A stretch of 64,000 bases of DNA from Oculina patagonica. Lineage: Eukaryota. Shown in pieces: positions 1-64,000 of the stretch; the first letter of the stretch is position 1, and every line of letters begins with the position of its first letter. The position numbers and the translations under genes were made by a program. Below the pieces are notes generated by a model. The model saw nothing but the letters and a program-made list of their open reading frames with translations. It was not told where the DNA came from and did not search any database. The DNA lies in contig NC_135761.1 of NCBI RefSeq assembly GCF_052425735.1, positions 21,948,001 to 22,012,000 of the forward strand. The letters are read 5' to 3'.

Positions 1-555
1 TGATGCCCCCTTTTTTTGCTTGTGGCACTGGCACGTATCTCGACAGGATTTTTTTTATCAAAACAGCAGGCAGCCAACAATGAGGAAACGTTGTGGCTAT
101 CTGGCTCAACCTTGTTGTCCTGCATTTCTTGGTAGATGTCAAGTTCTTTGTGTTGATTACCACAAACCAGGATCCAATTTGCCATATTGCGCATTTTTTT
201 CCAAATTGCGATTTGAACACTCGAATATCCTCTATGTCTGATTTACAGGAAACCTAATTATAAAGTCCAGCTTGACTTAGCTGTGCGATTTTTCCATTAT
301 TATTTTACTCTCTTCATCATCAGTAAGAAAGGTATCCAACGCCAATTTTGGTTCCCTTGTACAAGTTTATTTTTCGTTCTCTACCTCAGCTTCATGCATT
401 TAGCTTTGAGTTTTGATTCGGGTTTACCAGATTGTCTGTTTTTTTTTTAATTGGTATTGGATTTTTTTAAAGACATATCCAACCAAACATTGCTCTAATA
501 AACTTAAATTGTTATATTATTTTTGTAATATTTTTCTCCTATAATCTCTCTTCAG

Positions 556-2775
556 ATGTCTTCCCAAACGACCAATTTTTTGTTACATTTGAATTTTCAA
601 ATGGTGGGGTAGACCTGGAAAAGTTCCAATTTATTTCAATGTCAGAGGCCTTGAGCGTTCTACACCAGACAGCCTTTGGACTTGCCGTTGCTGAGGAGGC
701 GCTTGAATTCGAGCACCGTGACCTCCACTGGGGCAATCTTTTGATTAGCAGAACAAAAGAAGAGTTCATTGAATTCACATTGCTTGGAGAAAAACATATG
801 GTAGAGAGTCATGGCGTCCATGTATCCATTATTGACTTCACTCTCTCACGAATAAAGAAAGGTAATGTCAAAAGTTGCACACAGCAGGGGTACTTAACTG
901 CTTGCTGCAGCCGTTCATGTTCCACTCTTACTTTTATTGTCGGTGAAAGGACTGATGTAATGCGCTCCAGTTGCCAAAAAAAGGGATGACACCTCCCACA
1001 ATTCACACTTCTCGGGCGCGAAATGCAAATTTGTACTTTTGCATTCGTGGCACGTTGTGGTGCCGAGCATCCTTCAAGCTTACCTTGCTTTGAAATCTCA
1101 TGAAAACCAGATATATCATTGACAAAAATATAAAAATATGAGAAATTACTTCCTAACGTTTAACAGAATATTCCTAGCGAAAATGAAAAGCATTATATCA
1201 GTAACAGAGGTGGAAAATACGCAGGTTGTTTGCCAGTTGTTTACGGTTTAATGATTGACTGACAACTAGGTGTGAGAATGGCCAGGCCAGGCCCCTTTTA
1301 TGCCAGAACTTCTTGTTTAAGCGACTAGGAATCCCCCCTGAACGAAATGGTAGTCCATCGTAGGGTATTCCCCCACCATTATATCGCCGGTACCCATTTC
1401 TACATCAGGGTGGGATGAGGCACCTTGAGAGTAAAGTGTCTTGCCCAAGAACACAACACAGTGATCCTGGCCAGGGCTCGAACCCAGACCGCTCGATCCG
1501 GTGTCTAGCGCACTAACCATTAGGCAACCGTGCTTCCCACTTAAGATGAACTTAAATTTATCGTGTTTTGAGCCAAACAGTCTTAAAAATGACTGCCTTA
1601 TTGTTAACATGAGAGTAAAGCATTGTGTCCCCTTTTTGTGATGCATGAAAAGGAAAACTGTATTGGTACATAATTCACTTTTTCAAAAAGGAATAGGTTA
1701 CCCTCATGAGACCCTGAGTTTGGGTTTTCGGTTTTACTTTTAAATGTTATTTTATTTTTAGATGGTGTTGCGATGTTCTGTAATTTGGCGAACGAAATAG
1801 CGTTGTTTGAGGGAAAAGATGATTTTCAGTTTGACGTGTATCGCCTGATGAAAGAGTCCAATAAGTAAGTGTGATTTCTTTGTTGTTTCATATTTATTGG
1901 AACTATTCTTGTTAGGAAAAGTTTTACAGGTTCAAAGAAAGGTCAAGCCCATGTCAGATTAGACCCCAATTCCAAGCATTAACACCGTTTAGTATATACC
2001 TTATTGAAGAAACGTTGACCCTGTGACAACCATAAAGCATACACCATAAAACCGAATGGAATTCTGGGTAGACAGCCTTTGTAAGCTTAGTAATACTCCT
2101 TTTATTGATAGTCAAGATATTTTCTTTCTATCAGATCCTTTTAAGCATGATTTATGCAGCCTGTCTGATTATCGTGTTTATTCTGTCAGAGACGACGATT
2201 ATTTCTTTCGATGTCCCAGGAAACATTTGTGTCAAATCGTTTATGGTTAACGCTTTTCATGGGTCAACGATTCTTCAATCAGGTGTCAAAAGAGAAGGTC
2301 AAAAGAAAGACCCTGCTAATCTTTTTTAACAACTCACAAAACAAATTCAAGATCCACACACTAGAAAGGCAAGAAACAATTTGAGTAAGAAGAGGCAAGA
2401 CTTGAAAGTGATGACCAAGAAACTGGAATACTAAGATGCCTCAAATTCTTGTTTGTACATTTAATGTACGTTTCTCTGACTGAGAGTTGGCACTTTGCAT
2501 GAAGTCAGCAAAAAATGTTAGTGAGGGTGTTATTGTGTCAGGTTGCACTGGTTATTTAATTTTCAAGTGTCTTGTATGTCATTGACAGAAATGACTGGGA
2601 AAAGTTTACAAGTTCAAGCAATGCCCTTTGGCTAACTTACATTGCCAAAAAATTGTTAAAAGACAAAAATTACAAGAACAAAGACAGACGAACGGCAAGA
2701 AAGTTAGAGAGGGTTGCCATGCGTGCGCAGAATAGCTCGTCGGCCAAGGAGTTTTTGAAAGACTTTTTTAACTGA
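556..2775 (+). CDS. HASPIN: Haspin (histone H3T3 kinase) C-terminal kinase domain; last three exons 556-861, 1762-1864, 2589-2775; 5' exons lie outside the window
   Basis: The spliced translation gives haspin-diagnostic motifs: LAVAEEALEFEHRDLHWGNLL, IIDFTLSR, LFEGKDDFQFDVYRLMK and NDWEKF..SNALWLTYI. GT-AG junctions have compatible phases (TTCAG|556, 861|GTAAT, TTTAG|1762, 1864|GTAAGT, ACAG|2589). Stop TGA at 2773-2775. Confidence 0.9.
1318..1538 (-). mobile_element. tRNA-derived SINE in a haspin intron
   Basis: Minus strand has an A-box-like TTGCCTAATGG and a B-box GGTTCGAGCCC, followed by the common invertebrate SINE core TGTGTTCTTGGGCAAGACACTT. Confidence 0.7.
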
Positions 2776-3589
2776 GAAGGTATGGAAGATGTAATTATAA
2801 GTATAACTGTCTTAACTTGGTGCTTGGGAGCCTTGGTTCTTTGTAGCAGGCTAGGTCCTTGGGAGCATTTTTTCAAAGTTGAATAGGAGGAGCTTGTTAC
2901 TTCTAGGTGAAAATTATACAAACGAAGTGAGCGTCGCGCATTTAACACTGCCCCGATTGAATGTGATTTGAGAGACCTGAAAAGTTTGCAATGTAACTAA
3001 TTATCATATAGAAATAGTCGTTCCTTTTGGAAGGCAGGTTAAATATTCAACGAAGTAGTGGCTAATCGTCAAATCCCACTAGCCATCCCCTCCCCCCACG
3101 CAACCTCGTTTTTAAAAATTTTCCTTGTTCTTAGCTTTACTTTGCGTCACAACACGAACAGGTTTAAAACCAAGATTTTGTATTACTTTTTTAAATGATA
3201 AACTCGCATAACCCTATCCAGACAAAAAAGAAAAAAACCAGCGACTTGAATCAAGTTGTATCAACTTCCTGGAATTTCCCATGGAATTCGTAAAGTGATC
3301 TTTTGTGATGGGAATGAGAAGTTTCTTTATATAGGGGGCTAACAGAACTTGTCTGCATTTTTTAAAGGGTGTTAAAATAACAAAAAATCAATCCAATATG
3401 AACTTAATACGCACTTTATTATAAACCTTTCAGTATTTGAAACCGTTAGTATATGATTACAGTTAAATAAACCAAGTAATGCAATGAATAATAATTGAAG
3501 TAAAATGCGTACCATATCAGTGAATAAAACTACACATCCAGAACGACGCGACTTAATCAAGAATTTTAATTTTTCGTTTGTCCTTTACT

Positions 3590-6500
3590 TTAGATGGTGT
3601 GATGAAGTATTCTTTATGATGCTTTACTTAGAAGACGACTACCTTGTTTTATAGTATGAGACAACTTATTTAATGTGTTTCAACTGACGAGGTTACAAGT
3701 AAGTGTGACTTGTTTTTGTTTTGTATAGAGCAACAACCGGAAGCTCTTTCTTTTAATATTTTAGCCAGTGATACTTTTTAATCGCTTTTTATTATGTCTC
3801 ATACTGGCTGCGCTTGAATCTTTAATTGTGTCAAAGTTGTTCAAGAATATCAATCATTTTTGGGAAATGTTTTTTGGAGGGATGCCAAAGGGAAAGCGTT
3901 TTGTTTAAATTTAAAAAAAAACCCGACAGAATGTTATTATGTATATATTGAAAACTATTCTGGGGGTTATGTACCGAACAAGGTGGTAAGTAAAAACAGA
4001 GCCGAGTTAAAACCCGCGCCCTTGTGTGATTATTTACATGTACCTTTTTAAAGGAAAAAGAAATCCCATGACAAACCTTTCTTTCATGTGTACGAAGTGA
4101 GAGACTTATTTCTTAGATCAGTGATGGACGTTCACAAATAGGGATTCCACTTTTTTTGTTTTTGATTTTTACGTCTTTCTCTCTAGATGGTGTGATGGTC
4201 ATGTTTTTTAGCATAGCATAGCATAGCATAGCAGAGAATGAGTTATTTTACTGATAAAGGAGATTACATGTGCCAGTTTAATGTGTATCTCCTGATGAAA
4301 AGTTCAACAAGTAAGTGTGATTGTATTGTTCGTTAATTTTGTTATAGTAAGTTGAAAATATTTCGTATATCGTCACTGTAAGCCTAACTCTACTGGACCT
4401 CAGGTAAATTCGAGTCCACTTGATTCAAGACAATTCATCACAACTTGATTGACTTGAGTCAAGTTGCCGATTTGTACTACCCTTGCTCCTATCCCCGCCT
4501 TTTGGTATGCCAAGTCTCTTCCAACTAGAACTCCAAAAACGCTTAGGTCACACGAGTGGTCACAGCTTCATCACATGTAGTCTAGTTCTTATTTTTTTCT
4601 AGCCTTCCTTATGTCATTGCTGTATTTAATGCTGTTTAACGTGCCTAGACTTCTTGTGAGTCGGGTCGACTTTATGAATCACTAGTTGTCATGACTAAAT
4701 CAAAATTTTGTTTTCCGTAGGTTCTCCACTTTAAATGGTGTGATGCTGTTTTATTGCGTACCTTGTTAAATAGTGTAGAAGATCACTAGCTCAATGTGTA
4801 TCAACTGATTAGTTTACAAGTAAGTGTGACTGTGTTTCGTTTACTTTGTTATTCAGTGTTGTTTGAAAATCTTAATATTCTTTGACAAGATTTATGTTTG
4901 GAGAGGGGTCAAATGTAGAACCCGGAGCTCAAATTTGAAAAAAAAAAAAAAAAAAAAACTAAACCTGCTTTGGGAATATAATGTTTAACTTTAATTTATA
5001 TTGATCTGGATCCGTGTCGGATCCAGACCTTCAGATAAGTGGGGCCCCGATCATCCAGATCCTGGAAAAAAGATGGGGGACGCTCTCAAAAATTACTTTT
5101 CTCGGCTTTTTGGGCTTCCGTTTGACCGAACAATAAGGTCGAGTCCCGTGCCGCCTGTGATGTACCAAAAATCTTTATTGAATTGGTCGGGTACCAGCAA
5201 CGTTTCTTTATAAAAGCCACGGCCAGATTAAAACCCACGCCCTTGTACAATTATTGATATGTACCAACTCTTTTGATAAACCTTGCTTTCATGGGTACGA
5301 AGTAATTTATTTCCAAGATCACTGGGGGAGGTTCCACAAAAAGGGATTTCACTTACTTTTTCCGTTTTTGATTGTTACATCTTTCCGTTCTCTTTAGATG
5401 GTGTGATGCTAATGTTTTTCAGCAAAACTTAGGAGAGGAAGAGTCCTTGTTACTAATAAAGGAGATTACATGTGTCAGTTAAATGTGTATCTCCTGATAA
5501 CAAGTTCTACAAGTAAGTGTGATTTTGTTGTTCGTTAAACATGTTATAGCATTTTTAAAATATTTCTTACATGGTCACTGTATTTTACGCTAAGCCTTTC
5601 TCTCCTAGACCTCAGGTAAACTCGAGTCCACTTGATTCAAGACAATTCATCACAACTTGATTGAGTCGGGTCAAGTTGCCGATTTTTAATACCCTTGCTC
5701 GTATCGTAGCCTTTTGGTATGCTAAGTGTCTTGCAACTAGACCTCTAAAAACTCTTTGGGCTTCAGGTAACACGAGTGGTCACAGCTTCATCGCGTGTAG
5801 TCTAGTTCTCTAATTTTTCTAGCCTCCCTTACATCGTTCCTTTATTTAATGCTGGTTAACGTGCCTTGACTTCCAGTGAGTCGGGTCGAATTTATGAAAC
5901 ACTACCCGTATAAAGTAGTCGTACCGACTCAATCAAAATGTTGTTTTTCGTATGTTCTTCACTTTAGATGGTGTGATGCTGTTTTATTACGTACGTTGCA
6001 GAAAAGGATGAAACCTTGTTTAATAGTGTTGAAGATTAGCAGCTTAATGTGTATCAACTGATTAGTTTACAAGTAAGTGTGACTGTGTTTCGTTTACTTT
6101 GTTATTCAGTGTTGTTTGAAAATCTTAATATTCTTTGAGAAGATAAATGTTTGGAGAGGGGTCAAATGGAGAATCCTACGCTTAAATTAAAATAGACACT
6201 TTTTGCTTAGGGAATATAACGTTAAACTTTAATTGATATTGAAAAATCTCCTGGAGGCTAATTCCGTGGTGGATCCAGATCTTCAGATAAGTGGGTCCCC
6301 CGATCATCCAGACCACGTAAAAAGAGGAGGGTCCGCTCTCAAAAATTACTGTTTCTCGGCCCTTTGAGCTTCAGTTTGACCGAACAATAAGGTGGGCGCC
6401 TGGGTCCCTTGGGCCCCTTTCCGTAAATCCGCCACTGCTAATGTACCAAACACATTTATTGAGATGGTCCGGTACCCAGCAAGTTTTGTTATAAAAGCCA

Positions 6501-7125
6501 GGGCTAGGTTAACACCTGCGCCCTTCTTCAATTATTGGCAGGTACCTTTAAAGGAGTAAGAACTCCTTGGATAAACCCTGCTTGCATGTGTACGATGTGA
6601 TTTCTTTTTTCAGGGATTTCACTTAATTTTTTTTTTGATTTTTACGTCTTTTCCTGTAGATGGTGTGATGATCTTTTTTTTCAATTATTACTTAACAAAT
6701 GATGAGTCCTTTTTACTGATAAAGAAGATTACATGTGTCACTTGAATGCGCATCTCCTGATGATAACAAGTAAGTGGGATGGTGTTGTTTGTTAATCGTG
6801 TTATAGAAATTTGAAAAAAATTCTTATATCGTCACTGTATTGTACGCTAAGCCTATCTCTACTAGACCTAAGGTAAACTCGAGTCCACTTGATTCAAGAC
6901 AACTCATCACAACTTGATAAACTCCGGTCAAGTTACTGATACGTACTATGATTTAATTCTAAGATCACTGAGGGAGGATCTCTTTGTTTTTATGTCTTTC
7001 ATTTTAGATTGGGTGATGCTCATGTTTCGAAACTTAGAAGAGGATGAGTCCTTGTCACTGATTAAGGAGTGGACGTGTCAGTTTAATGTGCTTCCCTGAT
7101 GAGAAAGTTTAACAAGTAGGTGTGA
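3590..7125 (+). pseudogene. About seven degenerate tandem copies of the haspin 1762-1864 exon with splice-site context; includes a ~1.2-kb tandem duplication unit
   Basis: TTAGATGGTGTGATG...AAGTAAGTGTGA blocks at ~3591, 4184, 4731, 5394, 5963, 6657 and 7003, all frameshifted or containing stops. 4185-5390 resembles 5395-6650. Confidence 0.8.
6264..6437. mobile_element. Short MITE-like element; degenerate copy at ~5013-5160
   Basis: Imperfect terminal inverted repeats GTGGTGGATCC...AAATCCGCCACTG; present in both copies of the 1.2-kb duplication. Confidence 0.5.
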
Positions 7126-8286
7126 TTGTGTTGTTCCTTAGATGTGTGATAGTAGTTTGAGCTTTATTCTAAGTCGCTGTATTTTACGCTATGCTTTTCC
7201 TTATCGTAAATTTTGGCGGCCATTCTGTTGACAATCGCACGCTGTTTCTCTACTCACTTTTTAAAATAGAATAGATAGTGAGTAGCGTAGCGTAGCCAAT
7301 CAGAGAACAGCATTCGTGATAGAACGCTAGTAGTTTTATACTAAAAGCTCTTTGATCTTTAGCTGGTGTAGCTTTCAGTGTACATGAAAATAATGCTTCA
7401 AATCATTTACAAGATATATATCTATCTATTCTAGATCTTTCAAGTTACTGGCAACTTTTAAGCCAATGATGAGCCATGGAAGGCGGGATTTTGATAGCAA
7501 GCTGCTAGAGTTTATTTTCTTAGTACCGGTATGATTCACATTTCACAACGTTTTCTTACTTGGAGATGTGCACGAATATTAATTTATTTTCTAACGCGTC
7601 TTTTCTTCTTAGTGACATTGATTGATTTCTTTCATGATGGTGATCAGTGGGTGAACAGGATTGATAACTATGCCGGGGGCCAGAAAAAAAAAAAGTGGTC
7701 CCTGATAATAAGTATAGAGATCACAAGGGAAAGCTGCTTTGATCTGTTAACAAATTCTCCTATTTAAGACTATCAGTAAGAGGAATTTTATGTGGATATT
7801 TGGACTTAAAGGGTATCCATTTAAAAGCAGTCATAGCACGAAGTGACTTGTTTTTGTCATATAAACAAGACGCCCAAAGGCAGATTACGTGGGATGTGAA
7901 GCGACTTCCACTGTCACATTCTGTTAACGTACAGATAAATAAAAATGTTAACACTCAATAAAGTAATTTAAACTACCCTAAGCTCACGACACGAAACGTA
8001 CGGGAACACGACCATTAACTTCAAGCAGTGTTCTGTAACAAAGATGAGATTTACAAGGGTTTCTAAATACGGTAAAGTAAACCTTTTTTTCAAGAGGTAT
8101 AAATCATTTCGGACATTGCCGGCGACGAGAGCATACTATCAAGCATACTCTAGGTGAGATTTTAAAGCGACGGGGACTTTTGAAGCAAATTTATAGTTGC
8201 AGTAACTTTGATATTTTCGTCTTGATCTCAGTATAAATGCTTCGACGGGAAACAAAAACCGGTTTTCGGGATACGCGAAACGTCTG

Positions 8287-8287
<1 letters not shown>

Positions 8288-8333
<46 letters not shown>
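8288..8333. repeat. (CAAT)n microsatellite
   Basis: About 11 perfect units, seen directly. Confidence 0.95.
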
Positions 8334-9119
8334 CACGTTTCTGACTATGATTTAGGAATAGGAAAAAAGGTAACTCGAACGAATTTTATACGTGGGCGTC
8401 CGTCTTGTGTAAAATGAAGGATACTTTCGTGGTAGGATGATTAAAATCATGATTAATTTCTGATTTCTTTTCCTTTAGTTTTTGCGTGTTACTGTAAGGG
8501 AGCACCAGTGACGCGGGGAAGAAGGCGCAGAGCCGTCAAAGACAAATGATACGATAAGGTAAGAATAACAATTCCAACGTTTCTTAAAATGATGTAACTT
8601 TTATGTGTGTGATAAAATGTGAATAAATGGATTTCATAAAGGGTCCAGAATGACATTAACCACATCCAGTCGTTATACTTTTGTGTCATACTCAAAAATG
8701 CAGCTTACGGCCCAATGAAAATATCGAAAATTGGAGTCGAAGGCGGAGTCATATGTTCGACAGAATTCGAGTAGGTAGAAACAGAACGGATTCTATTGCG
8801 TATAACTCCGTCACTTATAATCCAGTAAAAAAAAACCCTGGAGTCCAATGCTAGTTCTCACCGTTCTTCGAGTGCTTCCTTTCTGCTTGCACCTCAAACA
8901 ATCTAGTTTTTACTGATCATTAGCGGTTTTTAAACCGCTAATGATCAATTAAAATTTCCATCCACTAATTTGGTGGGATCCGATCTATGCTTACATTTCC
9001 AATCACTCTAGCTTTTCACAAAGGACTCAGGCAATCCAGTAAACTGACCACAATTCGTACACGACACAAGACACAGAGAAACATGTGCGAGCCAGCGAGT
9101 CACGAATACTTTTCATTTA

Positions 9120-9135
9120 GCATCGCACCGGTATC

Positions 9136-9169
<34 letters not shown>

Positions 9170-9289
9170 TGAATTTTTTTCAGGCTTCTTTATTCCAATT
9201 GCTTAAATTGAAAAATCACTGCGACGATCATTTATCACTCTCATATACATCCGCAGTTCATATATGAATCATTTCATATACATTACATC
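9120..9289 (+). mobile_element. Truncated copy of the tRNA-derived repeat family also found at 61035-61640
   Basis: Nearly identical to ~61261-61435. Flanked by a 12-bp direct repeat ACTTTTCATTTA (9108-9119 / 9290-9301). Confidence 0.85.
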
Positions 9290-9557
9290 ACTTTTCATTT
9301 ATTTTTGATTGGTTGAAACACTGGCGATATTTTTTATCTACTTATAGTAATCTTTCGGTACTTAATTAATCAATAAATAATCAATTTCTTCCCCTCGCCT
9401 CAGATTTATCTTTATTTTCCCGTTTAGCAATCAATTGAAAGACAAATGCAGATCCGAATAACACGTGACCCTGACGGTGGTGTGCTGATGCTCAATTCCG
9501 GAAGTGAAGAAGGCCGATTTATTTTCACTCCAGGTAACTCGTGTGCAGCACTGTTTA

Positions 9558-9742
9558 CTCTCTCTCCTAGCCTCCGCAGAGGTCTCTTTCGTGTTCCCTA
9601 CGGGGTGGGAAATGGGGAGGGGTAAAAGGTAAGCGCGCGGAGCCTGGAGAGAATCGAAACGAAAGCGCGCGAGGGAAATCGTCTTCCTCCCTCCGGTTTT
9701 TTTCGCCTTCCGCCACTAAAGGAGCCTCTGCGGACGAGAGAG
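9558..9742. mobile_element. Short MITE-like element
   Basis: Imperfect inverted ends CTCTCTC..CCGCAGAGG / CCTCTGCGG..GAGAGAG. Confidence 0.45.
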
Positions 9743-11147
9743 CTGTTTACTTAAATTGCACTGTAACTTCAAGGTAGAAATAGTTAAGGAGGGGAAAGGG
9801 AGTTTCGTCCTTAAAATTCTTTTATTTCGACAGTCTGTTTGTTGTCAGATTTCCTGTTCTTGGCCTTGCGTTGAAAGTTGAACCAGTTTTCCTGTCTCTT
9901 ACCTGGTTAGGTGGTACCATATTATACTGACGGGGATTAGGAGAGTAAAATCATTGTCTCGAACAGCTTCAGAACCTAAAACCGTTATTACAACTAAACA
10001 GTTTTAACATGGGCACGGTTACTAGCACAATATAAACGTTGTGAAGGAAAGACGCTCACCGTGGACAGTGATTGCGATGGATATTCTGTGACAGGTTTGA
10101 TTGTCACACATTCTTTAGTACCGTTTTCCTTTCAATTAAGATTACAGATTTAATTAGTTAGAACGTCACACGATCCCACAAGGCTTCAGAAGCGCACCGT
10201 GAGAATGAAAGAAATTCTGCGAACAGAACTATGTGTTATTTGGCTTTAATTAGTAAACATGATTGTTTTCTTTCATACTTTTAGAACATCTTCACGCAGA
10301 GCACAAATTGTTTATTTTATACCCTACAAGAACGTACATCGGGTGATTGAGCCCTCCAGCCTTGGCTAGCTGTATGTGAGATTAACGGCCATCGCAAGAT
10401 TCACAGGTATTGTGTAGGATGGTCTGGGTTGTCTCTGTTTCTAAATCTTCATACATATTTTTCGCCTCTAGTGATACAAACTACCTTTAACTTCTACAGA
10501 GCTGTCTGTTGCATTGGACGCTACAAGAACGTTTATTGGGGAATTGAACCCTCCTGTCTTGGTTGGCTGTATGTGAGATTTAACGGCCATTGCACAATCC
10601 ATAGGTACGGTACAGGTTTTCACTGTTTCAATATACGTTTTTTTAATTTTTTTTTCGCCTTAAGTGACGCCTTACTTTCGTACTTACCTTCAGCATGCGC
10701 ACAGCGGTCACTTATTTTGTTTTGTTCTGCACGGAGGAAGAAGAAGACGGCTAACTTACCTTATGTTGTGAAACGTGTCGTCTTTTTATTAAATTTAAGA
10801 CGGAATCAGGCAGGACTTCGAGTATTAAAAGGACACGGTTTTGTAACAAAATTATTTACATCTTATTCAGAAACTTCTGTGTCACTGTTTGAAAAAACTT
10901 ATGAAAAGATATCATTTTACCAAACGTCGAGGTGCACTGAACGCTTAAAAGAAAATTTAACCAAACAATCTTCATCTGAAAATGTACGTTCTCGTAGTTC
11001 TTATGGAATTTGGAAATCATGTTATAGGGCACTGATAAGAAATTATGTTGGTGCAATCATGAATAACTATACTTCAGTAGTGAGGAAAGGACCGAATTAG
11101 CCGTTTATTTGTGGAATTAATTATTTTTTTGTGGAATTAATTAAGTG

Positions 11148-11370
11148 AGTGACGTCATAGAGGCGTCAGTGACGTCATCAAAAATGGGGCGTAAATGACG
11201 TCATAAAATGGGGTGTAATCTAAAAATAGAAAAATTACGTCATTGGGGTGTAATCTAAAAATAGAAAAATTACGTCATTGGGGTGTAATCTAAAAATAAA
11301 AATTACATCATATCGGAGGGTAACCCCGCCTTGACCAATAGCCATAAAAGAAGCTGCTTGCAGTTCAGTC
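11148..11370 (+). promoter_or_regulatory. Terminal regulatory region of the Polinton: ATF/CRE sites, GC boxes, 35-bp tandem repeats, CCAAT box, TATA-like box, Inr; mirrored at ~16394-16616
   Basis: TGACGTCA x3 (11150, 11170, 11196) and TTACGTCA x2; GGGGTGTAATCTAAAAATA.AAA repeated 3 times; CCAAT at 11335; CATAAAAG at 11343; TCAGT at 11365, upstream of ATG 11402. Confidence 0.6.
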
Positions 11371-11401
11371 TATTCTCAGAGTTTACACCGTTCAGATCAC
11401 A

Positions 11402-11935
11402 ATGTACAGCAGTTATAATCAATTCTTTCAAGAGGGTTATGGAAATATCATATTACCCGATGACAGTGGAGATGAAAGCGATGATGAGAGCTCACAGGAA
11501 AGTGAACAGTCATTTAGTCAAGATTCTCAATCGAGCGAAGAAATAGACTCTTCCCAAGAACAAATGGAGCATATAGATCCCTGGTCGCGCATTCAAGATG
11601 AAGTCACTAGTCGTCACGAAGCCAAGCTCGAAACTCTGATAAACGAGTATGAACAACATGGAGATGTGTCTGAAGTGGCCCGTGTTAAGGCTGAAAATGC
11701 TCTGCTACCAGTATACAGGAAGGAGCTGAGAAAAGTTCTTTTGGAGTATTTACAGTGGATGCATGCAATGAGGAAAGATTCGACCTTCCGTAAAGTGATA
11801 GAGACCAAAAATGAATTGAAAGATACAGAGGGATATGATTGGTTAGAATCGACAGAACTCGCTATCGATAAAAAAAATAAGCGAAAATTCTTACTCAATC
11901 GGTTGTTTGTCAAACAAACTGTTCCCGAACACTAA
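11402..11935 (+). CDS. Polinton accessory ORF A (acidic Ser/Asp/Glu N-terminus, helical C-terminus), left arm, 177 aa
   Basis: Intact ORF with promoter-like elements upstream and AATAAA at 11993. Identical to the right-arm copy apart from an in-frame 9-bp insertion (KNK). Confidence 0.7.
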   Translation: MYSSYNQFFQEGYGNIILPDDSGDESDDESSQESEQSFSQDSQSSEEIDSSQEQMEHIDPWSRIQDEVTSRHEAKLETLINEYEQHGDVSEVARVKAENALLPVYRKELRKVLLEYLQWMHAMRKDSTFRKVIETKNELKDTEGYDWLESTELAIDKKNKRKFLLNRLFVKQTVPEH

Positions 11936-12798
11936 GTGAACTGTGCCTGTTAATCTTTTCTGGTGACACCTCTGTCAATGTTTTTAATAATCAATAAACG
12001 TATTTTAAAAGAGAAAAAACCTTCCTTCTTGTGTCTCGCGGTGCGCAACTTGTCTATATAAACGCCTATAGATGCTAATTTCTTAAGCAAACTCCACCAA
12101 GTTTATACCGTAATTCGCTTAAATGCTCATACGCGTTCTCTACCGTTTGAATTAAGATAAAACCAAACATGTGAAACATAGGTTTACAAGTCAAAAAAGT
12201 TGTACATCGATCAAATTTTTTTCACAAAATCGGTTCACTGAGCTGGTCTTACAATTTATTTTACTCGTAACTGCTCAATAACTCCATATTGCCAATGTAG
12301 TATTGCCGTATTGGCCGCTACGAATTTTTTGCTGTTTGTAATAATTGCTATTTGATTTTCTTGGTTGCTCTTTGTCACTCAACTGGTTAAATGATTTATT
12401 GATCTTATGAACTTAACGTAATAAGAAATTTTGAAATGGAAAACTTTTAGAAAGTTTTGACAGTAAGAAAGTTTACTTTAAAGAAATGTAAATGAACTGT
12501 TGACAGGTTTGAGTGTGAATTTTTCGCTCCGATAATAACCCTTGGGAAAAGCATGTTAGTAATGCCTTTGTGTTAAGCGAAACCCCTAATTCTGGAAAAG
12601 TTTAATGAATTTTTATGAAGTAAATAATAAGAGTTTTTTAAAGGAAATAAACTGAAGAAAATCACTTAATTTCCTCTTTTAATACACTGTTATTTATACA
12701 ATAGCCGTTGACATTACATTCTTTTAAACAAAGATTGCAAAAACAGACTTAAACCTATATGTCCGTGTCATCCAACAGCAAATGTTTATGCAAAAACA

Positions 12799-13173
12799 TT
12801 ACAGAGAAAGCCACCGTGGATGTTGACGTGTTGTTATTTTAGACCGTTTGCTAGTCTTGTCTGTTTTTCGAATGCTTTTACTTCTGTTTTTCAATAAATC
12901 CTTTGATTTTCTTGGTGTGGATAACTGGTAGTTAATGTCAATGCCTTGTTGTTGAATAGACGGAGGTATGGTACACGCTTTAAGTTTTTGGCTGTTCTCA
13001 GTGTTTTGATAGATGATTACTTTAACTTTAGGTTGTAGTTTTGCTTCTTGTAGCCACTTTCTTCTTTGATTGTGATCCAGCTGATGAACATTAGTAAGAT
13101 GGTTAGATAATTTCACGAGATATTTTGCTCCACATCCCGGAACCGGACAGTCTCGGCAAACTCTTCTAACCAT
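12799..13173 (-). CDS. Polinton accessory ORF B, C2H2-like zinc finger with a basic tail, left arm, 124 aa
   Basis: CPVPGC-x9-SNHLTNVH motif; K/R-rich C-terminus; TATATAA about 60 bp upstream. Confidence 0.7.
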   Translation of the reverse strand: MVRRVCRDCPVPGCGAKYLVKLSNHLTNVHQLDHNQRRKWLQEAKLQPKVKVIIYQNTENSQKLKACTIPPSIQQQGIDINYQLSTPRKSKDLLKNRSKSIRKTDKTSKRSKITTRQHPRWLSL

Positions 13174-13512
13174 GTTAACGGCATGAAATATTGACGCAAA
13201 TGAGAGAGTTTTGTTAATATCCTTGTGTTATATAGACGCTACTGAAGGTCAAAAAGGACAAAATGAGGTCAAAAAGGACAAAATAAGGACAACAAGGACA
13301 AAACAAGGACTAAAAGGACAAAAGGAGACACGAGGGACATTTAAGCTATATGTTTCGCTGCAAACGCGCGTGGAGAACGCGCGTGGAGAGAGCGCGCGCG
13401 TGTCATTTGAGAGATTTTTTTTTTCTTATCTATGTAAAAATCACTGAAAAATAAGTTAATAATTTCACGATAAAGGAAATCTCTAATTTCTCATTTCCAG
13501 AAAGATAGAACG

Positions 13513-13860
13513 ATGTTCGCTCTTGTTTTCCTAACGTTCATATTATTTCACTATTCTAACGCCTGTTTAGAGGGAAACTGTCGCTGCTATGAAGCTATGG
13601 AAGTAATCGACTGTTCACACAGAGATCTATATTCATTACCATACCCAAAGTTTGCCCTGGTGAACTATACCTCGATTTTACTGCGTGACAACAACCTTCG
13701 ACACCTGAATTTAACCCATCTATTCAAAGTGTTTCCACGAGTGATGGTTTTGGATTTGCGTGACAATGATCCGGTATTGTGCGATGATAATCCCTCATTT
13801 TCATGGTCTGTTTGCGATCTGAAGGCTTTTGATAACTCCCAGTGCTTGAAGTATAAGTGA
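13513..13860 (+). CDS. Signal-peptide LRR protein, left-arm version (115 aa; C-terminus derived from antisense loop sequence)
   Basis: Signal peptide MFALVFLTFILFHYSNA; LRRNT CLEGNCRC..IDCSHRDLYSLP; LRRs ILLRDNNLRHL and VLDLRDND. Branch point CTCTAAT and acceptor TTTCCAG (13500) just upstream of the ATG. Confidence 0.7.
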   Translation: MFALVFLTFILFHYSNACLEGNCRCYEAMEVIDCSHRDLYSLPYPKFALVNYTSILLRDNNLRHLNLTHLFKVFPRVMVLDLRDNDPVLCDDNPSFSWSVCDLKAFDNSQCLKYK

Positions 13861-14260
13861 GATTGTTTTGACGATGGGTGGGCGAATTTGTTGAGAGGAC
13901 GGCTGTCGTAATCTCTGTGCCGGTATTAGTAGAATTACAATCAGAGATTATAATAATCGACTTGGAGTTGTGGTACCTTTCTATATCATCACACAACACC
14001 GGATCATTGTCACGCAAATCCAAAACCATCACTCGTGGAAACACTTTGAATAGATGGGTTAAATTCAGGTGTCGAAGGTTGTTGTCACGCAGTAAAATCG
14101 AGGTATAGTTCACCAGGGCAAACTTTGGGTATGGTAATGAATATAGATCTCTGTGTGAGCAGTCGATTACTTCCATAGCTTCATAGCAGCGACAGTTTCC
14201 CTCTAAACAGGCGTTAGAATAGTGAAATAATATGAACGTTAGGAAAACAAGAGCGAACAT
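13724..14260 (-). CDS. Signal-peptide LRR protein with a Ser/Thr-rich stalk, right-arm version (178 aa; natural sequence to ~13771, then truncated by the fold-back)
   Basis: Same N-terminus as the left copy, continuing LCDDIERY..IISDC and a T/S-rich stalk (STNTGTEITTAVLSTNSPT). Confidence 0.75.
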   Translation of the reverse strand: MFALVFLTFILFHYSNACLEGNCRCYEAMEVIDCSHRDLYSLPYPKFALVNYTSILLRDNNLRHLNLTHLFKVFPRVMVLDLRDNDPVLCDDIERYHNSKSIIIISDCNSTNTGTEITTAVLSTNSPTHRQNNLTYTSSTGSYQKPSDRKQTMKMRDYHRTIPDHCHANPKPSLVETL

Positions 14261-14599
14261 CGTTCTATCTTTCTGGAAATGAGAAATTAGAGATTTCCTT
14301 TATCGTGAAATTATTAACTTATTTTTCAGTGATTTTTACATAGATAAGAAAAAAAAAATCTCTCAAATGACACGCGCGCGCTCTCTCCACGCGCGTTCTC
14401 CACGCGCGTTTGCAGCGAAACATATAGCTTAAATGTCCCTCGTGTCTCCTTTTGTCCTTTTAGTCCTTGTTTTGTCCTTGTTGTCCTTATTTTGTCCTTT
14501 TTGACCTCATTTTGTCCTTTTTGACCTTCAGTAGCGTCTATATAACACAAGGATATTAACAAAACTCTCTCATTTGCGTCAATATTTCATGCCGTTAAC

Positions 14600-14974
14600 A
14601 TGGTTAGAAGAGTTTGCCGAGACTGTCCGGTTCCGGGATGTGGAGCAAAATATCTCGTGAAATTATCTAACCATCTTACTAATGTTCATCAGCTGGATCA
14701 CAATCAAAGAAGAAAGTGGCTACAAGAAGCAAAACTACAACCTAAAGTTAAAGTAATCATCTATCAAAACACTGAGAACAGCCAAAAACTTAAAGCGTGT
14801 ACCATACCTCCGTCTATTCAACAACAAGGCATTGACATTAACTACCAGTTATCCACACCAAGAAAATCAAAGGATTTATTGAAAAACAGAAGTAAAAGCA
14901 TTCGAAAAACAGACAAGACTAGCAAACGGTCTAAAATAACAACACGTCAACATCCACGGTGGCTTTCTCTGTAA
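14600..14974 (+). CDS. Polinton accessory ORF B (zinc finger), right arm
   Basis: Protein identical to 12799-13173. Confidence 0.7.
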   Translation: MVRRVCRDCPVPGCGAKYLVKLSNHLTNVHQLDHNQRRKWLQEAKLQPKVKVIIYQNTENSQKLKACTIPPSIQQQGIDINYQLSTPRKSKDLLKNRSKSIRKTDKTSKRSKITTRQHPRWLSL

Positions 14975-15837
14975 TGTTTTTGCATAAACATTTGCTGTTG
15001 GATGACACGGACATATAGGTTTAAGTCTGTTTTTGCAATCTTTGTTTAAAAGAATGTAATGTCAACGGCTATTGTATAAATAACAGTGTATTAAAAGAGG
15101 AAATTAAGTGATTTTCTTCAGTTTATTTCCTTTAAAAAACTCTTATTATTTACTTCATAAAAATTCATTAAACTTTTCCAGAATTAGGGGTTTCGCTTAA
15201 CACAAAGGCATTACTAACATGCTTTTCCCAAGGGTTATTATCGGAGCGAAAAATTCACACTCAAACCTGTCAACAGTTCATTTACATTTCTTTAAAGTAA
15301 ACTTTCTTACTGTCAAAACTTTCTAAAAGTTTTCCATTTCAAAATTTCTTATTACGTTAAGTTCATAAGATCAATAAATCATTTAACCAGTTGAGTGACA
15401 AAGAGCAACCAAGAAAATCAAATAGCAATTATTACAAACAGCAAAAAATTCGTAGCGGCCAATACGGCAATACTACATTGGCAATATGGAGTTATTGAGC
15501 AGTTACGAGTAAAATAAATTGTAAGACCAGCTCAGTGAACCGATTTTGTGAAAAAAATTTGATCAATGTACAACTTTTTTGACTTGTAAACCTATGTTTC
15601 ACATGTTTGGTTTTATCTTAATTCAAACGGTAGAGAACGCGTATGAGCATTTAAGCGAATTACGGTATAAACTTGGTGGAGTTTGCTTAAGAAATTAGCA
15701 TCTATAGGCGTTTATATAGACAAGTTGCGCACCGCGAGACACAAGAAGGAAGGTTTTTTCTCTTTTAAAATACGTTTATTGATTATTAAAAACATTGACA
15801 GAGGTGTCACCAGAAAAGATTAACAGGCACAGTTCAC

Positions 15838-16362
15838 TTAGTGTTCGGGAACAGTTTGTTTGACAAACAACCGATTGAGTAAGAATTTTCGCTTATCGAT
15901 AGCGAGTTCTGTCGATTCTAACCAATCATATCCCTCTGTATCTTTCAATTCATTTTTGGTCTCTATCACTTTACGGAAGGTCGAATCTTTCCTCATTGCA
16001 TGCATCCACTGTAAATACTCCAAAAGAACTTTTCTCAGCTCCTTCCTGTATACTGGTAGCAGAGCATTTTCAGCCTTAACACGGGCCACTTCAGACACAT
16101 CTCCATGTTGTTCATACTCGTTTATCAGAGTTTCGAGCTTGGCTTCGTGACGACTAGTGACTTCATCTTGAATGCGCGACCAGGGATCTATATGCTCCAT
16201 TTGTTCTTGGGAAGAGTCTATTTCTTCGCTCGATTGAGAATCTTGACTAAATGACTGTTCACTTTCCTGTGAGCTCTCATCATCGCTTTCATCTCCACTG
16301 TCATCGGGTAATATGATATTTCCATAACCCTCTTGAAAGAATTGATTATAACTGCTGTACAT
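15838..16362 (-). CDS. Polinton accessory ORF A, right arm, 174 aa
   Basis: Mirror copy of 11402-11935. Confidence 0.7.
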   Translation of the reverse strand: MYSSYNQFFQEGYGNIILPDDSGDESDDESSQESEQSFSQDSQSSEEIDSSQEQMEHIDPWSRIQDEVTSRHEAKLETLINEYEQHGDVSEVARVKAENALLPVYRKELRKVLLEYLQWMHAMRKDSTFRKVIETKNELKDTEGYDWLESTELAIDKRKFLLNRLFVKQTVPEH

Positions 16363-16753
16363 TGTGATCTGAACGGTGTAAACTCTGAGAATAGACTGAA
16401 CTACAAGCAGCTTCTTTTATGGCTATTGGTCAAGGCGGGGTTACCCTCCGATATGATGTAATTTTTATTTTTAGATTACACCCCAATGACGTAATTTTTC
16501 TATTTTTAGATTACACCCCAATGACGTAATTTTTCTATTTTTAGATTACACCCCATTTTATGACGTCATTTACGCCCCATTTTTGATGACGTCACTGACG
16601 CCTCTATGACGTCACTCACTTAATTAATTCCACAAAAAAATAATTAATTCCACAAATAAACGGCTAATTCGGTCCTTTCCTCACTACTTACTTCAATCTT
16701 TTGCTTTAAAAAAAGTAGAAAATAGCGAAGTATGACTAAAATTGTTGTTGTAT

Positions 16754-16894
16754 CCTGGCGTCAGTTGTTCAAAGGGTTGATAACGCTATCCACCGGATAG
16801 ATCACTCTCTTGTCTATAACAAAAAAGGTTTTGTATAACAATTATGGATAGTGATTTATCCGGTGGATTGCGTCATTTGTACAACTGGGTCCTG
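16754..16894. mobile_element. Short palindromic MITE-like repeat
   Basis: CAGTTGTTCAAA..ATCCACCGGATAGATCACT / AGTGATTTATCCGGTGGAT..ACAACTGG inverted halves. Confidence 0.6.
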
Positions 16895-19269
16895 ATGGAC
16901 TCTGTCTTAACTTTTTTTCATGTACTTTTGTCTGACAGGTCTAGCAGAAATGGTGGCGACGATTTCGCCATTCGCGTCCCAAAAACGTGAAAGTTGTAAT
17001 AGACGAACACCACTTTAAACGCGGCACTCGAAACGGGAATCCTATGTCACGTCCAAACAGCGATGTTCCCAACGCGGTCATAGAAGATGGATTTGATCCC
17101 ATCCATCGGAACAATCTCCCTCCGATGAAACCCCTGCAGTCTTACTTCCCCAGGGGCGTCCCTTCCCCAACGAGAGACGTCTTGCCAGAGGAATCACTGC
17201 GGAGTTTTTTTTACCAGGGCTCTGGGTACCCGAACAACTCGCTATGTACCTCAGGAGACCCTGAGAGCGATTCAGAGGCAGATGACAGTTATGTAAATGT
17301 TAATATCATGGCAGACATGTTCAGAAATTGCATGACTCCCTTGGTCCCTTTGTCCACACGACGAGGTCATTAGAGAGTAAAATAATGGGAGTCAAACATA
17401 ACGAGTATAAACACTAGCACTTTGCCTTGGCCTGGCACATTTTTCTCTGCACATACAAACTTCTCTTAACTCTTTATGTTTATCAAAGATCTAAAAACTT
17501 CTTACTGTATTAACGAACAATGGCCGGGACAAGCTATTTGTGTGTGTGTGTTTTTTTTAATGTTACACGGAAAAGCGCGAGAGCCTATCAACCACCGTGC
17601 TCTGGAGGTTTGATCTTCTGGAAAAAAATATTTTCAAGTAAAGAACAGAATTCTTTATTTTAGCATGGTACAAGAGAAATTCTTCCAAAGAAAGTACTGG
17701 AGAATGTTCTCAAAGCAGTAAGAAGAAGGTTTTGCAAAGATCTGAAGAGAAGAGTCATAAGCAATACGCCTTTATGTTAAATAGAAGACGAGTTATCATT
17801 TTCAATCATACGACAAAACTTGTAAAGCACGTTTTAAACCTCTATTATCTTCATTAATAAGTAGTCATGCAAATTGCTAATAAGGATAAATACATCAATA
17901 AGAATAAGGATAGATACATTAAATCCAGGATAAATAGTGAAAGCAAAACATGAAAATGTGAGAATTAAAAAATCATTTTAGATCAATATGGTGTAATTGA
18001 TGGTGAGGTAGATCTGTTTGAATATAAATAGCTTAAAAGCTGGAAGAGGCGTGATGTAAAAAATTGATATGAAAGCAATCGATTAAACACAAGCTTAAGG
18101 AGCGACAATGTTTAAAATTCAGTAGATGCTTGAAAATATGATAGGCTTTATCACGTGTGGAAAAATGTCGGGTTGTTTCGCTGACATAACAGGCTTCAAA
18201 GCTCGCACATGCAAACTTACAAACTACACATGCACGCGAGCAAAGCCAGCCGTGATTCGGGTCTTTCGATTCACGCCAAACAACTACAACTTATTACAAC
18301 TGGGTAGTAGATAGTGTGGGCTGACAATGATGCCTTTTTTTTTTAGCAAAACAACCCCTTTCCATAAGATCTTGCTGAAAATAGAAAAGAAATCAATGAA
18401 ATAAAAATAAAATCAACAAGACTGCCACTAAATTTTATTGACATTGCAAGCAATTAAATAACCATTTTCCCTTCATTATGTTAAGTTTTGCCACTTTATT
18501 ATCATTGGCGTTCATTAAATTATTTTTCACGAAAGAACCCCAACGTAACCCTCGAAGGAGGGAGAGTAACAGAAAAAGCATTCAATCAAAAATAATAAAA
18601 AAGTCCGAGAAATAAAAATATTTCTCAAACGCTCTGTCATTATAAAAATCCGGACGAAAAACGTTTTTTCTTCCTTTCAACTTAGCCTCAACGAGGAAAA
18701 TGAGAGACGTGTTTATTGATGGGCAATTTCTAACCTGACCCTTACGCCGCGAGAAAAATGACGCCTTATTGCAAGTGAGGAAATTTCCAAACCTGTGATT
18801 TGGAAAATGCAACCAACAGTAATTCTTGTGAGCGATGTATAATGAGACGAACAGCGTAGTCTCGACAACAAAACAATCTTACGATTTAAAGTGAAATTTG
18901 GTGCTATCATCTTGAATTTACCTAAACTTTATCAAAAGAGCACTTTTCCACAGTGCAGCAACATTTTGCTAAATGTTTAATGCAAAAATGTACAATATTT
19001 CACATGGGTGAAGGCGCATAAGCCAACATTTGGACTTGTTTTATACTTTTTCCTGAACCGATCCGATTATTTTTCTTCCTGCTCTTCATATCCTTACTTT
19101 TGTTAGAATACGTTTTGACTTAATCATTGGAAAAACCTGAAAAGGGGACCTTAATCAATTACAGGTTTATTGGCTTCTTTACGCACAGGTTTTGCAACAA
19201 AAACGGATCGTGTTTTTAGGAACTAATCTTATCTAAGACCAGCATATTAAGCTTTTACTAGATTACATT

Positions 19270-20680
19270 TCATATGGAACTCACTTTATCATATAGCAGT
19301 ATATTAACCACGTGCTAGATTATTACGTGTTACTTTTTTGCCGCGTAGGTTTCTTTTTTTCTTTCTAACGTCGTGAGTTCCTTGTGGAACTCGTGTTATG
19401 TAAGGGCAGTATATTGACCTTGTGCTAGATTATCCTAACTTACTTGCGTGTTTGGATTATTCGTTCTTACTTGGTTGGTGAGCTCCATATGGAACTCACT
19501 TTCAAGTTAACATAGATCAGAATATTAACTTCGTGCTAGATTATTTTGTGTTACTTTTTTGCCGGGTAAGGTTACTTCTTTGTTAAGTAGTGAGTTCCAT
19601 ATGGAACTCATGTTATATTAGGGCAGTATATCGACCTTATGCTAGATTTTCATTTTCTTACTTATTTGCGTGTTTGGATTACTCGGTCTCACTTGGTTTG
19701 TAAGTTCCATGTGGAACTCACTTTATCATAGATCAGAATAATATTTATTAACCTTTTGCCCGATTATTTTGTGTTACTATTTTGCCGATGTGTCGTCTTT
19801 TTACTATCATAGTCCAGTATATTTACCTTGTGCCAGATTATTTTTGTGTTACTTTTTTTTTTGCCAGGCGGGAGTCTTTTTCCTTATTTTACGACTTGTG
19901 AGTTACTTGATAATTCTCTCTTATTTGGTTGGTGAGTTCCTAATGGAACTCATGTTATCTGACGGCAGTCTATTGACCTCGTACTGGATTGTTCTGTCAT
20001 TTTTGATTGGTGAGTTCCTTATTGAACTCATGTTATCTTAGAACAGGCTACTGACCTCGTACTAAATTATTCTGTCTTACTTGGTTTGTGAGGTCCTAAT
20101 GGAAATCATGTTAACTGACGGCAGCCTATTGACCTCGTACTTGATTATTTTGTCTTATTTGGTTGGTAAGTTCCTTATACTCATGTTATGTCGCGACAGC
20201 CTACCAACTTTGTACTGGAATTTTCTGTCTTGTTTTGTTAGTGAGTTCCGTATTGAACTCATGTTCTCTGACGGCAGCCTATAGACCGCACACTGGTTTA
20301 CTCTGCCTTATTTGGTTGGTGAGTTCTTTATTCTCGTGTTATCTCACAATAGCCCATTGACGTCGTACTGGAATTTTCTGTCGTGGTTGGTTAGTGAGTT
20401 CCTTATGGAAGTCATGTTATCTGACGGCAGCCTTTCGACCTCGTACTGAAATTTTCTGTCTTATTTGGTTGGTGAGTTCCTTATGGAACTCACGTTATGT
20501 GACGGCAGACAATTTACGTCGTACTGGATTATTCTGTCTTACTTGGTTGGTAAGTTCCTTATGGAAGTCATGTTAACTGACAGCAGGCTGTTAACTGAAG
20601 ACAGCCTAATCACCCCGTTCTTCATAATTCTCTCTTATTTGGTTGCTGAGTTCCTTATGGAACTCAGGTTAACTGACGAA
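19270..20680 (+). repeat. 78-bp satellite, + orientation, degenerate towards the left
   Basis: Units of TTGGTTGGTGAGTTCCTTATGGAACTCATGTTATCTGACGGCAGCCTATTGACCTCGTACTGGATTATTCTGTCTTA. Confidence 0.9.
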
Positions 20681-20711
20681 AACCGAGCACCAATGCTGAA
20701 CCCGCGACAGT

Positions 20712-23700
20712 ATGTATTTTCTACTGGTATGCAGTCAATACAGTTTATTAACAGGTTTTTGGTTATTTATTTCGCTGTGTATGACACGCCGCTTGGGCGT
20801 GTCCCTTGGGTATCTCTGATTGGTTTGATAAGGTATTTATAGACTGTTCAGAGTTGTTCAGTCCTCTCGCTTTCGCATTCCATGCTGACATTGAAGTTGT
20901 AAACCCGAAGTTGTGAGTAATCCTATGGTTGCAGCAAGAGTCTTCAAATCCAGAGTTAGTCAATTAAGTGTCCTCCCTGTTCAAGAATTACCTGTCGTCC
21001 TAGTTCGGATAGTCAATTAGAATTCAGAGGAAAGTCGAAAATCGACATTGAAGCATTGTAGTTTAAATTCATAGTAATTATAAGCTGTTTGAGTTGAACG
21101 TTCGCTCAGCTAGAGATCAGCCTGGATAAACCGTCAGAAGTCTGCAAGCTGGTAACGGAAGGAGGACAGCTCACAACGACGCGGCAGAAGGCGATAAATC
21201 TCGCGGATAGAAGCAAAGACGAGTGGTCGGCTCTACATGTGTACGAGTCGGACGAGCTTGCTTGTCAGAAGATGCAAAGAGAATTGACTGTCGGCCGAAA
21301 AGAAGAAGGCGGATTCGGACGCTAATTTCGCAGTATTCTCAAGAGGTTCTAACCAACTAGCAATTTAGCCTTCTCGCGGTAAGATCTTATATTTTTTACT
21401 TTGTGATGTCTCGCGTAGGTTGGATTGCCTGAGCATCCAACCATCATTCCCTTGGTGTGCATTTTTTGCAGTATTGAAGAAGAAAATAATTTACGTTCGT
21501 TTGAGCGTAGCGAATTAGAACGTAAATGTATTTTCTACTGGTATGCAGTCAATACAGTTTATTAACAGGTTTTTGGTTATTTATTTCGCTGTGTATGACA
21601 CGCCGCTTGGGCGTGTTCCTTGGGTATCTCTGATTGGTTTGATAAGGTATTTATAGACTGTTCAGAGTTGTTCAGTCCTCTCGCTTTCGCATTCCATGCT
21701 GACATTGAAGTTGTAAACCCGCCCGCCCGCCCGCCCATTTCGTTTTTTTTTTTTTTTTTTTTTTTGTTATCTTGTCTTATTGATTGCTTGTCAATTTTAT
21801 ACATGTTTTTTTGTCCGAACAGAATGTGTTGCAGGTGTTAGTTTTTATTTCAAACAGCGGACAGTGGGCTAAGGACTGCAGGTTCGGAAACTTTTGCAGA
21901 CTGCAGTAAAACTAAAGTAGTTGAACTTCCCATTAATTACTGGAGCAGCGCCGCTTCCACTAAGCCCGCCGGCATCAGGAGCACGCAATGATGGGGCATC
22001 GAAATGATATTGGTAATGTCGATCTGTTTGACGAATTGAATGAGGTAACACAAAAATCAGATATGAGCGTGAAGTTTCTACTAGACCAGGTGTGTTGCAA
22101 GTTATTAAAGGGCAGTCTGGGAAGAAATATTCATTTCTGTTATTTTTAGGCGTCTCAGAGATTATTGTATCAGTTGTTTTAGATGGGTTTCGTCTTCCTT
22201 TCAAGAAGATTCCCTCAGAAATTTTTCAAAAGCTATGTGTCATCTTTGCATCATTCTGTATTTGTAGATAAGCTATTTATGGCCTTTACATTTTACCGGG
22301 TTGGCAGAAGTTAAGGCTCCTTCTTATATGGTTTACCCTTTAGTGTTTCGAATTAACCCTATGGAAGAAGAGATAAACATTTTTATGAACAAGGATTTGG
22401 GGGGGAAACGGGAATATCACTTTGCCCTATTCTAAAAGGGAGTATTTATGGTTTTGTTTGGTCCAAGTGGCTATTACCTATCACCTATATAGCTATTCAC
22501 ACCCTGATCATCGCACATTTATATTGTTAGGTTTTCGCTTGCTTTTCGTTAGGTGACGCTTAGTTTAGGTGTTTTTCTGTTTACTGTATTTCCATTTGGG
22601 TTGGATCTTTATTCCATGCCTCAAGTCGCTCGAACTGAATATTGAAGGATTTTAAGGGGGTCAACATTGTTCTATTCCTGGACGAGGAGAAGTTGATCCA
22701 TATTGATTATTACTCTTGTGCAGTCTTAGATTCAGTTTACGGAAGTTCAGATTTATTTTTTAGCTATGGCGGGAAGTTTTAGTAGACCCTTGTTAATTTT
22801 CGAATGGTATAGTATAGAACACTATCTATAGAACAATTCCTATTTTGGATAGACGGTTATTTTTACTTCGCATTTCTGTATGTCTTCATAATTGTTTCAG
22901 AAAAAAGTTTATGGGGAATTGTTTAGCCTGGCTTGGAGGAAATTTGTTTCCATTAGTGTAGTATTTGAGGACATTTCCCGAATTATGACTAGTTATTACA
23001 ACAAGGACATTGAGGCTGCGCAGGATTACGATTTCACTAGACGTTTACTTTGGCCCAATTTATTCTCTAAGAAAACATGTTGAGTATTGAAGTGGACTGG
23101 ACAGGATGAATTTGAAAAGTCATTATGGATTGGCCCGTCTTATTGTATTGTTAGCTCAGATGCTAGTGCCACAGAATGTGGCGTCCATTTAGGTAACAGT
23201 GAACAAGTGCGCCATAATGATAACTGGGTGCATGTATACACGTTTGTGGTATGACTTGTCTGGAAAAGTTTTTGTCATTTCAGCAAGGCTCTTATGTTAA
23301 GTTGGTTTTAGATAGTTGTTCGTTTGCAGAGCATTACATTCGAGTAGCACGAAGTTGAAGTTTACATGTTATAGAGCCCAAAATTTTCAGCTCCTATTGA
23401 CAGCGGTGTCAAATTGTATGCTATGGTTTCCCGTACGGAGCTCGTTGTGAGGATTATAAAGTCGCATTATTTATACATAAATGGTTGACTAATTACAACT
23501 CATCATGTTTTCAAGCATTGAATATGGGTGGGAATCCCATATAGTGGTCTACTTTGTCAGTTTGGCAACAACTAGGTATGTTTTCACTTTAGTTTTTGAA
23601 ATCCATGCAGGACTTACGGAGTGGATTTATTAATTCACTAGGTATTCACTGCTCGTATACATGCGAGGCCATTACCACATTTATCGTCCTGTTCTGGACC

Positions 23701-25308
23701 TCGTCTCGTTTTTACCTAAGCTTTCAGAATAATTGCTCGTTTTGCAATAGATGGCAAGCTGTTTATAGTCTTTATAGCAAGAGTGTACTGGAACATCGGC
23801 GAAATACTGTTTTACTTCGAGCAGATTCTTTCATTTCAACATTGGTAGCTGTTTGTATAAAGTTTTCGCTGATTACAAGACCGCTGGGCCAGTTTCTATT
23901 TATGTTTGGTTAAGATTGATTGACGTTATCAGAAAGGAGGCGCTGGCCTGACTTTGGGACGCTTGTCCATTCACTCATCGATCAGAAGGAGGCGCTGGCC
24001 TGTTTTTTGGACGGTTGTCCATTCACTCATCAGCAAGGAGGCGCTGGCCTCATTTTGGGTCACTTGTCCGTTCACCTTTCAGAAAGGAGGCGCTGGCCTG
24101 ATTTTGCAGAGCAATTTGCCTGCATTCAGCTTATGTTAATTTATTTCAGTTTATGTGATCGCTCGCTTCCATGTAGGTTTATATGGATAAAAATGCCTGT
24201 CACTTCTCTTTTTTCTTCATTATAGATGTTAACTATTCAAGGTTATCAGAGGAGCCCCCAGCTAGCAAGAAACCAAGCACGAAGGACGTCCTGAAGTTGT
24301 TTATGAAGGTTACTTCACAGCAAAAAGATATTCAAAAAAAAAAAAAAAAAAAAATCGTCAAGTTCTTTATAAGATGCGGTATCTTGTCCTCATACTGTCT
24401 CAGTTTAGGTTGTATCGCTTTACAAGCCGCATGCGCATCTTACGTAGTTTCAAGTCTTATGCTGCTTTTATTTTTATTCATGTCCGCATTATCATTAATT
24501 ATTTGGCCGGGTAGCTCAATTTGAAATAGTTTTTTAATAGCGGTTCAGCGTTTGTTAGGGTGTTTATCTCTGCTAATAAAATCATCGATAAGTTTGCTGC
24601 TCCATCAACAAGCCTGAAGGACTTGCGCTTAGCTTGCATATGTTTGTTAGGTAGCGAAAGATTCTTCGAAATGATGTATTGAATAGTTTGTTACCTTAAG
24701 CTTAGCTTTTGGCATTTTGGCTGTTCATTCTAGTTATTTGTTCCTTACGTACATGTGGAAATCTACTGATGTTTACAGTGAAGGGACTAATGTTTAAATT
24801 AAGAGGTTATGTAACTATATTATCTCGTCTCAACAACCGCTTAACATTATTGGATCAATAAGTTTTTTGTGGTTTTTCAATACCGTCTAGCAGAATGGTA
24901 CTAAGCTGTTGTGCGCAAGATGTAGCGAGCTGTTGAAGAACTGTAAAGGATCTTGCTCTGAGAATTTTATTGTCATTGATAGCATAAGCTCGAAGAAGCT
25001 ACATCCGTGGTTAGAAGTAGCGCCAATTTATCACAACGATTACTTTTATTACATTGTACATATAATTATTTTGAAATAACTGCTCACCTTATCCTAACTG
25101 ATTTAATAAGTATTTTGGTACTTCTATTTTTTCTGGTAGGCGTCAACATTAGCTCTAAACGTTCCTTTTTCACTGTATGAAATGTATCAATAAATGTCAG
25201 CTTGGATTGCCTGAGCATCCAACCATCATTCCCTTGGTGTGCATTTTTTGCAGTATTGAAGAAGAAAATAATTTACGTTCGTTTGAGCGTAGCGAATTAG
25301 AACGTAAA
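20712..25308 (+). mobile_element. Decayed Ngaro/DIRS-type (tyrosine-recombinase) retroelement with split direct repeats A1-gag-B1A2-pol/YR-B2
   Basis: Repeat A 20712-20907 = 21526-21721; repeat B 21420-21526 = 25202-25308. Remnant gag RQKAINLADRSKDEW..YESDELA..EDAKRI (~21182-21285). RT/RNase H remnants (FTV/PFG ~22581, FLDE ~22675, SDASATECG ~23156) and YR-like DLRLACICLLG (~24620). Confidence 0.75.
23930..24105 (+). repeat. Short internal tandem repeat, AGGAGGCGCTGGCCT core x4, ~50-bp period
   Basis: Seen directly at ~23935, 23987, 24036 and 24084. Confidence 0.85.
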
Positions 25309-25840
25309 ATTATTTACAGTATATTTACCTTTCTGTCCGGGTTTTCTGGATCTCTCGCGATCTCTTTCCCGTCGCAAATCGCTTAAACCCTGTTTCCTCG
25401 AAGTTAAGTTTACCCTGCTCTCGTTTGTAGTCATCGGCATAACAAGGAGCCAAAATAAATATGTTTGTCTCAAGTTCTAACTTTCAGACTAGCTGAATAG
25501 GATTTAAAAATACGTAGTAATTTTGAAAATTTCTTTGCCAAGAGACCTCACACTGCAAAATTATTTCGCGCCAGTACTGCGCGAGTTGTCAAGACCTTTC
25601 AAGATCCCGGATGTGCGCAACACCGTACGCCGTACGCGCCCGCGAGGCATGCCGCTAGCCATGATGACCATGAAAACTCGGATGCATAGGTTACCTATTT
25701 TATTTCATGTGTTTTTTTTTTTTCATGTGTTTTTTTTATGGGTATGGTGCTCCGCTCTGCGGCCCTTACGGGCCGCTAAGGAGCTCCGCTATAAAATGGA
25801 CGACAAAAACGGCATTTAAATAGTTGTGTGCAAACCTTAA

Positions 25841-28800
25841 AGTGCCTATCACCCTTATCCAGTAATATTATTTTTCGAAAGTCTTTGTATTTTTTAAGCA
25901 TTTTACGAAAAAATAAATCGTATTCTGTGTTTCTTCATTTTTTTATCAGCCGAGCAAAATCCTCATTTTAAGCCTATTTTCCGCCATATTTAACAAAGAA
26001 GGGAGCAATTGGGAGACTGGGTACTAACTTGCTTGTGACGTCGACCCGGTATCTCATTCACGATTCATCACTCGATTTACTGTAGTAAAACAAGGGAAAA
26101 TATGCCGGGTAGATGTGTGGTAGGTGGTTGCTCCTCAGTTCCAGATGTTAAAAACGGTATAGTTCTACATGCTATACCGTTCTTAGGCGATGAAAGAGCT
26201 GAAGCTAAAAAAAGAAGAAAGAAATGGGTCGATTTTGTGAAGGAAAAGCGAGCCAAATGGAACCCGACTCCCAACTCTTCCATTTGCTCAAAGCACTTTA
26301 CCTAAGATGACTATATGCGTCGCTTCACCTTCGCAGACAGTTTGTCAAACAAACCGATCATGCCAAGGTTAAAACGGGACGATTTAGGTCCAACTGCATA
26401 TCCAACCGTTCATGCCGAAGCAGTGGTAAAAAAGCCAGTTGTGAGTGAGAGTGCCAAACGTCGTCTTGAGCGAGCGGTACAGTATCTTGCCCAGTTTCCG
26501 GCCACTTTAGTTTGTAATCGCTATAACTTCTCATTTATGCACGGAAAGTTACTCATTTTTTGTTCAAAGACAGTTCATTTACTTACCTTAAAAATGTACA
26601 AAAATTGGTTGTGCACGACAAGTATTAAAGAAATTATGCCATTTTTTGCAGAAGTAGTAAGTTGCCCAGTTTCCGGCCAGGTGGTCCAGTTTCCGGCCGT
26701 CGAACTAAAACACATTTTCCCCTACAACCGCTCGACTTAAACCGACTTGTAAGTCCCTTGACAAACGAAAAGTAAGTTTCAATATCAGTTTATTCTAATT
26801 TGCTTTCTCGCCTGCCGTTTTATGGAATATTTCCTCGTCAATGACCCGTTACCTTTTCTTTCGCCAGTTTCGCTTATTAGGATGCATTGGCAGTGTATAC
26901 ATATAAATGTTGTAGTTTATCACGCTATGCTTGCTTTAGCCGCTTTTGTACTCTTTGCTAGATATTCATTTCATAAATTTCTCGAGCAGGAGATACTAAA
27001 ATTCAGTTATTTCACTTAATAAAAATGCTTTTGAACAATGTGCTACTTGGTGGCCGGAAACTGGCACAGCGAGTCCAAATCTTTGTTAAAACTCTGACTT
27101 CTGAAATTCAGAAACAGCTGAATTCTGGCTTGTAATGACAGAACCCCTAATCACTTTCATCTTTAATCTAAATTCTGTCAAAAAATTACGAAGCTTCTCG
27201 AAAAGTTTCCTACGAAACGAGCTCTTTGTTTATGTACGGTAGCTTTGATGTGCAGTGAAAAGCGCAAAAATTAGTCGCCTAACGTTTACTCGCGTAAACA
27301 AAGATCGACCTTGCTCGTCCGTTTCTTGACCAAAAAGCCTGCCAGAACCATCAATTTGTAGCGGAAATGTTCCTTTTTCTGTAGGAAAGCTTCGGTGGAC
27401 GAAAATAAAAGATAACTACGAAAATAACCGACGAATGTATTTTTTGGCCGGAAACTGGTACCGGCCGGAAACTGGGCAACAGACTGTTAAGCAATGTTTC
27501 TGTCAATTGTTTTTAACTTCTCGATTCATTTGTACAGCCACTGAAATTTCCTAAAAGCATTAATCAAGTCTTTAATTTCTTTAGACGCTCAAGAATGCAA
27601 AAAGGCGTATGGAGAGTTTTACAACAACTCATGATCAGTCGGCATCTTCCACGTGTAGCGGCGAATTACCGGCAGTACAACCGGAAGAGCCAGAAGTCCT
27701 AGAAAGTCCAGAAGCGCTTGTTGACAACAGCTTCATAGCAGTCGAACAATGCGACGCAAATAGTGTGACTGAGTTTCAGTATTCGGTAAGTAACTTTGCA
27801 GTGTTTTAAGGCCAATCTGCTACTTTTTGCCCGTGTATTACAATCGGACGCCGAGAAATTCGCCTATGGGTACTTTCTAGGATTTATGCCGACTACTAGG
27901 GCATGCAATCAAGGTTGAGTATATCATTTACATGTAAAAGTTTGTGGATATTTCGTTTCGAACTTGTGTTTCACAGTCTGTTTTCTTACTTAGCGTAAGC
28001 TTGTATAATAATATTAGTGTGTATTTTTTATACATATAGAATCAAGAACAATCAACAGTTACAGCTTCCATGCCAGAATGTGTTGAATGCAAGAAGTTGG
28101 ACAAACGAAACCGGGTGCTGAAAAACCACCTTATTACTGCAAAAACCAAACTAAACAACTGCAGACTGGAAATAAAGAAACTTAAGAAACAATTGGAGGA
28201 AAACAGACCAGGTATTTTTTTGTCATGTATTATTATTTTTCATCATGCTGATTAAAAGTTTAAGCTTATGTGAAAAATAGCTACAATAGTATTCCTTTTA
28301 CAATTTTTTATTAATCAGGAATAGATGTCCCACCTGAGAAAATTTTTGATGACAATGAACAACATAATGATGAAGAAAACGAACATGAGGACACTGAAAG
28401 TTTACCGGATGAAACAACAGAAGAAGAACCTGACTTTTCTTCTGATGGATACTATGAACCAGAAACTGACATGGACACTGCCTCGGAGCATGAAGAAGAC
28501 CTGGATTCTGCAGGCGACAGGTGAATTTATTTGTTTTCTATTTTTGTTTTCCTTTCAGCGATGGTTTTCAAAAATAAGTATACAATTCTAACTGTTTACC
28601 CAAGTGTATTATATTCTGCTTTCACACATTAAATACAATGTAGTTGAGAGAATGAAATCACCACCTCCCCCCTTTAATAGAATAAAAAAAAACACATTGA
28701 GGTAAGGGATCATGAGTAAATTTTCGAAATATTCTGTTTTAAAAATGTCTGTTTTGTCACTTTTCCATCCCCTTGCAGAGTGAATATCAATGACACCAAT

Positions 28801-29975
28801 CTGCGCAAGCAACCCAAATTTATAGTATTCCTGTCTCAGCTTCTTCTCCTCTTCAAGTTTTGCCATTCTTGCAAGTCACATAATCCACTCGTAGAAACAA
28901 GGCAAGTTGGCACAATGGCTGTGGTTACCTCCACCTGTACAAACACAAGCTGCGGCAGAAAGGACACAGTTTGGAAAAGCCAGCCAAACATGCCTGGTAC
29001 TAAGATGCCTGCTGGAAATTTCCTTTTATGCATGGCAATCCTACTATCTGGCAGCTCGGCTTCAAAAGTATTGCAGCTGTTTCAGCACATGGGAGTAGCT
29101 TGTTTTTCCCTGAAGACATTCTTCAAGCACCAACGTGTAAGTTATTCATATAAAGATAATAGGATGCAATCCCAATGCCAATTTATAATCTCTGTCAATG
29201 TCTACTTTCAAGAAGTAACCACAGTATTGCCCCCACTGTCAGGCCACCTAGATGAAATGGCCAAGGAGGGGATTCCCCGTTTATTTAGTTATTTTAGTGA
29301 AAGAGGATAATGTGAGTGATAGTATTGTGATGCAGATCGACAACTAGTTTTACAATCAAACCAGGAATTATTATTATCCAAATCCAGGAAAAACTGTTTC
29401 CAGCCGTGCACTTGTACTGGAAGTCATACCAAGAGAAACTTATCAACAAGTTAAAGGAGTTGGGTCAGCCACTGGTCATAGCCGGAGATGGACGCCACGA
29501 TAGTATGGGGCATTGTGCTAAATTTGGTGCATACACCATATTTTGTTGCACTTTACCCCTCATCATTCACTTCTCCCTTGAGCAGGTAAACATGGATAAA
29601 TTGTAATGACCCTTTGACTTTCGGACACAATATTTTTTAGCTGATAAAGCTTGTTATATTTTCCTGGTGAGAAAACAATATTGCATGCCCAGGTTGCATG
29701 TTGGTTTTAAATCTGTTTTATAATAATGTTATATTCTGAATTTTTCTTCAATTTAACATTTAAAAAAAAAGCTTAATTTTTATTTTCCCCTACACCATAA
29801 TTCAGGCAACCAAATAACAACAATAGGCAAAAAAAGTAATGTGATTTTATTGTATCAAGTAGATAAAACTTGTACAGGAATGCATCCTTCTATATTTGTA
29901 GAGGAATGTAGCAGGAAATAGCCCAGCAATGGAGCTCCTTGGGTTCAAGAACTGCTTACTTGAATTCCTTTGATT
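25841..29975 (+). mobile_element. Kolobok-like DNA transposon, 3'-truncated, with an intron-containing THAP + DDE transposase pseudogene
   Basis: Starts TTAA|AG. THAP domain MPGRCVVGGC...W...ICSKHF (26102-; premature TAA at 26303). Later exons CHSC...W.SQP..GNFLL and GDGRHDSMGHCAKFGAYT, typical of Kolobok transposases. No right TIR is visible. Confidence 0.75.
26480..27486. mobile_element. Non-autonomous TIR element (Tc1/mariner-like ends) inserted at the THAP exon splice donor
   Basis: TIRs CAGTATCTTGCCCAGTTTCCGGCC / GGCCGGAAACTGGGCAACAGACTG; repeated internal CCAGTTTCCGGCC motifs; TA on the left, TTA on the right. Confidence 0.7.
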
Positions 29976-29977
29976 AA

Positions 29978-32900
29978 TCATTCAGTACGAGGTCAACAGC
30001 CTGTCCTTAGATAACATGATTTTTATAAGGAACTCACCAACCAAGCAAGACAGAATAATCCAGTGCGAAGTCAATAGGATGTTGTCAGATAACATTAGTT
30101 TTATAAGGAACTGAGGAGAGAATTAAGACCGAATAATTCAGTACGAGGTTAATAGTCTGTCCTAAGATAACATGAGTTCCATAAGAAACTCACAAACCAA
30201 GTAAGACAGAATTATCTATTACGAGGTCAATATGCTATAGTAACTAACCATGAGTTTAATAAGGAACTCACCAACTAAATGAGACAAAAAATCCAGTGCG
30301 ACGTCAATTGTCTGCCGTCAGATAACATGAGTTTCAGTTTCATAAGAAACTCGTCAACCAAATAAGACAGAGAATTCCAGTACGAGTTCAATAGGCTGTC
30401 CTGAGATAACATGAGTTCCATAATGAACTCACCAACCCTACAAGACAGAATAATCTGGTGCTAAATCAATAGGCTGTTGTCAGATAACATAAGTTATAAA
30501 AAAAGCTAAAAAGCGAATTAAAACAGAATATTTTAGTACAAGGTTAATAGCCTGTCCTAAGATAACATAAGTTCCATAAGAAACTCACAAACCAAAATTA
30601 ATAAGACAGAATTATCCGGTACGAGGTCAATATGTTGTCGTCACATAACATGAGTTCAATAAGGAACTCACCAACTAAATTAGACAGAATATTCCTGTAC
30701 GATACCAATAGGCTGTCTTCATGGTCAGATAACTTGAGGAGCATACAGAACTCACCAACAAAATAAAAAAAAAATAATCCAGTACGACGTCAATTGTCTG
30801 ACGTCAGATAACATGAGTTCCATAAGGAACTCGCCAACCAAATTAGACAGAAAATCCCAGTACGAGGTCAATAGGCTGTCCTGAGTTAACACGAGTATAA
30901 GAAACTCACCATGCAACCAAATAAGGCAGAGTAATCCAGTACGCGGTCTATAGGCTGCCGTCACATAGCATGAGTTCCATACGGATCTCACCAACCAAAC
31001 CAGACAGAACATTCCGCACGAGGTCAATAGGCTGTCGTGATATAACATAAGTATAAGGATCTCACCAACCAAATAAGACAAAATAATTCAGTGCGAAGTC
31101 AATAGGCTGCCGTCAGTTAACATGAGTTCAATAACGATCTCAGCAACCAACTAAGACAGAATAATCCAGTACGGGATCAATACGCTGTCGTCAGATCAGG
31201 GGCACCCAACGGAATATTTCGTTAAAATATCTGTTCGGAAGACGATTTGAGATCTAGAATTTTCGGAACATTCATTGTAATTTTTTTTGCTTGCCTGCCT
31301 TTCCTAGGATTTTCGAATATCTAAAAAATGGTATAATTGTTCATTTTTAACGGATTTTTTACTTAAAAAGGTCACCTAGAATTTTCGGGAGCCTTTCTCT
31401 GGCTGGAATTTTCGAAAAGGTAAGTTTTGATCCCTATAACTTTCGGATCACTAGACTTTCAGCTAGGAAATCCGAACAGATAAAATTTTTTTAGGGGATA
31501 AAAATATGCCTATATCTACCGTTTAAATACTAAAATACGTTCAACGGTGCTATCTTTAAGTGGTTTTGAACTATATTCTCGATGGGTGCCCCTGTCAGAT
31601 AACATGAGATTTATAAGGATATCACCAACCAATTAAGACAGAATAATTCAGTACGAGGTCAATAGCATGTGCATAAGCAACTCACAAACCACATAAGCTG
31701 TTGTCATAAGCTGCCATCAGATAACATGAGTTCCATAAGAAACTCACCAACCAAAATAAGACAGAATAATCCAGTACGAGGTCAATAGCCTGCCCTCAGA
31801 TAACATGAGTTCCATGAGGAACACACTAACCAAAAATGACAGAAACTTCCAGTGCAAGGTCAATAGGCCAATAGGTCAATAGGCTGTCGTGAGATGAGTA
31901 TAACGAACTCACAAACCAAATAAGACAGAATAATCCAGTACGAGGTCAATAGGCTGCCGTCAATTAACATGAGTTCCATAAGAAACTTACCAACCAAACA
32001 AGACAGAACAATCCAGTTCGAGGTCAATAGGCTGCCGACAGATAACATGAGTTCCATAAGGAACTCACCAACCAAATTAGAGAGAATTATCAAGTACGAT
32101 GTGATTAGGCTGCCTTCAGTTAACAGCCTGCCGTCAGTTAACATGACTTTCGTAAGGACCTCACAAACCAAGTAAGGCAGAATAATCCAGTTCAAGGTCA
32201 ATAGGCTGTCGTCAGATAACATGAGTACCATAAGGAACTAACCAACCAAGTAAGACAGAATAATCGAGTACGACGTCAATTGTCTGCCGTCAGATAATGT
32301 GAGTTCAATAAGGAACTCACCAAGCAAATAAGACAGAAAATTTCAGTACAAGGTCAATAGGTTGTCTTGAGATAACGTGAGTATATGGAACTCACGAACC
32401 AAATAAGACAGAATAATCCATTACGGGGTCAATAGGCTGCCGTCAGATAACAAGTTCCATAAGGAACTCACTAACCAACCACGACAGAAAATTCCAGTAC
32501 GACGTCAATGGGCTGTCGTGAGATAACATAAGTATAAGGAACTCACCAACCAAATAAGAGAGAATTATCAAGTACGAGGTCATTAGGCTGCCTTCTGTTA
32601 ACAGCCTGCCGTCAGTTTACGTGACTTCCATAAGAAACTCGCAAACCTAGAAATACCGAATAATCCAATAAGTAAGAAAATAAAAATCTAGCATAAGGTC
32701 AATATACTGCCCTCATATAACATGAGTTTCATATGGAACTCACTACGTAAGAAAAAAAGAAACCTTACCCGGCAAAAAAGTAACACAAAAATAATCTAGC
32801 ACGAGGTTAATATTCTGATCTATGATAAAGTGAGTTCCATATCTGATGGAACTCGCCAACCAAGTAAGAACGAATGATCAAAGCACGCGAGTAAGTAAGA

Positions 32901-33070
32901 CAGGATAATCTAGCATAAGGTCAATATACTGCCCTTATATAACATGAGTTCCACAAGGAACTCACGACGTTAGAAAGAAAAAAGAAACCTACTCGGCAAA
33001 AAAGTAACACAAAATAATCTAGCACGTGGTTAATATACTGGTATATGATAGAGGGAGTTCCACATGAAAT
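29978..33070 (-). repeat. 78-bp satellite array in reverse orientation
   Basis: Units of GAGTTCCATAAGGAACTCACCAACCAAATAAGACAGAATAATCCAGTACGAGGTCAATAGGCTG. Confidence 0.95.
31197..31594. mobile_element. MITE with 12-bp TIR and 6-bp TSD (hAT-like CAGGG ends)
   Basis: TIR CAGGGGCACCCA / TGGGTGCCCCTG; TSD TCAGAT (31191-31196, 31595-31600). Confidence 0.85.
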
Positions 33071-34638
33071 GTAAGACTCAGTAATCTAGTAAAAGCTTTT
33101 ATTCTGGTCTTAGATAAGATTAGTTCCTTATGAAAAACGATCCTTTTTTGTTGTAAAACCCGTGCTTAAACAAGCCAATACACCTGCAATTGATCAAGGT
33201 TCCCTTTCTCAGGGTTTTCCAATGGTTAAGTCAAATCTTATTCTGACAAAAGTAAGGATATGAAGAGCAGTAAGACAAAATGGAGCAAGAAAAATAATCG
33301 GATCGGTACAAGAAAAAACATAAAACAAATGTTGGCTTATGCGCCTTCACCTATGTGAAATATTGTACATTTTTGCATGAAACCTTTATCAAAATTTTGC
33401 TGCATTGTGAAAAAGAGCTTTTTGATAAAGTTTAGGTAAATTCGAGATGATAGCACCAAATATTCACTTTAAAGCGTAAGATTGTTTTGTTGTCGATACT
33501 ACCCTGTTCGTCTCATTAAATATCGCTCACAAGAATTACTGTTGGTTGCATTTTTCAGATCACAGGTTTGAAAATTTCCTCACCTGCAATGAGGCGTCAT
33601 TTTTCTCTCGGCGTAAGGGTCAGGTTAGAAATTGCCCATCAATAAACACGTCTCTCATTTTCCTCGTTGAGGCTAAGTTGAAAGAAAAAAACCTTTTTCG
33701 TCCGGATTTTTATAATGACAGAGCGTTCCAGAAATGTTTTTATTTTCTCGGACTTTTTTATTATTTATGATTGAATGCTTTCTCTGTCACTCCCCCTCCC
33801 TCGAGGGTTATGTTGGGGTTCTTTCGAGAAAAATAATTTAATGAACGCCAATGAAAAAAAAGTGGCAACACAACATAATGAAGGGAAAATGGTTATTTAA
33901 TTTCTTGCAATGTTAATGAACTTGAATTTAGTGGCAGTCTTCTTGATTTTATTTTTATTTCATTTATTTCTTTTCTATTTTCAGCAAGATCTTATGGAAA
34001 GGGGTTGTTTTTCCAAAAAAGCATCATTGTCAGCCCCCACTATCTACTGCCCAGTTGTAATAAGTTGTAGTTTGTTTGGCGTGAATCGAAAGACCCGAAT
34101 CACGGTTGGCTTCGCTCGCGTGCATGTGTAGTTTGTAAGTTTGCATGTTCGAGCTTTGAAGCCTGTTATGTCAGCGAAACAACCCGACATTTTTCCACAC
34201 GTGATAAAGGCTCTCATATTTCAAGCATCTACAGAATTTTAAACATTGTCGCTCCTTAAGCTAGTGTTTAATCGGTTGCTTTCATATCAATTTTTACATC
34301 ACGCCTCTCTCAGCTTTTAATCTATTCATATTCAAACAGATCTACCTTACCATCAATTACACCATATTGATCTAAATTTATTTTTTAATTCTCACATTTT
34401 CATGTTTTGCTTTCACTATTTATCATTGATTTAATGTATCTATACTTATTCTTATTGATGTATTTATCCTTATAAGCAATTTGCATGACTTCTTATTAAT
34501 GAAGATAATAGAGGTTTAAAACGTGCTTTGCTGAGACCGATCCAAGTCGGCGTTCCTCAAGGAAAATAAAGTAAATAAATTGGTAAATAAAGTGTTTTTT
34601 TTTATTTTTTTTTTTTTTAAAAAAAAATTAAAAAAAAA

Positions 34639-34674
<36 letters not shown>

Positions 34675-35131
34675 TGGTTGGTGAGTTCCTTATGGAACTC
34701 ATAATAACTGACAGCAGCCTATTGGCTCGAACTAGATAATTCTGTCTTATTGGGTTTGTAAATTCCTTATTGAACCAATGTTATCTGACGGCAGCCTATT
34801 GACCACCTACTGGATTATTCTGTCTTACTTGGTTGGTGAGTTCCTTATGGAACTCATAGTAACTGACCTTATAATAACTGACTCATAATAACTCAAAATA
34901 ACTGACCTTGTAATGGATTATTCTGACTTATTTGGTTGGTGAGTTACTTATGGAACTCATAACAACTGACAGTAGATTGTTGACCTCGTAACGGATTATT
35001 CTGTCTTATTTGATTGGTGAGTTCCTTATGAAACTCAAAATAACTGACTCAAAATAACTGACCTCGTACAGTATTATAAGACAGAATAATCTTTCACGAG
35101 GGCTCCCTTACGAGGTCAATATATATAACTC

Positions 35132-37884
35132 TATAACTAAACCTCTACACAGAGGTACCTCGAAAGAACCGGCACGATAAATTATTTTTTGAAGACCCAA
35201 ACCTCCCAAAATTAAACGACGCTGACCTAGAGAAGCTAGAATTGCCACTCACCAAGCAAGAATGTTTTGAAACGCTTAAAATAAGTGCCAAAGGCAAATG
35301 CCCAGGAAGCGACGGATTCACTGTAGAATTCTATTTACATTTTTGGTCCGTCTTAGGAGATGAAATGGTTGAAAGTTTTAATTATGCTCTAATACACAAA
35401 TGTCTAAATATAACTCAGAGACAAGGAATTATCAAAGTTGTGCCAAAAAAGCGGAAAAACAAGCTATACTTAGAAAACTGGAGACCAATATCTTTATTAA
35501 ACACTGACTATAAAATAATAACAAAGGCCATAGCAAGCAGAATCGCCAACTTTCTCCCCAAACTTATCCATGACGACCAAACCGGTTACGTCAAGGGGCG
35601 ATACATTGGCCAAAATATTAGGCTGATACAAGACATAATGAAAATAACATCTTTAGAAAATATACCAGGCATGGCAATATTCGTCGATTTTAAAAAAGCC
35701 TTTGATTCGGTTGATTGGCAGTTTTTATCCAAAGTTCTAGAAGCGTTTAACTTTGGGCCACAAATTCGCGACTGGATTAAAACTTTCTATACCGACATTA
35801 CTAGCTGTGTTATCAACAATGGACATGCCTCCGAATTTTTCAGCTTACAAAGAGGAGTCAGACAAGGCTGTCCCTTATCTGGAATCTTGTTTGTACTTTG
35901 TGCAGAAATCTTAGCGAACGCAGTTAGGAATAATAAGAATATTAGAGGAATACAAATTTATAACAAAGAATACAAAATATCACAATATGCAGATGACACT
36001 ACTGCATTTGTATCCGACGCGTTGTCAGCGCAGAACTTGTTCGAAACATTACGCGCCTTTCAAGAGATTTCAGGACTAGAAATAAATAAGTCCAAAACTG
36101 AAGGAATGTGGATAGGGTCACGGAGAAAGGACGCCTCGACACCTTTTGATATAGCTTGGCCTTCAGAGCCGATATATGCACTAGGAATCTATTTCTCTTA
36201 TGACGAAGCTGAAGCTTTCAAAAAAAATTTTGAACAAAAACTACTGTCTATGAAGAACCTTCTTAATCTTTGGCAATCAAGAAACCTCACGTTGTACGGT
36301 AAAATAACCATTCTTAAAAGCCTCGCTCTCTCGAAGCTAGTCTATAATACATCGGTACTTACTTTTCCCCGAGAATTTGAATCTTCAGTTCAAGCAACCA
36401 TTACTCAGTTTGTTTGGAACAACAAACCTAAAATTAAACATACCACCATGATAGGCCCGAAAGTTAAGGGTGGCTTAGATCTGCCAGATTTCGAAATAAT
36501 GAACAACGCTCTGAAAGTCACTTGGGTAAGAAGGCTGCACGAAAGCAATGAAAATGCAAGCTGGTGCCATATACCTCTCACACTATTAAAACAGGTAGGA
36601 GGTATTTTCCTACTAGAATGCAACTATGATTTAAAGTACCTCAAACTAGATATACCTATACAATTTTATAAGGATGCCTTAAGCATTTGGCAAATCATAA
36701 ATAATCATACTCCAGCAAACAAAGAACAGATTCTCAATGAAATTCTGTGGAACAATCGGTTTATTAAGATCGAAGGCTTCTCTGTTTATTACCATAGTTG
36801 GCATGCTGCAGGAATAACCAAAATCAAAGACATTTTCTACGAAAACAACTTCCTGACATTTGATAAATTTTGCCGCAAGTTCGCCATCAAAACAAATTTT
36901 CTTACTTATTATGGCTTATGCAACTCTATCCCCCAAAACTGGATCCGCTTGTTAAAAGAACTTGACACCGACGCACCCACTTGTTTAGAATATGCAGAGA
37001 AAATTCCTTTAGACAAGCTTTCATGTAAATCAGCTTCGAAACTTCTAATCGGGCTGAAATTCATACCTCCCACAGCAGAACAAAGAATGTGGCAAGCAAA
37101 CTTTGATAAGAAAACTATTAAAACTATATACAGCATTCCTTTTAAAGTGACCAAGGATATTAGGCTCGCTATATTCCAATTCAAAATTATACATTATATC
37201 TTGCCAACTAATGCAACCCTTTTCAGAGATAAGATCATTCAACATGATAAATGTCATGTCTGCGAGCAAAAACAAACCTTACAACATCTTTTTGTTTCTT
37301 GCCCGGACGTGCAATCTTTCTGGCAAACCTTTTCCCACTGGTGGAATGTTAAAAACGACGATTTTATTGACTTGAACGACAAAACCATAATATACGGCTT
37401 CACAAACAACTTTGGCCAACAACTTGGTTTAAACCTCTGCCTGATAATCGCCAAGTATTACATCTACTCTGCTTCAAGAGAACAAGAACAGTACTATTTC
37501 GAAGCCTTCCTTGCTTTCCTCAAAAGTAAACTATCTATTGAAAAGAGTACGTGCAAATCACAAATCATTCTTTAAATAAAACGTAAGCTAACCATTTCCT
37601 ACAAATGTAACTAAGTAAAAAACAAACTTGTATTACAATTTGTCCGGCAAACCATGTTATCACAAAAAAAAAAAAAAAAAAAAAATCTTACCAGATAGAA
37701 GCCCTTATTTGACTTTTGCATTCTTGTATTGAATTTTTTTCCTTTTCTTTATTTTAGTCTGTAACTTACAAGTCAATGTAATCTAAGCCGTCCTTTTGTT
37801 TATTCGTGGTTGTAAATAGTAACTAAATGTAAATTATTTTTTGAACTGTTCAATAAATGTTTGCAAACAAAAAAAAAAAAAAAA
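35132..37884 (+). mobile_element. 5'-truncated L1/Tx1-clade non-LTR retrotransposon (RT ORF ~35137-37575 intact)
   Basis: KCPGSDGFTVEFY, NWRPISLLNTDYKI, DFKKAFDSV, RGVRQGCPLS, QYADD, C-terminal CHVC..HLFVSC zinc motif; poly(A) tail; ~13-bp TSD ATATATATAACTC (35119-35131 / 37888-37900). Confidence 0.92.
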
Positions 37885-40800
37885 TATATATATATAACTC
37901 ACCAACTAACGTTTGGGATCGCTCGTATGGAATTATTTTGTCTTATTTGATTGGTAAGTTCGTTATGGAGCTCATAATAACCAACAGCAGCCTATTAATC
38001 TCTACTGTTTTTTTTGGTAGGTAAGTTCCTCATGGAACTCATAATAAATAACAGCAGCCTATTAACCTCTACTGGATTATTCTGCCTCATTTGGTTGGTG
38101 AACTCCTTATGGAATGCATAGTAACTCACCTTATGATAACTGACTCATAATAACTCATGATAACTGACCTCGTACTGGATTAATCTGTCTTATTTGGTTG
38201 GTAAGTTCCTTATGGAACTCATATTAACTGACAGCAGCCTATTGACCTCTTAGTGGATAATTCTATCTTTTTTGGTTGGTGAGTTCATTATGGAACTCAT
38301 AGTAACTGACAGCAGCCTATACACGTCGTACTGGATTATTCTGTCTTACTATGTTGGTGAGTTATATATATTAACCTAGTAAGGGATCCCACGTAAGGGA
38401 TTATGCTGTCTTATTTGGTTGCTGAGTTCCTTATGGAACTCATAATAATTAAAAGCGGCCTATTAACCTCGTACTGGATTATTGGGTCTCTCCCCAGTCT
38501 CAACAATAGTTTTGACATTGGCTCCAGACCTCTCGCTCTCGTTTCAACACCGAGCGCGTTCGCAAAAGATACGACTGTTTTGCAGTCTAGGGATCCCTCG
38601 TAAGGGATTATTCTGTCTTATTTGGTTGGTGAGTTCCTTATGGAACTCATGATAACTGACAGCAGACTATTGACCTTGTAACGGATTATTCTGTCAGCAT
38701 TATTGACCTCGTACTGTATTATTGTGTCTTATTTGGTTGGTGAGTTCCTTATGGAACTCATAATAACTGACAGCAGACTATTGACCTCGTATAGGATTAT
38801 TCTGTCTTATTTGGTTAGTGAGTTTCTTATGGAACTCAGAATAACTGACAGCAGCCTATTGCCCTCGTACTGGATTATTCTGTCCTACCTAGTTGGTGAG
38901 TTAAATATATAGACCTCATTTTGGATCACTCGAATGGGATTACTCTGTTTTTTTTGGTAGGTGAGTTCCTCATGGAACTCATAATAAATAACAGCAGCCT
39001 ATTAACCTCTACTGGATTATTCTGCCTCATTTGGTTGGTGAACTCCTTATGGAATGCATAGTAACTCACCTTATAATAACTGACTCATAATAGCTCATGA
39101 TAACTGACCTCGTACTGGATTAATCTGTCTTATTTGGTTGGTAAGTTCCTTATGGAACTCATATTAACTGACCGCAGCCTATTGACCTCGTAATCGATTT
39201 TTCTGTCTTATTTGGTTGGTGAGTTCCTTATGGAACTCATAATAACTGACAGCAGCCTATTGACCTCTTACTGGATAATTCTATCTTTTTTGGTTGGTGA
39301 GTTCCTTATGGAACTCATAGTAACTGACAGCAGCCTATTCACGTCGTACTGGATTATTCTGTCTTACTTGGTTGGTGAGTTATATATATTAACCTAGTAA
39401 GGGATCCCTCGTAAGGGATTATGCTGTCTTATTTGGTTGCTGAGTTCCTTATGGAACTCATAATAATTAAAAGCGGCCTATTAACCTCGTACTGGATTAT
39501 TGGGTCTCTCCCCAGTCTCACCAATAGTTTTGACATTGGCTCCAGACCTCTCGCTCTGGTTTCAACACCGAGCGCGTTCGCAAAAGATACGACTGCTTTG
39601 CAGTCTAGGGATCCCTCGTAAGGGATTATTCTGTCTTATTTGGTTGGTGAGTTCCTTATGGAACTCATAATAACTGACAGCAGACTATTGACCTGGTAAC
39701 GGATTATTCTGTCAGCATTATTGACCTCGTACTGTATTATTGTGTCTTATTTGGTTGGTTAGTTCCTTATAGAAATCATATTAACTGACAGCAGCCTATT
39801 GACCTCGTACTGGATTATTGTGTCTTATTTGGTTGGTAAGTTCGTTATGGAACTCATAATAACTGACAGCACACTATTGACCACGTAAAGGATTATTGTG
39901 TCTTATTTGGTTGGTGAGTTTCTTATGGAAATCAAAATAACTGACAGCAGCCTATTGCCCTCGTACTGGATTATTCTGTCCTACCTAGTTGGTGAGTTAA
40001 ATATATAGACCTCGTTTTGGTTCACTCGAATGGGATTACTCTGTTTTTTTTTTGGTAGGTGAGTTCCTCATGGAACTCATAATAAATAACAGCAGCCTAT
40101 TAACCTCTACTGGATTATTTTGCCTCATTTGGTTGGTGAACTCCTTATGGAATGCATAGTAACTCACCTTATAATAACTGACTCATAATAGCTCATGATA
40201 ACTGACGTCGTACTGGATTAATCTGTCTTATTTGGTTGGTGAGTTCCTTATGGAACTCATAATAACTGACAGCAGCCTATTGACCTCTTACTGGATAATT
40301 CTATCTTTTTTGGTTGGTGAGTTCCTTATGGAACTCATAGTAACTGACAGCAGCCTATTCACGTCATACTGGATTATTCTGTCTTACTTGGTTGGTGAGT
40401 TATATATATTAACCTAGTAAGGGATCCCTCGTAAGGGATTATGCTGTCTTATTTGGTTGCTGAGTTCCTTATGGAACTCATAATAATTAAAAGCGGCCTA
40501 TTAACCTCGTACTGGATTATTGGGTCTCTCCCCAGTCTCACCAATAGTTTTGACATTGGCTCCAGACCTCTCGCTCTGGTTTCAACACCGAGCGCGTTCG
40601 CAAAAGATACGACTGTTTTGCAGTCTAGGGATCCCTCGTAAGGGATTATTCTGTCTTATTTGGTTGGTGAGTTCCTTATGGAACTCATGATAACTGACAG
40701 CAGACTATTGACCTGGTAACAGATTATTCTGTCAGCATTATTGACCTCGTACTGTATTATTGTGTCTTATTTGGTTGGTGAGTTCCTTATGGAACTCATA

Positions 40801-41692
40801 ATAACTGACAGCAGACTATTGACCTCGTAAAGGATTATTCTGTCTTATTTGGTTGGTGAGTTTCTTATGGAACTCAGAATAACTGACAGCACCCTATTGC
40901 CCTCGTATTGGATTATTCTGTCTTACTTAGTTGGTGAGTTATATATATAGACCTCGTTTCGGATCCCTCGTATGGGATTACTCTGTCTTATTTGGTAGGT
41001 GAGTTCCTTATGGAACTCATAATAATTGACAGCGGCCTATTAACCTCGTACTGGATTATTGTGTCTTATTTGGTTGGTGGATTCCTTATGGAACTTATAA
41101 TAACTGACAGCAGCCTATTAACGTCGTACTGGATTATTCTGTCTTTCTTGGTGAGTATATATTAACCTGGTAGGGGATCCCTCGTAAGGGATTATTCTGT
41201 CTTAATTGTTTGGTGAGTTCCTTATGGAACTCATAATAACTGACAGCAGACTATTGACCTGGTAACGGATTATTCTGTCAGCATTATTGACCTCGTACTG
41301 TATTATTGTGTCTTATTTGGTTGGCGAGTTCCTTATGAAACCCAAAATAACTGACAGCAGACTATTGACCTCGTAAAGGATTATTCTGTCTTATTTGGTT
41401 GGTGAGTTTCTTATGGAACTCAGAATAACTGACAGCACCCTATTGCCCTCGTACTGGATTATTCTGTCTTACTTAGTTGGTGAGTTATATATATAGACCT
41501 CGTTTCGGATCCCTCGTATGGGATAACTCTGTCTTATTTGGTAGGTGAGTTCCTTATGGAACTCTTAATAATTGACAGCGGCCTATTAACCTCGTACTGG
41601 ATTATTGTGTCTTATTTGGTTGGTGGATTCCTTATGGAACTTATAATAACTGACAGCAGCCTATTCACGTCGTACTGGATTATTCTGTCTTT

Positions 41693-42953
41693 AAGATAAA
41701 GATAAGATAAAATTTTATTGAACACTCCTAAAGAGGTTTTTCAGTGAACAATACATGAAGTTGAATAAAATGTAAAATTTAAGATGTGTACACTAGTTAT
41801 ATATTATAAAAACAAAATAAAAAGAAACAGAAAGAAAAATGAAAGAAATAAGAAAAAAATTAATTTAAAAACTCGCTGAGAAGCTTTGTCTTCAGAGCTT
41901 TCTTAAAAATTGTATGACTCTTGCATAGTTTTAAGTCTTTGTCTAAAGAGTTCCATAGCTTTACTATTCTGTAATAAAATGACTTCTGGCCAGCAGTGGT
42001 TTTGCACAGGGGAATATTCAGTTGTTGTGAATTTCTTGTGGTTCTGCTTTATATTTGTTGCCTTTTGACAAATTGCGAAGTCAGATAGGTCGGGGCACAG
42101 CCCGTCATGCACTTAAATGCGAAAACAGCGTCTCGGAGGTAAAGCTGCTTTTTTACGGGAAGCCACCTCAAATTCTTGAGTGATGGAGTTATATGCTCAA
42201 ATTTGAATGTACCACTAATTATCCGAGCAGCGAAATTCTGAACGAGTTGAAGTTTTTGCACATTGCAGGCAGTGGTGCTGGACCATACAGTAGAACAATA
42301 GTACAACTTACTGAAAACGAGCGCGTTGATGATAGTCACTAATAGGTCGGAGTTAAATGCGTGCTTTGCCCGATTAATCTGAGCTAATTTACTCATACAG
42401 GATGAAACTGTCGCTAAAATGTGGTTTTCAAATGACAGAGTGGGGTCGAATGTTACACCAAGATCTTTGATGGACTCTGACGGCAAGAGTTCCTTTCCGA
42501 GCAGCGAAAGCTTGAAATCAGATAGTCTACGGATCATCGGGCGGCTGCCAAAGATCATGAGCTTTGTCTTTTCAGGGTTAAGCAGAAGACAATTATCAAA
42601 ACACCAGTTACGGATTAGATGTAAATCTTTTTGAATAGTGTCCTTTGCTTCGTCAGCATCACCAACTTTGAAAGACAAATGAAGTTTGGCTGGTTGCTGG
42701 AAGGTCATTTACATAGATACTAAACAGCATAGCCCCGAGTACGCTGTCTTGAGGGACGCCACAAGTAACGGGTAAAGCGTCTCATAGCGTTGAGTTTATG
42801 CGAACTACCTGAGATCTTTGGGACAGATAGCTAGAAAACCATGTTAACGCAGATGAGGAGATGCCAATGTTCTTGAGTTTCTTTATTAGAATTTCATGCT
42901 TGATACTGTCGAAGGCCTTGCTCATGTCTAGGTACACGACTGCAGTAACTTTA
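41693..42953 (-). mobile_element. 5'-truncated, frameshifted CR1/L2-group LINE fragment
   Basis: LDMSKAFDSI (~42905-42930), TCGVPQ (~42750), IKDLGVTFDPTLSF, SKLYYCSTVW, KLQLVQNFAAR, EHITPSLKNLRWLPV; short-repeat tail (TTATC) at 41693-41712; TSD GTCTTT. Confidence 0.85.
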
Positions 42954-45775
42954 GTCTTTCTTGGTGAGTTATATATTAACCTGGTAGGGGATCCCTCGTA
43001 AGTGATTATTCTGTCTTAATTGTTTGGTTAGTTCCTTATGGAACTCATAATAACTGACAGCAGACTATTGACCTGGTAACGGATTAGTCTGTCAGCATTA
43101 TTGACCTCGAACTGTATTATTGCACCTTATTTGGTTGGTGAGTTCCTTATGAAACTCATAATAACTGACAGTAGGCTATTGACCTCGTAAAGGATTATTC
43201 TGTCTTATTTGGTTGTTTAGTTCCTTATAGAACTCATAATAACTGACAGCAGCCTAATGACCTCGTACTGGATTATTGTGTCTTATTTGGTTGGTAAGTT
43301 CGTTATGGAACTCAAAATAACTGACAGCACACTATTGACCTCGTACTGTATTATTGTGTCTTATTTGGTTGGTGAGTTCCTTATGGAACTCATAATAACT
43401 GACAGCAGACTATTGACCTCGTAAAGGATTATTCTGTCTTATTTGGTTGGTTAGTTCCTTATAGAACTCATAATAACTGACAGCAGCCTATTGACCTCGT
43501 ACTGGATTATTGTGTCTTATTTGGTTAGTAAGTTCGTTATGGAACTCATAATAACTGACAGCACACTATTGACCTCGTAAAGGATTATTGTGTCTTATTT
43601 GGTTGGTGAGTTTCGTATGGATCTCAAAATAACTGACAGCAGCCTATTGCCCTCGTACTGGATTATTCTGTCCTACCTAGTTGGTGACTTATATATATAG
43701 ACCTCGTTTTGGATCACTCGAATGGGATTACTTTTTTTTTGGTAGGTGAGTTCCTCATGGAACTCATGATAAATAACAGCAGCCTATTAACCTCTACTGG
43801 ATTATTCTGCCTCATTGGATTGGTGAACTCCTTATAGAATGCATAGTAACTCACCTTATAATAACTGACTCATAATAACTCATGATAACTGACCTCGTAC
43901 TGGATTAATCTGTCTTATTTGGTTGGTAAGTTCCCTATGGAACTCATATTAACTGACCGCAGCCTGTTGACCTCATACTCGATTTTTTTGTCTTATTTGG
44001 TTGGTGAGTTCCTTATGGAACTCATAATAACTGACAGCAGCCTTTTGACCTCTTACTGGATAATTCTATCTTTTTTGGTTGGTGAGTTCTTTATGGAACT
44101 CATAGTAACTGACAGCAGCTTATTCACGTCGTACTGGATTATTCTGTCTTACTTGGTTGATTAGTTATATATATATATTAACCTAGTAAGGGATCCCTCG
44201 TAAGGGATTATGCTGTCTTATTTGGTTGCTGAGTGCCTTATGGAACTCATAATAATTAAAAGCGGCCTATTAACCTCGTACTGGATTATTGGCTCTCTTC
44301 CCAGTCTCACCAATAGTTTTGACATTGGCTCCAGACCTCTCGCTCTCGTTTCAACACCGAGCGCGTTCGCAAAAGATACGACTGTTTTGCAGTCTAGGGA
44401 TCCCTCGTAAGGGATTATTCTGTCTTATTTGGTTGGTGAGTTCCTTATGGAACTCATAATAACTGACAGCAGACTATTGACCTGGAAACAGATTATTCTG
44501 TCAGCATTATTGACCTCGTACTGTATTATTGTGTCTTATTTGGTTGGTGAGTTCCTTATGGAACTCATAATAACTGACAGCAGACTATTGACCTCGTAAA
44601 GGATTATTCTGTCTTATTTGGTTGGTGAGTTTCCTATTGAACTCTTAATAACTGACAGCAGCCTATTGCCCTCGTACTGGATTTTTGTGTCTTACTTAGT
44701 TGTTGAGTTAGACCTGGTTTGTGATCCCTCGTATGGGATTACTCTGTTCTATTTGGTAGGTGAGTTCCTAATGGAACTCATAATAAATAATAGCCGCCGA
44801 TTAACCTCTACTGGATTGTTCTGCCTTATTTGGTTTGTGAGTTCCTTATGGAATGCATAGTAGTTCACCTTATAATAACTGACTCATAATAACTGACCTC
44901 GAACTGGATTATTCTGTCTTATTTTGTTGGTGAGTTCCTTATGGAACTCATAGTAACTGACAGAAGGCTATTGACCTCGTAGTGGATTATTCTGCCTTAT
45001 TAGGTTGGTGAGTACCTTATGGAACTCATAGCAACTGACCTTATAATAACTTATTCACAATAACTCATAATAACTGACCTCGTACTGGATTATTCTGACT
45101 TATTTAGTTGCTGAGTTCCTTATGGAACTCATAATAATTGACAGCAGACTATTGACCTCGTAACAGATAATTCTGTCAACATTATTGACCTCGTGCTGGA
45201 TTATTGCGTCTTATTTGCTAGGTGAGTTCCTTATGGAACTCATAATAACTGAGAGCAGACTATTGACCTCGTAAAGGATTATTCTGTCTTATTTGGTTGG
45301 TGAGTTTCTTATTGAACTCAGAATAACTGACAGCACCCTATTGCCCTCGTACTGGATTATTCTGTCTTACTTAGTTGTTGAGTTATATATATAGACCTCG
45401 TTTCGGATCCCTCGTATGGGATTACTCTGTCTTATTTGGTAGGTGAGTTCCTTATGGAACTCATAATAATTGACAGCAGACTATTGACCTCGTAACAGAT
45501 TATTCTGTCAGCATTATTGACCTCGTACTGGATTATTGTTTCTTATTTGCTTGGTGAGTTCTTTATGGAACTCATAATAACTGACAGCAGACTATTGACC
45601 TCGTAAAGGATTATTCTGTCTTATTTGGTTGGTGAGTTTCTTATGGAACTCAAAATAACTGACAGCAGCCTATTGCCCTCGTACTGGATTATTCTGTCTT
45701 ACTTAGTTGGTGAGTTATATATATAAACCTCGTTTCGGATCCCTCGTATGGGATTACTCTGTCTTATTTGGTAGG

Positions 45776-48700
45776 TGTGAATTTCACGGCCAGTCCAGTC
45801 CGTATCAGAGTTTCTTAGCCAACGTACATCTCTAAGCCATGCGTGTCTACGCAGCCCTACATTTGGTGGAGGCAGCGTGGCCGAGTGGTTAGAGCGCCGG
45901 ACTTGTAATCCGGAGGTCGCGGGTTCAAGTCCCGTTCTGACCACTAGCTGGATTTGTTCTCGGTAGTCCCGAGTTCAACTCCTCGGCCACGCTTGTAAGT
46001 AGCCAACTGGTCTGCCTCCTGCCAGTTGGGATTTTTAACCATGTTATGTTATGTTCATTTAATATATTTGTTTCATATTGGCCCTGAAAAGCCCCATTGG
46101 GGGAGTGGTCAATTAAGTATTATTATTACTATTATTATTATTATTTCGTCCTACGTTTCGCTTCGAAATTCTCTGAAAATTCGTAACTTTCTTCGCGAAC
46201 TTCGCGAACTAACTAACCGCTCCCAATCTAACTACAAAGTCAAAAATACTCGTTCCCACAATCAAAAAATGTCACGTGCATGCAAAACACGGAATTATTC
46301 AGAGTTACGTTGCCAATCGCGCCCACGTGCATTTAAGCACGAAAGACACGACAGCGGCCCCACAAACGTCAAAGTTTAAGCGTTTGTTAATCCTCGTAAG
46401 TGTCTTTCATTCCTGTCCATCTAATAGGCACAGCTTTACGATTGGACGAAGCAACTCCTTGCTTGAAGTCTTCACCTTAGCGGATCGCACCTTTGAATCT
46501 CTTCCCTCAAAGACCTCAGTTACACGACCCACAGTCCACTTGTTGCGAGGGACATTCTCTTCCAAAACGAGCACCAGGTCGCCCACTCTAACCTTCCTTT
46601 GGTCTCTTAACCACTTTCCTCTTTCACTCAGACTCGGTAGATATTCATTAATCCACCTCTTCCAGAAGACGTCGGCTAGGTATTGGACCTTTCTCCACTG
46701 TTTCCTGCCCAAATGGTCTTCCTTGACGAAAAGCCCTGGTGGCAACCCAGACACCTTCCTTTGCAGCAAGAAGTGATTGGGGGCCAATGCTTCCAAATCG
46801 GCAGAGTCATCTGATGCTTCTACGATTGGACGATTATTCATAATGGATTCCACTTCAGTTAGCAGTGTTCGCAACGCAAATTCACCGAGCAATCTATCTC
46901 CTGCGACAGCCTTCAGATGCTTTTTGGTAGTCTGCTCTAGTCGCTCCCAGACCCCGGACATGTGAGGTGCTGCTGGGGGATGAAGGGTCCACTTGACTTC
47001 TCTTTGTTGCAATTCTTGGCAAATTTTTACGTGGTTCCACCTATCGATGGCTTCGTTGAGTTCGCGCTCCGCGCCAACAAAGTTAGTGCCTCTATCTATC
47101 TGATCTAATTTCCTTGGGAGGACCCCTTCGGCTAATGAACTGTCGCAAGGCCATGATGAAATCGTCAGTTTCCAGTGAGGGCACAAGTTCGAGGAAAACA
47201 GCTCGCGTGGACAGACAAGTGAAAATGCATCCCAGCGCTTTGCTAAACCGCGGCCCCACGTAACCATTAGTGGACCGAAAAAGTCGACACCAGAGAACGT
47301 GAAGGGCGGATTGTACGGTTCTAATCTCTCTCTAGGAAGGGGAGCCATAATCTGCTTCATAGGCCTCTCGTTCAATCTGCGACACTTCACACAATTTCTA
47401 ATGGTGCTCTTTGCTAAACCTCTGCCTCCAGAACATTTTCCTTGTTTGAGCCAGGGTCTGCTCCTTGCCGGCATGGGCTAAACTTTCGTGGCAATGACGG
47501 ACGATCAGCTGACTGATGTGATGGTTCCTTGGAAGTATTACGGGATGTCTTTCGTTATACGACAGCACTACTGCCTCCTCTAAGCGACCTCCGACACGAA
47601 GAATTCCTTCCGTCAGTACCGGTTTCAACTTTACAAGTTTGGACGACGTCTTTACTTCCCTGCCGGCCTTGAGGTCTCTCAGTTCTTCTGCAAAGCTTTC
47701 AGCCTGAACCAACCGCATGAGAAACAGTGTTACCTCTTCTAACTCTTCCGTGGTTAGTGTTCGTGTCGTTGGGGAGACTTCCCGGGACCTTAGCCAGTAG
47801 CAGAATCGCACTAGCCAAGCAAGCAACGTAACGTTGCAACTTAAACCAAGAGCTGTAGTGCGATATCATCTCGTAAACGGTCGGTTTGCTCGCGCAACGA
47901 GCATCTGAGTGAACTCTAACGTGAGGGTTTACAGTCCTGATTGAATGAATTTGTGCTTCATTTCGAACTTCAGGATCGTCATGTGGAACTTCGCCAATCT
48001 CAGTTTTGGGCCAGTTGTTCTCCGATTGCCACAAGTACTCTGGTCCTTTCCACCAGCGATGCTGACTTGATAACCTTTTAGGCTTTAAGCCACGCGAGGC
48101 GTCGTCGGCTGGGTTCAACCTTCCAGGACAGTGTCTCCATTGGTCCGGCCTGGTAATCTCACGAATTTCAGCAATTCTGTTAGCTACGTAGGTGTTGAAA
48201 CGCTTTGTTTCATTCTTGATGTACTGCAAGGTAGTTTGAGAATCGGTCCAGAATACGACTCTGTCAATCTTGTAGGTTAACTCATCCCTGCAAACTTGAT
48301 AAATCTTGGCAGATAACGTTGCAGCTTGTAACTCGAGCCTTGGGATTGAAATAGCTCTCACTGGCATCGTCTTTGATTTACCAACCAGAAACGAGCACTG
48401 AATGGACCCATCTTCATAAACGAACCGCAGATAGGAGCACATGCCGTAACCCTCGTCTGACGCGTCTGAGTACTGGTGGAGAGAGATTTCCTTTACTTCT
48501 CCTTGTAGCTGGAGATAGCATCTTGGTATTTGAACTTGCGATAAAGCTGATAATTCAGACTTCCAACGTTCCCAGTGGGCCAGCTCAAACTCTGGGACAG
48601 GATCGTCCCAATCCAACTGCAGTTTCCACAGCCGCTGTATAATCTTCTTTGCTTCTAGCACCACTGGACAAACGAAACCCACAGGATCGTAAAGGGAACT

Positions 48701-51700
48701 AATAGTCGACAGGATACCTCGTTTCGTAGCTGGTTTGTCTGGCTTTAAGACTTTAAACTGGAAAACATCTGTTTCGATATTCCACAGGACTGCCAACGCT
48801 CTCTCGATCGGCAGCTGATCCAAATCCAGGTTGAGAGTTGGCTGTGCTCGTTTATCTTCAGGTATGTTGGCTAACAGCTCACGAGAATTACTTGTCCATT
48901 TAGTCAGACGAAATCCGCCCCTCTCGAGAAGAGACATCAATTCGTGCGCCAGTGAAATTGCCTTACTGGTCGTCTCCACAGCCTTCAGCAAATCGTCAAC
49001 GTAGAAATCTTCTTGGACAGCCCTAACGGCTTCTTCGCTAAAGTCGTTCTTGTTATCTTCAGCGGTTCTTTTCAGGCAAAAGTTTACACAGCTCGGAGAA
49101 TCTTTAGCGCCAAAGATGTGACGGACCATCTGGTACTCCCCAGGAGGTCTATTTAGATCGCCTTCCTCCCACCACAAGAAACGGAGAGCGTCAGCGTCTT
49201 CAGCAGGTACTTTCACTTGAAGAAACATGGATTGTATGTCTGCAACAAGAGCGATGCGTTCCTGTCTGAATCTCAGCAACACACCAAACAGACTGTTCGT
49301 TAAATCAGGCCCTCGATTCAACTGGCTGTTGAGGGAGACTCCATCATGATTTGCTGCTGCATCAAATACTACTCGAATTTTCCCCGGTTTTTGCGGGTGA
49401 AAGACACCGTGGTGCGGTAGATACCACGTCCTGGGACTTCGAGCCTCCGCCTCCACCTCGGTCAGCTTTCTAGCATAGCCTTTTACCAAAAGGTCGTCCA
49501 TAAAGTCCCGGTATTTGCATAGCAACTGCTCCTCTTTGCACAACTTTCTTTTCAGAGAGCGAAGTCTAGCTTCGGCGGTCATTTTGTTGTTTGGCAACCA
49601 CGGATTTTCGTACTTCCAGAGCATTCTGACCTCATAACGGCCGTCTACTAGGCGAACAGAACTGTTCAGCTTGTGTAAAGATTCTCGATCTTCGACTGAC
49701 ATCCCCTTCTTACTGCTACTAATGCATTCAATGTTTTCAAATCCAAGAAAATGATTCATCTGTTGGTCCAACATCTGGCTACCATACTTTAGAAAGTTCA
49801 CGTTTACTTTGTCAGATGTTATTCCAATGCTGCTGTTAAGCGGTCCCAGAATGGACCACCCCAAAAGGGTCCGGACAGCATACGGTTCTCCGGCTCTTCC
49901 AACGCGAACTTCTTCGTGTATCTGAACTTCAGGGACGTTTGCTCCTATAAGCAAGGTAACTTCTTCCTCGTCAATCTCTGGCATTGCTATCCCATTTAGG
50001 TGTTCCCATTTCGACAAGTCCTGTGGTCTGGACGAGCTCACATTGAGATTCTCAACAACCTTGACGTCGTGAATCTGAATTCGGTGGCCTTCTGAATCTT
50101 CTATTGGTAAGACTACTAGGTCCACTTTGCCTACACGCACAGTTGTCTCGCCAGTCAAGGTACACACCACCAACGACTCGAAACTCTTTATTCTCAAACT
50201 TAGCTGGTCAGCGGTAGGTTTGGCAATAAACGAATCCTCGCTTCCCGTGTCGAGCAATGCCCATGTGTTCACCGTTTGCCCATTCTCCCCCTCCAGTCTC
50301 ACAGGTACCACTTGCAGGGCAACTTTATGCGACTTAAAGGCTGTCTGGCTGCATGCTTTGTAAGATGCAGACTTAGCAAAGTTCACCACGCTGACCGTTG
50401 CGATGCCGCTGGCAGCTTGGTCAAAGGTGGGGACACTGGATGTACCACTTTCAGCTGTCATTACGTTCGCAGACACTTTAACTTGATCATGGTTTTGACT
50501 AGGAGAACCTGAGGTTCTACCATCGCCCGTCATTACGCTGGCAGATACTTGTTCCTGGCTTTGGCAAGGGGAATCAACACAATCCGACGCAGCGTTGTGT
50601 AAGAGGACATGATGTTTCTGTGAGCACAGGTTACACTTCGATTTGAAAACACATTGAGTAACCAAATGTCCTTTCCTCAGGCAATTCAAACAAAGCCCTC
50701 TTCCTCGAACGAAAATCTTTCTTTGTCTCAGAGTTAGTTTCTTAAATTTACCGCAATCCTCCAAGTAGTGGGATTCCTGGTAGTTCATACATTTTGCTGA
50801 TCGACCTGTATTGCGTGGATCCTTCTGCTGAGGTGAACCAGATGTGAGCTGCGTTGCTAGCGTTGTCACTTTACCTTCGGCTCCAGGCGCGCTAGGTACT
50901 TTGGGATTTTTCCTGCCAGGTTTGATCGGAGCTCTGCTTGTTTCTCCAATTCGACCAAAGATTGGATCGTTTATAGCATCTGCGCGTTTCTCAATGAACT
51001 CCAACAGATCTTTGAAACTTGGTAGTGTCCCTCGCTCACGGATCCGCTGAGCCTCGTCCCTCCATTTAGCTTGATGCGCAGTAGGAAGCTTTCCCGCCAT
51101 TTTTCCCAGATTGGTGAGATTCATCTCAGACAAAGCATTCATTGCAACCAAAGTCTCATACAAGGTCCTGCTACGATCCGCAAACTCTCTTAAGCCTTCT
51201 TTGTCACTGTTCGAAATGTTTGGTCCTTCAATTAAACCATCAACGCATGCTTTCACTATCATGTGAGGCTGGCCAAAACGTACCTCAAGTAATCGCACGG
51301 CCTTCCTAACTCCACCGGGCATGCCTTCAAACCCTTCCACTGCTTTTCTCGCTTTGCCTTCGAGGAACTGCAATAAACGAGACATCTTTTGCGAATCAGA
51401 CAGATTCTGAGAGTCCACCATTTGATGGAAACGCGCCTTGAATTTGAAGAACTCGCTTGGATCTCCGGAAAACTTAACTACCTCCAGTGGGGGTAGGGTC
51501 GCCCCGGTCGCAATCAAGTTCATATTGGTGACAACACTCTGAAGAATACGTGTTTGTAACTTTCTCAGACGATCCACCATACTCCCTTTTAGGCTGAGCA
51601 AGAGGGCGGACATTGGGATCCTTAGTCGAACTTGAGATCTTTTCAGGGGGTATTGGTTTTGGGGCAAAGACGCGCGGCTGAGGCTCAGGCATATCCTTTC

Positions 51701-52310
51701 TTTGATCGAGATGCTGCCTTCCCTTCTCTACCTCAAGCTCAGCGAGTGGATCATCGATGCTCGACGTTTATGAATCCAATTGCTCATAAAATCGGGTTTT
51801 TACTCGGGCTAACTCGGCCTCGTCTTCAGCGTCAGCTATTTCATTCTCCAACTGCAACATTTGCTGTTCCAATCTTCTCTCTTTTGCTCTCCTTAATTGC
51901 GCCAATCTCACTTCGGCCATTACGCTTTCAATTGCAGCGTTTTCACGTAACCTTGAACTTGAACTACGACTTGAACGCCTGGATTTCCGAGAACCGCCCG
52001 AAACAGAACTCCGTGCATCTTCCACACGATTAGAACGGTCTTTAGTAACAACTGTTTCCGTTCCTCTATTCGTAAAGTTAGTACGAGTCATGAATTGTTC
52101 GATCAGAAAACTGTATCTTTCGTAAGCTCGAGCTCGATCATCAAAACGATCGCTTTCATTCGCCTTTTCTCTCTCACCAGGCAAATGCTTCATAAGTACA
52201 GTTGCTCGTGTACAAAACAATACTTTGACCATTGATCCTTCAATCGACGACTAAGCTCCATTACTTCGCCAGCATGGCGATAATCCTTGAGCACTTCGTC
52301 CAGACGGCTA
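45776..52310 (-). mobile_element. BEL/Pao LTR retrotransposon, frameshifted, 5' LTR lost; 3' LTR 45776-46353
   Basis: gag with CCHC knuckles (CLNCLRKGHLVTQC), protease LLDTGS, RT YLPHH/FYVDD, RNase H SDAS, integrase GVDFFGP after RNase H. LTR bounded by TGT...ACA with a PPT-like GGGGCCGC adjacent (minus strand). Confidence 0.92.
45864..46145 (+). mobile_element. Full-length tRNA-derived SINE inside the BEL LTR
   Basis: A-box TGGCCGAGTGG, B-box GGTTCAAGTCC, (ATT)n tail. Confidence 0.85.
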
Positions 52311-52320
52311 CAAATCTTCG

Positions 52321-52997
52321 TCATCTCACCGTGATGACCAGCTTTCGATCTTTTTTCCTTTTCTGTTCCTCCAGTTGTGCTATATGATTCTTCAACTGTT
52401 CTTCAGCGGTTGGTTCTGAGTTTACCGAACTGGATGCATTCTTCTCAAACCGAAGTTTTTTACGTCGTTGGAACACATTCTCTGGCCGCTGCTGTGTTGT
52501 TTTGGTCCATGCAAAAACTGACGGCACTGCTTGATCCCTTAACCGCTTCCTTCCAGCCAACGTGGTTTGAATTTCATCTGTTTTAAAATGCTCTGAGCAA
52601 ACCAACGTGGAGTCTTTTTCTATCTGTAAACAATCGCCGATCGATCCAATGTTAAATTGATTGTTTATACTGTGAAAAACTCCACAAAGGAAACTAATCA
52701 TAATTACATAATTCACTATTGCTGCAAAAATCAACGTTTATTGAGCTTATGTTTAGGTCTAAGTCAAGCAAAGTCAAGAACAGCGATCAATCGTAAACAA
52801 CCTATTTAATTTGTATGCTGTTTATGCACGATTTTTACCTTGAACAAAGGGCCTTCATCACGTCGTATGGCAATTATCCAAGCCTTTCTTAGCTGTCCAT
52901 CCTTCGGGAAATTAAAAAACTTCAAATTTTTTCCGGTAGCAGATGATTTACGTTGGTCGTTGTTACACAAAGGAACACAACAATGATAGTGCTCCAT
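52321..52997 (-). mobile_element. 5' fragment of a THAP-domain DNA transposon gene (exons 52997-52839 and 52623-~52330)
   Basis: MEHYHCCVPLC...FPKD..W..AIRRDEGP | ..VCSEHF...AVPSVF complete THAP signature across a GT-AG intron; truncated at the BEL junction. Confidence 0.75.
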
Positions 52998-53289
52998 CTT
53001 GGAAATTCAAATGATGCACGGCTAGCCTCGAGGCCATCTCTACGTTTCAACAAAGACAACGGATCTTTATCCAACGTCACTTTCTGATCAACTAATGCAA
53101 AACAGAACTGCTAAACCTCTCGAAAAAATTCCTTTACAACACTTTTTTGAGTGTTTTATCGAAGGAATCAGAAAAACACATAAAAGTTCTGTTTGCATAT
53201 TTTCACGCTAATTACACGGCACATTGAACGTGTTAGCTTCACACCTAACAGGATCCAAATTCACCTTCACACGAGTGGTCAATTAATTT

Positions 53290-56200
53290 CGGCCAATCAG
53301 CTTCGCTCTTTAACGACCAATCAGAAACAACTTGCTGGATCAAGTATGCTATATAAAGAGACCTGACTCCATACCTGCCACTATGAACAAGCTCCCATCG
53401 AGAGCTATTCGAAAAAAGCTAAAAAGCAACTGACGAAGGATCCCATTGTTTGGTTCCGAAACCGGTCTTGCACTACAAGCTTAAAAACAGTTCTCTTCAG
53501 AACTCTACCATGGCGACAGCAGTTTCCGACCAGGAGATGGTTGCCATTTTAGCAGACATGGCGGACAGTTCACCTCCCGCAATATCACCAGTCAAGTCAC
53601 CTAAACGAACACGTGACGCTGAAAGTCCAGAGATTCCTGAACCACAACCGGCCCACAAAAAGCAGAGACCAGAATCTGAGGGCGCCAAAACCATCCGGAA
53701 TCGCCTCACAGCACTGGAAACCAGACGAGCCAAAGTTAAACGGTCACTCCAAGTCCTAAAAGAACACGCAAAGAACTCTACGTGTCCCTACGGACTCCAG
53801 TACAGACCGAGACCACACATACGGTTCGACCAGACCTTCCAGACAGCCTTGGACCAGATCAGCCGTAACGCCCAGGCGGAACTACTCGCGCTTATGATCC
53901 AACAACAGGAAACTAACCTAGCTGCAGACAACCAGGCAATCCTGAAACAACAGCAGCTGCTCCAGAACCTGTGCCCAGACCAGCCAAGCAGTTCCCAGGC
54001 TTACAGAAATCACGCTGCCAGAGCCAGACCTAGACCCAGGCCTAAGTCAAAGACATTACAGAACAATGTTCAACAAAAAAATTGTAATCGTGATCTCGCT
54101 TCCGTACAAGCTCAGCTTCCTGAGCTACAGAAAATGTTATGTAAAATAAGTGAGGCAAACAATGTAAATAAAGGCAGAGTTGAACAGTATATTGGTGTGT
54201 CAAATCTCTCTGACTCCAAGGGTTCCACGCGAAATATTACAAAGGGTCATAAGAAACGCTCTCAAAGACGCAAACACCTCAAAACCTCATTAACCTACAA
54301 CACTAGAGCTAAGAACGAGAAATACATCAAAAATTTCTCTTATAAAGCTCTTTCAGACGACGAGGTTAAACTTCTTTCTAGAGGTCTCAAATTCATACCA
54401 ACCCCTCCAGTTCCTAGCTCTAATAAATCCTTACTAAAGGATTTTAATAATTTCGCTCGAACAATGCGTTTAAAATACATGTTCGCAGACAAAAAGAAAA
54501 CTACTCCTCATCCCTTCCATGTCAAATCTACATGGCAACCACCTATTCAAAACTCGGTTGCTCGTGAAAAATACCTGGAAGAGACAAAACTAGAACTAGA
54601 CTCAGTAGTTTTCCGCTCTCAAAACGATAATATTTCAGCGAACGAAAGAAAAGCTATTTTCTCACTCAAACGCAACAGCGAATTCAACCTCAAACGAGCT
54701 GATAAAGGAACGACAACAGTCATTATGGACACGGCACAAAAAATAGAAGAAGGCTTAAAACAATTATCTGATGATAACTTTTACAAGCCTCTAACATCCC
54801 CTATTGTGCTTGAAACCGCCAAAAAAGTAAACGACATAGTTAACAAACTATTTCGTTCAGGCAACATCGATCAAATGACTCACAAATGGTTGACAATCGG
54901 TCTTAGACAACCGACGCATACCAGAATTTTACACGATGACTAAAATACATAAGAAAATTCCAGTCGGCAGACCAATTGTCTCTGGTAGTAGCGGTCCTAC
55001 AGAGCGCATTTCAAGTTTTGTTGACTCACTTTTACAATCCATCGCCGTGAAACAAGAGTCATATTTAAAAGACACTACCCATTTTATCAATTTCATTGAA
55101 AACACGCACATTCCAGACGATGTGATTCTAGCCACACTCGACGTAAGTTCTCTTTATACTAACATTCCTCAATCAGAAGGAATCGAAGTGATTTGCCGTT
55201 ACTATGAAAAACACTATGAGCACAACCTACCGATTCCCACAAACGACTTACGGGAACTCATGCGGCTCATACTCGAAGAAAATTCTTTCAAATTCAACGA
55301 AAGACATTTCATACAAACTCACGGCGTTGCTATGGGAACTAAGATGGCGGTCGCTTTTTCTGTCATTTTTATGGCAGATCTTGAAAAGCGACTCCTTCAG
55401 GCTAGCCCTATTCAACCTCTTGTCTGGAAACGATTTATTGATGACATATTTTCTCTGTGGAAGATTCCCATGAAAGAAGTTACCGATTTCGTTAACTTCG
55501 CAAACTCCTTCCACCCTACAATTAAATTCACTTGCGAAATGTCATCCGAGCACGCGGTTTTCCTTGACACCGAGGTTTTTAAAGGACCTCGACTCACAAC
55601 TCTCAAAATCCTTGACTTAAAAACACATTTTAAGCCCACTGAAACGTTTCAATATACGGACTTCTCATCTTGCCACCCTTTTAACACTAACAAGGGTTTT
55701 ATCAAAGGAGAAGCATTGCGTCTTTTGAGAACAAACTCAGTCAAAGAAAACTTTGAAACAAGCAAACGAGACTTCGAACAAAGACTCTGCGAAAGAGGCT
55801 ACCCTTTAACACTCGTTCATAAAATCTTGACTGAAATACAGTTCACCGACAGGAAAGAGGCGCTTCGAAACAAAACAAAACAAACTAAAGAGATTCTACC
55901 GTTTGTCACGACTTACAACCCGGCCGCACCGAATCTTAAAAAGATCCTTATGAAACACTGGCACATTATTCAACAACAGCCTAAACTCAAACAAATCTTT
56001 AACCAGCAACCGATTGTATCTTATAAGAAGGAAAAATCTCTCAAGGACATTCTTGTCAGCGCTAAACTTCCTTCAATCAAACAACAATCACAAAATCAAT
56101 AAAGCGTTAAGTTACAACTTGAAGGAAATTTACATATGATCAGTTTAAACCAGCCCTAATTTAACAGTCGCGCAAAAAATGTTTTCTGCCGACTTCGCAT

Positions 56201-56320
56201 TAATTGGGCTTAATATACTCCTGATCACAGAAACACTGGATCCGTTTAGTTGATCTTTCTAATTGCGAACGTAGAAGCTGAGGTCTTGTAGACTTTAATA
56301 AACACTTGCGTGACAAAGGA
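53290..56320 (+). mobile_element. Penelope-like retroelement (ORF ~53510-56102 with one frameshift near 54915), no GIY-YIG domain seen
   Basis: PLE motifs LLSRGLKFIPTP, KRADKG, KIHK..GRPIVS, LDVSSLYTNIP, GVAMGTKMA, WKRFIDDIF, FLD, KPTET..Y..SCHP. CCAAT boxes (53293, 53317) and TATATAAA (53351) upstream. Confidence 0.9.
53426..53471 (+). ncRNA. Minimal type I hammerhead ribozyme of the Penelope-like element
   Basis: GCAA-CTGACGA-AGGATCC...GGTTCC-GAAA-CCG-GTC-TTGC: conserved core, stem I GCAA/TTGC, palindromic ACCGGT stem III, GUC cleavage triplet at 53465-53467. Confidence 0.8.
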
Positions 56321-58305
56321 GTATTGACCTCGTAAAGGATTATTGTGTCTTATTTGGTTGGTTAGTTCCTTATTGAACCCATGTTATCTGACGGCAGCCT
56401 ATTGTCCTCGTACTGGATTATTCTGTCTCATTTGGTTGGTAAGTTCGTTATGAAACTCATAGTAACTGACAACACACTATTGACCTCGTAAAGGATTATT
56501 CTGTCTTATTTGGTTGGCGAGTTTCTTATGGAACTCAAAATAACTGACAGCAGCCTATTGCCCTCGTACTGGATTATTCTGTCCTACCTAGTTGGTGAGT
56601 TATATATATAGACCTCGTTTTGGATCACTCGAATGGGATTACTCTGTTTTTTTTTTTTGTAGGTGAGCTCCTCATGGAACTCATAATAAATAACAGCAGC
56701 CTATTAACCTCTATTGGATTATTCTGTCTCATTTGGTTGGTGAACTCCTTATGGAATGCATAGTAACTCACCTTATAATAACTGACTAATAATAACTCAT
56801 AATAACTGACCTGGTACTGGATTAATCTGTCTTATTTGATTGGTAAGTTCCTTATGGAACTCATATTAACTGACCGCAGCCTATTGACCTCGTACTCGAT
56901 TTTTCTGTCTTATTTGGTTGGTGAGTTCCTTATGGAACTCATAATAACTGACAGCAGCCTATTGACCTCTTGCTGGATAATTCTATCTTTTTTGGTTGGT
57001 GAGTTCATTATGGAACTCATAGTAACTGACAGCAGCCTATTCACGTCGTACTGGATTATTCTGTCTTACTTAGTTGGTGAGTTATATATATTAACCTAGT
57101 AAGGGATCCCTCGTAAGGGATTATGCTGTCTTATTTGGTTGCTGAGTTCCTTATGGAACTCATAATAATTAAAATCGGCCTATTAACCTCGTGCTGGATT
57201 ATTGGGTCTCTCCCCAGTATCACCAATAGTTTTGACATTGGCTCCAGACCTCTCGCTCTCGTTTCAACACCGTTCGCGTTCGCAAAAGATACGACTGTTT
57301 TGCAGTCTAGGGATCCCTCGTAAGGGGTTTTTCTGTCTTATTTGGTTGGTGACTTCCTTATGGAGCTCATAATAACTGACAGCAGACTTTTGACCTGGTA
57401 ACGGATTATTCTGTCAGCATTATTGACCTCGTACTGTATTATTGTGTCTTATTTGGTTGGTGAGTTCCTTATGGAACTCATAGTAACTGACAGCAGACTA
57501 TTGACCTCGTAAAGGATTATTCTGTCTTATTTGGTTGGTGAGTTTCCTATTGAACTCTAAATAACTGACAGCAGCCTATTGCCCTCGTACTGGATTTTTG
57601 TGTCTTACTTAGTTGTTGAGTTATATATATAGACCTGGTTTGGGATCCCTCGTATGGGATTACTCTGCCTTATTTGGTTGGTGAGTTCCTTATGGAATGC
57701 ATAGTAGTTCACCTTATAATAACTGACTCATAATAACTGACCTCGTACTGGATTATTCTGTCTTATTTGGTTGGTGAGTTCCTTATGGAACTCATAGTAA
57801 CTGGCAAAAGGCTATTGACCTCGTAGTGGATTATTCTGTCTTATTTGGTTGGTGAGTTCCTTATGGAACTCATAGCAACTGACTTTATAATAACTTATTC
57901 ACAATAACTCATAATAACTGACCTCGCACTAGATTATTCTGACTTATTTAGTTGGTGAGTTCCTTATGGAACTGATAATAATTGACAGCAGATTATTGAC
58001 CTCGTAACAGATTATTCTGTCAGCATTATTGACCTCGTACTGGATTATTGTGTCTTATTTGCTTGGTTAGTTCTTTATAGAACTTATAATAATTGACAGC
58101 AGACTATTGACCTCGTAAAGGATTATTCTGTCTTATTTGGTTGGTGAGTTCCTTATTGAACCCATGTTATCTGACGGCAGCCTATTGTCCTCGTACTGGA
58201 TTATTCTGTCTCATTTGGTTGGTAAGTTAAATATATAAACCTCGTTTCGGATCCCTCGTATGGGATTACTCTGTCTTATGTGACCAGGTTCACAAAAACG
58301 TGACA

Positions 58306-58621
58306 CCCGGGGGGGGGACTCGCATATGAAAGTGACGGGGATGCTCGTCGTCTCGCTTAGGGGTGTAAATTACGGACTTTTGGTCTCGCTTAGGGTGTCT
58401 TGGGAAAAATCGCCCAAAACGCCAATATTTTTAGCCATAATTGTCTCGTTTAGGGTTACACACGAAGAAATATACAAATATAAACTTCTTTCTTATTTTT
58501 TTGGTATCTTTTAGGGGTCAAGAAAGGCTTGAGCCACACCCAGATTGGTCTCTTTTAGGGGTTCTTTTCAAAATCTCCGACGAGCATCCCCGTCCGTTTC
58601 ATATGGGAGTCCCCCCCCGGG
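58306..58621. mobile_element. MITE inserted in the Gypsy LTR, 8-bp TSD
   Basis: TIR CCCGGGGGGGGGACTCGCATATGAAA / TTTCATATGGGAGTCCCCCCCCCGGG; TSD ACGTGACA (58298-58305, 58622-58629). Confidence 0.88.
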
Positions 58622-61034
58622 ACGTGACACTGCATTTTGAGTATAAATTTAGAATTACAGTTTAGTAGAAACTATTTCCTTTCTTTACTGAATCAACCCA
58701 CATAATCTAACCACACAGGATTTACATCATGAATTTCCTATATGTCACACCACCACACCTTGTATTAGAATCATAAGAATTTCCTTCTATTGTTTGTTTC
58801 CTTATAAAAGAAGTGCAGTTAGTTAGTTTAATTCAATAGTTCAAAGTGTTCAAGCTAGACCTGCACTTACAAGCTGAGGACCCCTTGGTCAAGTTCAGTA
58901 CTATTGCTTGTGACCTAAGTCAGTGATTCATTTCACTAAGGATTTTGGTATGTCACGTTTGACCTTGTTATTATGTTTACAGTTTAGGTTTATTAGTTCA
59001 ATACTACAGTCAACATGTACTTATCTTAAGCCAATTGTCTAGTCTTTGTGTGAATCCTCTGTTGATTCATATCCAAATTGTATCCAGAAGAACATTGCAT
59101 ATGTAGTTTCTAAAACATTATATCTACATGAAACTCATTTTGTTACACAATACTGCAAGAGTTCATTGTTGAAATTAGATATTTCACTGTTAGTCTAGCT
59201 TTGTTTAATCCAGCTATGACGACAGATGTTGTCCTGTCACAAGTTTACAGTTTTTCTTAGTTTTGTGTCAAAGAATCATTTAAATCACCATCAAGATTAG
59301 TTTATTTCATTGTTTTGCTATGTTGAGCTATTATTCGGTATATAACACTTGTTTTTAGTTCATTCACATTTAGTTCTAAGAATAGCTCTCTAATAAGTGT
59401 CAGTTTTATTTCTAGATAAGAGGATTAATATTTTACTTAGTGTCATGCAATGTTTATTGTTTCGTCATGCAATACTTTGTAGGAATTTAGTGAATGATCA
59501 TTTGCAAGACTCTAGTTGTACTATTATTTCTGTATTATATTTTGATTATTTTATTGTAATATTTTTAGTGATTTGTTATTGTAATTTATTCTTTTCAGTT
59601 TGCAATCACCCTTTTTCTTTTTGTAATCTGTATTCCTGCATAAATAAATTTTATTGTGGCTATAAGTCTGATTCGTTGTTCACTAACAACACCAGAACCT
59701 GCCTCGGTCACATTTGGCGCTGCGAGCAGGATACAAAAAGAAACCAATTTAAAAAAATCAGCAATTTTAAAAAAAGGGTGGTTGCAATAACAACACAAGG
59801 ATCAAATCACCATGACTACAGAGGAGTTATCAACCAAAGTGGATGAGTTGACTAAGATGTACAAAGAGGCAATGGAAGAACTAAAGGCCCAGAAGGAATC
59901 TACCAACCCGACTCAAGTGTCATCCTCAAAACCAGCAACAGGAAGTGGCACAAAGCAGAAACAAATTGTTGTCTTTCCCCGGGACAAGAAGATTAAGAAC
60001 TTCACTGGGAAAAAGACAGAAGGCGACCAACCAGTTGAAGACTTTATAGAAGAACTCAGGACAACCTTCGAAGCGAGAGAAATGACCTCACCTGAGAAAG
60101 TGGACTTCATAATGTCTCACCTGGATGGACCAGCTAAAGAAGAGATACGAATGTACAGCAAGAAGGAGCGAAGCAACCCAGACTTTCTTCTAGATGTTCT
60201 GGCACAAGCATTTGGAGAGAAAAGGTCCAGCTCCCAACTCCTGAAGATGTTCTATGAGCGCAAGCAGAAAGAAAACGAAACACTTCGAGGGTACTCGTAC
60301 AGATTGAATGAACTACTCAAGCGCGCCACTAAAGCAGATCCAAAGGCAGTCCCCGACCCAGAGAAGACTCTACGGGACCAATTTGCAGACAATGTGAGGG
60401 ATCCCTTTCTTAGGAAGGAACTGAAGAAGTTCATCAGAGAGCGTCAACCCCCATTCTTACATTTGAGGGAGGAAGCATTACGTTGGTCAGAAGAGGAGGA
60501 AAGACGACAGCGTATCATGCCCAGGCCCCAATCATCACAGGAAGTAGCGGCTGACATCCCAGATGAGAGTTCTTAGTGTAGTGCTAGCTCCACCGCCACC
60601 CCCATGGATAAGGTATTGGAGGTCCTGCTCAAGCAGCAGAAGTCCCTAGAAGAACTGACGAGTTCGATTAGAGATATCAAGTAGCCAAGGACCCATATCC
60701 CGCCCAAGGAATGGAGTGGACGGCGCCCTGATATTGTTTGTTTCAATTGCAACAAGAAGGGACACATTGCCAGAAACTGCCAGGTGAATGATGACCGTTT
60801 TGTCAGGAGAGGACCACCACAAGGAAGACAGCGCCCTGACAAGTCGTCAAACTAACTCCCTCTGCCACAAGGAGCCAAGTGACAGCAGGGGACAACAATG
60901 GCTCAAATATGGATATGTCAAGAATGTACGAGAAAGCAGTTGGAGAGTGCCCAGTGACCTCAGTACGACTGGATGGAGTAGACGTACCTTGCCTCTTGGA
61001 CTCAGGATCTGAAGTATCCACAATCACAGAAGAG

Positions 61035-61156
61035 ATGTAATGTATATGAAATGATTCATATATGAACTGCGGATGTATATGAGAGTGATAAATGATCGTC
61101 GCAGTGAATTTCCAATTTAAGCAATTGGAATAAAGAAGCCTGAAAAAAAAAATTCA

Positions 61157-61190
<34 letters not shown>

Positions 61191-61276
61191 GTTACCGGTG
61201 CGATGCTCTACCAACTGAGCTATTGAAGCCATGTGTGGCTTCAATAGCTCAGTTGGTAGAGCATCGCACCGGTAAC

Positions 61277-61310
<34 letters not shown>

Positions 61311-61531
61311 TGAATTTTTTTTTTTTCAGGCTTCTTTATTCCAATTGCTTAAATTGGAAATTCACTGCGACGATCATTTATCACTCTCATATACATCCGC
61401 AGTTCATATATGAATCATTTCATATACATTACATCATTTCACTCCTCTCACGGGAAAATATGAACTCACAATTGACCTCGCTCCCATGTGTGGCTTCAAT
61501 AGCTCAGTTGGTAGAGCATCGCACCGGTAAC

Positions 61532-61565
<34 letters not shown>

Positions 61566-61640
61566 TGAATTTTTTTTTTCAGGCTTCTTTATTCCAATTG
61601 CTTAAATTGGAAATTCACTGCGACGATCATTTATCACTCT
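61035..61640. mobile_element. tRNA-derived repeat: one inverted partial copy plus ~1.6 tandem 255-bp units, inserted in the Gypsy protease
   Basis: TSD CAATCACAGAAGAG (61021-61034 / 61641-61654). Unit period 255 (61232 to 61487). Cloverleaf-like head GGCTTCAATAGCTCAGTTGGTAGAGC...GGTTCGAATCCCGTTGAAGCC. Confidence 0.9.
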
Positions 61641-64000
61641 CAATCACAGAAGAGTTTTTCAATGAACACTTTCGCCCTCAAGGAAAAACACTTTTACCTA
61701 CCGGCGATTGGTTAAGATTGACAGCAGCGAATGGATTGGAGATTCCATATGTCGGATACGTAGAACTGGACGTTGAAGCCTTGGGAGTCATGATCCCACA
61801 AAGAGGAATTTTAGTTGTTAAGAGTCCAGCGAGTGAAGAGGCCAGGCAACGTAAGAAGATAACCCCTGGATTAATTGGAATGAACATTATTTCCCAACTG
61901 CAAGGACCATACAAAAATGGAAAAACGGAAATTTCCCCCGAATGGAGTAAAGTACTGAAGATTGTTTCCTGTGCCAAACCTATTTCAGTACGTGGTTTTG
62001 CGAAAGTAGCCGGCAAATCCCAGGTTAGAATTCCAGCCGGATCTGTTTCTGTTGTCCGAATAACTGGATGGCATGGACCCCAAACGAGCAACACAGCTGC
62101 GCTTGTGGAGCCATTAAGTGGACAAACTCCGGGAAACTTGATTGTCATAAATACAGTTACCTGTGTAGTTAATGGACAACTTCATGTAAGAGTTGCAAAC
62201 ATTACTGGTGAAGATGTCTGGCTTCAACCCCATACAAGAATAGGAGTACTTCATGAGATTAATGATGTTATGGATACTAAAAACACTGTTGACTTCAAGA
62301 GAGTTTCAATTAATGAAGAGATGGTGTTTGTCAGAGAATCCACAACAGAACAAGAGCGAACACAGCCCTCAGCCTGTCCAATTGATCTGTCAGCTGTAGA
62401 GTGTACACCTGAGCAAAGAGAGAAGCTTGAGACTCTGTTCCAGAAACATGCAAGTGTCTTTACAGAGAATGAGAATGACCTTGGATACACAGAAACAATC
62501 AAGCACAAGATCCCGACTATTGACCAAGTACCAGTTGCACAGCCGTACAGAAGAATCCCACCAAACCAGTTTCAAGAGGCAAAGGACCATATACGAAAGC
62601 TCCTGGATGGTGGCATTATTCGAGAAAGCCGTAGTCCTTACGCCGCACCTATTGTACTTGTCAGAAAAAAGGATGGATCCCTGAGGCTATGCGTTGATTA
62701 CAGACGTCTTAACACCAAGACAGTAAGAGACCAGTTCCCTTTACCAAGAATTGAAGAGTCCATTGATGCTATTGGAGGTGCAAAATGGTTTTCAACGATG
62801 GACCTCGCGAGTGGGTTCAACCAGGTTGCCATGGACGAGGAAGACAGGCACAAGACCGCCTTCACTACGCCGTTCGGAATCTTCGAGTACAACAGAATGC
62901 CAATGGGCTTAACCAACAGTCCCGGGACCTTTCAGAGGCTTATGCAAACCTGTTTGAGCGATTACATCTTTCAAATACTGCTCGTGTACCTTGACGACAT
63001 CATTGTGTATTCCAATACCTATGATGAGCACATTGAGAGACTTGACAGAGTCTTTACACGACTCCGAGAACATGGGTTAAAACTCAAACCAGGGAAGTGT
63101 CACTTCCTTCAGCGTAAAGTCACGTACGTTGGTCATCAGATCTCTTCTGATGGTATCACGACAGACCCTGAGAAGACTCAAGCTGTGTCAGAATGGAAAC
63201 TGCCAACAACTGTTAAAGAACTGAGATCATTCCTTGGATTCTGCAGTTACTATCGCAGATTTGTCAAAGACTTTGCAAGGATTGCCGGACCATTACACCA
63301 ACTAGTTAACAACTGCCTGCATGAGCTGAAAGTGGAAAAGAAGCTTAAAGTCCCATTTGTGAAGAGGTGGAATTCAGAATGTCAAACCGCATTTGATGCA
63401 TTGAAGATGAAATTGACCCATCCCCCAGTACTTGGATTTGCAGACTACAGCAAGCCATTTATCGTAGAAACAGATGCCAGTCATGTAGGACTTGGAGCAG
63501 TCTTATCACAAGATCAGGATGGCCAGCGCTAAGTCATTGCTTATGCCAGTAGAAGATTGAGACCAAGTGAAAAGAACCCAAGAAATTACAGCTCCATGAA
63601 GCTTGAACTGTTAGCATTGAAGTGGGCAGTAACTGAGAAATTCAGAACCTATCTTCTTGGTTCTAAATGTGAAGTTTTCACCGACAACAACCCATTGAAG
63701 TACTTACAGACCACTGCCAAGCTTGGTGCCTTGGAGCAGCGATGGGCAGCTCAGTTGGCCTTATTTGACTTCTCAATCAGCTACAGAAGCGGACGATCTA
63801 ATGCAAATGCTGATGCTTTATCACGCCAGCCTCATGAATCAGTGACACCTGAAGTAGAAGATTCAAAGGAAGATGAATTATTACACATCGAGTCTATAGT
63901 TACCCTAGCAACTCCTGTACCACCTGACCTGAGCCATGCTATTGTGAAGACGCATATCCCAATTGAAGTAAGACGAATGGCAGCACACGAATCAGACCAC

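Follow-up and report, generated by a model that had tools for sequence, protein, structure and literature searches.

A core-less palindrome in Oculina patagonica, probably a fold-back derivative of coral Polinton/adintovirus-like elements

The stretch of Oculina patagonica DNA analysed here (the window, 64,000 nt) contains a palindrome of 5,613 bp at positions 11076-16688, which raises the question of what kind of element it represents and how its two halves came to mirror each other. Polinton/Maverick and adintovirus-like elements are found in animals and are abundant in stony corals (PMC11131425; PMC8502044). The comparisons below indicate that the palindrome is probably a core-less derivative of such an element of stony corals, formed by a fold-back in which the right arm was the template and the left arm the copy.

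Structure of the palindrome and its target site

Comparison of the two arms showed that a left arm of 2,714 nt (11076..13789, plus strand) and a right arm of 2,705 nt (13984..16688, minus strand) enclose a central loop of 194 nt (13790..13983), and that the inverted repeat makes up 97% of the element. The inverted repeat of ~2.7 kb with three ORFs, which an earlier note on this DNA had described, is thus real. However, it is not perfect: at an identity of ~99.8%, the arms are distinguished by one 9-bp indel and five substitutions (left/right positions 11361/16403, 12208/15565, 13614/14159, 13776/13997 and 13782/13991). The three ORFs of each arm correspond to gene A, gene B and an LRR-like gene, the last of which spans the junction between arm and loop. 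An ORF scan revealed no PolB, integrase, ATPase, protease or capsid gene in 11076-16688, and no helper genes were found anywhere within the 64,000-nt window.

Read inward, both termini are AGTAGTGAGG, and the element ends with AGTAGT and ACTACT. The 27-nt terminal sequence occurred only at these two ends in the whole window, whereas none was expected from shuffled sequences. The element is flanked by TACTTC on the left (11070..11075) and on the right (16689..16694), a perfect 6-bp target-site duplication with a chance match of about 1 in 4,096, and both the termini and the duplication agree with those given in the earlier note. The two flanks, queried separately, were unique in the sequence data examined, where a paralogous empty site was not found, and the window contains no runs of N. 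The left terminal region (11076..11311, plus strand) consists of the AGTAGT terminus and tandem repeats of 20, 26 and 35 nt, with the TGACGTCA motif three times (11150, 11170 and 11196). The right terminal region (16453..16688, minus strand) shows the mirrored tandem repeats and the ACTACT terminus, with TGACGTCA motifs at 16561, 16587 and 16607. A CCAAT box at 11335, followed by an ATAAAAG box, lies upstream of the left copy of gene A.

Polarity of the LRR-like gene and the turn of the palindrome

The minus-strand reading through the right arm and the loop aligned with full-length LRR-like homologs well beyond the junction, the loop extending the gene of the right arm, whereas the match of the plus-strand reading ended at the junction. 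The original LRR-like gene (13773..14260, minus strand) is present as its 5' part only. It has a single truncation, on the 3' side, attributed to the fold-back, and the transmembrane and tail part of the homologs is missing. In the copied arm, a duplicate of the 5' part with 92 codons (13513..13789, plus strand) loses its match to the homologs as its reading frame passes the junction. The window from 14385 down to 13773 was collinear with positions 9877-10513 of the coral relative L075, with 503 of 606 alignment columns identical. Full-length LRR-like genes are collinear with the right arm, the loop and, in the left arm, the innermost ~17 nt. The right arm is thus the original template, and the left arm was copied from it except for its innermost ~17-19 nt.

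The 19 nt at the inner end of the left arm (13771..13789) form an imperfect inverted repeat with 13984..14002, in which 17 of 19 positions match; the left half is original LRR-like sequence rather than copy. The fold-back point would lie at 13771..13789, in an inverted repeat that already existed before the turn. Of the five arm mismatches, two fell in the last 14 nt before the loop (P about 2.7e-4), and at both sites the left-arm base was that of the orthologous downstream LRR-like sequence in L075.

Genes A and B and their coral relatives

Gene A has a left copy of 177 aa (11402..11935, plus strand; AATAAA signal at 11993) and a right copy of 174 aa (15838..16362, minus strand), which is the ancestral length. 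The 9-bp in-frame insertion in the left copy is missing from all homologs and is derived. The two copies of gene B (12799..13173, minus strand; 14600..14974, plus strand) encode identical proteins of 124 aa that have a basic tail and, at the N terminus, a Cys/His zinc-finger-like motif. Upstream of gene B lies a (AAGGACAAA)n-type tandem repeat (13245..13323, mirrored at 14450-14528), which precedes B in other corals too. Pfam and PDB sequence searches with both genes gave no match above threshold, and their AlphaFold models (pLDDT of 55 and 51) were too low in confidence for a fold search. A dN/dS analysis of intact A and B ORFs, aligned by codon with gaps removed, indicated purifying selection on at least one of these two small genes, gene A. 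Long ORFs beside gene A copies were rejected as Polinton genes; they are LINE, BEL/Pao or NLR-like genes.

Among the coral relatives, L077 is a complete element of 13.66 kb with AGTAGT termini, a 6-bp duplication (GTCATC), a 229-nt TIR and TGACGTCA subterminal motifs. It encodes a protein-primed PolB, an A32/IVa2-like packaging ATPase (Pox_A32, E=2e-7), an integrase with an rve domain (E=3e-12) and a chromodomain, and a gene B homolog; its capsid candidates had zero Pfam matches. A PolB ORF was present in L074-L077, identified by 51% identity over 98% of the length to a protein annotated as adintovirus PolB, with PF03175 in several homologs as further evidence. The LRR-like gene lay tail-to-tail with PolB in L074 and L075, from two corals. 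In L076, an Oculina sequence and the closest PolB-bearing relative, the region directly downstream of PolB was 87% identical to the gene B module over 1,137 nt. The gene B of L076 carries a single frame break. The AGTAGT hexamer was invariant in 11 independent termini, one complete element among them, and 5'-AG termini are a Polinton feature (PMC6839031). The palindrome thus has termini and internal sequence in common with L077 and internal sequence in common with L076, as in a non-autonomous Polinton, and the Polinton lineage proposed from the ends of the element is supported.

The proposal that ORFs A, B and LRR all came from a Polinton parent held in part. Gene B and the LRR-like gene do occur in PolB-bearing relatives, but a gene A homolog was found in none of the PolB-bearing loci sampled; gene A belongs to core-less elements of ~5 kb with the same AGTAGT termini. 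The parent may therefore itself have been non-autonomous. These core-less elements (L001, L002, L003 and L004-L008) resemble the palindrome in their termini, their 6-bp duplications, their genes A and B and their lack of core genes, and the duplications of L001, L002 and L003 are TTTGTA, TGTATT and GCAGAG. However, they have TIRs of 190 to 1,207 nt, usually carry B before A, lack the LRR-like gene and do not form full palindromes. A solo end in Oculina (L001:19817-20039) was rejected as an autonomous partner: although its identity to the window terminus is 95%, it runs into satellite-like sequence.

Origin of the palindrome

The parental molecule would have begun at what is now the right terminus (16688) and extended leftward across gene A, gene B and the LRR-like gene; by analogy with the relatives, it probably went on into PolB. 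A DNA strand begun at the right terminus would have halted inside the LRR-like gene, and its 3' end may have annealed to the 19-nt imperfect inverted repeat ~200 nt upstream. Extension would then have re-copied the strand to the terminus, giving two identical ends and the 194-nt loop, with the loss of everything beyond the turn. Because the invariant AGTAGT terminus is retained at each end, as are the subterminal repeats, the palindrome would be recognisable by the integrase of a complete element, and such a helper could have inserted it as one unit with the TACTTC duplication. We infer that PolB was present in the parent and that the fold-back took place on a replicating extrachromosomal genome, yielding a snap-back defective genome. 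The whole chain of events, with the fold-back preceding integration, seems to us close to evenly balanced. We put forward tentatively that the palindrome is the germline fossil of a Polinton genome that became a snap-back defective molecule in protein-primed replication and was then inserted whole by the integrase of a helper.

In 1976, Daniell reportedly described adenovirus incomplete particles as snap-back genomes. In adenovirus, which is protein-primed, short terminal repeats serve jumping-back initiation, and the terminal AGT-AGT reiteration of the coral elements may be the kind of repeat suited to such initiation. For Polintons, protein-primed, adenovirus-like replication has been inferred from gene content, and we know of no direct demonstration. 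Like defective viral genomes of the snap-back or copy-back type (PMC13506859), the palindrome has one end duplicated in inverted form to give a near full-length palindrome with a small asymmetric centre, has lost the core genes and bears the same origin-type terminus at both ends. The features of such a genome are indeed present in the 99.8% identity of the arms, the short loop, the one-sided gene collinearity and the 17/19 repeat at the turn. It differs in being an inherited chromosomal insertion with a target duplication, for which formation during replication is a plausible reading. With Polintons/Mavericks it shares the 6-bp duplication, the 5'-AG termini and the presence of TIRs, together with the hexamer, the TGACGTCA motifs, gene B and the PolB-adjacent LRR-like gene common to PolB/integrase-bearing coral elements. 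However, Polintons measure 13-25 kb and have TIRs of 100-1,500 bp, as opposed to the 5.6 kb of the palindrome with its almost complete repeat and no core genes.

Several other origins were weighed. A parent with naturally long TIRs, in which A, B and the start of the LRR-like gene stood in both repeats and the middle was later deleted, has gene-bearing precedents in L003 (1,207-nt TIR with gene B), in L075 and L076 (inverted repeats of about 1.5 to more than 2.3 kb) and in butterfly Polintons, whose ~2-kb TIRs duplicate whole genes (bioRxiv 10.1101/2025.02.07.637071). The contrast with much shorter Polinton TIRs that had been drawn in the earlier note therefore needs qualification, although the butterfly elements retain core genes between their TIRs, as opposed to the loop alone here. 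In L074, L075 and L076, however, the LRR-like gene or its remnant occurs only once and is not part of the repeats, and the repeat of L076 stops short of gene B. Furthermore, the loop of the palindrome continues the gene collinearly from just one side, with microhomology at the switch. Such a deletion is therefore improbable, and the earlier view that one end of a larger element folded back stands. Fold-back chimeras are a known artefact of long reads, and a chimeric read could have been built into a palindrome by the assembler. Yet the arm differences (five sites and the 9-bp indel), the asymmetric loop continuing a real gene and the intact duplication argue against this explanation, the palindrome is internal to the contig between unique flanks, and similar structures exist among relatives in other assemblies, so that an artefact is very improbable. 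Hardly credible is an unrelated origin from GingerRoot, Ginger2/TDD or a Foldback/Galileo-type element with long TIRs, even though 6-bp duplications are not confined to Polintons (PMC6839031) and the palindrome has no polymerase or integrase gene. The ends AG...CT do not match the TA...TA of GingerRoot or the TG...CA of Ginger, which have an integrase-like DDE transposase (PMC6839031), and the AGTAGT termini, motifs and gene B recur in L077 together with PolB and integrase. The Foldback/Galileo elements of Drosophila do have very long, internally repetitive inverted repeats that make up most of the element (PMC3573991); however, nothing links them to an element with a polymerase. All three candidates, GingerRoot, Ginger2 and Foldback/Galileo, were rejected on their termini. 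Foldback/Galileo elements are of the P/MuDR cut-and-paste type, with longer target duplications and other termini.

A fold-back in place would fit the structure equally well: the junction, its polarity and the intact duplication are all accounted for. A full element, or at least a longer one, would have been inserted at TACTTC, and a later break or stalled fork would have been repaired by priming at the 19-nt fold-back; the new strand, having been extended as far as the terminal repeat, would have re-annealed with the element's own left TIR, so that an inverted copy of the right part replaced the left part without new integration. An inverted duplication of this kind exists in L075, where the inverted left-arm copy overruns the AGTAGT terminus by 73 nt into the host flank and must therefore have formed in place, after integration. 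The TIRs of PolB-bearing relatives, at 229 nt to more than 2 kb, could have guided the re-annealing. However, many kilobases would have to be lost between the break and the left TIR, no trace of a different left end was seen, and core-less relatives with duplications of their own show that insertion as a unit is routine. We consider this course of events possible but rather unlikely.

A palindrome with a readable turn, polarity and microhomology is the kind of by-product that protein-primed replication predicts, and it offers a rare view of how Polinton DNA is copied and rearranged. The relatives as a whole include terminal repeats of 190 nt to 2.7 kb, other inverted duplications (L003, L021, L025, L075 and L076), PolB-only derivatives with long repeats and hundreds of core-less copies that keep the two small genes. 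This range suggests that fold-back copying is a main way in which coral Polintons change in structure and give rise to non-autonomous offshoots. If the palindrome is indeed a snap-back fossil, it would be sequence-level evidence that animal Polintons are copied as free linear genomes and give off defective ones, and fold-back would be a general route to longer terminal repeats and to satellite families without core genes, of which the conserved A/B elements would be an example. The element also illustrates how such derivatives carry pieces of accessory genes, here one for a secreted LRR-like protein. If the fold-back took place within the chromosome, the locus would still be a clean natural case of palindrome formation primed by a short inverted repeat in an animal germline.

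We also searched for further copies. IMG/VR scans with the gene A and gene B profiles and with the coral PolB alone gave zero relatives, and a scan with a PolB profile returned 17 non-coral adintovirus-like contigs, none of which had a homolog of A, B or the LRR-like gene. Exact-protein look-ups of the 174-aa gene A product and of the junction-crossing ORF found nothing on record. The only near-identical outside sequence was a 980-bp Logan contig (L073), in which the two arms are indistinguishable.

Architecture and gene content of the palindrome

Global alignment of the two arms bore out the inverted repeat described in the earlier note, with arms of ~2.7 kb and a loop of ~194 nt. The 5,613-bp element (window 11076-16688) comprises a left arm of 2,714 nt (11076-13789), a loop of 194 nt (13790-13983) and a right arm of 2,705 nt (13984-16688), and five substitutions plus one 9-bp indel separate the two arms. 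Read inward, either end gives AGTAGTGAGG, with TACTTC directly adjacent on the outer side; the perfect 6-bp target site duplication noted previously thus also held. The 27-nt terminus had no further occurrence in the window, with none expected by chance, and no N runs were present within the window. Each arm carries tandem repeats of 20, 26 and 35 nt, three TGACGTCA motifs, a (AAGGACAAA)n repeat, and a CCAAT box and an ATAAAAG box 5' of gene A. An LRR-like ORF begins in each arm and runs into the loop.

The two small ORFs of each arm, genes A and B, lie on opposite strands. Gene A encodes 177 aa in the left copy and 174 aa in the right, with an AATAAA signal ~60 nt past the stop, and gene B encodes 124 aa in each arm. 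No homolog had the three residues by which the left A copy is longer, and the 9-bp insertion therefore postdates the duplication. We found ~490 homologs of A and ~390 of B; all species-named matches were from stony corals, and the best hits, from Oculina patagonica, showed 90% and 93% identity, respectively. Searches of Pfam and the PDB with the A and B proteins returned no match for either. The A protein has an acidic, Ser-rich N-terminus and a conserved, helical C-terminal half, and the B protein combines an invariant Cys/His motif, within the N-terminal 50 residues, with a basic tail. Judged from coding sequence, gene A is under purifying selection (dN/dS of 0.13 to 0.31, including a pair of copies within one genome); the ratio for gene B was ~0.3 in long-range comparisons. 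On two coral metagenome contigs, an NLR-like ORF adjoins an A copy (L049:608-3487, HEPN-NB-ARC-TPR; L057:2-1651, TPR only). The sole outside sequence nearly identical to the window element was a 980-bp Logan contig (L073, SRR11296594), which matches window 12299-13278, gene B included, at 99.9% identity and probably comes from the same or a very close species.

Relationship to Polinton-type elements and core-less relatives

The LRR-like ORF had 68 homologs at E <=0.001 in a representative library, the closest of which are small, carry a signal peptide and have a cysteine cluster. Both homologs that were placed on contigs (coral loci L074 and L075) lie tail-to-tail with a gene of at least 1,000 residues, whose product aligns at 51% identity, across 98% of its length, with a protein that bears the name adintovirus PolB; PF03175 was present in several homologs of this PolB-like protein. 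Its best relative resides in L077, a complete coral element of 13.66 kb (1593-15250) with AGTAGT termini, a TIR of 229 nt, a GTCATC duplication and TGACGTCA motifs close to either end. L077 encodes PolB, an A32/IVa2-like ATPase and an rve integrase with a chromodomain, and a gene B homolog directly follows PolB. In Oculina, the PolB-bearing element L076 opens with an AGTAGT terminus and has gene B downstream of PolB, with a weak LRR-like gene remnant between the two. Its B protein is 94% identical to that of the window, and it matches the window arm at 87% nucleotide identity across 1,137 nt.

The earlier note expected a parental layout with A, B and the LRR-like gene near one end only. B and the LRR-like gene occur beside PolB; no PolB-bearing locus examined yielded gene A. 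Among 12 aligned termini (11 independent), those of the window copy and of the complete element L077 included, AGTAGT was the only invariant block. Its presence in both the window copy and the PolB/integrase element L077 upholds the claim of Polinton-type termini. Because genes, modules and AGTAGT are common to the window element and PolB-bearing coral elements, we assign it, on sequence grounds, to a Polinton/adintovirus-like lineage. The Polinton definition demands a polymerase and an integrase (PMC5499653), and the window element, which has neither, falls outside it. Two non-coral IMG/VR contigs with related PolB open with AGTAG-like sequences (L090:1-12, GTAGTAGTG...; L082:1-12, AGTAGAAG...), which hints at a terminus of this type wider than corals.

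The 73 loci that surround A or B copies contained no polymerase, integrase or capsid ORF. Complete core-less elements were delimited in L001 (4523-13650; duplication TTTGTA, TIR of ~310 nt) and L002 (9355-18629; TGTATT, 191 nt), and a further one in L003 (8564-13522; GCAGAG) has TIRs of 1,207 nt that are ~100% identical and carry gene B. All three start with AGTAGT. Core-less relatives move as units. The two Oculina copies among them were collinear apart from one 4-5-kb insertion in each, and the core is therefore ~5 kb. The usual layout of the relatives runs from a repeat through B, A and ~1 kb to an ACTACT terminus. The modules of the window arm form a mosaic, in which the terminus is 95% identical to a solo end in Oculina, the A module 88% identical to L001 and L002, and the B module 93.6% identical to locus L072. 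Core-less ~5-kb elements with Polinton-type ends, including L001-L008, form a large family retaining A and B, each of which has hundreds of copies in robust and complex corals. This family may be a satellite-like lineage of its own.

Origin of the palindrome

Past the junction, only the minus-strand reading, from the right arm into the loop, still aligned with full-length LRR-like homologs, and the match extended through a conserved ISDC block and a Ser/Thr-rich stalk. In the plus-strand reading the match ended at the left-arm end. Nucleotide alignment showed the window, read from 14385 to 13773, to be collinear with L075 9877-10513 (503 of 606 columns identical), and the left arm matched L075 up to the junction only. 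The collinearity indicates that original sequence makes up the right arm, the loop and the ~17 nt of the left arm next to the loop; the stop at the junction indicates that the rest of the left arm is a copy. In the innermost 19 nt of the arms, 17 positions pair, and two of the five arm mismatches fall there (P ~2.7e-4); at both sites, the left arm has the base that the L075 gene carries at the orthologous position downstream. Priming of a fold-back at a short imperfect inverted repeat that already existed predicts this pattern. Such a fold-back, the mechanism that we propose, would have truncated the LRR-like gene once, at its 3' side, and deleted all sequence beyond. The remaining three substitutions, outside the turn, were evenly spread.

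The palindrome could instead reflect an internal deletion between natural TIRs of >2.7 kb carrying the genes, an alternative raised in the earlier note. Long inverted repeats are indeed a trait of the family, measuring 1,207 nt in L003, at least 1,484 nt in L076 (where the right repeat enters an assembly gap) and ~2.4 kb in L075, and ~2-kb gene-bearing TIRs are described for butterfly Polintons in a preprint (bioRxiv 10.1101/2025.02.07.637071). However, the L076 repeat stops short of gene B, and L074, L075 and L076 each have just one copy of the LRR-like gene or its remnant, located outside the repeats; both features disfavor the deletion. L075 and L076 retain PolB, plus the LRR-like gene or B, with no integrase, ATPase or capsid ORF, and look like PolB-only long-repeat derivatives. 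Two other relatives are palindromic, with different turning points: L021:949-5519 has 1,235-nt arms with B and A, the pairs diverging around a 1,170-nt loop, and L025:1-2157 has arms of ~830 nt, a 366-nt loop, a turn in or after gene A and an AGTAGT terminus. These structures form a continuum made by repeated inverted copying, with the window copy at its extreme.

As to timing, two histories fit the sequence. We give about an even chance to one in which a free replicating genome folded back first and the resulting palindrome integrated afterwards. This order is favored by the duplications that core-less relatives carry of their own, by the precision of both termini and, in our interpretation, by the reiterated terminal AGT-AGT; short terminal repeats serve jumping-back initiation in protein-primed replicons. 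Fold-back repair within an already integrated element, resolved via its left TIR, seems less likely; in its favor, L075 (1-19651) provides a case of inverted duplication formed after integration. The L075 element ends at 74 and 19651, with the flank ATCGGT common to both, and within it the segment 15557-17951 repeats the left arm in inverted orientation, reaches 73 nt beyond the terminus into the host flank and thus postdates integration. L075 also has a LINE insertion and a PolB split into three pieces.

Known systems and genomic surroundings

The closest known systems are coral Polintons and adintoviruses (PMC11131425, PMC8502044), snap-back defective genomes (PMC13506859) and the butterfly Polintons with long TIRs (bioRxiv 10.1101/2025.02.07.637071). 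Full-text literature searches and targeted term searches within selected papers gave no description of a Polinton derivative that lacks core genes, is palindromic almost throughout and has a mapped turning point.

Outside the element, the window contains no Polinton genes. The rest of it holds BEL/Pao, LINE, Gypsy and Mutator-like remnants: a BEL/Pao element (46276-51667, minus strand) and, on the plus strand, LINE-type reverse transcriptases (35242-37575 and 53450-56102), a PNMA-like gag followed by a Gypsy-type RT/RNase H (59812-63532) and a Mutator-like transposase fragment (28780-29310). A small hairpin (16780-16876) starts ~90 nt beyond the right end of the element; its 30-nt arms are 87% complementary with 37 nt between them, and it may represent a miniature repeat of the flanking DNA.

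Follow-up and report, generated by a model that had tools for sequence, protein, structure and literature searches.

Mavericks, or Polintons, are characterized by terminal inverted repeats, 5'-AG...CT-3' ends and 6-bp target-site duplications. Linear replicons with protein-primed replication give rise to defective genomes with long inverted repeats, among them the incomplete adenovirus particles and the hairpin or palindromic derivatives of yeast linear killer plasmids; such genomes are reportedly the subject of work by Daniell and Mullenbach from 1978. The formation of palindromes at short inverted repeats is classically known from Tetrahymena rDNA and from mammalian gene amplification. Foldback-type transposons (FB, Galileo) have long terminal repeats that are internally repetitive, include autonomous copies with a transposase of the P or another cut-and-paste superfamily and typically generate a duplication of 7-9 bp.

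Polintons are defined by the presence of a protein-primed polymerase together with a retrovirus-like integrase (PMC5499653). Protein-primed replication of Mavericks (“self-synthesis”) is so far only a proposal (PMC11414722). Reactions with phi29-type polymerases are known to yield mostly inverted chimeras, in which displaced 3' ends prime on the branched molecule they belong to, where the complementarity is 2-21 nt long (PMC1855051). In yeast, fold-back priming at natural inverted repeats beside a break, followed by fill-in by Pol delta, leads to palindromic duplications (PMC10622511).

The palindrome described here lies in a 64,000-nt stretch of Oculina patagonica DNA (the window), 11 kb from one end of it and 47 kb from the other. 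The window is animal-type DNA with a G+C content of about 38 % and several retrotransposons. The palindromic element is 5613 bp long (Table 1) and consists of two arms of ~2.7 kb, separated by a unique loop of 194 nt. Counted together with their innermost 19 nt, the left arm covers 11076-13789 (2714 nt) and the right arm 13984-16688 (2705 nt). Their gapped alignment comprises 2705 aligned positions with five mismatches, all of them transitions (left-arm positions 11361, 12208, 13614, 13776 and 13782), and a single 9-nt indel, which sits within an A-rich run. Tandem repeats are confined to the outer ~240 nt of each arm. The element ends in AGTAGTG... on both sides (inward reading AGTAGTGAGGAAAGG..., also given as AGTAGTGAGG...). 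The mirror symmetry ends at these termini and does not run on into the flanks, which are unrelated sequences apart from the 6 bp TACTTC. As one duplication encloses both termini, a single insertion is indicated: the palindrome is a mobile element and was probably inserted as a single unit. Mirrored arms that share one terminus around a short unique centre distinguish a snap-back or fold-back palindrome, and this is the architecture found.

Table 1. Features of the palindromic element and their positions in the window (LRR, leucine-rich repeat)
Feature	Position	Strand	Remarks
Left target-site duplication	11070-11075	.	TACTTC, 6 bp
Whole palindromic element, assigned by its sequence to the non-autonomous Maverick/Polinton type	11076-16688	.	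Both ends AGTAGTGAGGAAAGG... inward
Left arm	11076-13770	+	Inverted copy of 14003-16688; presumed newly synthesised half
Terminal tandem repeats	11094-11311	+	20-, 26- and 35-bp units with TGACGTCA-type motifs; mirror copy 16453-16670
Acidic ORF, 177 aa	11402-11935	+	Mirror 15838-16362 (-), 174 aa; in-frame 9-nt indel between the two
Cys/His-rich ORF, 124 aa	12799-13173	-	Identical mirror copy 14600-14974 (+)
Mirror copy of LRR gene 5' part	13513-13860	+	115-aa ORF entering the loop in the non-native sense
LRR membrane-protein gene	13724-14260	-	One truncation; transmembrane and cytoplasmic part absent
Left 19-mer (inner repeat half b)	13771-13789	-	Native LRR coding, residues YHRTIP; presumed priming 3' end
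Loop	13790-13983	-	194 nt; codes for cysteine cap and Ser/Thr-rich stalk in the LRR protein; alignable with relatives
Right 19-mer (inner repeat half a)	13984-14002	-	Encodes PVLCDDI, a motif conserved in relatives
Right arm	14003-16688	-	Native segment of the parent element next to its terminus
Right target-site duplication	16689-16694	.	TACTTC, 6 bp

Each arm carries the acidic ORF (177 or 174 aa), the Cys/His-rich ORF (124 aa) and the 5' portion of the LRR ORF. A Pfam search with the arm ORFs gave nothing exceeding noise (LRRNT, E = 0.57; in the relative P0014, E = 0.068), and the LRR label is used because a profile of the family matches the LRR domains of Slit and Slitrk proteins (E = 5e-4 to 3e-3). 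On the minus strand, the LRR ORF (14260-13724) continues into the copied arm as DHCHANP... and soon ends there at a chance stop. A protein search with this ORF returned 28 relatives with tabulated identities of 44-66 %, all of them in assemblies of ENA, JGI or Logan, and seven loci were retrieved for comparison. The full-length relatives are type I membrane proteins of about 190-263 aa with a signal peptide, a cysteine-rich N-cap, leucine-rich repeats and a second cysteine pair, followed by a Ser/Thr-rich stalk, a transmembrane segment and a short acidic tail. Homologues of the Cys/His-rich ORF adjoin the LRR gene in the relative loci L002 and L006. In L002, the acidic ORF has a homologue as well; the gene order differs from that of the window element, and the acidic gene is split over two ORFs.

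The LRR ORF of the window aligns with its relatives over residues 1 to ~163, that is, across the right arm, the right 19-mer, the loop and the left 19-mer. PVLCDDI of the right 19-mer has its counterpart in NPLLCDD[V/I] and similar motifs of the relatives, which enter their transmembrane segment after the equivalent of the left 19-mer (P0007 ...VYHRAIPYIYTLVGTLLFIP; P0005 ...AYDRAIPYIYSLIATLLFIP). Ungapped nucleotide comparison of the minus strand with the P0007 and P0005 genes shows 25 identities in the last 30 nt to 13772 and 21-24 in the 30 nt preceding that stretch, against 7 in the 30 nt past 13772, which is the random level. Beyond 13772, the left arm is without homology to the LRR genes of relatives. 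We also considered the plus-strand ORF as the native reading and rejected it, as no relative has anything that corresponds to its passage through the loop. The native piece, colinear with the LRR gene of relatives, therefore comprises the right arm, the loop and the left 19-mer, and the rest of the left arm is the copy. An earlier reading of this DNA from the letters and ORFs alone (the sequence-only reading) had the LRR ORF crossing the loop naturally on the minus strand, and the relatives show that the minus-strand reading is genuine. It had also predicted that the parental gene continues through the left 19-mer and then diverges, probably into a transmembrane segment, and just this is seen, in relatives that are 52-66 % identical and not in the parent. 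Likewise, it is through relatives, not through the parent, that the palindrome is found to turn on pre-existing complementarity with an arm and a centre colinear with the parental sequence.

The two 19-mers are the innermost portion of the large inverted repeat and pair at 17 of their 19 positions. At the remaining positions, 13776/13997 and 13782/13991, the plus strand has A·C and C·A, and the minus strand T·G and G·T. The sequence-only reading had reported this 19-bp repeat with just two mismatches, both G·T on the minus strand, and its coordinates and bases are confirmed. It was also right that the mismatches cluster beside the loop while the arms are otherwise nearly identical: two of the five lie in the 19 loop-proximal positions (binomial P ~5e-4, for a 19-nt window picked post hoc). 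By itself, the orientation of the wobbles is statistically uninformative about the strand, since two out of two on the minus strand have a P of 0.25; the other three arm mismatches would be G·T on the minus strand in two cases and on the plus strand in one. The native segment 13771-16688 contains a single inverted repeat that pairs at 17 or more of 19 positions with a spacer of at most 500 nt. Neither 60 shuffles nor the L006 interior (15 kb) contained one of this quality.

The bases at the two mismatches have a counterpart outside the window. The left 19-mer matches the P0007 gene at 17 of 18 nt, both mismatch sites included, and both wobble positions are G·T in P0007 too. More generally, the equivalent repeat halves of the relatives form 10-12 Watson-Crick pairs out of 19, against ~5 expected by chance. 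Had the right half been copied perfectly, His and Thr would stand in place of the window's Arg and Ile. At the site of the Ile, most relatives that keep the transmembrane segment have Ile and the rest Leu or Val; at the site of the Arg, the two relatives closest in that stretch have Arg. The minus-strand residues YHRTIP compare with YHRAIP in P0007 and YDRAIP in P0005. As the left 19-mer has the P0007 base at either mismatch, the two are not later mutations, and the imperfect repeat pre-existed. By this comparison, the inverted repeat is native and was imperfect before the palindrome arose, as the sequence-only reading had proposed when it spoke of a native imperfect inverted repeat in the LRR gene. 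The relatives differ in the base equivalent to 13771, so that the repeat may originally have spanned 18 nt and not 19, with 13771 as the first copied base.

The AGTAGT termini and the 6-bp duplication of the window element recur in three of the relative loci: L002 (6 kb, terminus AGTAGTATACC..., duplication GACCTG), L006 (15.6 kb, terminus AGTAGTATAAGAAGGG..., duplication AGAAAG) and L007 (12.5 kb, the same terminus as L006, duplication matching at 5 of 6 positions). Terminal repeats of the relatives measure 215-600 bp, and at least 1.76 kb in L007. A 365-aa ORF of L006 encodes an rve integrase (PF00665, E = 2.7e-13) with a chromodomain. An 853-aa protein of the same locus has itself no Pfam polymerase match and no PDB sequence match; among its homologues, many have a PF03175 domain (“DNA polymerase type B, organellar and viral”) or bear the name DNA-directed DNA polymerase. 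Their sources are corals, sea anemones, molluscs and a spider; of the named matches, an Oculina patagonica protein is the best, with 85 % identity. The polymerase piece of L001, 93 % identical to the L006 protein, matches PF03175 at E = 2.3e-5 with 23.9 bits (cut-off 25.8); its gene apparently falls into three ORFs and thus has at least two interruptions. For the capsid and morphogenesis module, which in Mavericks comprises major and minor capsid proteins, a packaging ATPase and a maturation protease, a Pfam scan of the L006 ORFs gave a single weak match, to Pox_A32 (E = 0.071, in a 179-aa ORF). AG...CT-type termini, 6-bp duplications, and the rve integrase and protein-primed-type PolB of relatives assign the window element to the Maverick/Polinton lineage, the enzymes being contributed by the relatives. 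Since genes for integrase and polymerase are absent from the window element itself, it is non-autonomous.

The immediate parent was sought among viral and metagenome contigs. The LRR protein retrieved none there, and the terminal 27-mer and 22-mer found none either; an exact-protein look-up of the 124-aa arm ORF had no match. The best relatives from the protein search above are 52-66 % identical. As L007 and L006 have only the LRR-to-polymerase region in common, besides the first bases of their termini, they do not provide a parent-like end. For recurrent fold-back at the latent repeat, we inspected relatives with short LRR ORFs, and L008 and L009 were without a gene-centred palindrome. L008 contains two small palindromes with unrelated ends.

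Because DNA grows only at 3' ends and the native minus strand has its 5' end at 16688, the extended strand must be the minus strand. In the sequence-only reading, the mismatches were taken to give both the mechanism and the strand of origin. The assignment of the strand stands, by way of 3'-end polarity; the G·T argument for it is weak when taken alone (P = 0.25). The G·T pairs are consistent with the minus strand, yet they are not the reason for choosing it. With DNA energies for the stem alone and the natural 194-nt loop, the minus strand reaches -11.6 and the plus strand -8.4 kcal/mol, a difference of 3.2. The minimum free energies of the whole fold, computed on the 232-nt native stretch, are -23.8 for the minus strand vs -23.1 kcal/mol for the plus strand (difference 0.7).

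We think it probable that a Maverick/Polinton-type element gave rise to the 5.6-kb palindrome, as a defective derivative, by fold-back (“snap-back”). The parent would have had a gene for a small LRR membrane protein ~2.4 kb inward of one terminus, and within this gene an imperfect inverted repeat of 18-19 nt with a 194-nt spacer, forming 17 Watson-Crick and 2 G·T pairs on the coding strand. In a strand of this polarity whose 5' end lay at the terminus, the 3' end would have come to lie at the distal half of the repeat, the present left 19-mer. This 3' end would have annealed to the proximal half, the present right 19-mer, either on the same strand or on a strand of the same polarity, and its extension back to the 5' end would have recreated the terminus. 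Copying of the resulting self-complementary strand would yield a duplex with the identical terminus at both ends, in which the two wobbles are fixed as differences between the arms. Such a duplex could then be inserted as a unit by an integrase supplied in trans, creating the 6-bp duplication; integration of a molecule with two identical ends would thereby explain why there is a single one. A single duplication around both termini is equally expected if an integrated parent is rearranged in place. The turn of the palindrome falls exactly on this repeat, the one good native inverted repeat close to the terminus.

We infer that the fold-back took place on a free linear copy, prior to integration. 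The priming 3' end would have belonged either to a nascent strand that the element's protein-primed polymerase had begun at the terminus or to a resected broken end, with fill-in by host enzymes; these two origins would lead to the same product. Nor can intramolecular snap-back be told apart from annealing to another strand of like polarity, be it displaced or a sister strand. More tentatively, and with somewhat more doubt than confidence, the palindrome may be read as the fossil of a snap-back genome, derived from a free linear Maverick that replicated from its terminus and with the footprint of the native G·T primer kept.

The same pairing geometry and the same product would come from a rearrangement of an element that was already integrated and had short terminal inverted repeats. 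By a double template switch during replication or repair by the host, the minus-strand 3' end would change template at the 19-nt repeat, copy the right arm backwards and return within the terminal repeat, so that a mirror copy of the right part replaces the left part of the element. The target-site duplication would be kept, terminal repeats of 215-600 bp as in the relatives could guide the return switch, and fold-back or template-switch inversions at natural inverted repeats are on record for host DNA (PMC10622511). However, this course requires two switches and the loss of the entire left part, whereas a free molecule acquires its second terminus automatically, and the arm identity shows no break where the inner edge of a terminal repeat could plausibly lie. 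We regard rearrangement in place as rather unlikely, if worth keeping in mind. It is very improbable that the palindrome is a laboratory product, a fold-back chimera that arose when the whole genome was amplified or a long-read library was prepared and that then found its way into the assembly. Amplification with phi29 does yield inverted junctions at short complementarity (PMC1855051); here, however, the mirror symmetry breaks off precisely where the element ends, the two flanks have nothing in common but the 6-bp duplication, and the arms have since come to differ by three more substitutions and the 9-nt indel. Symmetry that extends into the flanks or to a contig end, combined with a missing target-site duplication, would mark a chimera, and the palindrome has neither.

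A different account of the two loop-proximal mismatches is that the palindrome was at first perfect up to the loop and acquired them as later mutations, for instance because positions near the spacer escaped gene conversion between the arms. All five arm differences are transitions, and both changes are synonymous in the left-arm copy of the LRR gene, as one might expect of later mutations. The sequence-only reading had named the case that would have fitted them, a parental gene that diverges before the left 19-mer, and the comparison came out the other way: homology reaches 13772, and the left 19-mer has the P0007 bases at the homologous sites. In addition, YHRTIP resembles the residues of P0007 and P0005, a perfect copy would put Thr where relatives with a transmembrane segment have Ile, Leu or Val, and the mismatches are clustered (P ~5e-4). 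Later mutation is thus close to refuted. No more credible is an origin without any snap-back, be it as a member of an ordinary long-TIR or Foldback-like transposon family or by two independent head-to-head insertions. Long terminal repeats do exist in the relative L007 (at least 1.76 kb), and animals have Foldback-like elements such as Galileo. Against this stand the single duplication around both termini, the centre, which is an interrupted gene read in one sense, and the arm boundary, which coincides with the native inverted repeat to the base. Nor does the element resemble FB or Galileo in detail, since its arms are unique and gene-bearing and not internally repetitive, its duplication measures 6 bp, and its relatives encode integrase and PolB.

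The fold-back derivative that we favour shares features with several described systems and differs from each. The amplification chimeras made by phi29 polymerase, a protein-primed enzyme of family B, arise when a released 3' end re-anneals and is extended, giving an inverted product with a deletion or spacer; they are formed in vitro with random primers, whereas the window element is inherited in a genome and has a genuine terminus on both sides and a target-site duplication. In yeast fold-back inversions, a large palindrome is likewise centred on a short natural inverted repeat whose spacer is unique, and there, too, a 3' end folds back, is filled in to the end of the molecule and is replicated to a duplex palindrome. 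Chromosomal fold-backs result in dicentric or terminal rearrangements, whereas the present case is a 5.6-kb mobile unit between transposon termini. In the defective genomes of adenoviruses and killer plasmids, one end is duplicated in inverted orientation, so that the same origin or terminus is found at both ends, and internal genes are lost. These genomes are free molecules in infected cells or cultures; the window element, by contrast, is integrated, and its priming repeat can still be read. The snap-back or copy-back genomes of RNA viruses are similar in that the polymerase turns on its own product, and they are almost fully self-complementary and keep their terminal signals; unlike the window element, they consist of RNA, do not integrate and imply no pre-existing inverted repeat (PMC13506859). 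With Mavericks and Polintons, the element has the AG...CT termini, the terminal inverted repeats and the 6-bp duplication in common, but it is devoid of their enzymes and capsid genes and instead carries two mirrored copies of one 2.7-kb end (PMC5499653, PMC11414722, PMC8097293). The hairpin-forming terminal palindromes proposed for virophage-like elements of protists are a feature distinct from the palindrome in the window.

The event belongs to known kinds, namely the fold-back palindromes that form at short inverted repeats and the snap-back defective genomes of linear replicons. We found no earlier description of a snap-back derivative of a Maverick or Polinton in the literature searched, where absence is no proof. 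For annotation, the element calls for caution, as the mirrored half-gene yields two spurious variants of an LRR-protein ORF. One end copied back, turned at a native repeat and inserted whole is the by-product expected of a linear replicon with end-initiated replication, and long-armed non-autonomous derivatives of Mavericks can arise by such an event in a single step. The primer footprint is unusually legible here and bears on the unproven model of Maverick replication; the centres of palindromes offer a descriptive route to the replicative stage of these elements. If the snap-back did occur on a free molecule, the palindrome would be evidence at the sequence level for a terminus-initiated, strand-displacing replicative stage of Mavericks, and it would mean that the Maverick integrase inserts replication by-products that bear two identical ends.

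The two arms of the palindromic element differ by a single indel of 9 nt (window 11868-11876 versus about 15893-15897), which falls within an A-rich stretch of the acidic ORF, keeps the reading frame and accounts for the ORF's lengths of 177 versus 174 aa. This indel looks like the result of slippage during replication, at a time when the palindrome had already formed. Both ends of the element carry tandem repeats, and a motif that is either TGACGTCA-like or TACGTCA is present in most of the repeat units. These repeats are possibly sites bound by a terminal or transcription factor.

Smaller palindromes occur elsewhere in the material. At window 19268-20493 there are multiple copies of a short palindromic motif, similar to GAGTTCCATATGGAACTC and spaced about 230-310 nt apart, which give rise to numerous inverted-repeat matches of low identity; the region may consist of a MITE-like unit repeated in tandem. 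In L008, one of the relatives' loci retrieved with the LRR protein, a short LRR ORF is flanked by two small, near-perfect palindromes. The arms of the first are about 300 nt long and enclose a loop of 47 nt; those of the second measure 150 nt, with a 6-nt loop. The ends of both bear no relation to the AGTAGT termini, and each palindrome therefore looks like a MITE-like insertion in its own right.

Coordinates of features in the window and in the loci of relatives
Feature	Location	Strand	Remark
Tandem repeats, units of 20, 26 and 35 bp	window 11094-11311 and 16453-16670		ends of palindromic element
Small palindromes	L008:5336-5979 and L008:7114-7419		
Polymerase proteins of the lineage	L006:11004-13565, L007:11251-13497		also in L001
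Segments matching window 15149-15318	L001:6015-6202 and L001:19077-19256		
Terminal inverted repeats, at least 1.76 kb	L007:5534-7292 and L007:16226-18013		
BEL/Pao-type LTR retrotransposon	window 46276-52232	-	domains of its two ORFs
777-aa ORF	window 35242-37575	+	RVT_1, zf-RVT
Gag-like ORF, then 769-aa ORF	window 59397-63532	+	PNMA / Retrotrans_gag; RT and RNase H

The window also contains retrotransposons. The 1322-aa ORF of the BEL/Pao-type element has DUF1759, aspartyl protease and Peptidase_A17 domains and a weak RT match, DUF5641 is found in the 355-aa ORF downstream of it, and the G+C content of the element is about 47 % versus about 38 % in its surroundings. The domains of the 777-aa ORF point to a LINE-type retrotransposon. 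The gag-like ORF and its RT partner look like a Gypsy-type element, which may extend past the window edge; the adjoining ORFs at 53450-56102 gave a weak RT match and nothing more.

The polymerase proteins of the lineage (in the relatives' loci L006, L007 and L001) match Endonuclease_7 weakly close to the N-terminus, and fusion to C2H2 zinc fingers is seen in many homologues, an accessory architecture that is unusual for this polymerase type.

Between its acidic and Cys/His ORFs, the arm holds an internal segment (window 15149-15318, mirrored in the left arm) that shares about 74 % identity with a part of each of the two L001 terminal inverted repeats. This match points to a parent of the window element whose end region was itself a mosaic. 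The first bases of the terminal inverted repeats are common to L006 and L007, but those of L006 span just about 215 bp, far less than those of L007, and the lengths of end regions therefore differ greatly within this lineage.
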